NCBI RefSeq assembly: GCF_030684315.1
Contig: NC_081369.1
Location: 9,214,035-9,278,034 of the forward strand
Direction of reading: 5' to 3'
Origin: Stegostoma tigrinum
Lineage: Eukaryota
Length of the DNA: 64,000 nucleotides
Shown here: positions 1 to 64,000 of the stretch, piece by piece
Layout of the letters: each line of letters begins with the position of its first letter
Numbering within the stretch: the stretch's first letter is position 1
Notes under the pieces: model-generated
What the model saw: the letters and a program-made list of their open reading frames with translations, nothing else
Database searches by the model: none
Told to the model about the DNA's origin: nothing
Program-made: the position numbers and the translations under genes

Positions 1-200
1 GTTGTTTCACTTCACAGGAGAGTTAGGGCCAGACAGCATAATCTCAGAATAATGGGATGTTCATTTAAATTAGGGATTTAGATGAATTTTTTCTACCAGA
101 GGGCAGCGAATCTTTGGAATTCTGTATCACAGACGATTGCTGGGGCAATGTCAAGGCTAACACAGGCAGATGATTAATCAGTAAGTGATATTGATTTTGA
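1..200 (+). mobile_element. Degenerate CR1-type LINE 3' fragment
   Basis: Resembles the ORF2 C-terminal (TRGHxLKI...RNFFxQRVV-like) region of the other CR1 copies in the window. Confidence 0.45.
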
Positions 201-327
201 ATTTATCTTCACGTGAATAAATGCAGTGAAAGGCTTTGTTTATGAGTGGTGCAGACAGATCACAGCAAGCAAAAGATTACAGATCAAAAAGATGAGAGGC
301 ATACAAATTACATTGCAGGTTACAATG

Positions 328-1030
328 TATTATTATTATTATTTGAGGTTAGAGTCCATTCAACAGTCTGATAGCAGCTGGAAAGAAGCTGTTCCTGAAC
401 TTGCTCATGCGTGTGTTCAGGCTTCGGTATCTTCTGCCCCTATGGAACAAGTTGTAGGAAGCTGTGATTAGTCTTTGATGATGTTGGCCACCTTTCTGTC
501 CACGGACGGAAGGTTGGCTTCCGTGATGGTTTGGGTTGTGCACACCACTTTCTGTAGTTTCTTATGGTCCTAGGCAGAGCAGTTGCCATACCAGGCTGTT
601 AGGCACCGAGAAAGTATGCTTTCAAAGATACATCTGTAGACGTTGGGAAGGGACCATATGGACAAGCAAAATTTCCTGAGCCACCTGGAGAAGAAGATGC
701 GTTGTTGTACATTCTTGTCTGTCGCATTTATGTGGGAAACCCAGGACAGTTCGTTGGGTTATCGTCCTCTGAGGAACTTGATGCTATTCACTCCTTCAAA
801 CTCAGTTCCGTTGATGTGGATGGAGGCGCCTTCTTCTCCTTTCTTTCCGAAATCAATGAGCTGTTCTTTAGTTTTCCTGACGGTGAGAGACAGATTGTCC
901 TCATTGCTCCACATCACCAAGCCCTCTATTTCCAGGATGTATTTTGACTCATCATTGTTGGATATCCATCCCACTACGGTGGAGTTGGCAGCAAACTTGT
1001 TGATGGCGTTTGTGGACCAAGGGCAATCGT
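328..1030 (-). mobile_element. Rex1/Babar-type non-LTR retrotransposon 3' fragment
   Basis: ORF 759..1040 (KFAANSTVVGWISNNDESKY...NLSLTVRKTKE = decayed KFADD RT region), ORF 349..543 (RYRSL...FRNSFFPAAIRLLN C-terminus) and a (TAT)n tail at ~328-342. Confidence 0.8.
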
Positions 1031-2399
1031 AACAAGACAAAAGTGAAGATGAGCATTATCGGATCAATGATGATCTAATTGATTGGCAAGCCATATTTAA
1101 TGGGCTGAATGGCCTTATTCAGCTATTATGATTTCTGATTCATAAAGTTTTGAGCTTAAAGAAAAGACAGACAATGAGCATTTCGTGAGAGAGATACCAA
1201 ATACTGGCAAAGCATGATGTAATAAAAACACTTTAGTTGCATCAACTGGAAAGAAAATCATGTTCATGAAATTCTGCAAGTAAATGTTCAACTCTTTATT
1301 GGTTCTACTTATGGAAGAGGAGAAAAATAATGTAAGATATGTGAGGTGAGAAATTAGTAGGCAATATGAAGTGGCAGATGGTAAACCGTACATTGCCTAT
1401 GCAAAGCAGTTGGCAGATGGAACATTTGCAATTTTATATCACCATCAGTGGAGGTTAATATGTAGTGTGACGCTTTGAACAAGGCCATTTTTGGTGCTTG
1501 CCACTGGCTGAAGCATGTAGGCAAACAATTCCAAATCCAAAGAAAACTCTGGAAATGTCAGGAATCGTCATGAAGCGAACTATGCATTATAAGGGACATG
1601 ACTTTGTTACCCTCCCAATATTCCATCAAAATACCTAAAGAGCAGCGGCATTGATCATACGAATATGGACATGATGGAGCTACAAAAAAAGTGCCAGGCA
1701 TGTCCAGCAGGTGGAGCTAAATGATATAAAAATGGTCAATTGGGACAATTTAAGAAATGTTACGAATTACAGTAATTTGAAAACCCCAGTGAACAAAGAT
1801 CGCAGAAAAGGAAATTTTCAGATGAATTTAAAAAATGGAATCAAGACTAGATTCAAGAAATAGCTGATACAGCTGATAAAGAAAAAGACAACTTTCCTAG
1901 GTAATGCCAAAGAGAATGAAACCGGATAATGGACCATCAACTTGAAGTCACAGTTTAATTTTAGATGATTTCGGACTGGGAACTACTTTACAATAGTTGA
2001 TGTGTGTGATAGCAAGGCAGGCTAATATAAAGCCAGCAAGATCGATAAGGTGAAAGCATAAATATAAATAACTGAACATGAATTTGTAGTCATTTCAGGG
2101 ATGTGCTTGCCATGTGACCATGTTCGTCAACTCTACATTCAATGGTATTCAACGTTCTGGAAGAATGGGCAAAATGGAAAAGGAGATAAATTAATTTTGT
2201 TCATAAAGGCCAGTAGTAGTGCGGCAGTGGCTGATGATATGGAAAAAATACATCCTGAAGTGGATTCAGTTTGAGTGAAAATAAGAAACAGTACAGAAAG
2301 AAGTCATGGTTGGGAGTTGTCTATAAGCCGCTGATTTGCCTCACGACTGGGCATTTTGAGCTGTGAGTACAGTAGACTAGATTCAATAAAGTTTTGCTT

Positions 2400-3310
2400 C
2401 ACTTGCAAGGTATGTTTGAGACTTGGATATTGGGGAGGGAGGAGATAAATGGGCAGGCATTACACCTTCTGTGATTGCACGGGAGGGTACTGTGGTAGGA
2501 TGGAGAGTGGCATTTGGAGGGAAATAGGGGATCAATGTTTCTCATAGGTAGCTGTCCCTGCGGACGACTGACAAGGGAGAGGACGGGAACATGTGCTGGC
2601 ATTATGTTGGATGCAATGGAAATGGCAGCTTACAATCCTTTGAATATGGATGCTGGAGCTCACAGTGTGGTCACCACTAAACTGCAGCGATGAAGTGCAG
2701 ACTGAGGGATTGATTTTCAGAATACTTACGTTCTGTCTGCAAAAATGATCTTGAGCTTCCTGTCACTTGCCACTTCAACACACCACCATGTTCCCTTGCC
2801 AACATCTTTGAATCAGGCTTGCTGCACTACTCCAGTGAAGGTCAGCACAAGCTGGAAGACTAACATCTCATTTCCTGCTTTGGGCCCCAGAAGACGTTAG
2901 AACTCAGTATCAACTTCAATCAACTAAGGCCTTGAGTACCTTCTCCTGGCCCTTACACCAAACTGCACAAATCAGGCCCTGTCTTCACATGGGCTGCTAC
3001 CATAAACAATCCATTGCAAGCTGCCATTGGCCGACATCAACATCTATTGTTTCTCCCAGGCTGAAAGTTGGCCATCCGCCTGTCTGCTCAGTTTCTGTTC
3101 TCTCTCTATTTGGGCTCCACCTGCACCGATTGTTTATTCCTATCCTCTCCCGCTACCTCATCTCCAGCATGTATATCAACCTTTTCCAAGATACAACCAA
3201 TGTTGAAGAAGGGTCACTGGTCCTAAAACATTAACACTGTTTTATCAGTAGCTGCTGCTAGACCTGCTGATTTTCTTCCCAGAAATTTCTGTTTCTGCTT
3301 TTGAAATCCA
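2400..3310. mobile_element. Penelope-like element fragments (GIY-YIG-adjacent region on - and +, plus terminal repeat)
   Basis: ORF 2399..2602 (PCNHRRCNACPF) on -. The 2755-2930 segment resembles the GIY-YIG C-terminus at 9990-10180; tail at 3200-3310. Confidence 0.6.
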
Positions 3311-4249
3311 TCATCTACCATTGGCATTACGTAATCGTTTCAGTTTCTAATTTAACTCCCAACTCTTCAAAATATTTCACATAAATATTCTTTCTAGACC
3401 TACTAATGTCATGCTACTAAAATGGATGATAGTAACTGGATCTGTTCCCTCGCTTTCTGAGTTCTGTTCGACCTGGGAAGAGATGTCCTTCACACTGACG
3501 TCAGGTCAACAACGCAGCCTTCAGGACTCCTGCTTTTGATGCTGAGAACAGTATCTATTCATTTAATTATATTGTCCTCCCATTGCTATCCTTTTTGCCT
3601 TCTCTCAATTGAAAGATTCCCTGTAACAAAGTGCTGTAGTCAGCCACTCATCCTGCAACAACTCAAGCGTCTCTTAAAGGAAAGATAACCTGGTTTCCTT
3701 TTGGGTTGAAGTGGCTTACTGCAGAGGACTGAAGCAAAGTTTCATCTCTGCTGATTTCTCTTCTAGTCTGAATAGTTTCTGTATGTCCCAATCAGTTGCA
3801 TTAACTGGCAATCAATCACCTCGTGCTTTTCAGAGAAACGATATTTGTCATTGATAATTTATCCCTAGTCCACAAATCTTGAACTTCACGCATAGACAGT
3901 GTCTCAGCACCAATTCCTCAGCACATTGATGGAACATACAGCTATATAGAAATACATTCACACGGCATTCAAATTCCTTACTTCCAAAGATACGGTAATT
4001 CTTGTAAATCCCTGAAGTTTCAAAAGCATTTCACATTTTACACTGCATGACTAAAGAAAACGCAAACTGAAAGGACACTGTCTTCCAACTATATATAAAT
4101 CACATGAGCCACAGCAGTTCAAGAAGGCAGCTCCCCACAACATTCTCAAGGGCAAGTAGCTTGGTGAATGAAGATTGGTCCAACAAGTGATGTCCAGATC
4201 CCTTGAGTGAATATAATTATGAATATTATATCTTTGTTAATGATTGCAG

Positions 4250-5110
4250 GTGTGATAAGAGTGTAATGTATCCAAATTTGTTGATAACACAAAAATAGAT
4301 GGAGAGCATTTTGTCGAGGTCAGAAGGAATTTTAAATGGGACCCAAATAACTTGAGTGTGAGAGCACATATTTGGCCAATCAAATATAATGCACGAAATT
4401 GTGAAGTTATGTATTTTGTTGGGAAGATTCAAAAGACAGTCTGTTATACAAATGAAGAGTGACCCCCAGAAAACAAATGAAACAGTGAAGTATCTGGGTG
4501 TACTTGTGCATGAAACATAAATGCAAACAAAAAAAAGTACGCAGGTGAACTGAATAATTCTAGACTTTATTGCCAAGAAATTGGATTGCAAGCTTAGTAA
4601 TTGTTAGAACTGTACAGGATGCAGGTGAGCTGAACCTGAAATATTACTTTCTATTTTGCTCCCAATGTTAAACAAAGGATAGATTGGTGTCAGAGGTACT
4701 TTAAAAGAGATTCACGAGGCTGATTCTTGGGTGGAAGATTTGTCATATGCAAAATAGCTTAACAGCTTAGTGCTTTATCGTTAAATTTTAGAAGACGAGG
4801 AATAAACATTAAAAACTAAAATACTTTAATGAAGGGCGATGGGGAAGATGTTGAGGCTATATTTTCACTATTTGGATCTCAAACTAGGTGCCCTAGCTAC
4901 AGAAAAATTGGACATTCAGTTAGAGCAGGAATGCAAAGGGATCATTTCTTGCAGAGCTCAGTGAGTCCCTGGAATTCTCCATCTTAGAGACTTGTGATAG
5001 TTTGATCACTTAAAGTGTTCAGACAGGAGGTAGATGGATTATTAAAATATCAGTGAGTTGAACACAATGCGCAGTGGACAGGGAAGGCAGTTGAGTACAC
5101 GGGAAGAACA
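4250..5110 (+). mobile_element. Old degenerate CR1-type LINE (RT to 3' end)
   Basis: Colinear similarity to the CR1 copies at 18012-19050 and 62097-64000 (KFADD region, LYRxLVRPHLEYC region, TRG). Confidence 0.6.
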
Positions 5111-6779
5111 GGCACCTTAATGTGTGGTTGGGGAGGTTTGAGGGAAGGATAACATACTCCAGCTCAGTTTTCGAATGTTCCAAGAACCAGGTGGAATCGG
5201 TCTTCAGGCGCGTGTTTAAATCACCATGAACCTTGGACATAGAAGACAAAAGTTAGTGAAACAACATAGATACTGAGGAAATTAAAATACCTAATTGTTT
5301 TGCATAAAAGCTTGGGTTAGGTTAGATCTCGGAAAAAATAATGGGAACAAAACGGATATTGGATAAAATGCTGGTAAGTGTGTAAAAAGTTATTTAAAGA
5401 TTTAGGAAAATCGAAACTAAAGTATCACACTACTGGGCAAAATATTCCAATCCACCTGCTTGCCGAGAACTAAACACAAGTTTTCTGAACAGGATAATGT
5501 GTGCTCCGAACAAATTTTAATCAATCCTTTCAGACACAAAGCTACACACCAGTGGAGCAGGTGAGCCATTAATCCCGGCTTCCTGGATCAGAGTTAGGGG
5601 CACGACTACTGCACCAGCAGATCCCTACAGCATCTCCTCCACTGCACCTAGGAAAATTGCTTCACTTGCCTTTGTACGTCCAAAATTTAGCGAATATTTC
5701 GAATAGTGGATTTTCCAAAGGACAGTCACCGTTCGTTTGGATGCCACTTCTCAACAGGAAAGCATATAGGTTGCGCCCTCAACTTGCAACATACAACAGC
5801 ATTTTGTTTTCCCTTTTCAGTCAAATTTTGTTACACGTCTCCAACCAAGGCAATGTTCTTTCTGCTCAGTTTTCATTCGGTTCAAAGGCGCAAGTCTACT
5901 CTGCATGTGTTCGGCCGTGGTTGGTAATATAATCGCCCATTTGTGCACAGATGGGTAAAAGTAACGGTATCGGTAGAGCAAATGATTAATGAATTAGACC
6001 TAATTCCATGGCGTTACAGATATGATCATATTATACAAAGGCAACGAATTTCTGCTGCAGGTTTAACAAACGTGGTTCAGACTTAACTGGTGAATTGCTC
6101 ATATTTCTGAGCCAGGACAGTTTGAATGCATTTCGGAGTAGAGCTGAAACAGTTTGTAAGACTGATAAAAAAATTGAAATTCATAGCTTTTTTTGGGATA
6201 ATTATAATTCAAAGATCAAATTGCACTCAATAGATTATTTTAGAAGTGCATTCATCGTCACTAAAAATAAACGAAGCAGCCAAGATGCACTGCCAAAATC
6301 TGCAAACAGCGATCCTCTAAAAAAGACGAGGAATCTCCGTTTTCATGCTGATTGAAAGATAATTATTGGCGAGACCTCCAACAATCCCACAGCGCTTCTT
6401 TGGAAAAAAAACCCCGAAACTCTATGGATTACTTAACATCCATTCGAGTATGCAAAATGGCTTTTGTTTAATGTCACATAGGGACATTTGGGTCGAGCAA
6501 GATGAGAGTTGATTTATGCACTTGTTCAAATCATGAGAGTCCAGAAGGGAATGCATAATGGCCCATTGACCCCCTGAACTACAGTTCAAAGAACCAGAGC
6601 GTACGAAAGCCACGTCACCAAAAATTGTGGTCTAGATGGGAGAGTGACAGAGACAGACAAACCCATGTTTAGAATGAATAAGGATAGCAGTATTAGTTAA
6701 CTCTGCATTTGAAAATCAAATGCCTTTTGCTAATTTTCGCATTGCTTGGTACACATGATTTTAGATGTGACATGCACAC

Positions 6780-7012
6780 AGACATTGCAAAGTAACATTG
6801 ACCACACGAGACTCAAACTTCCAACCGCACTCAAGCGATGTTAACGTCATTGCCACGTCCCTGATAGAAAACAAACTAGAAAGCCGTCTAAGCAGTTCCG
6901 AAACGTAAGCTTTTGTGCTCCGTGGATGCTGCTTGGCCTGCTGTGTTCCTCCAGCTCCACACCTTGTTAACTCACCAGTTACGAAAGCGCGGAGCTGCTC
7001 AGCGCGATCATA
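6780..7012 (+). promoter_or_regulatory. Putative lymphoid-type proximal promoter of gene 1
   Basis: RUNX sites GACCACA (6800-6806) and AACCGCA (6823-6829), the latter directly adjacent to ETS ACTTCC (6817-6822). CRE half-site ACGTCA ~6844, GATA TGATAG ~6862, CpG-retaining. A small repeat-tail fragment sits at ~6900-6970. Confidence 0.45.
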
Positions 7013-7067
7013 ATGTCAGCGAGGATGATTTTTTTCTGCCTGACTCTACTCGAGTTTATTCTTGCTG
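7013..7067 (+). CDS. Gene 1 exon 1, signal peptide MSARMIFFCLTLLEFILA
   Basis: ATG at 7013 with A at -3, hydrophobic 18-aa leader, phase-1 donor G|GTAATT at 7068, 163-nt intron to the V exon. Confidence 0.85.
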
Positions 7068-10000
7068 GTAATTGCTTTTTTTTTGATTCACGAAACTGTT
7101 TTAATTAATTAAAGATTTTTGAAGCAGCTCTTCGTTCCATTAATTAATTCATCTATCTGGTTAAGAACTTAACTCTTCTATCTTTATGCCGAATACGACA
7201 GTTAACTATGTTTTATTTTGTTTCTGACAGCTGCGGACCACACTTGGTTGAGGGTGACTCAAACGTCTAAAGAAGCAGCTGCGAACAGACGGGAAGACAT
7301 TACCTTCTACTGTACATTCTCCATTTGTCAGCAAAGTTCAAAGCCAAATGTAATTTGGTGGAAGCAGGTTGGGAATGAACGTGTTCAGATTGAAGCCAGT
7401 GGTAGAAAACAATTTGGATTTGAAAATGAAGCAATAGCGTTCCTTAGCTTGCTGCGCGTTGATATCCAAGATTCTGGAGTTTATCACTGCACGGTGAATT
7501 ACCAAGGAATCGGTCAAAGAAGCGGAACCGGATCCCAGCTATTTGTGCGTGGTAAGTGAGAGCGACACTGTCTGAAATAATTTGAAATAACAAGATACCT
7601 TCTGATTCCTCATTTCATCAACATTGACACTCAAATCATGTCCGGCGATCATTTACGCAGGGATCTATCCTCGATATTTCTGTTCCCTTGGAAAAAAAAG
7701 TAAAATTAGACAATCAATATCACAGGTAGAAAATTGCAACGTTTATAAATATTAACAATTTACACTATAATTCTAAAGACATCCTATGCACTATGTGCAT
7801 TTTTCCGACATACAAAACTTACGATGTACATAGGCGACAAGAAACCGTTATGTCAGTACGATTCGACAACAGCTTTCAGTCCCTGGTATGTTATTGATGT
7901 CCTGACTACCCTCAATTATTCTTTCTGAGATTTGAAGACTCCAGAAATTAATTCTCACGTTAATTTCACGTCATAATTTGAAAATCAGCAGGACCTTATT
8001 TCATGAAGGAACCTCTGCAAATGAAATGCAGTTTGACAGATACAAGTAGGTAGAATCACTGACCTAGAATAAATAAAACAATACAGAGAATCTGTAGCTC
8101 CTGAGGTTCAACGGATTCATTGTGTTTTGTCAATTGAAATGCCTTGTTTTTGAAATCCGACTGATACAGTGATCTTGGCGTAATCGGCAATCTGCAACTT
8201 CACCGCCATTATGCACTTGAGCTTAAAAAAAACACCAGGGCAGACGAGCACAATTTGTTTTGTTCCTTTCTTGTGCGCTAGCTCAATTTAATTAATTTAT
8301 TCAAGTATGTGACATAAGCATTGCTAAGCATTTTGTAGTTTTGTTCTGCCGAGGAAGGCCAAGTCTTGGATTTGATAATTCAAGTAAAAGTGGATAAAAG
8401 CCGCTGCCTGGAGAGCTATTTGTTTAATTAACTGAATGTTTGTACATAAAATTAAGTTGAGAAGAAACTGCACTTCTGAGCATTGTAATTATAGGAAAGC
8501 ATAGCGTCTGTAAATCAGCCTCAAATTTAACAATTTCTGATTTGTTCCAGTAACTTGGCTTTGTTCAATCTCTGCTTGCAGTTGCTCCAGTCCCACTGAA
8601 AATTACGCCCAAGTTTCACGAAGAAAATTCACTTGTGTCTTTGACCCTTCTGTGTGAAACAGCTGCATTTCATCCGGAGGATTTCACCCTCGCCTGGTAT
8701 AAAAACGGGACGAAAACTACAGTCGGTATAAATACGAGCAAGGTGCAGAACAGTGAGGGACTGTATGAAGTATCCAGTTCTTTGGTTGATCCTCATCCTC
8801 CCTCAAGTAATCTCAAGTATACCTGTGAAATATCTCACATCTCCCTCAAGACGCCTGCTGTTGTAACCCACAGTATTTCCACATTTGGCGGATTCCAAAA
8901 AGGCGAGTTAGTTGCTGTCAGTTTTGTTACGAAATGCATCGTAGAATAGTGCAACGTGTGGGCCTAATCCGCAGTGGTTTCATGGAGATGTATTTAAATG
9001 TATTATACTAAGTTGACATCTCTGTTGTAAGAGCATCAAAACTTATTTGGTATTCTATTTCTTTGACTTTTGAAACAGTAATTATGTTCAGAATTGAGCT
9101 GATCTATCCATTTGTTTCTTCCCATCATTTTGTCCACGTTCACCTTCTTTGCCCAAGCTATGCCTACCTCTTTGTAGGTTACGTGGCACAATCCCTCTTC
9201 TGTACCTACACTGGTCCTAAACATCACTTTTTCCTCTGTTACATTGATGACTGCATTGCCATCTCCTTGTGCTCCCATGAGGAGCTCGAGCAGTTCATCC
9301 ACTTCACCCACAGACTCCCACAGCGACCTAGAATACACCTCCTCCCTGCAAAATACCCACCTTCCTGCAAAAATGCCATTCCCTCCTCCCAATTCCTTTG
9401 TCTCTGCCACATCTGCTCCGAGGATGAGGCATGATGATGACGAGGATGATGTCCTCATTTTTCAAGGACCGCAACTTCCCTGCTCAATGGTTGAGAATGC
9501 CCTCGACGGTGTCTCCCGCATTTCCCACAACTCATCCCTCACACATCCTCCCTGCAAAAACAACCAAAACAGAATCCCCCTCATCCTCATGTACCACCCC
9601 ACCAACCTCCTGATCCAATGCATCATCTTCCGACACTTCCGCCATCTGCAATCCGACCCCACCCTTAAAGACGTTTTTCCCACCCTCATCTGCTTTTTGG
9701 AGGGACCACTCTCTCCATGAATCCCTCGTCCGCTCCACACTCCCCTCCAGCGCTACCACACCGACACTTTTCCCTGCAACCACAGGAAGTGCTACACCTG
9801 CCCCTACACCTCCCCCTTCACCCTCATCTCAGGTCCCAAGAAGACTATCCACATCAAGCAGATGTTCACCTGCACATCTGCTAATGTGGTATGCTGATCC
9901 ACTGTTCCTGTTGTTGCCTCATCTACATCGGGGAAACCACGCGGAGGCTTGGGGGCCACTTTGCAGAACACCTATTCTCAGTTCGCACTAAACAACTGCA

Positions 10001-13000
10001 CCTCCCAGTTGCGAATCTTTTCAACTTCCACTCCCGTTCTGCAGGTGACATGCCCATCCTGGGCCTCCTGCAGTGCCGCAACGATGCTACCTGAAGGTTG
10101 CAGGAACAGCGTCCTATATTTCACTTGGGAACCCTGCAGCCCAATGGTATCAATGTGGACTTCACAGGCTTCAAAATCTCCCTCCCCCACTGCATCCCCA
10201 AACCAGTCACTTTCTGGATTACCCCAATCCAGAACTTGAAGTGGACAGTTGAGGAAATGCTTGTGATATCATTCCTCTAAATTTAAGAAAGCATAATTAG
10301 TAAGTAAGAAAGCTCAAGAACAACAGTATTTTGATTCATGGGGAATTGACTTATCTCATATTCCTACCTTTCCGAAACAGTCCTTTGTGTTCCATAAATT
10401 GACAATCTATTCCAGAGATTGATTCAGAATTTGCCATGTTGGATCAAGAATTCACTTCGATATTTAACAGAAATAATCTTTGGCAGTTCAGCTTTTTCAT
10501 TGTCCTTGAATAGCGCTGTGCAGTTGAAAATATCATCACATTTTAAGCAAAGATCTAAAGTGACAATATTTTTAATTTAATGATCACATGCAAATAATGT
10601 CTTCTTTATCCTGCAGACAGTATCAACAATTCACTGGTCATCTGGTCTTCAGTTCGTTATGTGATTTTCTCGGCGCTTGTTGTAATTCTGTTCGTGTTTG
10701 GGACTGCAAAGTACTTGAGGATATCAGAAGTAAGGTCTACTATCAAAGCCTGCTTTTCGCACAGGGCCTGGGTTAATTTGCCATTTCTGGAAAACAAGCA
10801 GGATACTTATTAGGGATAATTCGAATTGGTTGAAGACTGAAAAATGCAATCATTTTGTTCTTTTTTCCCCCGCAAACGTGGATTGCTCCAAAGCCACTTA
10901 AAAACACAAGAAGGTTCTTGGAAACATGAGTGAACCATTCAGCCCCTTTGGGCCTGTTCTGCCATTCAAAGAGATCATGGCTGATGAATGGCTTAACTCT
11001 ATATCCTTGTCCCTAAATACTTTGCTTAACAAAAATAAATCGATCCCAGATTTAAAATTAAAATTAACTTCTATTTGTTGAAAAGTCTTGCAAACATGTG
11101 CATAGAAGAGCTTCCTCACATCTTTCTTGAATGATCTTGTTGCAAGTTTTAGAGTATGACCACCAGTTCTAGAATCCACAACCAGCAGAAGTAGTATATG
11201 TTACTGACAAAGTGTGAAGAGGGTCTTCGGTCCGCCTCCTCCTCTCTCCCTATTTATTTCAGAACCCTCACCCTATCCCCCTCTCTGACGAAGGGTCTAG
11301 GCCCGAAACATCAGCTTTTGTGCTCCTGAGATGCTGCTTGGCCTGCTGTGCTCATCCAGCTTCACACTTTGTTATTTGGATTCTCCAGCATCTGCAGTTC
11401 CCATTATCACTGATACTATATTACTGACACTCTCTTTTGCTGTTAATGTCGTAAAGCCTTCAATTAGATCATCTCTCAACCTTCTAAATTAGAGAGAAAA
11501 TAGTCTTAGTTTGTATAATCCCTCCATGTAATTAAATCCCTAAAGTCCACAATTATCATTCTGGTAATTGTACATCATACTCCTTCCAAGGTCAATGCAC
11601 CTTTCCTGTGGTATGCTGCTCAGAACCGTTCACAGCTCATCAAAATGTTTTCAAATGTAAACAATGCTCACATGTGTTAATTTCCAAAGGCACATTTCAG
11701 TTTTCAACATGAGAAATGAAATTTATCACAATAAATATGAAATAGGTAATTCGATGCTTCTGTCAAGTAATGATTGCTCCTTGAACGAATGGAGGATTAA
11801 TAGCAGATTCTGATGTTGCAACCGTCTGATCTCTGCGAGCAACATAATCAAATGTATTCTGCCTCAACGGAACATTCACATCCTTTCTCTAATACTTTGA
11901 TTCAGAAAAATGCGCTCATTTTCTGCATGGAAACTGAGTCAATATTTTCATCACTCAATGCAATTATATTTCATTGGTTTGCAGGTAAAGAAGAATGCAC
12001 AAGGCAATCAGACTGCCATGTCAATGTGGTAAGTTCATATCATCATCATGCTTGGAGTTTGAAATGTCTGGATCAATGGCAATAATGGAAGAAATATACA
12101 TTAATAATGACAGAACATTTTATATCTATTTATTGAAAGACTATTCATCTGGTATGTGTGTGTTTCAGAGCCAGGTTTGAAGCGCAATTTGTACAACTTG
12201 TATTACTGATGAAGGTTGGCAAGTGGATCTTCTTTAAAAAAAACCGTAATCATATCTTTGAGAATGTTGCAAGGTTGAGTCACGTTTTAGGGTTGAGAAC
12301 AAATTTACTGTCTAAACCCATTGCATCTAACACTTAACATTATGTTTCAGCATGAATATGAGGAAGTTTGAATTGTTGCATTGAACACTGAGATTAACAT
12401 TGTCTTCATGCGTATATATCTATAATATGGATTCTGTAAGGGATGTCGAGTCTTGGTTAAATATGCTTAGTCCTTGATGTAGAAAATCTTCGAGACAATG
12501 AAAAGGACACTTATTGAAGTGTTGTTCTTGTCCTCACAGGAAGCCATGGCGGAGGTTTCCTGCAATAGACTTAGGCAAAAACAGGAGAACTCCTAGACAT
12601 ACGTTTGAAATAGAGAAAAACATGCCTATTGAGGTAGGGCGGAGTGGGAGAACACAAAATCAGGATAAAATTGTGATTCAAGATAATAAAATGTGAGGCT
12701 GGATGAACACAGCAGGCCAAGCAGCATCTCAGGAGCACAAAAGCTAATAAAATGTGAGGCTGGATGAACACAGCAGGCCAAGCAGCATCTCAGGAGCACA
12801 AAAGCTACTTGGCCTGCTGTGTTCGTCCAGCCTCACATTTTATTATCTTGGATTCTCCAGCATCTGCAGTTCCCATTATCTCTAAAATTGTGATTCAGCC
12901 TGACAATGAAGGCATTTGCTTCTATGGACATTAGCCAAATGTCATTTTGAAGCCTATTTTTGTGTCCTTCTGATTAGTGCTTTGCAGAAAGTTTATAAAA

Positions 13001-13194
13001 AAGGCCAATTAATAACATTTCCAAATAATATCTTTACAGCTCTCCATGTTGCTATCGGCAGTAAGATGACATACAGTCCTCTAATGTTCTCTGTTTCTGC
13101 GAAGAAGGCACAGAGATTGCTTGAGCTGCAGACTGAAAAACAAAACAAAGTAACTGAAGATATCCATGCACAAGCAAGAAATAACAAGCCTTAA
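7013..13194 (+). CDS. Gene 1 (whole span, 7 exons): non-rearranging VJ-C1-TM-cytoplasmic IgSF receptor (NKp30/NCR3-, SIRP-, NITR-like 'VJC1' type), ~384 aa
   Basis: Exons 7013-7067, 7231-7551, 8582-8902, 10617-10729, 11985-12028, 12540-12633 and 12988-13194 sum to 1155 nt = 385 codons. They join in frame (phases 1,1,1,0,2,0) with no internal stop. The first four exons are strong; the cytoplasmic exons are less certain. Confidence 0.85.
7231..7551 (+). CDS. Gene 1 exon 2, Ig V-set domain with germline-joined J-like G strand
   Basis: Acceptor TTTCTGACAG| and donor G|GTAAGT, phase 1/1. Motifs VTQ, ITFYC, VIWWK, FLSLLRV, DSGVYHC and J-like SGTGSQLFV (ORF 7218..7559). Confidence 0.95.
8582..8902 (+). 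CDS. Gene 1 exon 3, Ig C1-set domain
   Basis: Acceptor CTTGCAG| (an alternative in-frame AG lies 9 nt downstream). C1 motifs LTLLCETAAFHPEDFTLAWYKNG, NSEGLYEVSSSL, YTCEISHISL. Phase-1 donor AAG|GCGAGT (GC type). Confidence 0.93.
9110..10205 (+). mobile_element. Penelope-like element (RT fragment + GIY-YIG endonuclease) in gene 1 intron 3
   Basis: FFLCYIDDCIA...EELEQFIHFT (RT YIDD) and CCLIYIGETTRRLGGHFAEH...PVAN (GIY-YIG); internally deleted and frameshifted. Confidence 0.85.
10617..10729 (+). CDS. Gene 1 exon 4, transmembrane exon DSINNSLVIWSSVRYVIFSALVVILFVFGTAKYLRISE
   Basis: Polypyrimidine acceptor CTTTATCCTGCAG|. Phase-1 entry gives a ~25-aa hydrophobic stretch with Arg (CGT 10655-10657), followed by basic KYLR. 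Donor GAA|GTAAGG. Confidence 0.85.
10905..11640 (-). mobile_element. CR1-type LINE 3' fragment interrupted by a Penelope-tail insertion (~11210-11420)
   Basis: ORF 10898..11179 (SRTGGHTLKL...DVRKLF). The insert is flanked by TTACTGACA direct repeats at 11201 and 11421. Confidence 0.65.
11985..12028 (+). CDS. Gene 1 exon 5, short cytoplasmic exon (VKKNAQGNQTAMSM-W)
   Basis: Acceptor GGTTTGCAG|, strong donor TG|GTAAGT, 44 nt, open in the phase required by exon 4. Confidence 0.6.
12540..12633 (+). CDS. Gene 1 exon 6, cytoplasmic exon (KPWRRFPAIDLGKNRRTPRHTFEIEKNMPIE)
   Basis: Acceptor TTCTTGTCCTCACAG|, donor GAG|GTAGGG. Only the phase-2 entry, which exon 5 supplies, is stop-free. Confidence 0.55.
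12681..12882. mobile_element. Penelope-tail hairpin insertion with internal tandem duplication and 15-bp TSD
   Basis: Two tandem ~60-bp units followed by an inverted copy. TAAAATTGTGATTCA at 12666-12680 and 12883-12897. Confidence 0.8.
12988..13194 (+). CDS. Gene 1 terminal exon with ITIM-like MTYSPL motif
   Basis: Acceptor TGCTTTGCAG| in phase 0 enters ORF 12916..13194 (...KMTYSPLMFS...TEDIHAQARNNKP*). Alternative acceptor at 13040. Two AATAAA signals follow. Confidence 0.6.
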   Translation, partial: KVYKKGQLITFPNNIFTALHVAIGSKMTYSPLMFSVSAKKAQRLLELQTEKQNKVTEDIHAQARNNKP

Positions 13195-13286
13195 ACATTT
13201 CAAGGCAAAAGATTATTCTTGGACTTGGACTGATCACAATCGTTTGCACTTAGAGCTTCAGGCCTGCACAGTCTCACCTCTGTGCG

Positions 13287-13308
13287 AATAAAGCATTACC
13301 GCAATAAA
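13287..13308 (+). terminator. Tandem polyadenylation signals of gene 1
   Basis: AATAAA at 13287-13292 and 13303-13308, about 100 nt after the TAA stop. Confidence 0.6.
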
Positions 13309-13431
13309 GCAGATAGACATAGCGAGTACCTATCCTTTTAATGGCCAATTAATCCCTATTATTGGTTTTTAAGAACACCAACAACCTGCTTTGAAAGTAT
13401 GTTTGAAAGACACTTTGCTTGAAGCAGAGTA

Positions 13432-13890
13432 AATGAGAATTGCAGGAGAATCCAAGATAACAAAGCATGAAGCTGGATGAACACAGCAGGCCCAGCAGCA
13501 TCTCAGGAGCACAAAAGCTGGCATTTTGGGCCTAGACCCTTCATCAGAGAGGGGGATGGGGAGAGAGTTAGGGTTAGAGTTAAACCCTAACCCTATCGCC
13601 TGTCCCCATCCCCCTCTCTGAAGAAGGGTCTAGGCCTGAAACGTCAGCTTTTGTGTTCCTAAGATGCTGCTGGGCCTGCTGTGTTCATCCAGCTTCACAC
13701 TTTGTTATCTTGGATTCTCCAGCATCTGCAGTTCTCATTATCTCTGATCACAATTTTAACCGCACTGTGAAGCCTCTTCCAGGGATGCCTAACCTGAAGA
13801 AGTTACCTTCCTCTCACTGGACCAACCTTAGGGAATCTCTCTCCAACTGCAACTCTCTTGTCCACCTATCTTCTCCTCTATCCATCTTCA
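13432..13890. mobile_element. Penelope-tail hairpin (long inverted arms) plus adjoining element sequence
   Basis: ~13432-13560 is the reverse complement of ~13600-13745; the apex contains telomere-like TTAGGG...CCCTAA. Confidence 0.75.
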
Positions 13891-16800
13891 GAAGTTGCTT
13901 GAAGCAATTGGCTGCCTCTCAGAGCTTCTTGCTTGCTCTTATTGCATTTGTCTAATCAGAATCTAGCTGCTTGCTGTCTGCATCCATGCCTTGCCTTGAT
14001 TTGTACTGTGCTTGCAGAGCCACACAGCTACCTTGCAAGTGAATGCTTCATAGTCAATGAGGTACGCAACCTGTAATACGCAATGTGTGACATGAGTGTC
14101 GCAGCTGCGACTTGTCTCAGCAGTTTATGCACCAAACACACATCATGTGTAGCCAACAGGCAGCCATGTCTCAAAGTCAAAGGGAAAGAGACGGGTGCGA
14201 CATCCTTGGAGGTACCTATCAATTACAGTGACCCAGGAGAGTAATGAACAGCTGTCTCCCATCCCAGTCCAACCATCTGCGGAAGGTCAGGCGTTTGGCC
14301 AGGGTGGTGTTGGTCAGGGTCTGCAATCCGGGGACTGGGTTATGGTCAGTCCAGTGCCTCCATAGCACTTAGGACAGTGGTAAGTGCAAAGGACAGAAGG
14401 GAAGGCAGTGATATGAGAGGAGGACTTAATCCCCAGTCAGGATCACACTGGCATTTAGGGGTGAGAGGTGGGGAGTGAGAGACGGGTCTATGACCACTCC
14501 TGGCAAGGTCACCTCATATGGCAATGGTGTGGTGATGATCGTAATTGGCACAAGCAGACTCGAGAAGATGGGCTGCTTGTGGACCTCTGCAGGTGTAAAG
14601 CCTATGGGGTTCATGAGATGGGCAAGCAGTGAGAGAATGCAGACGTTCAGAGGCTCACAAACGTTCAAATGGAATCTAGAAGCCATTGGCCTAGATTGAT
14701 CATTGACAGCTTCCATCCTAGTGGAATTTTAATGTGTGCAATGTGAAGCCAAATGGCAGAAAATTATACTTGGATGAAGTTCGTAAGTTTATTGAACTGT
14801 GAAGGAAGGGGCTGCAGGACTCACCAGTTTGAGACTTTTTAATTGGAAACTATATTACTTGCAGACCAATGAATGTTACAAGGCAGAGATTTGCAAACTC
14901 CTTGATCCTGGGCAATAGGCATGCACTGATCATACGTGTGAACTGTATGTCACTGTCTTGGATATGAATGATTAGCTTATTTATGCCAGCACCTTTGCAC
15001 TCAGGTGCGAGGGTGTTAATATCATAACATTTCACCTCGGGAGACGACGGTATCAGCAGAACCCTGTGCTTAATTCTCAACTCTTCATTTTGTCTCAATA
15101 GTTTCCCTTTGTCTTTCTGCCCCTCCGACAGCTTGTCTGTGCTGTCCTTGGTAACATAATTGGGTGGAGCGTACCTGCTTGGCAATGGATTCCATTGACA
15201 ATGACGATTTGGGTCAGGCAATCCTGAGAGCATTTATATCTGATATGAATACCATTTCCATTGTATTGTTTGTACCTTGAGTAACTCAGTAGCACTGTAA
15301 CAATCATATAAATTGGAAAAATTGTTCATGGCATTTCAGTTACACATCTAAAAGGCACATATCGTTGAAACGTCAACATTGATGTTAGTCATTTTTGAAT
15401 CTTACGTCCCTGCTCATAGTTTTAATGAATAGTGAACTTCAATTTCGTGAAGCATTTGCATGTCCCAAAAGGCTTGAAACCATCTGATGGTATTTAACAC
15501 ATCCACTCACTTGCCACTTCGTGATGTGTTGCAACAATTTCGTCATAGCAAATTTTTATTCGCAACAATTAGATCATTCTGTCTCTGATATTCTTCACTG
15601 AATTACCATATCTATGTAGGTTTGTAAGTTTCTTCTGTAGGTCTTTATGTGACCGAGTACGCTGCCTCATTCATGATTGGCAGAGTCTATGTGAACTCTC
15701 GAATAACGATAACATAATTAGCAAAAACATCTGGAAAATAAATAATTGTCAAAGCTCAGTGGCAATAAAAATACAGTTGGTTGAATGCTGTCATAAGATA
15801 ATTGATGTTTCCTTACATATATTCATAACATTTTCCAACGTCTTATTTGATTCTCTGAGATCCATTCAAGCTCATTCTCATACAACTAAGACCACTAATT
15901 TTGGCCTTTATCGTACTGAATATCTTCTCCAGCATCAAGTTTCCTCTGTTGCTGAACCATCATCTGTGATTTAATTCACCTGTGCTCAACGATTCCAGTA
16001 CACACATAGCTGAACTCCCATATTTTATCTTCTGTAAACTGCAGCTAAACCTTTGTTTTTAATGTTTTAACAAATATGGGAGGTATGCTGCTAGATATTT
16101 TGGCTCCCAGTCAAGTGTAATATTAATTTTACAATTCCTATCATCGTTAAAAACTGCCATTTAATTGCCTCTCCCCATCTCTCTAATTGCTCTACCACTG
16201 GCAGCTATCCAAAAATAGTCTCAGCATCTAAGTTATGGAAACATCCTTACATCTCTCCACTCTTATCATTGCGTTAATGCGTAAATGCTTTTTTAAAGGT
16301 ATCCATTTCAACGAGTGTTTGGCAGTGTAACCTTACACACCCTGATTTGTTCAATCAATGCTTCGTTTTGTGTTCATTTGATCTGTTTTGGGAGGCTTAA
16401 ACATAGGTTTGTCTTCAGATATGCTTTCTTTCCACAGCTCTGAAAGGTCAACCGTGTGAAACCTGAATGGCTCACAAAATAAACAACCTCTTCAAAGAGA
16501 GGCACGTGTGCTTACCGCTAAACTACTGCTGACCATGTATTCTCCTTATGGGTAACAGAAGCCCATTCTTAAGGTAATTTGGTCAACCAATTGAATTTGC
16601 GACAGCACAAGTTCGCTGTAAAGTGTGGACATTTAATTTACTGACACCATTATTTTTCGATTATGAAAATTTATTCTTATTTTGTCAATATAACCTCTGG
16701 AGTTAAAGAGTCAACCATTATTAAAGTTATGAACTTTAGTGTATATCCGCACTGTAAACAGTGAAAATACAGCAAAGAAAAAACACTTGTACTCCCAACC

Positions 16801-18011
16801 ATTACTTCTGACTAATCTACCTCAACTGTTCGAATAATCAATTTAGACACTGGTTTATTGCTTCAACAAAAGACTTCCCGATCTATTAACAACATAATAA
16901 CCACAATTGAGCGAAACCGAGCAACAAAATAATCCAATCTGTCTGTTTTACTAATTCAAAACCCTTTGTTTTTCGCACCATTCATACAAAGGGCAAACAG
17001 ACAAACAAGCACAGCTAAGGGACAAATACAATCTATAAGCAAAACTAGCGAGATTACTTCAGCGATTTCCGTGATGTGTTGTTCCCTGAGCATAGGTGAT
17101 GTTTTCTTATTTATTTTCTGAACGCGCTGATCAAGGTCAGCTTTCAGTTTAATCAGATAAAGGCAGTAAAACTTTATACCTGAGTTCAGAGGAAGAGTCA
17201 CTCGCTCCCGAATATTAACTCTGATTTCTCTCCACAGTTGCTGCCACACCTGCCAAGCTTTTCGCCAATTTCTCCTATTGTCTCATAATTTAAACTTAGT
17301 TTTCTATCCTGCAAACGTTCACGAACTGCTCATTTGAGGTGAGGCAGCGAAGTTTTTTTAAAAATTGTCTTCATTCTGAAACATCAACGGTAAGATTCCT
17401 TTTCGCAGAAATATGAACAGAAGCCCAGAATCCAATTGAAACTCTGTCCATTCCTTGACTGGCTGACAGGCTTTTGCACGAGGCCCCAGACTCCATTCAA
17501 TATCTAACATGTTTTGAAAACAGGGTCTTTACCAGGCCTATTGGAACCAGTAGTGATCGAGTTGATAGTCACCTTCGGCGGACTGTTTAAGCATAATGCT
17601 CCTCCCCGCTCATAAAAAAACTGCAACTCTAAAGTAAAAACAACACAAATGGTCAGCTGATCCCAAGTCTTTCTAATCTGTCGAGTGAAAGACTGTTTAT
17701 CAGTTAATGAATTAGGTAAAGTAATGCAAGCTATCTTTAATTTTGGCGATTTATTGAGAAGTCTCACAGACAATCATATACTGAAGGAATTATTGTAACT
17801 TTGTTGCATACAGCAACCGAAATAACACTCCTCAAATAAGCCATTTATACCTCACAGTGTAGTTCTCCAGACATTTGCTACTGAAGAATTCTAGAGTTAA
17901 AATTTTACAGCGTTCTATTTTTCAAAGTGAATGATTGATCTCAGGTATGATTCCAATCAATGGCGTCTGGCCCTTGGTGGGTCCAGTTTCGATTCTGATA
18001 TACAGTAGTTA

Positions 18012-19050
18012 CTCAATAGACAATAGGTGCTGGAGTAGGTCATTCGACCCTTCGAGCCAGCACCACCATTCATTATGATCATGGCTGATCATCCACTATC
18101 AGTATCCTGTTCCTGCCTTATCCCCATAACCATTGATTCCACTATCTTTAAGAGCTCTATCCATCACTTTCTTGAAAGTATCCAGAGACTTGGCCTCCAC
18201 TGCCTTCTGGGGCAGAGCACTCCACATATCCACCACTCTCTGGGTGAAGAAGTTTTTCCTCAACTCTTGTTCTAAATAGCTTACCCCTTATTCTTAAACT
18301 GTGTCCTCTGGTTCTGGACTCACCCATCAGCGGAAATATACTTCCTGCCTCCAGAGTGTCCAATCCCTTAATAATCTTATATGTCTCACGCAGATCCCCT
18401 CCCATCCTTCTAAACTCAAGGGTATACAAGCCCAGTCGCTCCGATCTTTCAACCTATGACCGCCCTCCCATTCCGGGAATTGACCTCGTGAACCTATGCT
18501 GCACTCCCTCAATAGCAAGAATGTCCTTCCTCAAATTTGGAGACCAAAACTGCACACGATACTCCAGATGCGGTCTCACCAGGGCCCTGTACAGCTGCAG
18601 AAGGACCTCTTTGTTCCTATACTCAATTCCCCTTGTTATGAAGGCCAGCATGCTCTTAGCTTTCTTCACTGCCTGCTGTACCTGCATGTTTGCTTTCATT
18701 GAATGATGTACAAGAAAACCCAGATCTCGTTGTACTTCCCCTTTATCTAATTTGATCCCATTTAGATAGTAATCTGCCTTCCTGTTGTTGCCACCAAAGC
18801 GGATAACCACACATTTATCCACATTAAACTGCATCTGCCATGCATCCGTCCACTCACCTAGCCTGTCCAAGTCACCCTGTATTCTCATAACATCCTCTTT
18901 ACATTTCACACTGCCACCCAGCTTTGTGTTATCAGAAAATTTGCTAATGTTACTTTTAATGCCTTCGTCTCTATCATTAATGTATATTGTAAACAGCTGC
19001 GGTTCCAGCGCCGAACCTTGTGGTACCCCACTGGTCACCGCCTGCCATTG
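18012..19050 (-). mobile_element. CR1-type LINE, 5'-truncated, relatively young
   Basis: ORF 18454..19131 (VTSGVPQGS...FTIYIND...SKFSDNTKLGG...LYRALVRPHLEY) and ORF 18157..18429 (ESRTRGHSLRI), with 3' UTR to ~18012. Confidence 0.92.
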
Positions 19051-20324
19051 CGTTCTCCAGAGTTTTGTTACTGAAGAATTCGGGAGTTGAAATCTTAGAG
19101 AATTCTGCTTTTCAAAGTTATGGTGTGACATTATTGATGATCATTTAGACTCTTTCATTGGCAATATTGACGACTGCTGTGGAGCCATCAAGCCTGCAGC
19201 TTGCCTCCTTAGCCGAAGTAGCTTCCCTGTTCCCCGTTACATTTGCCACGGATTGCCTGCTTGAAACACAACTTCCTGCAATCAGCTGCTTAAATTCTTC
19301 CACGAGAAAATAATTTCTCCTGGTGGTGTAATACCACCAGTTGTGAAGCCGGTATTAAAGTGATATTGTTATGTAAATTCGACTTCTCTTTTTCCAATGC
19401 ATAGCTAATTGCTTTCAATTCCCGATTTGTCCTTGTCCCTTAACGATTATATTCCGGGTTATTGTCAGTTCTTTCAACCTATGAACACTAATGAACGTTC
19501 TGAAGTTTACATTATTACAATGACATTTCACTGAAGATGGAAAACTTTGAAACGTTTTCGACTTTAAATACCGAAAGTGTAAAGTGTGGGGAAAAAGCCA
19601 AAACGTTAGGTCTGTGATAATTTTAGAGGCAGTAGAGATTAAACAGTAAAAAGAGAGTTGGCCTTGCAAGGCCAGTCGGTCGCATTAAAGTGGTATAGTT
19701 GGATGTATAAGAACATGAGCAACTGCAGTCTTATCAGGAAAACCTGAGTGGAATATCGGGAAAATGGGTCAGTTGAAAAGATTGTGTAGAAGGGCTGTTA
19801 ATGGGAGACCAATGAATATTTACTTTACAAACCAAAAGAAAGGTGTGGACGACCACAACAGCAACAACAAGCTTGCCATGTGAAAGGAAATGAATTGGGA
19901 GTGCGATTTGGAGATTATCTTTTGCTCCGTGTTTCCCATTTTTATGAGGGAACATTGCCAAGCTGCTGTGCAGCTCTGTAAGGTGGCGGCAACAGACATC
20001 AAGGCGTCATTTACTTTTGCTTTCCACTGAGTGACAGTAATGGCCACTGTGATACCTTTAAATTGGCCCGTGTTTTAATCTCTTACCTCTACCCTCTGTT
20101 GCGTCACTTACTTGCCGCTAAACCTGTCCTCCAATCAGTCAGGGCCAACTTCAGGGGACATTGTGCCTAAAGATGCCTTCCTTCTCAGCATGCCGTTTGG
20201 ACCCAGAAAGTGTTCCGATGCAAATACAAGTGAAAATCCTCAATGTATAATATCTGTTCACCATTTGTCATTTTCTTATTTCCTATGATAACATTTTAAA
20301 CTGTGTGATAGCACTACGTTATTA

Positions 20325-23300
20325 AATAACTTCACAGATGCCGGTACCCCGTCACCAAGTCACCCTTATTCAAAAGTGCATAATACTTGACACAGACCCG
20401 GCTCCCTGACAGCCAGCTCTCAGAGTCCACATAATATCCGACACTCCATTCTGCTCTGCTAGCTCAGAGCCAGTCGATAGAGTTAAGAAAATTTGAGTCC
20501 ATTTTTTGCTCTTTTTATGGTTTCCTACATTACCACAGAACCTAAAGGGGGCTAGCAGTACTACTTATATTTCCGCACCGCCCCCGAAATCATACGTATC
20601 TCTGCGTGTATGGACAGTGGCGCAGGGAAAAGTGAAAACATGGCGCAGCAACTTTGTTACGCTGCCCATCACAAGGAAAACCCCCATTGGCTTGTGAAAC
20701 GGTAACAAGGAAGTCCTAATAAGGGAAATGCATGCATCAAAATGTGAAGGGGAGAAGAGCAGAATTATATCCAAATTGTTTTAGAGGGAGAATTAAAGTA
20801 GTGTATCCCCAGCAGTGTTCATCTCTCCATAAAGGCATGGAGAGCATTGGTAGACAATATATTTCCTCTTCAATGACACCTGGGCTCAAATGGAACTGTG
20901 GGCGGGGGACAGAGAGTTCACAGAGATGACCCCACCCACAGCCTACTGCCTGGACATGTTTCCAGCCAGCCTCACCAGGCCAATGCCCCTGCTTATATCT
21001 GTCAGCCCCAGCTCCCTTATTGGAGTAGATTTAGAGCCCCAATCAGGGAAGTCCTATTCAACAAGGTCCACCTGGCTGACCTCATTACAATTGTTACATT
21101 CTCCACCCCACCCCCACCAAATCCAGGGACATAGGCCTGTTCTTTGTCTTGTAGCCTCTCATGGGACATTTTTGCACCAGGTCTGGTTCCTCCAATTTGG
21201 CCTCAGGAATGGGTAGCATGTACCAGGCCATGGCCTACCTCTTAAATCTAGAGTGTCTCAGAACAAGTTCATTCTCTTCCTCAGCTGGTAAAGGTGCGAG
21301 TCTGTGACATTCACTGTGTCCATCTGAGTGTCCAGGTTGCTTTGATGCTAGACAGAAAGGGAGAACTCACAGGCTTTGACAGCCTTTCTGGCTGTACTGA
21401 GGTGCCAGGTATGATTTGATTTTGCCATGTTTATGAGTTTGCAGCTTTCATGTGGTCCATGTGCTTGTTTAGGACTGCTTCACCTCCGTGAACTTTGTAC
21501 GTCATGGTTCCTGGCTTTAGGTTAACCATGACTTTTACCAACACAGGGCTATTCCCATGGTTCGGTACTAAACTTAGTTCCCTGAAGTAAACCTTTTCCC
21601 TCACTTAGAGGACCCTTGTGTCTGGCATTGGCATTCCTGATGTTATTTTACCGTCCCCCATGGTCCAGGAAGACCAGATTTAACCTGGGTGTGGAGTCTT
21701 CTCCCTGTTAGCAACTCTGCAGGAGCTATGCTGGTAATTGCATGAGGGGTTGTCTGAAAATCAAACAGGAACTGGGACAGCTTAGTATCCTGTGAAGATG
21801 TAGGCTGTTCTGTAATCTTAACTTCAAAGTTTGAACTGCTCTTTCTGTCAGATCATGGCTGTCCTTATATGCTTAATGCCATTTGTCTTTATGAAATACG
21901 TGAGTTCCTTGCTGGTACTTGATGGCCCATTGTCAGTGACCAACACTTCTGAAGCCCATGCATTGCAGAAGATGCCTGAAAGCTTTCCATCATCATCCTT
22001 GTATTTGAAAAATGAACTCAAGGCACATTCAACCACTTTGAGTGGGCATCCACAATGACTAAGAAAGTTGAGAACATGAAAGGGCCAGCAGAGTCAATGT
22101 ATAACTGAGCCCACAGGTCATTCTCACGGATGTGGGGGAGCTGCTGGCAGTAATTATTATCCTTGTTGGTACTTTGGTTGCTGCCCCATCAACACAGCCA
22201 TGTCTGGATCCGATCTTGCCCACCAGACATAATATCTTGTCAACAACTTCAGTTGGAATTTGCCTGATGACCCTGGTGGAGTTCCCCCAGTATCTGGCAG
22301 CAACCTTTGCTTGGGACAATCGGTCTTGCTCCTCATAATAAAATGCCATTCTCGACAGTAATAGGGGCTCGCCAGGTCTAGTTTCAATTATGCAATGACC
22401 CTTCTGTTTCCCCTATCACCACCAGCTGTTTTAGTTTTGCAGATCTGTTCACAATCTGATATTGTCAGCGGAGACCAGAAGGGTTCCTGAAAATTTACAA
22501 CCAGAATGGTCTCTTCAAGTAGCAGCAACATCGGTGGTCTATCTACCAGCTGGAGGCAGCTCAAGGCGTTCACATGTGCTACTTGGCCTCTTGGACAGTG
22601 TTCCAACTTGTAATTGTATCCACTTAGCATGAGAACCCACCACTGAATTAGAGGTGATGTAATGGGCTGCTTGGCCTTGTCCTCTTTGAATAGCCCTAGA
22701 AGGGGTTAGTGGTCTGTTAGTATTACAAATTTACTTCCATAAGGATATTAGTGCACCTTTCTCACACAAAAGATGACTGTCAAATCCGTTTTCTTTATGT
22801 ACGAGTATATATGCTCTACGTCAGCCAAAGTCTGGGAACCATGTGGTAGTGAGCATTCCTCTCCATTCGGCAATCTGTGAGTCAACAGCACCCTGATACA
22901 ATATGTGGAGGCATTGCAAATCTGTGCAAGATGTTGCTTGGGATCATAGTGTGCCAACACCTCAGATGATGATAACAGCTTCTTCCCTTTCTTGAAGGTG
23001 ACATCTTGGCTGTGAGACAATTTTCTAGGCTGATCCTTTGTCAATAGTAAACGTAAGGGTCGCAGATTGAAGGTCAGATTACTTTGGAATTTTTCAACAT
23101 AATTCACCAATCGCAGGGCAGCACTAATCTCCATTGTAGATGTTAAAGATGGGCCACTTTGATTGTCCTCACTTTTCTTCCCAGGTTTTGTAAGCTGGTG
23201 TTGTCAACTGCGTACCACAAATAGAACACTTGGGATATCTGAAACACACATTTAGTTCCTTTCTAAATGATACAGTCAGCTTAGAGAAATATCTAAAGAC

Positions 23301-23960
23301 TGCGTCCAAGTTCTCTAAGTGCACCTTTTGGCCTTCTCTGTTATTAGCATGAGACAGGTGAACTGGAGTAGGCCTTGTGAAATGTTCTCCATTGTCTTCT
23401 GAAAAATAGGCTGATGACTCCCAAATTAGCAGTCTTGTATATTTGTGGGTACAAATTGCATCATATGTCTCAGAATCCTCATTTAACCAAAATAGCAGGT
23501 ACGTGTGACTCATGTCCAGGTTCATGGAGGACAGCCCCCACCAAAACACACCAAATTTCCGTATATGTCTTCCATGTGAAGGATTGGGTATTGAGAAGAA
23601 ATTTATCCATTGTTTAAAATCCTCACTGGTGGAATGATTCTTTCACTTTCCAGCCTCCTGATTTCTGCCTCTACTTCTGCACATAAGGCAAACAACACTA
23701 GATGGGCCTTGTGGAATCATTGAATTGTTTTCTGGTCAACATGCAAGGTGGTCTTAGCTCTTTTGATAGTCTTCGGACAGCCCTGAAAATTTAATTATGA
23801 CTTCTATGAGCCAGCCATTTTCTAATCAAACAATGTTGAGCCGATCATGCTGAATCTTTCTCAACAAATTTCAACCGACCAGATTTGGGGCTGAGCGTTT
23901 TATGTCAATCACTGGTAACTTAAGCAATCAGTTCTCATAGGACAATGGAGCTGACTTGTA
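20325..23960 (-). mobile_element. Degenerate Gypsy LTR retrotransposon (pol + split 3' LTR)
   Basis: Integrase EVLVTDNGP (21848..22036), RNase H VLAHYDP...CNAS (22748..23134), RT LDMSHTY (23169..23549). PPT at ~21099-21118 next to an LTR end (TGTAACAAT on -). LTR halves at ~20325-20470 and ~20960-21098 resemble 57505-57737. Confidence 0.85.
20560..20730. promoter_or_regulatory. Dense transcription-factor motif module (IRF/ISRE, NF-kB, CCAAT, RFX half-site, ETS, CArG, YY1, GC box)
   Basis: GAAAAGTGAAA 20627-20637; AACATGGCG 20637-20645; GGAAAACCCC (GGGGTTTTCC on -) 20675-20684; ATTGG 20686-20690; GGTAAC 20701-20706; AGGAAGT 20708-20714; CCTAATAAGG 20715-20724; CCGCCCCC 20578-20585. CpG-rich. 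Confidence 0.5.
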
Positions 23961-23984
23961 CCCTGGATCTGTAAATTATCTTGT

Positions 23985-24640
23985 CAGATTGAATTTAAAG
24001 TGGAAAGATGTGAGCTTATTTACTTTTGTTGGAGAAACAGATTTTCAGAGCATCATTTGAAAAGTACGATAAAGAAGGACAAAGAACAAAGAAAATTACA
24101 GCACAGGAACAGTCCCTTCGGCCCTCCAAGCCTGTGCCATGTGGGGGATGGTACCGATATACACTGGGGCCTGAGTTTCTTTGTCTGTAAGTACTGAAGG
24201 CTAACGTAGAGCTGCAGCAAACCATTGTGAAAGCCAACAGAATATTAGTTGTTTTTCCAAGGCAATACAGTGGGGGTGGGGCGGGGGGGGGTGCAGGGGC
24301 GATGGGGAAAAGTATTGCTTGAATTCTCTAGGAGTTTGTTTAAACTCAACCTGAAGTATTGTGTGTTGTTTTGGTCTCTATATGTCAGGAAACATATTAT
24401 GGCCACGGAGGGAGTACAACAAAACATCACCAAATTTGTTCATGACTGTCCTGTGAAAAAAGATTGGTCAAAATGGGCTGGTATTCTCTAGGGTTTTGCA
24501 GAATAAGATCTCATTGAAGGGTACAGAATACTTAAAAGAATGGACCAGCTAGATGCAGGTAAGATATTTCCTTTGGTTGGGGAATTAAAAACCAGATGGC
24601 ACTATTTTAAAATCAGAAGAATGCTTCTTGGGTCCAAGGT
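23985..24640 (+). mobile_element. Degenerate CR1-type LINE with a short antisense repeat-tail insert
   Basis: LEFSRSLFKLNLKYCVLFWS (decayed LYRSLVRPHLEYCVQFWS) in ORF 24249..24491. Confidence 0.6.
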
Positions 24641-24649
24641 GTTGATCAA

Positions 24650-27165
24650 CATCACCCAGTCATGATGCAACACCATCTGTACTCTTAGGATCAATCGCAA
24701 GATTGTCATTTAACCAGCAGACAAAGGAGGAGCCCATTGTCATACAGAATATAATGGACTAATGAAAGGAGGTGCACTGGCAGCTGAACAACCAGGAACA
24801 AGATAGATGACTACCTGCTGATTCAAACAAAGAATACACCGGTCAACTGAACAGACTAGTCAAGACTTTTGATTCAGTCATTCAGAGTGCCCTGCACACT
24901 CTCCTCCCATGTAATTCCCATGTAGGGGACTTATACTGCATTTAAAAAGATGCTCAAAGCCAACACACCTGGACGTCCCATCGTATCAGGCAAAGGCACC
25001 TTATGAGAGAAATTCTCTGGCTGTGTTGAGGGCATCTCAAAACCAACTGTACAGGCAACATCCAGCTTCAGTTGCAACCCTACAGATTTCTTACAGAAAT
25101 GCAGTACCATAGATCAGAAAACCAGGAACCTTCCCCATCACAGTGGATGTTTTGTGACTCTACGCCAGCATCCCTCACAATGATGGCATTACTGCAGAAG
25201 CCTCAGTCCTCAATACAACCAACTCTCCGTTTCCAAACGCTATCCTACAACTCATCCACTTCAAGCTTGATCAGAACAGCTTCACCTTTGACAGCCAGTT
25301 CTTCAGTGAGACACACAGAACAGCCATGGGACCACATTTGCTCCCCAATGTGTGAACACTTTTATGCATATGTTCAAAAAAGACATCTTTGCTGCACAGA
25401 ACTTCCAACCAACGCTATACACCAGATACATTGATGACATTTTTTGCCTTCAGCCTCATGGCAAGAAATCACTGGAAAAATTATATTGTGATGTCAATAT
25501 TTTTCATCCCAACATCAGACTTTTTATGGCCGATTCTTTAGAATCAATCTCATTCTTGGAAACACACATCTCCAACAGGGATGGACATCTTGGTACAGCA
25601 CTCTACTGCTAGCCTATGGTTAATCTGACAATGCTGCGCTTCTCTAGTTTCCATCCTGAATGTATTAAAACAGCCATCCCCAATGGACAGGCCCTATACA
25701 TACACAGAATCTGTTCAGATATGGAGTAACAAGATGGACACCTGAAAGTGTTGAAGAATGCCCTCATGTGAACAGGATACAATACTCAACTCATCAATCA
25801 CCTGTTTCAACATGCCACAGTGAAAAAATTTAATGACAGACACGAAATGCTTCCAATAGAGTGCCCATCATCTACATGTACTTGCTGGGAGCGGAGAATC
25901 TATGCAATGTTCTTTGCAGCCTTCAATGCATTGTCGATGACAATGAGCTCCTCGACTTATCTTCCCCACACCTCTACCTCTCGCTTTCAAACAACCACCA
26001 AATATTAAATGCACCATTGTTAACAGAAAACTACCCAGCCTTCGGGACAACATTGACCACAACACTATACAACACTGTCAGGGTAGTCTATGCAAGACAC
26101 GTCTGACACTGGAAATGGACACAAACATTGTACACTAGGTGCACGGCAATTACTCAAGTGACTTGGCCAACATCGTATGTCTCACATGCTGCAGGCAAGG
26201 ATGCCCTGAGGGATGGTAAACATTGGCAAAAGTGTGCTGACGCCATGACAATGGCTGGTTGAACATCACACAACAATTGACAGACAGGAATGTTCCCTCC
26301 CAGTGGGGGAACACTTCAGCAGTCAAGGACATTCGGCCTAAGGTCTTCAGGTAAATATCCTCCAAGGCAGGCTTCAGGGCACACAACAATGCAGTGTCAC
26401 TGAGCAGAGGCTGATAGCCATGTTTCGCACCCATGAGGACAGCCTCAGCTGGGATCTTGGGTTCACATTGCAGTACAGGTGACTGCACCACATTATACAA
26501 ACACAAGCAGGCATACATAGACACGCACGCACATACACACACAAAGAAACAAACTGCCCCCCACACACACAGTCTCTTCCCCCTCACACACACTCTCTCT
26601 CTCCTTCACTCTCACACACTCGGTCTCTTCCCCCTCACTCTGTCTCTCTTACACACACACACAAGCACAAGTCTATGGGGTGAATTTGTGTTTGCAGATA
26701 CATTTTATTTCGTTCAAAAGCACACAATTTATACACAGTGAATATGGCGCTTTATAATTTCCTACTTTAGTCATAGCCAATTTGACTTCAAACTAAGACA
26801 CAAACAGATTCTAAACGAGGCCTCATACTTAACATACAGTGTCTGACCTAAAATGTCACCTCTTTTTTGCACTGATAAAAGCATTAGTTCTATCAGGGCA
26901 GCGACTTGAAAGAAATTCAGGGATTTCCATATACATAGTAATCAATTAAAACCTTCTAACTGATTAAAGGTTTAACAGCATCTTTGCTTTGTTTAGTATA
27001 TCCTCATCAATGGTGTGAAGCTTTGAACTTTTGATTATGAATCCTGTGTCTGATATTACCTCTCTCATGAACACCTGACGAAGGACTGAGGCTCCCAAAC
27101 CTTCTGCTGTCAAATAAACCTGTTGGACTATAGCCTGGTGTCAGGTGATTTCTGACCTTGTCCCT
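24650..27165 (+). mobile_element. Penelope-like element, long degenerate copy
   Basis: RT QPTLYTRYIDDIF...ISFLE (25352..25612), GIY-YIG region ~26100-26480, CA/CT-rich stretch 26500-26665, terminal repeat ~27070-27165. Confidence 0.85.
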
Positions 27166-27284
27166 TTGTTAAGACAGAGGGTGGATGATTTATTGGCCAT
27201 CCACAGCCATTTTTGCTTGGGAGCAGGAAGGTATAAAAGTAGCTAGGCTTAAACTGCTTCTTCGCCTTATTCTTCACTCTGTTA

Positions 27285-27475
27285 TGTGGGTTGGTAGCTC
27301 AGTTGGTTGGATGGCCAGTTAGTGATACAATTTGATGGCAACTTTGCAGGTTCAGTTCTCGCACTGGTTGAAGTTGTATAAGGTCCTGGCCTCTCAGCCT
27401 AACCTGAGGTGTAGTGTCCTCAGGTGAAACCAATCATTTGTCATCTCCCTGATGAGAGAGACTATGATGACTTTT
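27285..27475 (+). mobile_element. tRNA-derived SINE
   Basis: A-box TAGCTCAGTTGG, B-box GGTTCAGTTC and short-repeat tail. Confidence 0.55.
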
Positions 27476-28139
27476 TTTTAACATAAACATTAGATATTCA
27501 AGTAAGTCAAATTGAGAGCATCATTCAGGATCAGGAAGGATAATTGGCCAAGGTAATATATGTCTCTCCAATCTGTGTGGGGAATAAGAATTCTGAGGTT
27601 GCGATTTCAAATAAGGAAATTGCCTGTCCTGCAATTCCTCATGCTGCTTTTTGATGCACAAAATGCTAGAGATATTTGACTCATTTCTTGTTTTCATCGT
27701 TTGCAATGGTGACTTATTATCATAGCTATCTATACACAATGAAGACCGTATCAATACACAACTCATGATTTCAAACAGAATTTTTTGAATAGAAAGTGGG
27801 GTTTGTACAGATTGGGAATGAGTACAAGACAAAGAACATACTTTGAACCAAATCAATGGCCTAGCTTTCTTGTATGCTTTTATCCTATATTCAGCAAGAT
27901 TTACTCAACAATGATGCAAAGTTTACTGACAGGCAGTTTGAAATGTTGTTGGCAAATATGCATACACTCTTCGAAATAATGTAACAACCAAAACAGAGCC
28001 ACACTGCTTTAAAGAGAAAGAAAGTTATTGTTTTCTACATTGGTCAACTTTAGTTCAAAAAATTTTTGGTGAAATAGTTATGAATCCTTAAAGAAATGGA
28101 AGCATTCATATCAATTCACAGAATAAGTATTTGAATGTT

Positions 28140-29210
28140 AGTGGATCACTAATATTTATTGCAATTAGTTGGAGTACAACATCAGAGACATCTACTGCAT
28201 TCATACAGGGCATTGGTGTGAACTACCTCAAGCATTTGGTTTCCTATCCAATGCAGAAAAAACTTGTCTGAAAGGTTCACTGGATTGATTCCAGAGATGA
28301 CAGGTAATTCTATGAACTAAAATTGTGATTGTGATTATGAAGCCCTCCTATATTCTCATGTTTCAGAGAAATGTTGTCTGCTTTCATTGAAATTTATGAA
28401 ATGCTTGATAATACCAAGGTAAATTAGGAAAGGGGGCAAGACACTCAACACCTTTACCCTGTTCTGTCATTGAATAAATCATGATTGATCTAATTGCTCT
28501 GAATTCTTGCCTACCTTTCACTTTCTCCATCTCTGCTTCACTTGCCTTTTGAGTTCAGAGTTGTGAAGTGTCATGACTCTGAGGAAATATCCTCCTTGCC
28601 TCTGTTCAAATGCATGAGACATATAGGATATCATGTTGACCTTGTGCAGAAGATTGATGAGGCCACTTTTGTATCACTGTGTACAATTCTGGCCACCCTG
28701 CTACAGGAAGATATTAGTAAATTAGAGAGGGTTCAGAAAAGATTCAGCAGGATTTTGCCAGGACCGGAGGGTTTGAGTTATATGGATAGGCTGAGACTTT
28801 TATTTCTCTGGCGCATAAGATGTGAAGGGGTAGTCTGATTATTGTTTATGAAATCATGAGTGGTATTGACAAGGTGAATATCGAACAGCTTTTCCCATGG
28901 ATGGTGAGTTCAAAACTAGGGGTCATATTTTTAAAGTGAGTGGAAAAAAATTTAAAGAGGGACTCGAGAGGCAACTTCTTTCACACAAAGCTTCTTTCTT
29001 ATGTGGAAATAACTGCCAGAGGAAACGGTAGACGTAGGTAGAGTTACATATTTATTGCACATTTGAATATGTACATGAATAGTAAAATATATCGAGGGAC
29101 ATTGGCCAAACCCTAGCAAGTGAGACTGTTAGATTGGGAAATTTAATTGACATTGACGAGTTGGACTGAATGGCTTGTTTCTGTGCTGCATCACTCTTTG
29201 AATCTATGTG
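28140..29210 (+). mobile_element. CR1-type LINE 3' fragments
   Basis: ORF 28542..28838 (EDISKLERVQKRFSRILPG...SYMDRL), KTRGH region and 3' UTR. Confidence 0.7.
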
Positions 29211-31134
29211 ACCACCAGTTTTAGGATCTCACGCAACAGGCACTACATTTTGCACATGCACCTTATCAAGACTGTCAGGATCTTGTATGTTTCTATCAAG
29301 TTGCCTCCACCTATCCTAAACTCATAGTAAAAGAAGGAAGCAGTCTACCAATGAGAACTGAAATGAGAATTTTTTTTTATCCTTGATATCTTCTGCCTCT
29401 GGATGTTCAATTATTGAGTATATTCAAGATTAAAAATATAAAAAAAAGTTTGAGATCTAAGGTAGTAATTTGCTGTGGAAACAGAATGGGGGTGCATAGT
29501 TCATGTGACAGCTTAGACATGATCTTTCTGAATGTGCATCTGGAAGGCATTGTCTTAAGAATATAAATGTGTCAAGATAGTCACAGTCAAGGAGTGACAG
29601 AGTCTACTCTTCTTAATTGTGGTACATAATGACAGTTTGATTCTCAACAAGTAGTTTCTGTGACAGCGGTCATTCATAAACTTCCACAAGGACCAAAAAA
29701 GTGGGGCATTTATTGAATAAGGAGAAGAAATTAGAGATTCAAGAGGATGCTTGTTTCCAGTTCTGACACTTGTAATGAAAGAGATATTTGACCTCAAACT
29801 ACAGATCAAGTTCAAGTTTGTGAAACCATTCTCAGGTAGAAATGCAAAAAAAAATCTGTATGACCTGTTGGATGGTTTGTTGGATAAAAATGGCTTGCAA
29901 TGGTCATTTTGTGATAGCTTTTCTTTCACATTATGGTCCAGAGAATGCTGTCGTATGTCAATGAAGGGAAAAAAAAGACAAACTATGGGATGATTACTGA
30001 ATTTTGTTTGGGCTCATTGGAGCTGCATGCTGGTGAGACAATCATTCACAGCCTGGACAGAAGGGAAATGTGCTGATTCCTCCTGAGAATCATGTGGCAT
30101 AATGATAGTATTCCTACCTCTGAACTAGGAAACCCAGATTCACTACCAGCTCCGGAGGCATGTAGTATCATCTCTTATCGTGGTGAACTCGGGCAAGATA
30201 CTGAAAATCATGATATGTACTTGTGAGTGCTGCAAAGCTCCCCCAGAGCAGTGGATATATTGCTTGAGGCATCTTGTTATTAATCCAACCTTGGTTCTTC
30301 TGAAAGTATGTTCAATATCCCTATGGTTAATATTTGGTTGTATTGCAGACTGGATTCATGAGACATGTTATCAGATTTCCCTCTTTAGCTGTTGATTTGA
30401 TCCGTTGGCTTAAAAATTGAGCCTACTTCTATTGATAAGAAATAATGCTATCTATCACCTCTTTGCATTACGTGTATCAGTTAACACACTTGCACAGCAA
30501 TTGACGACAAACTAGGATATTTTAAAGCAATTGTCGGCTCTATTTTGCAAGGATTCTGATATTAGACATTCATGGGCATTGCCACTTGGTGTAAATTCCA
30601 GGCCTTCTCTGAGATTTCTTGTCTGCTTATGCAAAGTGCTTGATTGCTGCGAGTAACTTCTTAGAATGGAAACATTGCCCAAACGCTTCCTCATCAACGA
30701 GTTTAGTGTTCTCTGAATACAATTTGAACTTCTCCCTCAAATACTTTGTCTGTTTCCCCAAGCAGCTTTTCCTTCCCTGTGCCATTTCTAATGACTCTCC
30801 TGTCGTGTCAGGAGGTCATTGCTTGAACAGAATCCTTGAAATGAGCGCCAAGGCATTCAGCATGTACTGTATCCATCTCAGCGGACTCACCAGCTTTAAG
30901 TAACAATATAATCCACCAAATGCTTCTACGAGCTCAGTAACAATTAGAAGATACAGTCAGCAACTACTGTGAAAATAGTTGATTCCTTTTAATCCTGCTG
31001 TTAGTGGATACTTCCCATCACTGTATGCTTGTTAAATCAGGTGAAGTTAAGAACGGGTATTGAATAAATTCTTGAGTTCAAAAGTGATGCTTCATGCTGA
31101 TGGATACCAAGATCTATCTACTTATGAAAGCCTT

Positions 31135-31450
31135 TGATTAGATTAGATTCCCTACAGTGTGGAAACAGGTCCTTTGGCCCAATAAGTCCACACCGCTCCT
31201 TGGGCAATCCCACCTAGACCTCCCCCCCCCCCTCCCACCCCGATAACTCACACACCCCTGAACACTACGGACAATTTAGCATGGCCGATCCATCTAGCCT
31301 GCACATCTTTGGACTGTGGGAGGAAACCGGAGCACCCAAAGGAAACCCACACAGACACAGGGAGAATGTGCAAACTCCGCACAGACAGTTACCCAAGGCT
31401 GGAATCGAACCCAGGTCCCTGGTTCTGTGAGCCAGTGTGCCGCCCTTAGA
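31135..31450 (-). mobile_element. V-SINE (HE1-like)
   Basis: V-domain core GGAGGAAACCGGAGCACCC...GAGAATGTGCAAACTCC, B-box GGTTCGATTCC on -, LINE-like tail with (GATTA)n. Confidence 0.85.
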
Positions 31451-34400
31451 ATGTGTTAACGATATCACTAAAATGAAGTATGACATGGGCTGTATCGTAA
31501 GACTGTGTGCGTCACCATATTCAAGTACTTAAAAAAGGGTGTTTTCCTCATTTAACAACTATTCAACAACATTAAAGTCAGCAACATGTTTATTTCATTG
31601 GCATGCACAGGGCATTGCTGTGTTCATTCTGACTATAATGTCTACCTAGAATGTACTCCATACATTTCAAAAAGTAACTGCTTTTAAGAAAATTTACGAG
31701 TTCTTGAGTTGCGAAATGTTGCACATTTCTATTTGCTGTTTTTGCAGACCAAATACTGTGGAGAATATGCTGAAATCTTAAATTAATTTAAAAATCATTG
31801 CGTTGATCCAACTGGAGTATGGCTGTGGTTTTCTAGATGCCTGTCAGTTAAGTTAGACCAATTACTTTCATTTGCATCTACTTTATGAAGAGCATTCCTT
31901 AGGTCTGGAGTACCACCTCACACTGTAATGAAGCAACCATAAGTTAGTGTAACCAACAGTTCCATCAGTGACAAATTTGGTTGGCCTGTGCTTTGAGCTA
32001 GGAGCTAAATTACGATTGCACAATTAAGTTCACGAATGATTATTTTAGTTAATGATGTGATACTGTGTTTACCCCATTAACTCATGCAGTTTGAAGAAAT
32101 TAGTTAAAGGTTAAAGCCCATGCTCGAAACTATTTCAAACCAACGTTGGTTCTTTCCATGTAATTTTAACGGAAACCTCAACTTCCCTATCATGGCTATA
32201 ACTTAAGACTGTGCTGAGATACTGTGACGTAAGAGATATGTTGGGCATTGTGTTTGATTTTCATTACTGTCTCTTGGAGCCATGTTTTGATTATGTTTGG
32301 CTGTTGCAGAAATATTTCTTTCGTTCCCCTTGAATTATCTTAAATTTTTTTCCTATTATCTCCACTTCTTTGGAGAATAGCTGACTTTTGTTGGAAGATG
32401 ATGATTTGCATACATAGATGCTTAATTAGCAACTTCCCTTATTTTGATTGATCTTTCTAGTGTGTACTGGTCTCCATGCTGCAGTAACCGCTACCTGCTA
32501 CAAATTGACCATGGAACGCAAAATGCTGACTGAGCAATGTCTAATATCCCTTCAGAATTCCCATGGGTATTTTGGTGCATCACACAACTTGGGCACAGGA
32601 ACACATCATTTAGTCCAAAGATCAATGCTCCACATATATTTCCTCACATTACTTCATCTCATCTCACCAGAACCAGATCCTTCTATTTCCTGCTCCTTTA
32701 TACTTAGCTAGTTCCAACTTAAATATATCATTTCACATCGTTGAACCACGCCACAAAAAGCTTAATTATCCCTTTTGCAATATTTTCTAACAGATATATA
32801 TCAAGTGAAAAAAAAAATAAAGTTTGGGAAATTTTGTCTTCTCCTTGTCATCCCTTTTGGCGCTTATCAGGAAATGAATCTTCAATTGCTGGAGAACTTC
32901 AGGACAATCTAGGAAAGTTGCCAATTCTCAGGTATTCTAATTTTGCTTCTGTTTGGATGAAAAATGACCAAGTACCGCCTTCGTTACGAAAGACTTGAAT
33001 ATTGGAAAGCTCAAAATAAAGGAAGTTAATATTAAAATTACAACATTCTGTGCTAACACACACTCAGCAGCGCCTGAAAAGCTCAACACAATCCACTAAA
33101 ATTAAAATGAGAAACATAATTGCTGGATATTTGAAATAAGTGAAAATTATAGAAGATTATGGAGATATCGGTGAAGATCTGAAAAATAATAGGTCGGTTT
33201 GATTTTCGCCATCCTAATTCCCCCTTCATTTTAGGGACTCGTTGAAAACTGTTTGGAAATGTTTCATCTTCTGAAATTCTACAATTGTTAATCCTGCTTC
33301 ATTTTATGGTGGTTATTTCATATAGTCTTTTCGAGAGCTTTCTCTTTCAGTTCAGTTTTAGTGACATGATTTCCTCATGTTTCTGTTTACAGAAAGGGCT
33401 GTTCTCTATTTCAAGCAAATCCCGTCCTTATATCAAACAATGTTTGCGAAGCCTGAGGCGTGATTTGATAAACAATTAAAATCAGTAAGACTAAAACTGT
33501 TTCAGAAGACATTACCACGTATGGGGCTGCAGGTCTAGAGGGCATAAATACGAATCCTACGGGTAACTCTGGAGAAACTTCTTCATCTCGAGAGTGGAAT
33601 GTAGAATTCCTTACCATACGTTGAGGTGAATAGAATGGGTACATTTCACAAGAAAATCTATTTGAATGGACGAAGGAAATTTTAAGAGAATTTTCTTTCA
33701 AAAGATTTGGAAGGTGGCTTGTACGGAGCATAAACATGTGGACTGATTCGTCCGAATGACGTGCTTTTGATGAAGTAAATTGTAAAAGCACACTGAAACA
33801 GTGAATGCAAAAGATGGTGTGTAAGAAGTCTGAGTAATGGTGGGACCTGAAATGTCCCCATTGTTTGAATTACTTCTCTTTTAATCGAAAAATTAAGTCA
33901 TTTCTCCCTTTGCCTTCCAGTCTGTTGGTGAGAGGAGTAAATGGGCGTGTGCATGTGCTTGATGAAGGGGTTGCTTGCATATTTTGCTTAGTTCAAGTTT
34001 AACCCTTCCGTTCTGAGGTAGCTGGCCGAAAAGTATCAAGGGTTACGGTGGCGTTACCAGGTATTTTGAATTGGTATTGAGGAAATTCCACGTTGGGTGG
34101 AGGTGGGGGTACTCCAGTGTGTGCAGCTTTTGTGAAGCATTAGGTGTGAAAATCTTCTGTCTGGAGTTAGCACAACACACTCGTGAGTAAAGGAATTTTG
34201 GCTGGAAAACACAGTTCGTTCCTTTTTCTTTCTTAGTACACCCCGAGACACCTATTGCTGTCACAAAAAAACGTAAACATTGACTTCAGTTACAGATAAA
34301 AAAAATTCAGTGTGTGCTACAAAATAAAACCGCTGTTATTTCTGCTTCCAACGCATATCATGATCTGTAGATCTTGCCTACCAACTCAGCATTGAAACCA

Positions 34401-34545
34401 CAAGACATGCAAGCGTGATGGTGAATGATTGCACTTCACATGAGCTTGAGAGAGTGAAAAAAAAAGTGATCGCCCTGGCCCTGCCGTCCAGCTCAAACCA
34501 GCCGGGGATCTGTTGCTCAGCTGGGGTTAGGTTCAAACTATCAGT

Positions 34546-34600
34546 ACGTCCCAAGAAACACAACTTCACCCTATTCTCACCTTGATCCTTCCTTGTACAG
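34546..34600 (+). pseudogene. Pseudogene 2 leader exon (start codon ATG>ACG)
   Basis: ACG-TCC...SQETQLHPILTLILPCT-G|GTACAT. Exactly 55 nt and phase 1, the same as the gene 1 leader, 269 nt upstream of a V exon. Confidence 0.5.
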
Positions 34601-34869
34601 GTACATGTCTTCAATTCAACAACTGCTAGATAGAAAAAGCTGTAAAATGTGTAGGTGATATTAACTATGTATGGGCATGACTATTTATGCTGATGTTGCG
34701 ACAAGCTCTTTATGGAGTTTCTGGCCTTTCAGTGGAAGGGATACATCTGTGCAATCATAACTGCTGCTCCTGAGCCCTAGTTGTTCCCTTGTTTGCTGCT
34801 ACAAGTTCCCGACACTCTGTCGTTCTCTTGTAAATAAATGTTTCGTATTTTTGTTTGTTTTTGCAACAG

Positions 34870-35157
34870 TTGCCGCTCGTATGACTCAATTTCTGCGATC
34901 GCCCAATGTAACAGTAAGACAGACCGTGACTTTTCACTGCTCGTTGCTGCTATTCCGAGGTAGGAACCAAGTCGTGGTGCGTTGGTGGAAAGCTGGTGAC
35001 CAGGAATTCTTGAACTCAAAACAAGATTCCTGGAGAGTGTTTCACATTGAGAACGAAGCCAGCGCAAACCCACAATGTGCGTTTTAGAAATGTTGGCATC
35101 TGTTATTGCAGTTTGAACAGACTGGAAATGGAATCGGCATACAGCTGAATGTAAGCG
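34870..35157 (+). pseudogene. Pseudogene 2 VJ exon, paralogue of the gene 1 V domain
   Basis: Acceptor TTTTTGCAACAG|. Reads MTQ...TVTFHC...VVVRWWKAG...FHIENEASA; after frameshifts NVRFRNVGICYC and TGNGIGIQLNVS. Donor mutated to G|GAGAGT. Confidence 0.85.
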
Positions 35158-37961
35158 GAGAGTAATCAACCCCAGCGACTTTGAAAATACGGCAGTTAGA
35201 TGGACAGGAAGTTTGAAATGGCAGCTCTTCTGCTAATGATAATGCAAATGATTATTAATTTCTCCCCTATTACGGTAGGCTGAGAGAACACCCAGTGTGC
35301 AGCGGGCTAATGTATATGGAAAGGTGGAACAGCTTGGGTGCAGCATTCCCCAACATTACTCAGTGGCCGCAGGAAGTTGGCGCTCTTGTTGCTAAAATTT
35401 CAAATCGAAAAACTAGATGTTCAGCAATTGTCAGTGCAAAGCAAGAGGGGAAGTTGGCTACCACATGCTTCTGCTTAAGCTGCTATTTCGAAATCTTATA
35501 CCGCTGGTAGTCAAATGCATTTTTCAAAATGTACAACTCACAGCCTTCTCTGACTCACAATTCGAATTGTGATCTTAAATTAAGTGACCCATTATCGCCC
35601 ACCATCCACCCAGTGAAATCGCCAACTTATTCCAGACCATCCTTTACATGAGAATGAAACCCGCGACTTTCGAATACAATTCAAACATTTCATTGCTAAC
35701 CCCTTGTTGGGGATGTCCGAAATGAAAGTCACACACTTACCAATACCACAGCTAGATGTCTGCGGATCAGAATTATTTGAAACCCTATGCGTTCAACATT
35801 CCATCAGTTTTGCAAGAAAAGTTGAAAAGATTTCTGCAGGTTGGCGGCTTCGATAAATCCACTCACGTTGAATTATGCAATCCTGCATCCGAACCATTCT
35901 GCAAGAGGGAGGGAAGGAAACATACATACGAAGTTCGTGAGATCGTGAAAAATTCGGTTTCTTGCCAAGGAAACATTTAACAGAGTTAGAAAAACAGAAG
36001 CGAGAATAAGCGGTATTGTTAAAACCCAAACAAATAACCTGGGCGCGGCGGGTGAAGACTATTTGATTTTATTTTTTTCTCTCGTTGTGACCATAGAAAC
36101 AAATGGAGATTTTCTTTTTTCTCTTGTTGGGTATCTGGAGCGAAATGTTTTTTTTAATTTCTCAACGTGTCACTCCAGCTAGCCAGCTATATTATTCTCA
36201 GGAATTCATAGGAAACATACACAGGAACATGAAGGAGTTTCAAAGTAATTATGGCCAGATTATGGCAATCAGACAATCTTGGTTATTGCTCACTTCTTGA
36301 CCATCAAGCATCGACTATATGAACTGTACCTGTCGCTCTGCTGTCTTGATTTCATTTTTTAACCTGGATTTGCATCTTGGCGCAGGATCCAACATGGTTC
36401 GTGTAACACCAAGTGTAACGATTCAATTACTCTTTGTATGGCCAAAATACAATAACGAACCTCTGTGCTCACTTTGCATCTGTCCCAAGTAGCATTGTAA
36501 TTGAGATTATCCATTTAACGCAACTGCAAAAATTCAGAAAATCTTCCTGTCACTCTTAACTGTTATTGTGAAATATTGAAGAAACCGTACTCCATTGACT
36601 GCCCAAAGCTGTGTGTTAAAGTAGTCATTTGACCAAACACAGAGATTATACGTGAGAGAATTGCCTCTTTAACTAAAGGTATAAACACTATTTGAAGCCT
36701 TGCTGAAGCCGTCATTTTGGGAGTGACAATTATGGGTGAGTCGTCCTGTGTGAGAAGGGTTTGCAAGTCTTTAGTTCTTAAGAAGGCATCACTGGACTCG
36801 AAACATCAAATGGTGCCAAACCAGTTGAGTTTCGCCAACAATGTCTTCTTTTGCTTCAGATCTTTGGCATTCACAGTTCTTTGTTTTGTTTATTTAAAGT
36901 TTTCTTCACCACATGCGAGCGTTTCTGCATGTGTTGTCAGTGAAACACCAATTGGATGGGCTTCAAATCTCGGTTGTTTTTTTTAGAAAAGAAATCTTCA
37001 GGGTCGTAGCACATAGCATTCCAATCAGAATATTTAGTACCTAAATGACAAAAATGTTTAACCATACAGCTTCCAGTCAAATATGCAGTCATTCCAAATT
37101 TGCAGCAATTCAGAATGTTCAACTCTAACCACATTTTTCACAGCATTTCAAAGCTTGAATGAATTGAACAGTTCAAATGACCAGGCAATGATTAGGGAAG
37201 AAAGATCAAGAACTGATTTTGAGAACTTGTAGTTTTAATCATCACGATCAAGCTGGCTATTTCATTTGTGATACACACCTTTTGGTGTGTATTTTTTATA
37301 TAAGCTGACAACTAGTTTTTCTTTTCACTCCCATAATACGTTTTGATGCTGGTGTCTCTTAAAATACTGTCAGTACAATGTCTGGAAGCTAACCATATCA
37401 AATTCACCCATCATTAAATTGCAGGATCTGATCAGATTATCCAGGCTTCAGTATTTCCATTTTATTGGCAGGGTTGGAATGTATATAATTAATAGTATCA
37501 GTAATCAGCCCAATAATTCATCTCTTGTCCATGGTTCCAAGCTATTGTTTCATCGAAGAATGTTTTGCATTGCTGAGAGTGTAGCTTGCAAAGCCTAGAA
37601 TTTGCATAGATGCAATGGGGAAATAGACTGTTCAGCTCCCCTAGATATTGTTAAATGTAAGGACGTAAAAAGCAGAAACTGCTGCATAGCATTTAATGCT
37701 ACAATTCTTTTCAATATCCATTCATTCCTTTGGTCCCACTGAGATTATTGATCTCAATCTTGACTAAATTCAACAAATGGACATCCACGACCCCTAGGAT
37801 TCGAAACTGTCTGGCCTTTGATCAGAGATCACAGCCATGGGGAATACTTTCCAATCTAACCATTCCCTCAAAATATTTTGCATGTTTCAATTAGATCAAC
37901 TCTAAATCTTGCCAATTCTGGGCAGTAAAGGAGCAATTTGCACAAACTTTTCAAAGGACAG

Positions 37962-38134
37962 AGATAGTAGAAACTGCCAGTTCTGGAGAATCTGAGATAA
38001 CACGGTGTGAAGCTGGATGAACACAGCAGGCCAAGCAGCTTCAGAGGAGTCGGAAATTTTGACATTTCGGGTCTCGACGCTCCTCTGATGCTGCTTGACC
38101 TGCTGTGTTCATCCAGCCTCACGCCATGTTAGCT
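37962..38134. mobile_element. Penelope-tail hairpin insertion with 15-bp TSD, inside an old antisense CR1 fragment
   Basis: Inverted arms; CTTTTCAAAGGACAG at 37947-37961 and 38135-38149. Confidence 0.8.
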
Positions 38135-39360
38135 CTTTTCAAAGGACAGTTGCCTTCTCTTGTGAGCCCTAGAGTCTTTCTTTGAGTAAGATGGCCAAAG
38201 CTGTATGCAGTACCTCAGGTCCGAGCTGATCAGTGCCCTTTGTAGCTGTGGGAAGGCATTTTTATTTCAGACTTAATTAAATAATTGAATTTAAATCCAT
38301 ACTTTTGTATAATCTGTCCTAACTTAGTTGTCTGCTTTGGCTATTACACGAGCTGCCTGCTTGAAGTACGAATCTCAGAAGATGAGAACAGAGAGGCACA
38401 ACAAATAATTGACATAATAATTTGTAATAAGTGGCAATTAAAAAAAAATAAAACAGCACAGGCTACGGGTAACTGAGAAATGCTGTCTTCCTATCCATTC
38501 AAATTCTTTCAAGTCACAAAAATGCACTATGTAATTGAAATCAGTGGATGGTGCTCCTTTATGAGATTTAGTGTGTAAATATCGTTGCCATACACTAATC
38601 ACATAGCATAAGCAAACAGGAACAATCAGCTTTAATGTTTGATTGCACTTACTATTACAGGATTAAGATTTAATAATTTAGCAAGCAAAAGGTAAAATAA
38701 ATTCCCAGTTACAATAGCCATGTGTTTTCTTACCTTTCCCATGATCTTCTAAAGCTATTTGGCAAGTCCATATCAGTAGTTATAGAACATAGAATAATAC
38801 AGCGCAGAATGTCCTTAAATTTTAAATTAATTTAGACAGAATCTGTCATCAGAGATTTAAGACACAGAAGCTCTGAAACATAATGTGGTCCCTCAAGGAA
38901 TTGTAAAGGATTCCTTGATCTTTTTATAAACAAGAGCAGAGGAAGTCTCGCAGTGTCCTGGCCACCACATTTCTCTCAACTCATCTTGTTGAGGCAAATG
39001 AACGTACTTTTATCCAGGTGAATGCTCTGGAAAAGAACATTTTCTTTATTTGAGCATTGAATACATCCAATTCAAATATGATGCGGATAATATCAAAAGC
39101 GTAACTGTCTTACCTCCATCTTTAGAAAAGTGCCATCATCAAAGCATTAACTCACCAGTTTTTTTCACTGCTGTTCATGTGGAATGTGTAAATTTTAAAA
39201 CAAATCAATTGCTATGCTAATTGTTTTGGTGCACAGCATACAGGAGCTAGAATCAAATGTTCAAACCCACAACTCGGCTACTTAAAGAGGAAGTTCACGG
39301 ATTTGAAGTTGTAGCCTGGTCCATATTGGAATATTGAATATCTGATGTGTTTTTGTACAG

Positions 39361-39438
39361 GCAGTTTATACTGCTTATACTTCACAACATCATCTGTATA
39401 GTGCCATCAGTACAAACTGGGATATTGAAGTTCATTAA
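39361..39438 (+). other. Candidate terminal cytoplasmic exon with ITAM-like tyrosine pair (AVYTAYTSQHHLYSAISTNWDIEVH*)
   Basis: Strong acceptor TGTGTTTTTGTACAG|. Phase-0 reading has Y-x9-YSAI spacing. Lies downstream of pseudogene 2. Confidence 0.3.
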
Positions 39439-40659
39439 GCACCTGTCGATCTAAAGCATGATCATTTTCCTTCTAAAATTAAATTTCTTTTTTTTTGTGT
39501 GCCTCTTGCAGATTGTAGTCCCAATGCATCCATTCTTTGCCGGACGTACTTCTGTGTAGCAACATCTTTCTTATTACTGATTAGTCTTGCACATTTACAG
39601 TAGTTGTAAATGCTGAAAATATAAAGGTAAGACAGGCGTATAGTTACATTAATAGTTGGATTTCTAGACCTAATATTAATGAGTAATGTAAATACACAAA
39701 TGATATCAAGTAGAAAAGTCACTTGAAACTAAAATTAATCTGCAGTAACTCATTTTTGGAAACAAATGCATTCCTTAACCTTGTAGTTCACATTCAATTC
39801 AACTTATTTTTGAGTTCATCAGAGTATAACATTACTGTTGTAAACATCAAGAACATCCAGATTAGATGAGCGCATTTACAGGCAGAGAAAAGTTCCTCCC
39901 ACAGTCTGCACTGATATCATACAACTCAAAGGGTCAGAATTCCAGGTGCCGATGCAGGCAAGATTAGTCGTGGGAAACGCAGATGACTTGTCAGTTTTAG
40001 AGTTCCACTAGATTACATTGCTATTTCTCAAGTAAATGTAGTGCTAAAGTAAGTGGAAAAATGTAAACCTTCAATAAACAATAAGAACACTAGAACTAGG
40101 GGCAGTCATAGGCCATCTGGTTTGTATGGCCTGCTTTGCCACTCAATAGAATTATGACATATCTTGATTTTTTACTTTATCTTTCTGGTAGTTCACCTAA
40201 TAGCTTGATTCCATGAAACACCAAAAATCTAGCTTTAAACATTTTTGAAGATGCCACACCCACAACCCTCTGGGAAGAAAATTCCCAATATTCAAAACCC
40301 ATACTGAGGAATCACTATGGGAAACAGCCCGTTTAAAATTTATGCAAACGGAGAGCTAGGCACAGAACTCTTCCATCACCTACAAATGCATTCATCTTAA
40401 AGTAGCCATGTACAGGGATAGTAATAATGAGTTGTATCCTAACGTTAGGCTGGGCAGCTTTTGCTACCTACATGCAATTCAGGCCTATGATAAGATGGTA
40501 ACATAGTATAGAGAACATTGCAGGCAGCATCACGACAAATTAGTTTGCTATCATACGAGAGAGTAATACTTTCATGGAGAGATTCCGCAGAATGCTTGTG
40601 GTACAGAAGGTTCTGAGTTTTTGTATGTACGAATCAAAAATAATTAACACACGGATACA

Positions 40660-42150
40660 AAGATAATTAGAATGTTCTCCCTTATTGTGAGAAGTGTGGA
40701 GTGTAAAAGTAGAGGCATGTTCTGTAGTTGTGCAAGCCATTGGTGAGACACATCGAGTACCCCGTACAATTTAGTCTCATAACTTAATTAGATGATATTT
40801 GCAGTGGTGGAAGTAGAGAGAACATTTATTAGCTTTAATCCTGATATGTACGGGCTGCCTTGAGATTGAACATTGAGCAAGTTGGATTTGTAGTCATTGG
40901 ATTTTAAAAAAATGAAATCTGATGTTATTAAATTATGTAAGATTCTGGGGTAGTTTACAGAATAGTTGCTGAAAGGATATCACCACAGCAGAGAATCAAC
41001 AAAAAAGGACAGAGTTTTAAAAGAAATGGGTGTTCCATTTAAGATTGGCATGTGGAAGATTTGTTTTCTTGTCAGAAGGTAAGTTAATGTTTGGAATCTT
41101 TTACTTAGGAAGCTGTGGGGGTCAAATAATTGATTAGACAGATTTTTGATGTACAAGCCAGTATGAGGTTAATGTCCATTGTGAGTTGGGTGTGGGGCAT
41201 AGTGATTGTAATCAAGCATTGAAGTCATAGACTCAATCAGATTAACCTTGATTTTATTGAATAGTACTGCAGGCTTGAAAAACCAAACGGCTTACTCCTT
41301 CTCCTATTTCATTTGTTTTTATGAGGGAACGGGTATTTCTATTCCCACAATTTGCCTGCAGGCTCAAGACATGCCTACAGTTCCATTCTAAAAAAAAATT
41401 TCAAACCTTTTATTAATCCCTTTGCCCTAAGCTTTGCCAAAGGTTTCTAAATGCCTGAAATGGCTTTCCGAACTTTCAAACTTTCCGAATATTTGGCATC
41501 AATTGTGACTTTGCACTTAATTCTTCCTTTCAATCTGAGTGCATAAATGTTCTCCTTCCACTATTACTTGTCTTTTCCATCTGCTTGACTCTAAACATTC
41601 CTGTGAATAGTTATGCAGATAAGTTCACATCAGAACTTTCAATGCAAAAGAACGCTTCTTAACACTTCTTAGAACTCATGTTGCCAAGTTTGGAGTTTTT
41701 GAGCTATTGGGACAGGCTGAATGGCCTGAGGCTATTTTGCCTGGAGCATTGGAGGTTGAGAGTTGACTTTATAGAAGATTATAAAATCATGAGGGGCATG
41801 GATAGAGTAAATAGATAAAGTCTTAACTGCGGAGTGGGGGGAGTCCAAAACTAGAGGCAATCTGTTTAAGATGAGACGGGAAAGATTTAAAAGGGATGTA
41901 AGGGACATCATTTCATGCAGATCATGTGGCTTGTATGGAATGAACTGTCAGAGGATATGGTAGAGATTGGTCCAATTACAACATTTAAAAGGCATCTGGA
42001 TGAATACATGAACAGGAGGGTTGAGAGAAATATGTGCCAAATGATGGTAAATGGGACTAGATTAATTTAGAATATCTGGTTGGCGTGCAAGTGTTGGACT
42101 GAAAGGCCTGTTTCCGTGCTGTTTATTTCTATAACTCCACGACTCTATAA
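40660..42150 (+). mobile_element. Two degenerate CR1-type LINE 3' fragments (~40660-41320 and ~41690-42150)
   Basis: Colinear similarity to the 3' ends of the CR1 copies at 52220-52850 and 28600-29210. Confidence 0.6.
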
Positions 42151-43609
42151 CTAGGTTTTCTTTTATGCTTCTTGCAATAAACCAAGTCTAGCCTCTTGTT
42201 TGATTGTGCAATTCATAGGCCTTCATGCACTGAATTATCTTGTCACCATTGGTCACTGAGTCTCCCAGAAGTCAGCCCGAAATGTTGCTTTCAAGAAGGT
42301 CATTTCCACTTTAAGACTGAATGTATATGTTGCTTTCAGCAGTTCCTTGTTTTAAATATTATCTTGGATTCATATCAATATAGGCTCCTCTACGTCTAAT
42401 TATACAGTTCTCTCTTTTTCTACTTCATGTGTGAGATGTGGGCCTCACTGGATGGCCTATATTATCACCAGTCGCCAGCTGCCCCTGAACTGAATGGTTC
42501 ACTAAGTATTTTGAACGGAAGTTGAGACTCAACAACATTACCTAAGATTGTTTGTATTTAAACCTGATTTATTTCAACTTTAGTTCATTTTCAGTTAAAA
42601 TCTGTGAACTAAAATATCCAATGCTCCATTTATCTTTGGCTCGTAGCTGAAGCATCTCAAATTGATTATAATTAATGCAGTTTGATTTTCACTTTTGCAT
42701 GTAATTTTTCTCCTGCATCTATTGTAACTTTCATAACTAATGAGTTATGGAAGTTACTGCATGATACAAGTATGATGTGTTCTCAATTATGTCACTATAT
42801 CATAGATATATGTTAATGTTTTATATACACACATCTTTTATTTACATATTTGTTTATTTTATTGTATATCGGCAGTGTACTGTTAAAATGTCTTAAACTA
42901 AGGACATATTTGGAGAAGGTGTACGTTTTTATGAGTTTTCTCCCTCTTGCATCTGTAGCTTTTAGGGCAATTTATTTAAAAACACGTTGATAAACCTTTC
43001 TCCCCCCCCGAATCTCTGTGGTTCATTTGTCCTTTGACTTCAGTATAGTAGAAGATTGTCAAGGCTAGGTCATTAAGTGCATTCAAGGCTGTGATAAATA
43101 CATTTTTAATCAGGAAGTGAATTAAAGGTTTGGGTGATGACATTAGCTGGCAAGCTTACAATTAACTTGCAGACTCAGGGAATCAATGGGTGGATGGTGA
43201 TCAAAAGGCCCCTGGTTTTCAATTCACTCATCAGGCTCAAACACACCTGCATTGGGAATAGATAATGCAGCTCCCAGCTGGTGTAGTATAAGTTAGGATT
43301 TGAAATGTGTTTGTAGCCAAGTTTTCCAAACAATCAAACAAATTATATCAACCTGCTCACTAAGTTCTGTTTAATATCTCCCATCGCTGGAGCCAATGAA
43401 TGGATAGCCAAGCTAGACAACACAATATAAGCTTCTCCCATAACATAATAGTAATAGATTTATGGAGAACTGTAAGAGCATTAATCAGTGTATCCTTGAT
43501 TTATGTTTGTTGAAATCCAAATGCTTTCAGTATACTTTAACAGCAAATAAGAAGGTTTTATATAACTGTTTCTTTTATACAAACGGTAGCATTTTATATT
43601 TTAATGGGA

Positions 43610-44370
43610 TGGGAAATCAATAATAAGGCCAACATTTGCAGACCAGACCTTTTTGCTCTTGACAAACTTGTAGCATGCCGCATTTCTGTACTTCTGCAGA
43701 CTATTTGATGTAGATAGGCACACTACTGTTTTTAGGAAATGAGTTCCAGGATCTCGCCTACCAACAGTGAAGGAATGATGATATAGTTCAAAAGCAGGAT
43801 GGTGTGAAAAGGAACTTCCAGGCAGTGTTCTCCAGGGTATGATACCCAGTCCTTGTTGACCTTAAAAGCTACAAGTTTTTAGTTAGTGAATGTATCTTTC
43901 ATATAGTACACAATACTGCCAGTGCTGTTTTCTGTGGTGCACATATTATCAATGTCAGGAGGATTGAATATTCGATTTGGTAGAAGACAGGGTTTATTGG
44001 CCTGAATGATGACAAACCTCATGAGTGGGAATACTGCAACATACAGCCAGACAAGTGGAGAATATTCCATTACACTTCTGAATTGTGCCATGCAGACTGT
44101 GGATGTGCTTTGGGAAATCAGGACGTGAGTTACTTGCTACAGTCTTCCGGGCTTCTGACTTTCTCTTCCAGCTACGATAATTAAATGGCTGGTGCAGTTA
44201 AGTTTCTGGTCAATGCTAACCCCCAGGTTTTTGATGGTAGGATATTAGCTGATGCTAATGCCATTGCAGTTCAAAGTGAAATGCTTTGATGCTCTCTTAT
44301 TGGAGATGGCCATTGCCTGGCATTTGTGTAATAAAAACTGTTATTGCCATTTAGAAGTCCAAGTCTGAAT
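43610..44370 (-). mobile_element. Degenerate non-LTR (CR1/L2 group) RT C-terminal fragment
   Basis: ORF 43879..44091 AQFRSVMEYSPLVW (decayed YKAQVRSVMEYSPLAW). Confidence 0.55.
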
Positions 44371-44477
44371 GTTAGATCTGATAAGATGCTAATGTTACAC
44401 ATTTTAACAAATTAAACATAGTGATACTTGGTTTATAGATTAATGTATGAATTCATAATGCAGTTATGCAAACCAAG

Positions 44478-44705
44478 CCGTGTAGAAACTCAGCAGCTCT
44501 GGCAGCTTCTGTGGACAGAGAAACAGAGTTAGTGTTTCAAGTCTGGTATGACTCTTTGGAAGTTCTGAAGGAGAGTCATGTTTGAGTCAAACCATCAACT
44601 TCACTTTTTTCACCACAGATGTTTCCAAACCTTCTGAGTTTCTTCAAGAACTTTTGTTCCCATTCCAAATTCAGCCAGATCCACAGTGTTTTGCTTTTGA
44701 TTCAA
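44478..44705. mobile_element. Penelope-tail/short repeat hairpin
   Basis: AGAAACTCAGCAG...arm inverted against ...CTGAGTTTCT; same family as 54035-54277. Confidence 0.55.
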
Positions 44706-45366
44706 GCTATGCATTGACTGGATTTTCTGTTTTATAATATTCCACTTAAAAATATTATGTTTATAGTATCTCCACTGCAACATTATTTTAATTTGATATT
44801 CTGTATCAATTATCTTTCATGGGGAAGGTTGATTCCCTTATAATTTTTTGACTAATTTACTTTTCCATGTTATATCACAGTTAATTAGAAAGAGACTTGG
44901 GTACACAATCCACAATGAAATGCCAATGTGAGCAATTGGTTCAATGCTCAAAATGCCAAAATTCTGTAGTGCATTATAAAGAAAGTCCATCTACTCTGTA
45001 AGATGTACTTAAAAGACCCCAGAACAAAATTTTAAGAAGAGCAGAGATGCTATTCTTAGCGCTCCAATTGATATCTATCAATAGAAATGATGAAAATAGA
45101 TAAATCACCATCATCTTATTTCTGGTTCAAAAGCAATTCTGTCGGCAAGTTGACTGTTTGTACGCTTACAATGTTGACTGTGTTTCCAAAATTATTTCAT
45201 AGGATGTGGAGTACTTTCGGATAAACGCATCCATTCATTATTTTGACAATGCTAGCACTGCATCTTGATCAACACAGTCAAATACCATTCCAGGTTTTAA
45301 AACTGTTGGCATGTTAAATGTGTTCCCTGGATACTCTGTTCATATTAATTTTTGTTTTCCTTCCAG

Positions 45367-45680
45367 CTCCCAAATATGATATTCCAAAGACGCAATGCAT
45401 TTGAAGATCTGCAGCAATAACAGTGAATCTGAAATGCAAAGTGAAAGGTTGAAATCAAAGCAGTACTCTAGTGCGAGCCGTGAGCTCAGACAAAACATCA
45501 AATGTTAACCAACCTGCATCAAAATGTAAGAATCAGTGTAAGAATAGGAGGGAACTTGTGCATCCCAGATGGTTGAAGAAGAAATCTGAAGTGTATTCCA
45601 TAACAGCCATAGGTTCTCTTTGCAGAACACCTACATTGTTTTGAGCAGCATAGTTCATAAGTGTGTTCATAAAATAATTC
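45367..45680 (+). pseudogene. Possible decayed Ig C-domain exon
   Basis: Strong acceptor TTTTCCTTCCAG|. Phase-1 reading (A)PKYDIP...TVNLKCKVKG* with stops; later fragments WLKKKSEVYSIT and NTY. Weak. Confidence 0.2.
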
Positions 45681-46439
45681 CAGGGAGCAGCAATATCATA
45701 AAATCACTGTATTTCATCATATTTGCTTACTCATACAAAACATTATTTTTGTGAATGAAAATCTCTGAATTGACAATACTCTTACCTCTGATCAGTTTTG
45801 GTAGTTAGGCCAATGTTTTCAATTGGATTTTCACATTTTCCTGTAATCATTGTGGGTTTATTAATTGTTAAAGGAAGCCCATACATAGGAAAGTACCATG
45901 AGCACAAATCAAATTTATTTCCTGTTGGGTAATTGGGAAATTGTATGATAATTTAAAATGGCTGATAGGGAATTGACAGCCGATTATCCATGTCTGAATT
46001 TGTATTTACCAAGGCTATGTAGAATATGCACAGCAAGAGCTCCTTCAATTATTGATACAGGAATAGAAAGTCACTGAAATGTACATTTTTCCTTTAGAGA
46101 ATGTGAATTGGGAGTTAAAAAAATGGATAAATGGTGGTCCAATTCAACAAATATTTTGCTTCTAATTTCGTTATTGAGAATATACAACCATTGCAGAAAT
46201 AGCTGCTAATTAGAAGGCCGTGAGGAAAAGAGGAAATTTGTGAAATTATAATCATGACAGAAGCTGTGCTGAGAAAGCTATTGGATTTATAGGTTGAACT
46301 TCATCCTGTGGTCATAAAAGAGGCACCTAATGATGAAGTTGATTAAAGTACTCAAGATTCTGGGAAGATTCCATCAGACTGGAAAGTCAAAAATGAATTG
46401 TCAACAGATTTTCATACTTTAAATGTGTGGGCAAAAATC

Positions 46440-46682
46440 TGACATAGATCATAGAATTCCTACTGTGTAGAAATAGTTCCTTCTGACCAACAATTCCACA
46501 CCACCCCTCAGAGCATCGGATCCAGACCCACCCCACTTAATCTATACATCCCTGAAAACTACGGGCAGTTTAGCACGGCCAATCCACCTACCCTGCACAT
46601 CTTTGGACTGTGGGAGAAAACCGAGGAAACCCATGCAGACTAGGGGAGAATATACAAACTCCATACAGATAGTTGCCCAAGA
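46440..46682 (-). mobile_element. V-SINE (HE1-like), truncated
   Basis: Near-identical organisation to 31135-31450 (GCACATCTTTGGACTGTGGGAG...CAAACTCC). Confidence 0.8.
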
Positions 46683-46699
46683 ACTTCTACTCCCTGATC

Positions 46700-47360
46700 A
46701 GGAAAATGTGAAGTTGTTCATTTTGGGACAATAAAAATGTGTATTATAAATACAGAAATAATGGAGAAATCTACAGCGGGGAGGGGTCCAGGTGCTCTGA
46801 TTCACAAATCAAAAATGGTAATGCAAAGATACAGCAAGTATTCAAGACCAATGGAATGGCATCCTTCACTATGAGAAAAAAAGTTAACATTAAAGTAAGC
46901 ATGTTATGCATCGGTTACTTAGGGCATTTATAAGACCACATTTCAAATGCAATGTGTAATTTTTGTCTCTTTATTTAAGGGTGCAAGCATGTAAGTACAT
47001 TGGAGATGGTTCTGAGGAGATTTAACATATTGACAACTTTCAACGCCGATTGTCCTTTGGGGATATATCGGACAGGCTGGGCTTGTTTCCTCCAGGGTTT
47101 AAAAGAGCGAATGTCACTTTATTAAAGCTAATTCGTTTTTTCCTGGGATGGGGTTGTGTAACTCTGGTAATCTCTGTCTTAGAAATTAGTCACCAGTGTC
47201 ATTGCATATATTTTTAAGTGGAGTTAGGTAGATTCTTGTCAGACAAAGAAATCAAATGCAATCGAGAGGAGATAGGAATATGGAATTTAAAGCAAGCAAA
47301 CCAGCCATTAACTTATTGAGAGGTGAAACACATTTGAGGAACTGATTGGGCTTCTGCTAC
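46700..47360 (+). mobile_element. Old degenerate CR1-type LINE
   Basis: Colinear with the CR1 RT C-terminal region (CEVVHFG, LxRALIRPH, RRF). Confidence 0.5.
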
Positions 47361-49659
47361 AATTTCATACAAGTGTACATTCTTATTTTCATACAACATT
47401 TGGAACATCATGAGCTCTTTCGTATCCAGTGCGCAGAATTCAGCTGATTATTCAGCTACTTTACATTGTGCATCATTTCATGCCCCAGTCATTTACACTT
47501 TGTAGAATTTCATTTTCTTTTTATGTTCAATTGATTAATTTGTACGCAGACTTAGAATATCCATGCACATCACTGCCTAGAATCTTCTACCCTTTATTTT
47601 CAGTATGCCCGATCTAATGCTCAATATTTTTAACACATTCAACTATGAATTTCTGTGTCCTCACCAAATTCACACATTCTATTGCATTCAAAAGCTGAAT
47701 GATGCAACTACTTACATTGCTGTGATAAAAATCATATTATGTGATTATGTTAACTTAATATTCAAGCCTAATTAAAATAATTTTTTAACAACATGTTGAC
47801 CTTAACAAAGAGTTCAACAAACAGACCACATGGAATTATTTCAGCAGAATAATTAGAAAGGAGATGACAAAAGATTGTTTTCACCCCGAGGCCGGTAAGA
47901 ATCTTAATATCACTGCTAGTAAGTGTGGTTGAGACCAGCAACTTACACACTTGAAAAGTCTTTGGATGTCTGTTTTAACACCTATAACCTGCAAGGCAAG
48001 TGAACACATGCAGGAAGGTGTGATAATGCTAAGGAGCTTCTCGTTGACTGGCACAGACAAGATATGCACTGATGTTTATCAGTTGCTTGAGTCGTGTCTT
48101 ATGACAATACTGCCTGGTTCTTGCCTCCAAACATTAGAACTCACGTTCTCTGGCCATTTACTGTTAATTCATTCTTAACATGACTCCTGAGGGCCTGGTG
48201 CCTTGTAACATAATAATGCTAGCCTCCTGCCTATCCCCGTCACTACTGACCCCAGCAATGCAGTTTTCAACTTGGAATCCTACCTCCTTTTCAATCATTT
48301 CATCTCCTCTGATGTTATTCAGTGAAACCACTGTGAAAGAGTGGAGAGCTGACTGTACCGCATGAGTTTAGCATGATTCAGTTCAGCTTCAGGCTGAATG
48401 CAGACAAAACAAACAGTCTTGGGAAAATCATTCAGCTTCATGCTATAGTCATGCTAATAAAGGTCTCTGGTGGAATGGGTTTGGGTAAGTCATGAGGCCT
48501 GTACCCGAGCCTTGGGGAAGCAAATTGTTCAGCCATAAAAAAAAACTCAACATTTGGAAATTTGCAGATCAAGGTGTCAAAATCTTAAATACAGCTGACT
48601 ACATTTTAAAAAAGCAGGTTCTAAACTAGATATTACTGTATATTATAATGCTAGTGAATCAATTCCCTTCAGCATACATACTGAAGCCATTTGTAATGAT
48701 GAGGCTAAGAACTTAATTCATTCACAAAACATATTGTCTTCCCATATCATAAGGAACGTCAAGAGTAATTGAATCTCTCTTTGCTTCTCCACACAGAAAG
48801 GTGACATGTGGGGATAAGATATTACACGACTAAATTTACTTGAGTAGCATTGCTCTTGACTCAGTGTTGGCAATCAATATCATGTGACACATCAATAATG
48901 TGTGCTGTTATTGTCAATCTTGGCCTTGTTTCCTTTTAAGTGTTTTCATTGAATGGAAAATTTGTCGTTTGGTTACTTTTAGATATGTTGGCGCTGTAAA
49001 TAAATGAAACCACCTGAAATAATTCAGTTATTGTGTGAAATTAGTAGCATGAGAGATTGTGCAATTCTAATGGTTTTCAAAATGTGTTGTGCAACTGAGC
49101 AATTGTAGGTCAGATATGAAGCTACTGCTTCCTGCCATTCTACTCCAAAGACTGACTGATAAAAATCACGAAGGCATGTTTCTAACCTCGAAGGGTATGC
49201 AATAATACTTAGCTTATTGTTTTAATGGAGAAATTTGTCATGTCGTAGCTTAACTTAGGCCCAACATAATTAGGATCTTCTGCATCAAGATTACCAATCT
49301 AACTTGAATCATCAGCTGATACATTAGACACCATATAGGGTGCCCAATGAATGCTCCCAACCTTGTTGATCAGCTGCAAATTACTGTAATACTCGGTATA
49401 TGTATTATCAGATGTGTTCATTTTTAGATTGAAGAACAAACAAAACACAATAGAGTACTGAATAGAGTACAATTTTCTGCAACTTAAATAAAAAAAACTC
49501 TCGATTCTGCAAATCATATGTTAGTTATTTTACGTGGAACGTGCCTTCACTTTCACAGAATTGGATTGCACTGTGACGATGCTGAAGTTCAGGCAAATTG
49601 AATAAGTAAGTAGACAAACAAATAAGTTAATAAGTAAATGTTACAGCAAAATATCTGCA

Positions 49660-49930
49660 ACTGGAGATAATAGGAACTGCAGATGCCGGAGAATCCGAGA
49701 TAACAAGGTAAAGAAATGGATGAACACAGCAGGCCAAGCAGCATCAGAGGAGCAGGAAGGCTGACATTTTGGGCCTCGACCCTTCATCAGAAAAGGGAGA
49801 GGGGAAGAGGTTTCTGAAATAAATAGGGAGAGAGGGGGAGGCGGATTGAAGATGGATATAGGAGAAGACAAGTGGACTTTGCCCCTGCAGTGGTCGAGAA
49901 TGCCCTCGACCGTGTCTCCCGCATTTCCCT
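49660..49930 (-). mobile_element. Penelope terminal repeat plus short inverted internal fragment
   Basis: Same tail as 11210-11420. 49880-49930 matches the Penelope body at ~9480-9530. Confidence 0.7.
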
Positions 49931-51024
49931 CAACATATATCGCTGGAAAACTCAGGGTATCATGGGCATTTGATTGGAGCCGTATATTAAGAGGGCAACT
50001 GAGTCCCACATGAAGGCCTGATTCAGAGTGGTCTCTCACCTCTTCCACATATATGGTAATAGAGCTTTGAATAAAGATCACTTATGCTGAGGAACATAGG
50101 CTGTAAGCCTCCTCTTTGGTACTTCTCCATGCAATAGTAGCCATTGGGCAGTCTTCAGTATCTTCAATAATCTGGAAACCCAAACAGTAGCCGTCCATTC
50201 CACTTCAAGCAGATTGGATTAATTAATGGTGGGGCTTACTGCTGATTGAAAGGGGTGTGTTGAAAACTCCTTGACATCAATATATCAACAGCCTTCTTCA
50301 TCCTGTTTGGAAATGTGTGTTATAATTAACAAAGGAAAAGCTTACATCTGTTGTTAAATTTCCCTTTTTGAAAACACCTTAATATCAGTTTTCTCAGATT
50401 TTAGAATCTAATTTTCTTCAAAGAAAATTGCATTTTCAAATTCTAATTTCTCGGCTACTTGCATACTTCCATACCAAAATACATTTAAGATGAGCAAATT
50501 TTTAACATCCGGAATTAGAGAGACACTTCATGTCTCGAACATATGTGGAAGTTCACTCTGGCCAGAAAATGAAATTTTAAACATAATAATTTAGAAATAG
50601 TTACCCATGAGTCCTTGCTTAAGCCAAACACAAGACATATTGTACACTAATTTGGGGAAAGAGAAAATAATTTATGCTCTTTCAATTAACTTTACTCCTT
50701 CAATTAACTTTAATCAACAATGGCCAAATACAAATTTTTACTTTTATAAAACTTTAACAAAAACATTTTAAATCAAATCATCATCGCAGATGTTTGCATT
50801 CAACATCTACTGGTAGATCCTTAAAAAGACAGTCCATTAATGGTACATGTTGCACACTGGCACAGGCACACAGCACACTTTCAAATCACTATATATTCTC
50901 AAAATTCAAAGTAAATTCAAAGTATTCACAGATCTTGACCCCCAGGAGACAAAACATACAAATTACACAAGACAACTTTTAACAACCAATAAATGAAAAT
51001 GCATACAAATCATACCACAAAGAG

Positions 51025-51590
51025 CATAGAACATACATCGAACATTACAGCACAGTACAGGCCCTTCGGCCCTCGATGTTGTGCCGACCTGTCATACCAA
51101 TCTGAAGCCCATCTAACCTACACTATTCCATGTATGTCTGTATGCTTATCCAATGATGACTTAAATGTACCCAAAGTTGGCGAATCTACTACCGTTGCAG
51201 GCAAAGCGTTCCATTCCCTTACTACTCTCTGAGTAAAGAAACTACCTCTGACATCTGTCCTATATCTTTCACCCCTCAATTTAAAGCTATGCCCCCTCGT
51301 GCTTGCCGTCACCATCCTAGGAAGAAGGCTCTCCCTATCCACTCTAGCTAACCCTCTGATTATTTTATATGTTTCAATTAAGTCACCTCTCAACCTTCTT
51401 CTCTCTAATGAAAACAGCCTCAAGTCCCTCAGCCTTTCCTTGTAAGACCTTCCCTCCATACCAGGCAACATCTTAGTGAATCTCCTCTGCACCCTTTCCA
51501 AAGCTTCCACATCCTTCTTAAAATGCGGTGACCAGAACTGTACGCAATACTCCAAGTGCGGCCGCACCAGAGTTTTGTACAGCTGCAGCA
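51025..51590 (-). mobile_element. Young CR1/HER1-type LINE 3' end
   Basis: Uninterrupted ORF 51118..51606 (LQLYKTLVRPHLEYCVQFWSP...TRGHSFKL...FFTQRVV); nearly identical to 63690-64000. Confidence 0.92.
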
Positions 51591-52219
51591 GTGGTAATGC
51601 TGGCACTCACATTCAACTCTGGACAAGAAAGAGTTATTACCTCTGTCAAACACGAACTCTGATCTCTCTCTCTCCCCTTCAAGATTTATAAATATTGAGA
51701 AAATCACAGTGCAGCTTCACATTCCAAGATAAAAGGGTGACTTTTGTTTTTATTTTCAGTGTTCTCTTTACCAGTGATCCCTCCTTTTTGTTTTGATACA
51801 AATGGGCCCTTTGGATCATTTGCTATCCCCAAGTTAAAATTATGGGCTGCCCCATGGTAAATTAATAATGTATTAACATGGTACCTTTAACTCGTTTCAT
51901 CTCTATATTTCTCGCTGTAGCTTGGGGTCTGGTCCTTGAATGCAATCATCCCTTGCAACCTTCTACAACTGTTTTTGCTTCAGTCAAAAGCGTTGTGGTT
52001 CCCTGTTACTATCCTCTTCATCAAGTAATTGATTTATCAGTCTCTGGGGCTTTGTCTTTGTGAACAGCTCCAGGGATCATTAACTAGCTAACACATGCCA
52101 GAAAATTTGGCAATGTTGGTCAGTTCCGACAGTCCAAAGCGAGTGGCATAGTTAATATCTTGATCTGTCCATCCTCTGCTCTGTCTTGTTACTACAGATG
52201 CCATCGGAGCGGATGGACA

Positions 52220-52850
52220 TGTGGCATGCTTTCCTTCAACGGACGGGGTATTGAGTACAAGAGTTGGCAGGTCACGTTACAGTTGTATAAGACTTTGGTT
52301 CGGCCACGTTTAGAGTACTGTGTACAGTTCTGGTCGCCACATTAGCAAAAGGATGTGGATGCTTTGGAGAGGGTGCAGAGGAGGTTCACCAGGATGTTGC
52401 CTGGTATGGAGGGTGCTAGCTATAAAGAGAGATTGAGTAGATTATGATTATTTTCATTAGAAAGACAGAGATTGAGGAGAGACCTGATTGAGGTCTGCAA
52501 AATCATGAGGGGTATAGACAGAGTGGATAGCAAGAAGCTTTTTCCCAGAGTGGGGGACTCAATCACTAGGGGTCATGAGTTCAAAGTGAGGGGAGGAAAG
52601 TTTAAGGGAGATATGTGTGGAAAGTTCTTTATGCAGAGGGTGGTGGGTGCATGGAACGCGTTGCCAGCGGAAGTGGTAGACACAGGCACGTTAGTGTCTT
52701 TTAAGATATATCTGGACAGGTACATGGATGGGTGGGGAGCAAATGGACACAGACCCTTAGAAAATAGATGACAGGCTTGACAGAGGATCTCGATTGGCTC
52801 AGGCTTGGAGGGCCGAAGGGTCTGTTCCTGTACTGTAATTTTCTTTGTTC
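52220..52850 (+). mobile_element. CR1-type LINE 3' end
   Basis: ORFs 52160..52345 (RGIEYKS...LEYCVQFWSPH) and 52472..52771 (ITRGHEFKV...FFMQRVV). Confidence 0.9.
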
Positions 52851-54486
52851 TTTGTTGGTCTTTGTTGATCTGGGTACTCCCCTTTTCTTTCAAAAGGGGC
52901 AGGCACTCCCTTTACTGTTTATCTTCTTTCGTGTACTGAGCAGAGTCACATGCTGAACTTTCTCAAACTACTTTTCCATCACAAGCTTTGCTCTACATTT
53001 CAGGTAAAAAAACCATACATTATTCTGTTCTAAGTAGCGAGCTGGCTTTGTCAATTTTCTATTTTGACATTTTCATGATCTCCAGTGTTACTTTTATTCT
53101 CCTTATCTGTTTAGTATGCTAGATTCGTAACAGTCTTCAAATTATTGTTTTGCTTTTTCATTGCTTCTTCCCCCTCATGATCTTGTTTAAATACTTCCTC
53201 ACTTTATTCCCCACCCTGTCTAATTTCTTGTGCCGTGTTTCACACTCCTTCATGTCATTGAGATTATTTTCAGCTTTCTCTGTAAAACCCGTTTATCTCC
53301 CTTTGAAGGTCATCTGTCTTGGCTCGAATCTCCAGCCTTTCCCACTGGCTTTCTGCCAGGTCCTTCAACAGACTGCCTGACAGAGCATTCTGCAAGTTTT
53401 TATTTGTGACAATCTTCCAAAGGTTTCTCCCGTGGTTTTCCCTTCATCTCTGGCTCAATAAACAGACTCCCTGCATTTTGGCTACTTCCCAATTACACGC
53501 ATTTGGAGGAAGTGCTCTAATGAAAATGCCCAAGTCCCCAGGACTCCGGGGTCCCTTTTGCTTCATCACTCTGGATTAAGTCTGATTCGATTTGCCATTG
53601 ACTCAATGGTCCTCAAATGGAATATTTCTGCCTGAGACAAGTCAAATTACTTAGCCTCAGATTTAAGTTCTCTCTGTGTTTTGCCAATCAGGCCCAACTT
53701 GAGTTCCTGCTGACTCAATGGTCCTTTAAGTCCACTGTCTCTTCCAGAGACAGTTGTTAGTGACAGTGGAATTTTGACTGTTTGTTGTAACTCCTTCTCC
53801 TTATTCATACCCCTTTGAAGCCCAAGTGAATGTTTCCATTTAGGAGTCGATCTGGATTTGTTGAATCAATGAAACTGCTTCTTCTAGACGGCCCTCACAG
53901 GGACGCCAATTCATGTTGCTGGGTCACTGCCCTCGAAAAAGTTACTGTCTTGGCATGAAGAGGACAAGTGCCAAGTTTGGATCAACTAACTGCTAACTTT
54001 ATTAATTTAGTTAAGCAGGCATGCGATTCACGTGAAATAAAACAGAAATTGCTAGAAAAGCTCAGCAGGTCTGGCAGCGTCTGGAAAGGTAAATAAAAAG
54101 AGTTAATGTTTCAGGTCCGGTGACCCTTCCTCAGGAGAGTTCGGAGGAAGTATCACCGGACTGGAAATGTTAACTTTGTCTTTTCCTTCTCAGATGCTGC
54201 CAGACCTGCTGAGCTTTTCCAGCAATTTCTGCTTTGTTTCCTGATTTACAGCATCCACAGCTCTTTCAGTTTTTATTATGCAATTCACATGGTTTGGTTA
54301 AGAAACTGTTAACAGCAGGCTTGCAATTCATGTAAGGCTAAAATCCAAAAGCACATGCACTAATTTTCCAGTAACGTTGTGTGAATAGTCAATAAAAATA
54401 AAGGCTATTACCCAAGGATCACTGTCCAGGCCACTTCTCTCAAGTCTTCGGGCTATCTTTGTGTTTTCAGCATGGGGCTCACAACA
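52850..54486 (-). mobile_element. LTR retroelement 5' end: LTR 53914-54486, tRNA-Asn PBS 53891-53908, decayed internal region
   Basis: LTR bounded by TGTTG...CAACA, with AATAAA on - near 54000. The adjacent TGGCGTCCCTGTGAGGGC matches the complement of the vertebrate tRNA-Asn 3' end at 16/18. Confidence 0.6.
54035..54277. mobile_element. Hairpin repeat insertion with 14-bp TSD inside the LTR
   Basis: Inverted arms AGAAATTGCTAGAAAAGCTCAGCAGG / CCTGCTGAGCTTTTCCAGCAATTTCT; flanks ATGCGATTCACGTG (54021) and ATGCAATTCACATG (54278). Confidence 0.75.
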
Positions 54487-54489
54487 TTG

Positions 54490-57400
54490 ATTGCCAGAGT
54501 CTTCACTGACGACATGCCTAAATCATTCATTTTTATTCCTTTTCCTTATCATCTTAAACTGTAGTGTCTTCTCCATGTTGCTTCTTGGCTCATCTGATGA
54601 GGTAGTGTCTTTCCAACAGCTTCAGCTTGGGGGCCGTGGATGACTCTGGTCGAGTTCAGCCAACATGTGGCGCGACCTTTGCTTCCAGAATCACCATGCT
54701 CCCCCTCATAATGCACCATCCTCTCCTAAAATCTATTCTGCCCGTGTCTAAAAACATTTCAGTTGTGGTTGTGACGGCCCGTTGGTTTCCCCCATCACTA
54801 CTAGTTGTTTCAGCTTTTCCAGAATCTGGTCTTTCCACATCTGAAGCCTGAATCTTTCAGCTGCGAGAGAGTGTGTATAGAAAATTGAAATCATTTCAGA
54901 TGCTTCCAGTGGCTGTACCACTAGTGGTGTAGCTGCCAGTAGGAGGCGGCGCAATTCACCCACATTTGTAAATTTGCCACCCAGTCAGTATTCCAATTTG
55001 AAATGATACACACTTATTATTAGACCCCACGACTGAATGTGGCCTGAAGCTATCAGCCTTGTCCTCTTTAATTGGACCTAGAAGGGGTTTGTGATTGGTT
55101 ATTATTACAAATTTACATCCATGATGGTATTGATGGAATTTCCTGACTCCAGATATGACTGCCAAATCTCCCTTCTCTATCTGGGCATGTTTACACTCTG
55201 TATTAGCCAAAGTCCTGGAAGTATACGCTATTGGCCGTTCCTTTCCACTGGACCATCACTGAGCCAATAACACCCGGAGGCCATGCAGAGAGGCATCGTA
55301 TGTACATCTCACTTGGAATTATAGTATGCCAACCCCTCAGCGAATGATAGCTATTTCTTCAGTTTTCTGAAAGATTTGACTTGGCCACGTGACCATTTCC
55401 AAGGCTGATGCTTTTCGGGAATTGATGCGAAGGTGCCAGGATGGAAGCTAGGTTATGCGTGAACTTTCTGTAATAATTCGCTCGCACAAGGAAATACATA
55501 ATTTCTTGTACAGCCATGGGGATAGACACATTCAATCATTCTCACATTATCTTCTGATTTCTGTAACCCTGTTTAGGCCACTTAGGGTGCCTGGAACACA
55601 CAGTTTCACTTTCTAATGCATGGACACACCTGGCAAAAATGTCTAAGGAATATGTCCACCTTCCCTGAATGCTCCTGATTGGTCTTCCCCATTGTGACGT
55701 GACATTGACGTAAGTGTCAACTTAGACTGGCTATGCAGTATGTTCTGCATCATCCACAGAAATATTGCACAGGCTGATTGCACCTGAAATGGCAGTCTCG
55801 TATATTGGTCCAACTCTTATCTGTAATATTTGCAGCACACTTCTGGAAATCCTCAGCAAATTGCAACTGCAAGTATGCATGGCTTATGTCCAGGTTTGTG
55901 AATGGCAGTCCCCTACTATCTATATGTATAAATCCTCTGTTTGAGGGAATAGGCATTAAACGCTGCAAATATGTTTATTGTCTGTTTACGATCCCCATTA
56001 AGGTAAATTGATGCATTGGGTTTCAAAATTGATACAACCAATGCTGCCTTTCTGCTAATTGGAGTGGTTTGATGGTTCATTTGCTTTTCAACCTTCTGCT
56101 TTCTGTCTCTACTTTTGCATGTAAGACCAACGGCTCCAGGCAGCCTTGCAGATTTGTGGAGTTTTTCCTGGTCAACATGCAAGGCTGCCTTGGCTCCTTT
56201 GATGGTCCCTAGTATTTCCTGAAAAACGTTCGGGTATTTGATTAGGACTTCACACAGGCAGCAATACGTTGAACCAATCTAAGCGAACCTCTGTCAACCA
56301 ATGTCGCCCCATCAAGCGTGGTCCCAAACTTTTTTCTACAATCAGCTGAACCAGCTGCTTCTCATAAGGGACCAGAATTGAAATTGTTCTCTTAACCTGT
56401 AAAAATTTCCCAGTGTAGTGTTTCAGTGTAGCCGAGGTCTTGTGGAAACGTAAATATTGGAGACCAGAGCAAATTTTGTTCATGTTGGGTTCTGCAATCA
56501 CTGAAACAGGCACACTATTATCAACCCCCATTATAATTGGATGATTATTTCAACAGATGTTTATTTTGACTGCTTTCGTTTGCATGTTGCTCAGCAATTT
56601 AACTGTCCCAAACCAGATGTAGGTTGACTTTCAAGGTTACGCACTCTCCTGGATATAGGTGTATGAGTTGCCTTACTCAATTTAGGTCCAGTAGGACTGC
56701 TTCTCTGTCTCGGGTCTGTATGGCAACAGCAAATTCAATGGCTTGCTGACCCAAAACCTGAGGAAATTTTAAAATTTTGACCAAGGTTTGGCTTTGATTT
56801 GGGGTTTTGCTGTTGGCTGACCTAATGTTCCTCTATTCAGGATATGTCTTGGCTGTGGTTATCCAACTGCCTTGACTTAAATATTCTTCCCCAAGCTCAG
56901 TCAGACTGGCTAGAGTCTCCAATTCCATTGAAATACCTTGCAACACACTTTCTGCATTTTTCAATGAGAAAGCCTGTTGTAGTTTCTCTTTGACGTCCAG
57001 TTAGGCTTCAGTCTCCAGATGCTTTTGAATGGTGGCTTCATTAAACCCACATACAAACCAGTCTCTCGGTGGCTCATGGCTAAATAAACAAGAGCCACAT
57101 GCCTCTTCAACCCGTCTTAACCTCGTCAAAAATCCTGAAATAGAATCTCCTTATTTTCGAATTGCTGAATAAAAGCCATCGAATTAGAGGAAGCTTTGTT
57201 TTTTAATATTATTTACCTAAATTGGTAAACTCTTTAAATGTTTTAAGATCTAGTGTCTCAGGGAAAATTAGGCACCTGATAACTGAAAAAATCTGAGGAT
57301 CCTCAAGCTGTCAGAAGAATTACTCATTACATTCCATGTCTGAGAAAATAAAACCATTCTTTCTAAATATTTGCTGCAGGTTTCAACAGCAGGGTCAAAT

Positions 57401-57737
57401 GACTCATGCTTCACAAATGATGGCCTGATGCCTGAAATTCTTCTCCCAACTCAAAAACATTGCATTCAAATTTCTTCAGGATTGTGTTTTACTATCATCA
57501 CCTCAGAAATAACCCACAGAGGCTAGTATCCCATCACGAGATCACCCTTTATTTACACTTGGAAAGTCTTTGACACTGATTGACTCTCCCAACGCTAGCC
57601 TTCAGAGTAAACAGAACCTCTGATACTCCTGTTTATACCTGTCAGCCAGGGTTCCCTGATCAGTATGATTATCGGCCCCAGTGAGGGAACTCATTTTTTA
57701 TGTTGTCCACTTGGACGACCTTTTTACAATCAGTACA
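54490..57737 (-). mobile_element. Degenerate Gypsy LTR retrotransposon (5' LTR 57505-57737, gag, protease, RT, RNase H; integrase largely deleted)
   Basis: ORFs 56250..56531 (VDNSVPVSVI protease...LMGRHWL), 55750..55968 (FTNLDISHAYLQL RT) and 54956..55210 (AQIEK...KFHQY...TNHKPL RNase H). LTR related to 20325-21098. Confidence 0.85.
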
Positions 57738-57909
57738 GCTGTCATTTACCAAGAAAAGGAAACAGGTGAAATTTCAAATTGTGTATTTTGTATTGTACTT
57801 CAGAGGCCTTCCAACTTGTTCATCTGTATTCAGAGATAATGGGAACTTTGTTTGGAAATGTTTATCTTAGGGTAAGAATGGAAATAATCAGGTGCTACTC
57901 ACCTTCGGC

Positions 57910-58015
57910 AGATTTTTGAATTTGCCTTTTTGCCAGTGGGTATGCTTATGGGATTTTACTATATTAGAACATTGAATTAGTAATGGTTACTCTATTTATT
58001 TCCGTTGAAGTTTCC
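57910..58015 (+). repeat. ~100-bp dispersed direct repeat (copy 1; copy 2 at ~59768-59873), probably LTR fragments
   Basis: GATTTTTGAATTTGCCTTTTTGCCA...GGGATTTTACTATATTAG...GAATTAGTAATGGTT present in both copies. Confidence 0.7.
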
Positions 58016-58279
58016 TTCTTGCAACACAGCAGAAACAATATGCATGCCATTTTCCTTTGTTTGGGCCCATTTCCCCAAATATATTGAGAAAAATACAGTT
58101 TCATCGATTTAATACAGGTATTTTGAACCGTTTGGAGCTGAAGACAAAATGTGTTCTGTCAAATGAAATAAAATAAACCCTATTCACACAGAACATTACA
58201 ACCACATACACAGTGGAGAAAAAAGTGTATCAAGGAACAACACAGAGGGATTTCAATTTCATTACAAATAAATCACAAA

Positions 58280-59670
58280 AAGATAGCATACAAGTTTAGC
58301 AGGTGATAGGGAAGGCAAATAAATTGGTGGCCCTCATTCCAAATGTAATAGAGCATAAAAACGGAGAAATTTTGCCAAAACTATACAAAGCACCTGTTAC
58401 TACAATCCTGGAAGACAGTGAACAGTTTTGTTTTAACAAACGTATCTGCACATTGAAATGATGGCAGTGGAGGCAGCCCAGTGAATATTATCCAAGTTGA
58501 TCCATATACAGAAGTCCTGTCTTACAAGGAGAGGTTGTGTAGGTTGGGCTGTAACCATTGGAGTTTAAAAGAATGACTGGCAACGTCTTAAAGCATGTAC
58601 AATTCTTAGGGACTTGACAGGATACATGCAAAAAAAGTTGCTTCTCCTCATGAGATAGTCTAAAACTATAGCCTACTTTAACCTCAGAGAAATGGTTCAC
58701 TCATTTAAGAAAGTGATAAGGAGAAATTTCTCCTGTCAGAGAGTATTGGATCAATTGAATTGTTCACCATAGAGGGCTGTAGAGGTTGAATTGCTGAGTA
58801 TGTTCACGGCTGAAATAGGCAGATTTCTAATCAGTAAGAGTCACAAGGTTGATAGGGAAAAGTTAGAAGAATGAAATTGAAGATGATCAGATGTGTCACA
58901 GACTGTTTGAATAATAGGACAGACTCAATTGGCCGAATCACCTCCATCTGCTCCTAGGTATTATCTCTTATAGTGTTATGGAACAAAGCCACTGAACTGA
59001 TTAAAGCTATTGCCATGTTAATGAGAAAATCAATAAATTTGAACAGGATTTGGAAAATGTAGGATAACAAAACAGTTGGGGAAAACAGTGAAAGTTTCTC
59101 AAATGATGACTAATTCAGAGGAAATGTGGGAGTGGGGTGTAATTAACCTATGCAGAAGGCAAAAACATATCATGTGGATAAAATAGAAAATGATGAGTGA
59201 AAGAGCAAAGGTTTTGGAGCAGTTTTCTTAACCTGAAATAAAAAATTCTGTTAGAGCATTACACAAATGTTTGAAGAAGACAACCTGAAAGCTGATCAGC
59301 CCATTGAGTATTGGAGCTTGAGCCTACTTTTGGAGGACTGTATGCAGCTCTGGTTGTTCTGCCAAATGAAGCATATTGTTAAATTGATGCAGCAACAGAA
59401 AATATTTGCAAGTAAGTTCCTGGGCCTGGAGTGTTTGAGTTATAAGGAAAGGCTGGATGTTTTGCACCTCTTACCACTGGAGTATAGGAGATTGATGCAT
59501 GTCCTTAAAGAACTTCATAAAATCATGCGGGGTGTACACAAAGTGAATAGCAATGGTATTTTTCGTAATGTTGTGGAGTTGAAAACTAGAGGGCATAATT
59601 TTAACGTGAGAGGAGAAGGATTTAATAGAGAACTGAGTGTTCGTATGTGAAATGAACTGCGAAAGATAGA
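58280..59670 (+). mobile_element. Two degenerate CR1-type LINE 3' fragments (~58280-58970, ~59300-59670)
   Basis: ORF 59267..59650 (GLECLSYKERL...KTRGHNFNV); the upstream copy is colinear with the CR1 3' end. Confidence 0.65.
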
Positions 59671-60284
59671 AGCTGCTGAAGAAGTCAAACCTTTTTTCCC
59701 CTCTCTTGCTTCCTGCTAGAAAGTGGGGTTTCTCTTCATTCTACAAATGTTGCATGTAGGAAAGCCTGATTTTTGAATTTGCCTTTTTGCCAATGGCTAT
59801 GGTTATGGGATTTTACTATATTAGAGCAGTGAATTAGTAATGGTTGCTCTATTTATTTTCTGTTAAGTTTTCCAGTAGAATTGTTATTCCAAGTTCTTCC
59901 TTCTTTTGTTGAATTTAAACTATAGTTTTGAATACATTGTGTTTTGCTTAATATCAACTAGATTGACCATTCCAATTGCATTTGGACACAGCATCTCCCA
60001 TTTACCGTTAAAATAAGAAAATGTTAGGTTCTGGGCTCAAAAGCAGAAATTGCTGGAATAGCTCAGCAGCTCTGGCAGCATCTGTGGAGATAGAACAGAG
60101 TGAGTGCTTTGGTTCAAGTTATCTTTCCTCAGAACTGAGGGTCTACATTACATTCTTAATACATTTTGACGGCTGGTCCATAGCAGTTGTCCTTGTGAAT
60201 ATGCACATCCATTGTTTTTACTTCCTCTCCTTTAGAGGATTGTGTAGACAAGTATAACTGCTGTTAGTATTCATTGACTCACAG

Positions 60285-60600
60285 TTACTATTGATGTATC
60301 TGTTCAATTAAAACAAGGCCCTGAAATCATGACTGCCACCAAAAACCGAGCCATTACCTTCTCCTGCACATTCCCTCTTCTGAAATAATCTAGCAGTGAA
60401 TGTTTGCTTGATGAATCTTGGTGACACGACAATGCTGGGAACAGGACTAAATGAAGGAAAGAATTTCACACCAAAAAGGGCAATGGCTCTTTGCAGCTGC
60501 TCAACATTAAGTGTGAAAGATGCATGGATCTATTTCTATGGAGTGTCATTTTAAAGCAAAGTAATTGGTAACTGGATTGCATCTCTGTTCATTGCACATG
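60285..60600 (+). pseudogene. Pseudogene 3 VJ exon, paralogue of the gene 1 V domain
   Basis: Acceptor GACTCACAG|. Reads VQLKQGPEIMTATKNRAITFSCTFP*; across frameshifts KKGNGSLQLLNI, SVKDAWIYFYGV (decayed DAGIYFC) and VIGNWIASLFIAH (decayed GNGxGSxLxV). Donor mutated to G|ATATGT. Confidence 0.8.
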
Positions 60601-62096
60601 ATATGTATGATTACAGAAAAGAGATGAATAAGATGAGAATGCCCCACAACTCTGTTATAGCATTAGTGCAGGTTAGATTAGAATTGAATTGGTAAACCGC
60701 TCAGATTTGGGTGTGGAGGTTTAACATAAAGCCTAATTGAAAGGAGAATGCTTGGAATTTAATTCCTTAAAATTGATTTTTGATGGAATGTTCTTGCAAA
60801 AAAATTGCAGAAAAATGCATTTGTGTATTCAAAAGCTAAATTCCTGTCTATCTAAGGCACTCTTCTCCTCTTTAAAATATTTACAGTGCAAAATCACGTA
60901 CAGTTGCTTTATGGAAACGTTTAGTCAGTAGTATGAAAAAAAGGAGATAGTGATGCACAATTTGTATTTTATTAATATAATGAAGCTTACAGAACTAATG
61001 TTAATGCAGGATGTTGCGTACGTCAGATGTAAAGAATGTCTACTTATAAATATTTTAGAAATTAACTCGTTTAAAAACGTCTAAAACAATTCCATGCCAT
61101 AATCTTAATCTGATCAGATTTCTCTTCATGACCTTCAAGATAATGTTGTATTTGTGGTATTTCTTGGTCTCGAGAAATGTTAAAAAGATAAATTTTCACA
61201 TCGTGGAAAATGTACTGCCTAGGTACGAATAATCAACAGTTCCTGCTTCATACAAACAGTATTTAATACCAAAAAGGGATCAACCATTTCAATTGAAGAA
61301 TCACTCTTCCTTAATCGTAACTGAGAAGCATATAAAATGAGAAGAGTAGTAGGCTATTTGACCCATGAATAGAGACAATTTATTTAATTCATCAGCTTGT
61401 ATTTATAAACTACACATTCTTTTTGGGTAAGATTTCCAAATGCTTGGAAATGATGCAACCACATTATGGAGAATTGTTAATGATTGAGAGCAACATTTAT
61501 GTAATTGGGAAGATAATTGACAAAGGAGAGGTAATACTGAAAATATTGTATATTCAGTGAAAGTACTTAAAGGAGCAATACTTTGGATTAAATATAAGTT
61601 TCGCAGAATGTTCAGAACAATGACTCGGAACTTCACATGAGAATAACATCTTCAACTGTCCAGAGAACAAGAGTGAATTATTGATAAACCAAGTGGATGA
61701 AGAGCCAAATCAACATTTCCAGATAAGGACAGAGATTTCTGAAGCTTTGTGATGATCTGTTAAGAGCACTGCACAATGGGGATCATCATTTCACAAAAGA
61801 CAAAGGCACTTGCACTGAACTGGGTGAATCCAAGTGTTATAGAAATGTTGGAAGATGTAAGAGTCTATAGATTGGGAGAGAAGGGAAAAAGAAATGTGAT
61901 ACAGTTAAGACACATTCAGCATTGATTCAGAACAATGGGCCCTTTGTTTAAATTAACAAAACTAATTTTTAAATTGAAAATTAGCCAAACACTCACTTAT
62001 AAATATTTAGAGAACTTGCCATGGTTAAATGTGGATGAATGAAATTCTACATCAACAGGAATCATGAAAGAGTGAGATAACTTTTCTTGCTCTTGA

Positions 62097-64000
62097 CTAT
62101 TTTAAAGATTTAGGGAGCATAGGATGGGGAAGGAAACTGCAGGGGATGGGCACATTAGAAATGTGGAGCTTATTCAAGGAAAAGCTCCTGTGTGTCCTAG
62201 ATAAGTATGTACCTGTCAGGCAGGGAAGAAGCTGTAGAGTGCGGGAGCCGTGGTTTACGAAGGAGGTGGAATCTCTCTTCAAGAGGAAGAAGAAGACTTA
62301 TGTTAGGATGAGATGTGAAGGCTCAGTTAGGGCACTTGAGGGCTACGAGGTAGCCAGGAAAGACACAAAGAGAGAGCTCAGAAGAGCCAGGAGGAGACAT
62401 GAAAAGTTGTTGGCGGATAGAATCAGGGTAAACCCTAAGGCTTTCTATAGGTATTTAAGGAGTAAAAGAATGACGAAAGTAAGATTAGGCCCAATCAAGG
62501 ATAGTAGTGGTAAGTTGTGTGTGGAGTCAGATGAGATAGGGGAAGCGCTAAATGAATATTTTTCAACAGTATTCACTCTAGAAAATGAAAATGTTGTCGA
62601 GGAGTATATTGAGATACAGGCTACTAGACTAGGTGGGATTGAGGTTCACAAGGAAGAGGTATTAGAAATCCTACAGAGAGTGAAGATAGATAAGTCCCCT
62701 GGGCCGGATGGGATTTATCCTCGGATCCTCTGGGAAGCCAGGGAGGAGATTGCTGAGCCTTTGGCATTGATCTTTAACTCGTCATTGCCTACAGGAATAG
62801 TGTCAGATGACTGGAGGATAGCAAATGTGGTTCCCCTGTTCAAGAAAGGGAGTAGAGACCACCCTGGTAATTATAGACCAGTGAGCCTTATCTCAGTTGT
62901 TGTAAAGTGTTGGAAAAGGTTATAAGGGATAGGATTTATAATCATCTAGAAAAGAATAAATTGATTAGGTATAGTCAGCACGGTTTTGCGAAGGGAAGGT
63001 CGTGCCTCACAAACCTTATTGAGTTCTTTGAGAAGGTGACCAAACAGGCAGATGAGAGTAAACCGGTTGATGTGGTGTATATGGATTTGGGCAAGGCGTT
63101 CGATAAGGTTCCCCACAATAGGCTATTGTACAAAATGCGGAGGAATGGATTTGTGGGTGATATAGCAGTTTGGATCGGAAATTGGGTTGCTGAAAGAAGA
63201 CAGTGGGTGGTCGTTGATGGGAAATGTTCATCCTGGAGAGCAGTTACTAGTGGTGTACCGCAAGGGTCAGTGTTGGGTCCACTGCTGTTTGTCATTTTTA
63301 TAAATGACCTGGATGAGGGCGTAGAAGGATGGGTTAGTAAATTTGCAGATGACGCTAAGGTCGGTGGAGTTGTGGATAGTGACGAAGGATGCTATAGGTT
63401 GCAGAGAGACATGGATAAGCTGCAGAGCTGGGCTGAGAGGTGGCAAATGGAGTTTAATGCAGACAAATGTGAGGTGATGCACTTTGGTAGGAGTAACCGG
63501 AAGGCAAATTACAGGGCTAATGGTAAGATTCTTAGTAGTGTAGATGAGCAGAGAGATCTCGGATGTCCATGTACACATATCCTTGAAAGTTGCCACCCAG
63601 GTTGACAGGGCTGTTAAGAAGGCATACAGTGTTTTAGCTTTTATTAATAGAGGGATCGAGTTCCGGAACCAAGAGGTTATGGTGAAGCTGTGCAAAACTC
63701 TGGTGCGGCCGCACTTGGAGTATTGTACACAGTTCTGGTCACTGCATTATAAGAAGGATGTGGAAGCTTTGGAAAGGGTGCAGAGGAGATTTACTAAGAT
63801 GTTGCCTGGTATGGAGGGAAGGTCTTACGAGGAAAGGCTGAGGGACTTGAGGCTGTTTTCATTAGAGAGAAGAAGGTTGAGAGGTGACTTAGTTGAAACA
63901 TATAAAATAATCAGAGGGTTAGATAGGGTGGATAGGGAGAGCCTTTTTCCTGGGATGGTTACGGCGAACACAAGGGGGCATAGCTTTAAATTGAGGGGTG
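62097..64000 (+). mobile_element. Young CR1/HER1-type LINE ORF2 (RT), 5'-truncated, frameshifted, continues beyond the window
   Basis: ORFs 62146..62925 (KSPGPDGIYP...NYRPVSL) and 62907..63605 (QHGF...AFDKVPH...GVPQGSVLGP...KFADD); frameshifts at ~62905 and ~63565. Confidence 0.95.

What the first reader, a model, noticed from the sequence alone, without database searches (positions are those of the whole stretch)
7013..13194. Intact non-rearranging TCR/Ig-like receptor: germline-joined VJ + C1 + TM + signalling tail
Seen: the V exon ends in a J-like strand (SGTGSQLFV vs FGxGTxLxV) within the same exon, with no RSS. It is followed by a genuine C1-set exon, a TM exon and a multi-exon tail. Established: VJ+C1 is the architecture of TCR/Ig light chains; outside antigen receptors and MHC, C1 domains are rare (tapasin, SIRP, B7-H6-type molecules), and germline VJ domains typify NKp30 and teleost NITRs. 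Inference: this is a poorly characterised cartilaginous-fish innate (NK-type) receptor resembling the proposed pre-RAG ancestor of antigen receptors.
Basis: partly seen in the sequence, partly recalled or inferred. Interest (0 to 1): 0.85.

Follow-up and report, generated by a model that had tools for sequence, protein, structure and literature searches.

The report
Zebra shark germline VJ-C1 receptor gene
This is a real, sequence-intact zebra-shark gene for a non-rearranging antibody-like surface receptor, but it is one copy of a large shark and ray gene family already present in public annotation under misleading names, and its signalling tail looks degenerate.

Summary
Seven + strand exons (7013-13194) give an open 384-codon frame with consistent phases:
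- a split leader;
- a V exon that carries its own J-like G strand, with no RSS;
- a C1-set exon (Pfam 2e-10);
- a TM exon, three tail exons, and AATAAA 93 nt after the stop.

Caveats:
- C1-to-TM splicing needs a GC donor.
- No RNA run was available, so no junction is confirmed by transcripts.
- RefSeq already models this gene in Stegostoma tigrinum. P0166, "H-2 class II ... A-Q beta chain-like", has V and C1 100% identical to the window. That model stops by read-through after C1.

The gene belongs to a multigene family that my searches found only in cartilaginous fish. Its members are auto-named SIRP-, tapasin-, NCR3LG1-, Ig-lambda- or MHC-II-like. This scan has already met the family several times on other DNA of this genome.

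Against its ITIM-bearing paralogue P0152, the ectodomain is 92-96% identical and the TM exon only 29%. The TM edge carries an Arg, and four or five family tyrosine motifs are replaced. My best reading is the non-inhibitory, activating-like partner of a paired-receptor cluster. It is not a unique relic of the pre-RAG ancestor.

The parts
7013..7067 (+). Leader (signal peptide) exon, ATG at 7013, phase-1 donor GTAATT
   Evidence: Translation MSARMIFFCLTLLEFILA. 17 of 19 residues match the N-terminus of the paralogues P0003 and P0152. Splice signals.
7231..7551 (+). V exon with built-in J-like G strand (…SGTGSQLFVR), phase 1-1, no RSS
   Evidence: Pfam V-set, I-set and Ig_3. 100% identical to RefSeq P0166. 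Family motifs WWK, DSGVYHC and GTGSxLxV. No RSS. pLDDT mostly above 90 in the AlphaFold model.
8582..8902 (+). C1-set exon, phase 1-1. Its donor at 8903 is GC (AAG|GCGAGT). If unspliced, the frame reads on to a stop at 8947-8949 (GELVAVSFVTKCIVE*)
   Evidence: Pfam C1-set 2e-10. PDB hits to Ig C, UrIg2 and SIRP C1 domains. The junction position equals that of paralogue P0152 (…GGFQK|E). The read-through tail equals the RefSeq models P0003, P0151 and P0166. No read variant was listed at 8903-8904 (19 differences were not shown).
10617..10729 (+). Transmembrane exon (SINNSLVIWSSVRYVIFSALVVILFVFGTAKYLRISE) with Arg at the outer edge of the hydrophobic core; phase 1-0
   Evidence: Translation. The best 21- and 23-residue hydropathy windows include the Arg; the 17- and 19-residue windows start just after it. 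10 of 35 residues identical, in register, to the TM exon of P0152, where the Arg position is Ser. Strong acceptor and GTAAGG donor.
11985..12028 (+). Cytoplasmic exon 5 (44 nt, phase 0-2)
   Evidence: Canonical AG and GTAAGT. The model frame gives VKKNAQGNQTAMSM. The +2 frame gives KEECTRQSD, 8 of 9 identical to P0152, which is the family's conserved frame.
12540..12633 (+). Cytoplasmic exon 6 (94 nt, phase 2-0); a former ITIM position now reads RRFPAI
   Evidence: Aligned with P0152 QYSAVHF…THTFQTERNM, 7 of 24 identical. Splice signals.
12988..13194 (+). Last coding exon (68 codons plus TAA); holds KVYKKG, NIFTAL and MTYSPL
   Evidence: Open frame in phase with exon 6. Aligns with the tails of P0152, P0016, P0161 and P0127.
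13287..13308 (+). Two AATAAA polyadenylation signals 93 and 109 nt after the stop
   Evidence: No AATAAA or ATTAAA occurs between 8940 and 10620, i.e. in the C1-TM intron.

Best explanation
What it is: the window comes from the zebra shark Stegostoma tigrinum. The feature is one tandem copy of a cartilaginous-fish multigene family of non-rearranging immune-type receptors. The architecture is a split leader, one V domain with a germline J-like G strand, one C1-set domain, a TM segment and a cytoplasmic tail.

How the family works (inferred from sequence): it runs as a paired-receptor system. Some members have long tails with several ITIM/ITSM-type tyrosine motifs. Others have a basic residue at the outer edge of the TM helix and short tails without motifs.

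This copy (inferred): it is the non-inhibitory, activating-like type.
- Its ectodomain is almost the same as that of an ITIM-bearing paralogue, so it would see the same or a similar ligand.
- Its TM exon has diverged and carries an Arg. By analogy with SIRP-beta, NKp30/NKp46 and activating KIR, that Arg would recruit an ITAM adaptor with a TM Asp.
- Its tail is still open but has lost four or five ancestral tyrosine motifs.

Possible second product (speculative): the GC donor after C1 may let some transcripts read through into a 15-residue secreted tail.

Shown versus inferred: exon structure, domain types, family membership, absence of RSS, and the contrast between ectodomain and TM divergence are shown. 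Splicing, expression, adaptor pairing and ligand are inferred.
For: Gene model:
- Seven exons with consistent phases, 384 codons, canonical splice signals apart from one GC donor that otherwise fits the consensus perfectly, and AATAAA after the stop.
- C1-set and V-type domains (AlphaFold mean pLDDT 84.3).
- No RSS.

Identity: V and C1 are 100% identical to RefSeq P0166 of S. tigrinum.

Family:
- The V-exon search of 1.84 billion representatives gave 176 proteins at E<=1e-3.
- All 20 V-C1-type clusters looked up are chondrichthyan.
- All 6 of 6 hits, 18 of 18 and 34 of 34 are chondrichthyan.
- In the tree of 33 rows the window gene sits with three Stegostoma paralogues (100/98 support). That group lies inside a clade (94/97) holding Heterodontus, Heptranchias, Mustelus, Scyliorhinus and Hypanus members.

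Paired-receptor signature, against the ITIM paralogue P0152:
- V 97 of 106 identical.
- C1 102 of 106 identical.
- TM exon only 10 of 35 identical.
- Exon 6 only 7 of 24 identical.

TM Arg and tails:
- The Arg lies just after a conserved Trp, as in the short-tailed members P0212, P0213, P0023, P0207 and P0025. ITIM-bearing members have I, G, V or A at that position.
- Crude count over 44 distinct TM-bearing family proteins. With R/K at the outer TM edge: 7 of 19 have an ITIM-like motif, median tail 36 aa. Without: 16 of 25, median tail 79 aa.
- Lost tyrosine motifs are documented.
Against: - There is no transcript evidence at all. No RNA run was found, and the contigs laid are DNA.
- RefSeq's model of this gene (P0166) and of two paralogues (P0003, P0151) ends by read-through after C1 and omits the TM and tail. 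P0166 also starts with a 46-48 residue N-terminus that is not encoded in the window and is not a signal peptide.
- The C1 donor is GC, not GT.
- The Arg may lie at the membrane boundary rather than inside it, since the 17- and 19-residue hydrophobic cores exclude it.
- The tail is long (113 codons after the TM exon). It keeps one ITIM-like MTYSPL, unlike the typical short-tailed R-forms.
- The R/K-versus-ITIM association is crude and modest.
- No adaptor gene was examined.
Confidence: 0.55

Rival explanations
1. Secreted V-C1 protein. The GC donor is not used, translation runs 15 codons into the intron (GELVAVSFVTKCIVE*), and the TM and tail exons are relics of an ITIM-bearing ancestor.
For: - The RefSeq models of this gene and of two paralogues all end this way (P0166, P0003, P0151).
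- P0003 stands for three XP accessions.
- The donor is GC.
- The tail tyrosine motifs are degenerate, and exon 5 is out of the family frame.
Against: - No AATAAA or ATTAAA lies in the 1.7 kb between the read-through stop and the TM exon, while two AATAAA follow the last exon.
- All five downstream acceptors and donors are intact and in compatible phases, and about 150 downstream codons stay open.
- Apart from the C, the GC donor matches the consensus at every position.
- Gene predictors rarely call GC donors without RNA support, so the read-through models may be artefacts (my knowledge, not tested).
Confidence: 0.22
2. Inhibitory or dual-signal receptor. The remaining MTYSPL motif, perhaps with KVYKKG, still recruits SH2 phosphatases, so the gene signals like its ITIM-bearing relatives despite the Arg.
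For: - MTYSPL aligns with the canonical VTYTTL of P0152 and LTYATL of P0161.
- The tail frame is kept open over three exons.
- Another first-stage note on this same stretch proposed such a dual design (s1-881741).
Against: - Met at -2 is outside the (I/V/L/S)xYxx(I/V/L) consensus (recalled).
- Four or five other family tyrosines are replaced by F, F, L and H.
- Ectodomain identity of 92-96% with an ITIM paralogue alongside 29% TM identity is the usual signature of an activating or decoy partner.
Confidence: 0.13
3. Unexpressed or decaying copy (young pseudogene) in a rapidly turning-over cluster.
For: - No RNA evidence.
- The RefSeq model has an aberrant N-terminus.
- The donor is GC.
- Two clearly dead V exons of the same family lie downstream in the window, at 34815-35189 and 60278-60599, with stops and frameshifts.
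Against: - There is no stop, frameshift or lost splice site in any of the seven exons.
- The canonical Cys, Trp and Tyr-x-Cys residues of both domains are kept.
- The AlphaFold model is confident.
Confidence: 0.1

Closest known systems
SIRP family (SIRP-alpha / -beta / -gamma)
   Same: - The V domain has a germline J-like GxG G strand and is followed directly by a C1-set domain.
- Members are paired: ITIM tails versus a basic TM residue with a short tail.
- SIRP-alpha D1-D2 is the best-scoring solved V-C1 unit against the family profile: 70.6 bits, one stretch over profile positions 25-216.
- Many family members are auto-named SIRP-alpha-like or SIRP-beta-1-like.
   Different: - Only one C1 exon is present. 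SIRPs have two (my knowledge), and tblastn finds no second C1 in the gene.
- The score is tied with Ig lambda (67.6) and kappa (66.0).
- The TM residue is Arg at the outer edge, not the Lys of SIRP-beta (recalled).
- Orthology and CD47-type ligand binding were not tested.
[quoted passage not shown] 2019, J Immunol 202:1992)
   Same: As far as I recall, and from the title and citing passages only, PRARPs are non-rearranging IgSF genes listed among joined-VJ domains (passages in PMC10751288, and PMC11599192). Earlier agents of this scan proposed that the shark family is their counterpart.
   Different: - The paper is not held, so I could not read its definition.
- None of my searches returned a tetrapod V-C1 relative.
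- The seven non-chondrichthyan V hits that I looked up (turtles, lizard, gecko, frog, Polypterus) did not match the family's C1 motif in my regex screen. That is not a rigorous domain test.
- The link is therefore untested here.
UrIg / UrIg2 (elasmobranch non-rearranging antigen-receptor-like genes; PMC12227049)
   Same: A single-exon VJ with a split leader, followed by C1-type domains, and no rearrangement. UrIg2 (PDB 9dmx) is the second-best whole-chain match of the family profile (1.2e-36).
   Different: - UrIg has three C domains and is secreted. Nurse-shark UrIg2 has nine C domains (sections 4 and 7 of the paper).
- The UrIg2 V(part)-C1 unit scores 56.9 bits, lower than SIRP-alpha or Ig light chains.
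- The paper contains no occurrence of SIRP or PRARP. The sections I read (4, 7, 13, 16) do not describe this family.
Ig light chains / TCR chains
   Same: V + C1 two-domain layout, a GxG bulge motif, and phase-1 exon boundaries. All 50 listed Foldseek matches are antibody Fab chains aligned over both domains (E about 3e-15).
   Different: - There is no RSS and no separate J segment, and no F/W before the GxG.
- The rigid-body fit to Fab chains is poor: rmsd 9-10 A, TM 0.32-0.46.
- The modelled extended V-C arrangement fits B7-H6, PD-L2 and butyrophilin better, at Z 15-17 and rmsd 2.6-3.7 A. Interdomain geometry in a monomer model is weak evidence.
NKp30 (NCR3) and B7-H6 (NCR3LG1)
   Same: NKp30 is a germline VJ receptor with a TM Arg (recalled). 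Several family members are auto-named NCR3LG1-like. B7-H6 is the top two-domain structural match (Z 17.2).
   Different: NKp30 has no C domain (recalled). The rows from Z 14 to 17 are effectively tied, so the B7-H6 match shows only a shared V-C layout.

Membership tests
Chondrichthyan germline VJ-C1 receptor family (auto-named SIRP-like / tapasin-related-like / NCR3LG1-like / Ig-lambda-like) | V domain with WWK in strand C, DSGVYxC in strand F and GxG[ST]xLxV in strand G | tested here: met
   The window V has IWWK, DSGVYHC and GTGSQLFV. These columns are invariant or at least 90% conserved in the alignments of 24 and 41 members.
Chondrichthyan germline VJ-C1 receptor family (auto-named SIRP-like / tapasin-related-like / NCR3LG1-like / Ig-lambda-like) | A single C1-set domain with the motifs CxTAxFxP, WYKNG, GLYEVSS and YTCxxSH | tested here: met
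   The window C1 has CETAAFHP, WYKNG, GLYEVSS and YTCEISH. Pfam C1-set 2e-10. It is 42-61% identical to the C1 of the shark members P0016, P0167, P0023 and P0033.
Chondrichthyan germline VJ-C1 receptor family (auto-named SIRP-like / tapasin-related-like / NCR3LG1-like / Ig-lambda-like) | Groups inside the family in a tree | tested here: met
   33 rows. It falls with three Stegostoma paralogues (100/98), inside a 94/97 clade with five other shark and ray members. Five rows (P0168, P0074, P0049, P0042, P0010) entered as V-only 110-aa pieces because of my cutting rule. There is no outgroup; the root is a midpoint.
SIRP family | Three Ig domains: V followed by two C1-set domains | tested here: not met
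   Only one C1 exon lies between V and TM. tblastn of the C1 exon finds only itself in the window.
SIRP family | Closer in sequence to SIRPs than to other V-C1 proteins | tested here: inconclusive
   With the family profile: SIRP-alpha V-C1 70.6 bits, Ig lambda 67.6, Ig kappa 66.0, UrIg2 56.9. No tree with SIRPs could be built, because no SIRP sequence was available as a stored protein.
Rearranging antigen receptors (Ig/TCR) | V segment ending in an RSS, with a separate J segment | tested here: not met
   The J-like strand lies in the V exon, which ends at a splice donor. There is no heptamer or nonamer in 6500-13500 and no RSS-like pair in the window.
UrIg / UrIg2 | VJ followed by three or more C1-type domains | tested here: not met
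   One C1 exon only. The definition comes from PMC12227049, sections 4 and 7.
PRARP | Homology to chicken PRARP genes | not tested
   The paper is not held. No tetrapod V-C1 hit appeared, and no PRARP sequence was available.
MHC class II beta chain (the RefSeq name of this gene) | An N-terminal peptide-binding beta-1 domain before the C1 domain | tested here: not met
   The N-terminal domain is an Ig V-type domain. Only the C1 domain resembles MHC II membrane-proximal domains (Z 14.7-14.8). The name is a misnomer.
Activating partner of a paired receptor (functional class) | An ectodomain near-identical to that of an inhibitory paralogue, a basic TM residue, and no ITIM | tested here: inconclusive
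   Ectodomain 92-96% identical against 29% for the TM exon. The Arg lies at the outer TM edge. One ITIM-like MTYSPL remains, and the tail is long.

The most novel reading that the evidence does not exclude
The zebra-shark cluster is a paired-receptor system at the base of jawed vertebrates. Near-identical germline VJ-C1 ectodomains, kept alike by gene conversion and diversifying in V, are wired either to ITIM tails or to an Arg-TM.

This copy would be caught part-way through an inhibitory-to-activating conversion: a new Arg, a frame-shifted exon 5 with a compensating change, and tyrosines replaced one by one.

Its weak GC donor after C1 would give a secreted versus membrane choice, analogous to Ig heavy-chain secreted/membrane RNA processing.

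On this reading the family, rather than SIRP or UrIg alone, would be a living model of how a pre-RAG VJ-C1 receptor signalled.
Probability: 0.15. Interest if true: 0.7.

Novelty: new member of a known kind. Interest (0 to 1): 0.38.

Why it matters
Non-rearranging VJ-C1 genes bear on what the RAG transposon invaded. This family shows that sharks hold many such genes besides the published UrIg and UrIg2, organised as inhibitory and activating-like pairs. RefSeq names them misleadingly; this copy is called an MHC class II beta chain.

This single copy adds little beyond the family, which the scan has already met several times in this genome. Its particular value is as a test case in three respects:
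- a TM Arg combined with a still-open tail that has lost its tyrosines;
- a GC donor at the C1-TM junction;
- a V exon that differs from a paralogous or allelic copy at 15 of 371 letters, while the adjacent intron differs at 0 of 422.

Tried and rejected
Transcript evidence. The look-up of sequencing runs (kind rna) returned only 4 runs of one sample, none recorded as RNA, each holding 0.66-0.69 of the words across exons and introns alike. Read laying on 7200-13199 showed DNA contigs and repeat-driven joints, with no exon-exon joint. The splicing question stays open.

I could not read the donor sites or TM exons of P0003, P0151 and P0152. I also could not check the chromosome context or synteny with the MHC.

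PRARP link. The paper is not held. Full-text searches gave only citing passages. My three word-indexed protein searches and the exhaustive V-exon search returned no tetrapod V-C1 protein. I neither confirm nor refute the earlier agents' PRARP proposal.

Trees against SIRP, NKp30, NITR, tapasin, TCR and IgL were not possible. No reference sequences could be obtained as stored proteins, and I did not type any from memory.

Literature on this shark family.
- Searches found no open paper describing it.
- Subscription papers and supplements were not visible. These include the PRARP paper, the 2023 UrIg paper, and table S1 and the supplementary figures of PMC12227049. Any of them may bear on this.

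Rejected readings.
- An MHC class II beta chain, the RefSeq name: there is no beta-1 domain.
- A UrIg member: one C domain only, and a lower score.
- A rearranging segment: no RSS.
- My first tail model, with the last exon starting at 13040, gave a premature stop. I replaced it with the acceptor at 12987/12988, which restores the frame and the 384-codon total.

Weak results.
- dN/dS between the window's V exon and the read-derived variant was 1.38, against 0.45 for C1. That rests on 15 and 5 differences, too few to carry weight.
- The Foldseek and VIA matches do not discriminate among IgSF V-C families.

The joined 384-aa model was never assembled, printed or searched. Exons were translated and searched one by one, and RefSeq's own V-C1 protein P0166 was used for alignment, tree and structure.

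Full report
**What is in the sequence.**

On the + strand between 7013 and 13194 lie seven exons:
- Leader, 7013-7067.
- V, 7231-7551.
- C1, 8582-8902.
- TM, 10617-10729.
- Three cytoplasmic exons: 11985-12028, 12540-12633 and 12988-13194.

Their lengths sum to 1155 nt, which is 384 codons plus TAA. The phases (1,1,1,0,2,0) are mutually compatible.

Every acceptor has a pyrimidine tract and AG. Every donor is GT, apart from the C1 donor, which is GC in an otherwise perfect context (AAG|GCGAGT). A weak in-phase GT donor at 8873 is an alternative.

Two AATAAA signals lie 93 and 109 nt after the stop. No AATAAA or ATTAAA lies between the end of C1 and the TM exon.

**Domains.**

The V exon translates to 106 residues ending SGTGSQLFVR.
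- It matches Ig-domain models. Pfam I-set scores 29.9 bits and V-set 26.5 bits against a cut-off of 26.
- Atlas places V-set clusters first.
- Its best single-domain solved relatives are weak: CD79b at 6e-4 and TCR-alpha at 3e-3.

The J-like strand is part of the V exon, which ends at a GTAAGT donor. No RSS heptamer or nonamer occurs between 6500 and 13500. No heptamer-spacer-nonamer pair occurs anywhere in the window.

The next exon is a true C1-set domain.
- Pfam gives 2e-10, 41.3 bits against a cut-off of 21.
- PDB hits are to Ig constant domains, UrIg2, SIRP and MHC.
- All ten best named Atlas clusters are C1-set.

An AlphaFold model was built from RefSeq's own V-C1 protein with 41 family sequences. 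It has mean pLDDT 84.3, with 10 strand segments in V and 8 in C1.
- Foldseek's 50 listed matches are all antibody Fab chains aligned over both domains. The rigid-body fit is poor, at rmsd 9-10 A.
- The representative-wide search puts B7-H6, PD-L2 and butyrophilin-like V-C pairs first, at Z 15-17.
- It also lists CD79b for V (Z 15.2, rmsd 1.6 A over 93 residues) and MHC class II membrane-proximal domains for C1 (Z 14.7, rmsd 1.2 A over 92 residues).
- These rows are effectively tied and show only the fold class.

**Whose gene it is.**

The exhaustive V-exon search found P0003 at 92% identity. A follow-up search found P0166. P0166 is a 276-aa RefSeq protein of Stegostoma tigrinum named [quoted passage not shown].

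P0166 contains the window's V translation exactly. It also contains the C1 translation, including 15 read-through codons, exactly. So the window is zebra shark and this gene is already annotated.

- It starts with 46-48 residues that are not encoded in the window and do not look like a signal peptide.
- It ends by reading through the GC donor to the stop at 8947-8949.

Two paralogue models (P0003, P0151) end the same way. A third, P0152 (363 aa), splices at the same position (…GGFQK|E…) to a TM and an ITIM-bearing tail.

**The family.**

- Of 176 proteins at E<=1e-3, the single-V, 200-500-aa hits share the layout V, C1, TM and tail.
- All 20 V-C1-type clusters that I looked up are from sharks, rays or chimaera. 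Their names include SIRP-alpha-like, SIRP-beta-1-like, tapasin-related-like, NCR3LG1-like, Ig lambda-1-like and MHC II beta-like.
- Three further searches returned only chondrichthyan proteins: 6 of 6, 18 of 18 and 34 of 34.
- Ten more distant V hits were also looked up. Seven are from turtles, lizards, a frog and Polypterus, and these did not match the family's C1 motif in my regex screen.

The alignments show invariant or near-invariant WWK, DSGVYxC, GxG[ST]xLxV, PxPL, CxTAxFYP, WYKNG and YTCxxSH. The window copy keeps all of them.

In a tree of 33 rows the window gene groups with the three Stegostoma paralogues (100/98). That group sits inside a clade with Heterodontus, Heptranchias, Mustelus, Scyliorhinus and Hypanus members (94/97). 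Five rows were V-only pieces, there was no outgroup, and the root is a midpoint.

Earlier follow-ups in this scan reached the same family on other DNA of this genome.

**Relation to known families.**

With a family profile, the best solved V-C1 units score as follows:
- SIRP-alpha D1-D2: 70.6 bits.
- Ig lambda: 67.6 bits.
- Ig kappa: 66.0 bits.
- UrIg2 V(part)-C1: 56.9 bits.

This is a tie between SIRP and light chains.

- SIRPs have two C1 domains. This gene has one.
- UrIg has three C domains and UrIg2 has nine (PMC12227049, sections 4 and 7).
- The PRARP paper (Fu et al. 2019) is not held. I saw only its title and two citing passages and found no tetrapod V-C1 relative. The PRARP link proposed by earlier agents is untested here.
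- I found no open paper that describes this shark family. Subscription papers and supplements were not visible.

**The TM and tail of this copy.**

Against the ITIM-bearing paralogue P0152:
- The V exon is 97 of 106 identical.
- The C1 exon is 102 of 106 identical.
- The TM exon is only 10 of 35 identical, in register and without gaps.
- Exon 6 is 7 of 24 identical.

The window has Arg where P0152 has Ser, four residues after a conserved Trp. The best 21- and 23-residue hydrophobic windows include this Arg. The 17- and 19-residue windows begin just after it.

Short-tailed family members (P0212, P0213, P0023, P0207, P0025) have Arg at the equivalent edge. ITIM-bearing members have I, G, V or A there.

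A crude count over 44 distinct TM-bearing members gave the following:
- With R/K at the outer edge: 7 of 19 have an ITIM-like motif, with a median tail of 36 aa.
- Without: 16 of 25 have one, with a median tail of 79 aa.

The tail stays open but is degenerate. Family motifs are replaced as follows:
- VQYSAV by RRFPAI.
- IEYTAV by NIFTAL.
- TEYAQL by QRLLEL.
- TGYMEA by DIHAQA.

Only MTYSPL remains, aligned with VTYTTL.

Exon 5 is 8 of 9 identical to P0152's KEECTRQPD, but in a frame offset from the one the model uses. The model returns to the family frame in exon 6. This implies a phase change at the TM exon and a compensating 1-nt difference in exon 5 (with phases). That step is an inference, because I could not read the paralogue's DNA.

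**Reads.**

The four runs are one sample and behave as DNA.
- Their V-exon contig differs from the window at 15 of 371 letters. It translates exactly to P0003's V, with 9 amino-acid changes across 10 codons hit.
- The adjacent intron (7568-7989) differs at 0 of 422 letters.
- The TM-to-exon-6 contig differs at 7 of 1259 letters.
- dN/dS is 1.38 for V and 0.45 for C1. The counts are too small to carry weight.
- No variant was listed at the GC donor. One search left 19 differences unshown.

**Reading.**

Most likely this is a membrane receptor of the non-inhibitory, activating-like class within a paired cluster. It would share its ligand-binding ectodomain with an ITIM-bearing neighbour and couple through the TM Arg to an ITAM adaptor.

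Rivals are a secreted V-C1 product, a residual inhibitory function through MTYSPL, or a silent young pseudogene. Transcript data decide among them.

The claim of a special, poorly characterised relic is only partly right. The gene is one of many, it is already annotated (though misnamed), and it is no closer to antigen receptors than SIRP is.

**Limits.**

- No RNA runs were found.
- Supplements were closed.
- No reference sequences were available for SIRP, PRARP or NKp30 trees.

Noticed in passing
window 34815-35189 (+): A dead V exon of the same family, of the lysine-rich-tail subfamily. It is 42-45% identical to P0177 (Stegostoma) and P0115 (Hemiscyllium). It has an internal stop, and the F-strand piece (HNVRFRNVGICYC) sits in another frame. 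No C1 or TM exon was found after it.
   Followed up: partly
window 60278-60599 (+): A second V-like pseudo-exon of the family, with at least three in-frame stops. It shows weak matches to P0033, P0041 and P0086 (E 5.6e-5 to 1e-3).
   Followed up: partly
window 7200-7570 versus 7568-7989: In the DNA runs the only V-exon contig differs from the window at 15 of 371 letters. It encodes exactly the V of paralogue P0003, with 9 amino-acid changes including G to P in the GxG motif. The neighbouring intron is identical at 0 of 422 letters. This may be gene conversion between copies, a divergent allele, or contig collapse of paralogues.
   Followed up: partly
window 6840-7066 (+): The region just upstream of and including the leader exon aligns with the N-terminal part of a Chiloscyllium punctatum 'hypothetical protein' (P0010). 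That model seems to read through the 5' UTR, so the promoter-proximal region may be conserved between orectolobiform paralogues.
   Followed up: no
window 9000-10200, 11200-11420, 12640-12880: Very high-copy repeats inside the introns, with summed contig depth from 5e4 to above 2e6 in the DNA runs. The element at 12680-12880 consists of two direct copies followed by an inverted copy of the same SINE-like head. It also occurs at 11290-11380 and 13460-13700.
   Followed up: no
window 18454-19131 (-), 51118-51606 (-), 62146-63605 (+): Long ORFs that look like reverse-transcriptase (LINE-type) sequence by eye; I ran no domain search on them. Besides the receptor gene, the two pseudo-V exons and repeats, I recognised no other gene. 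I did not screen the window for other genes.
   Followed up: no
window 8903-8949 (+): The 15-codon read-through tail after C1 (GELVAVSFVTKCIVE) is identical in three RefSeq paralogue models and has a Cys four residues from its end. Whether it is a real secretory tail is unknown.
   Followed up: partly
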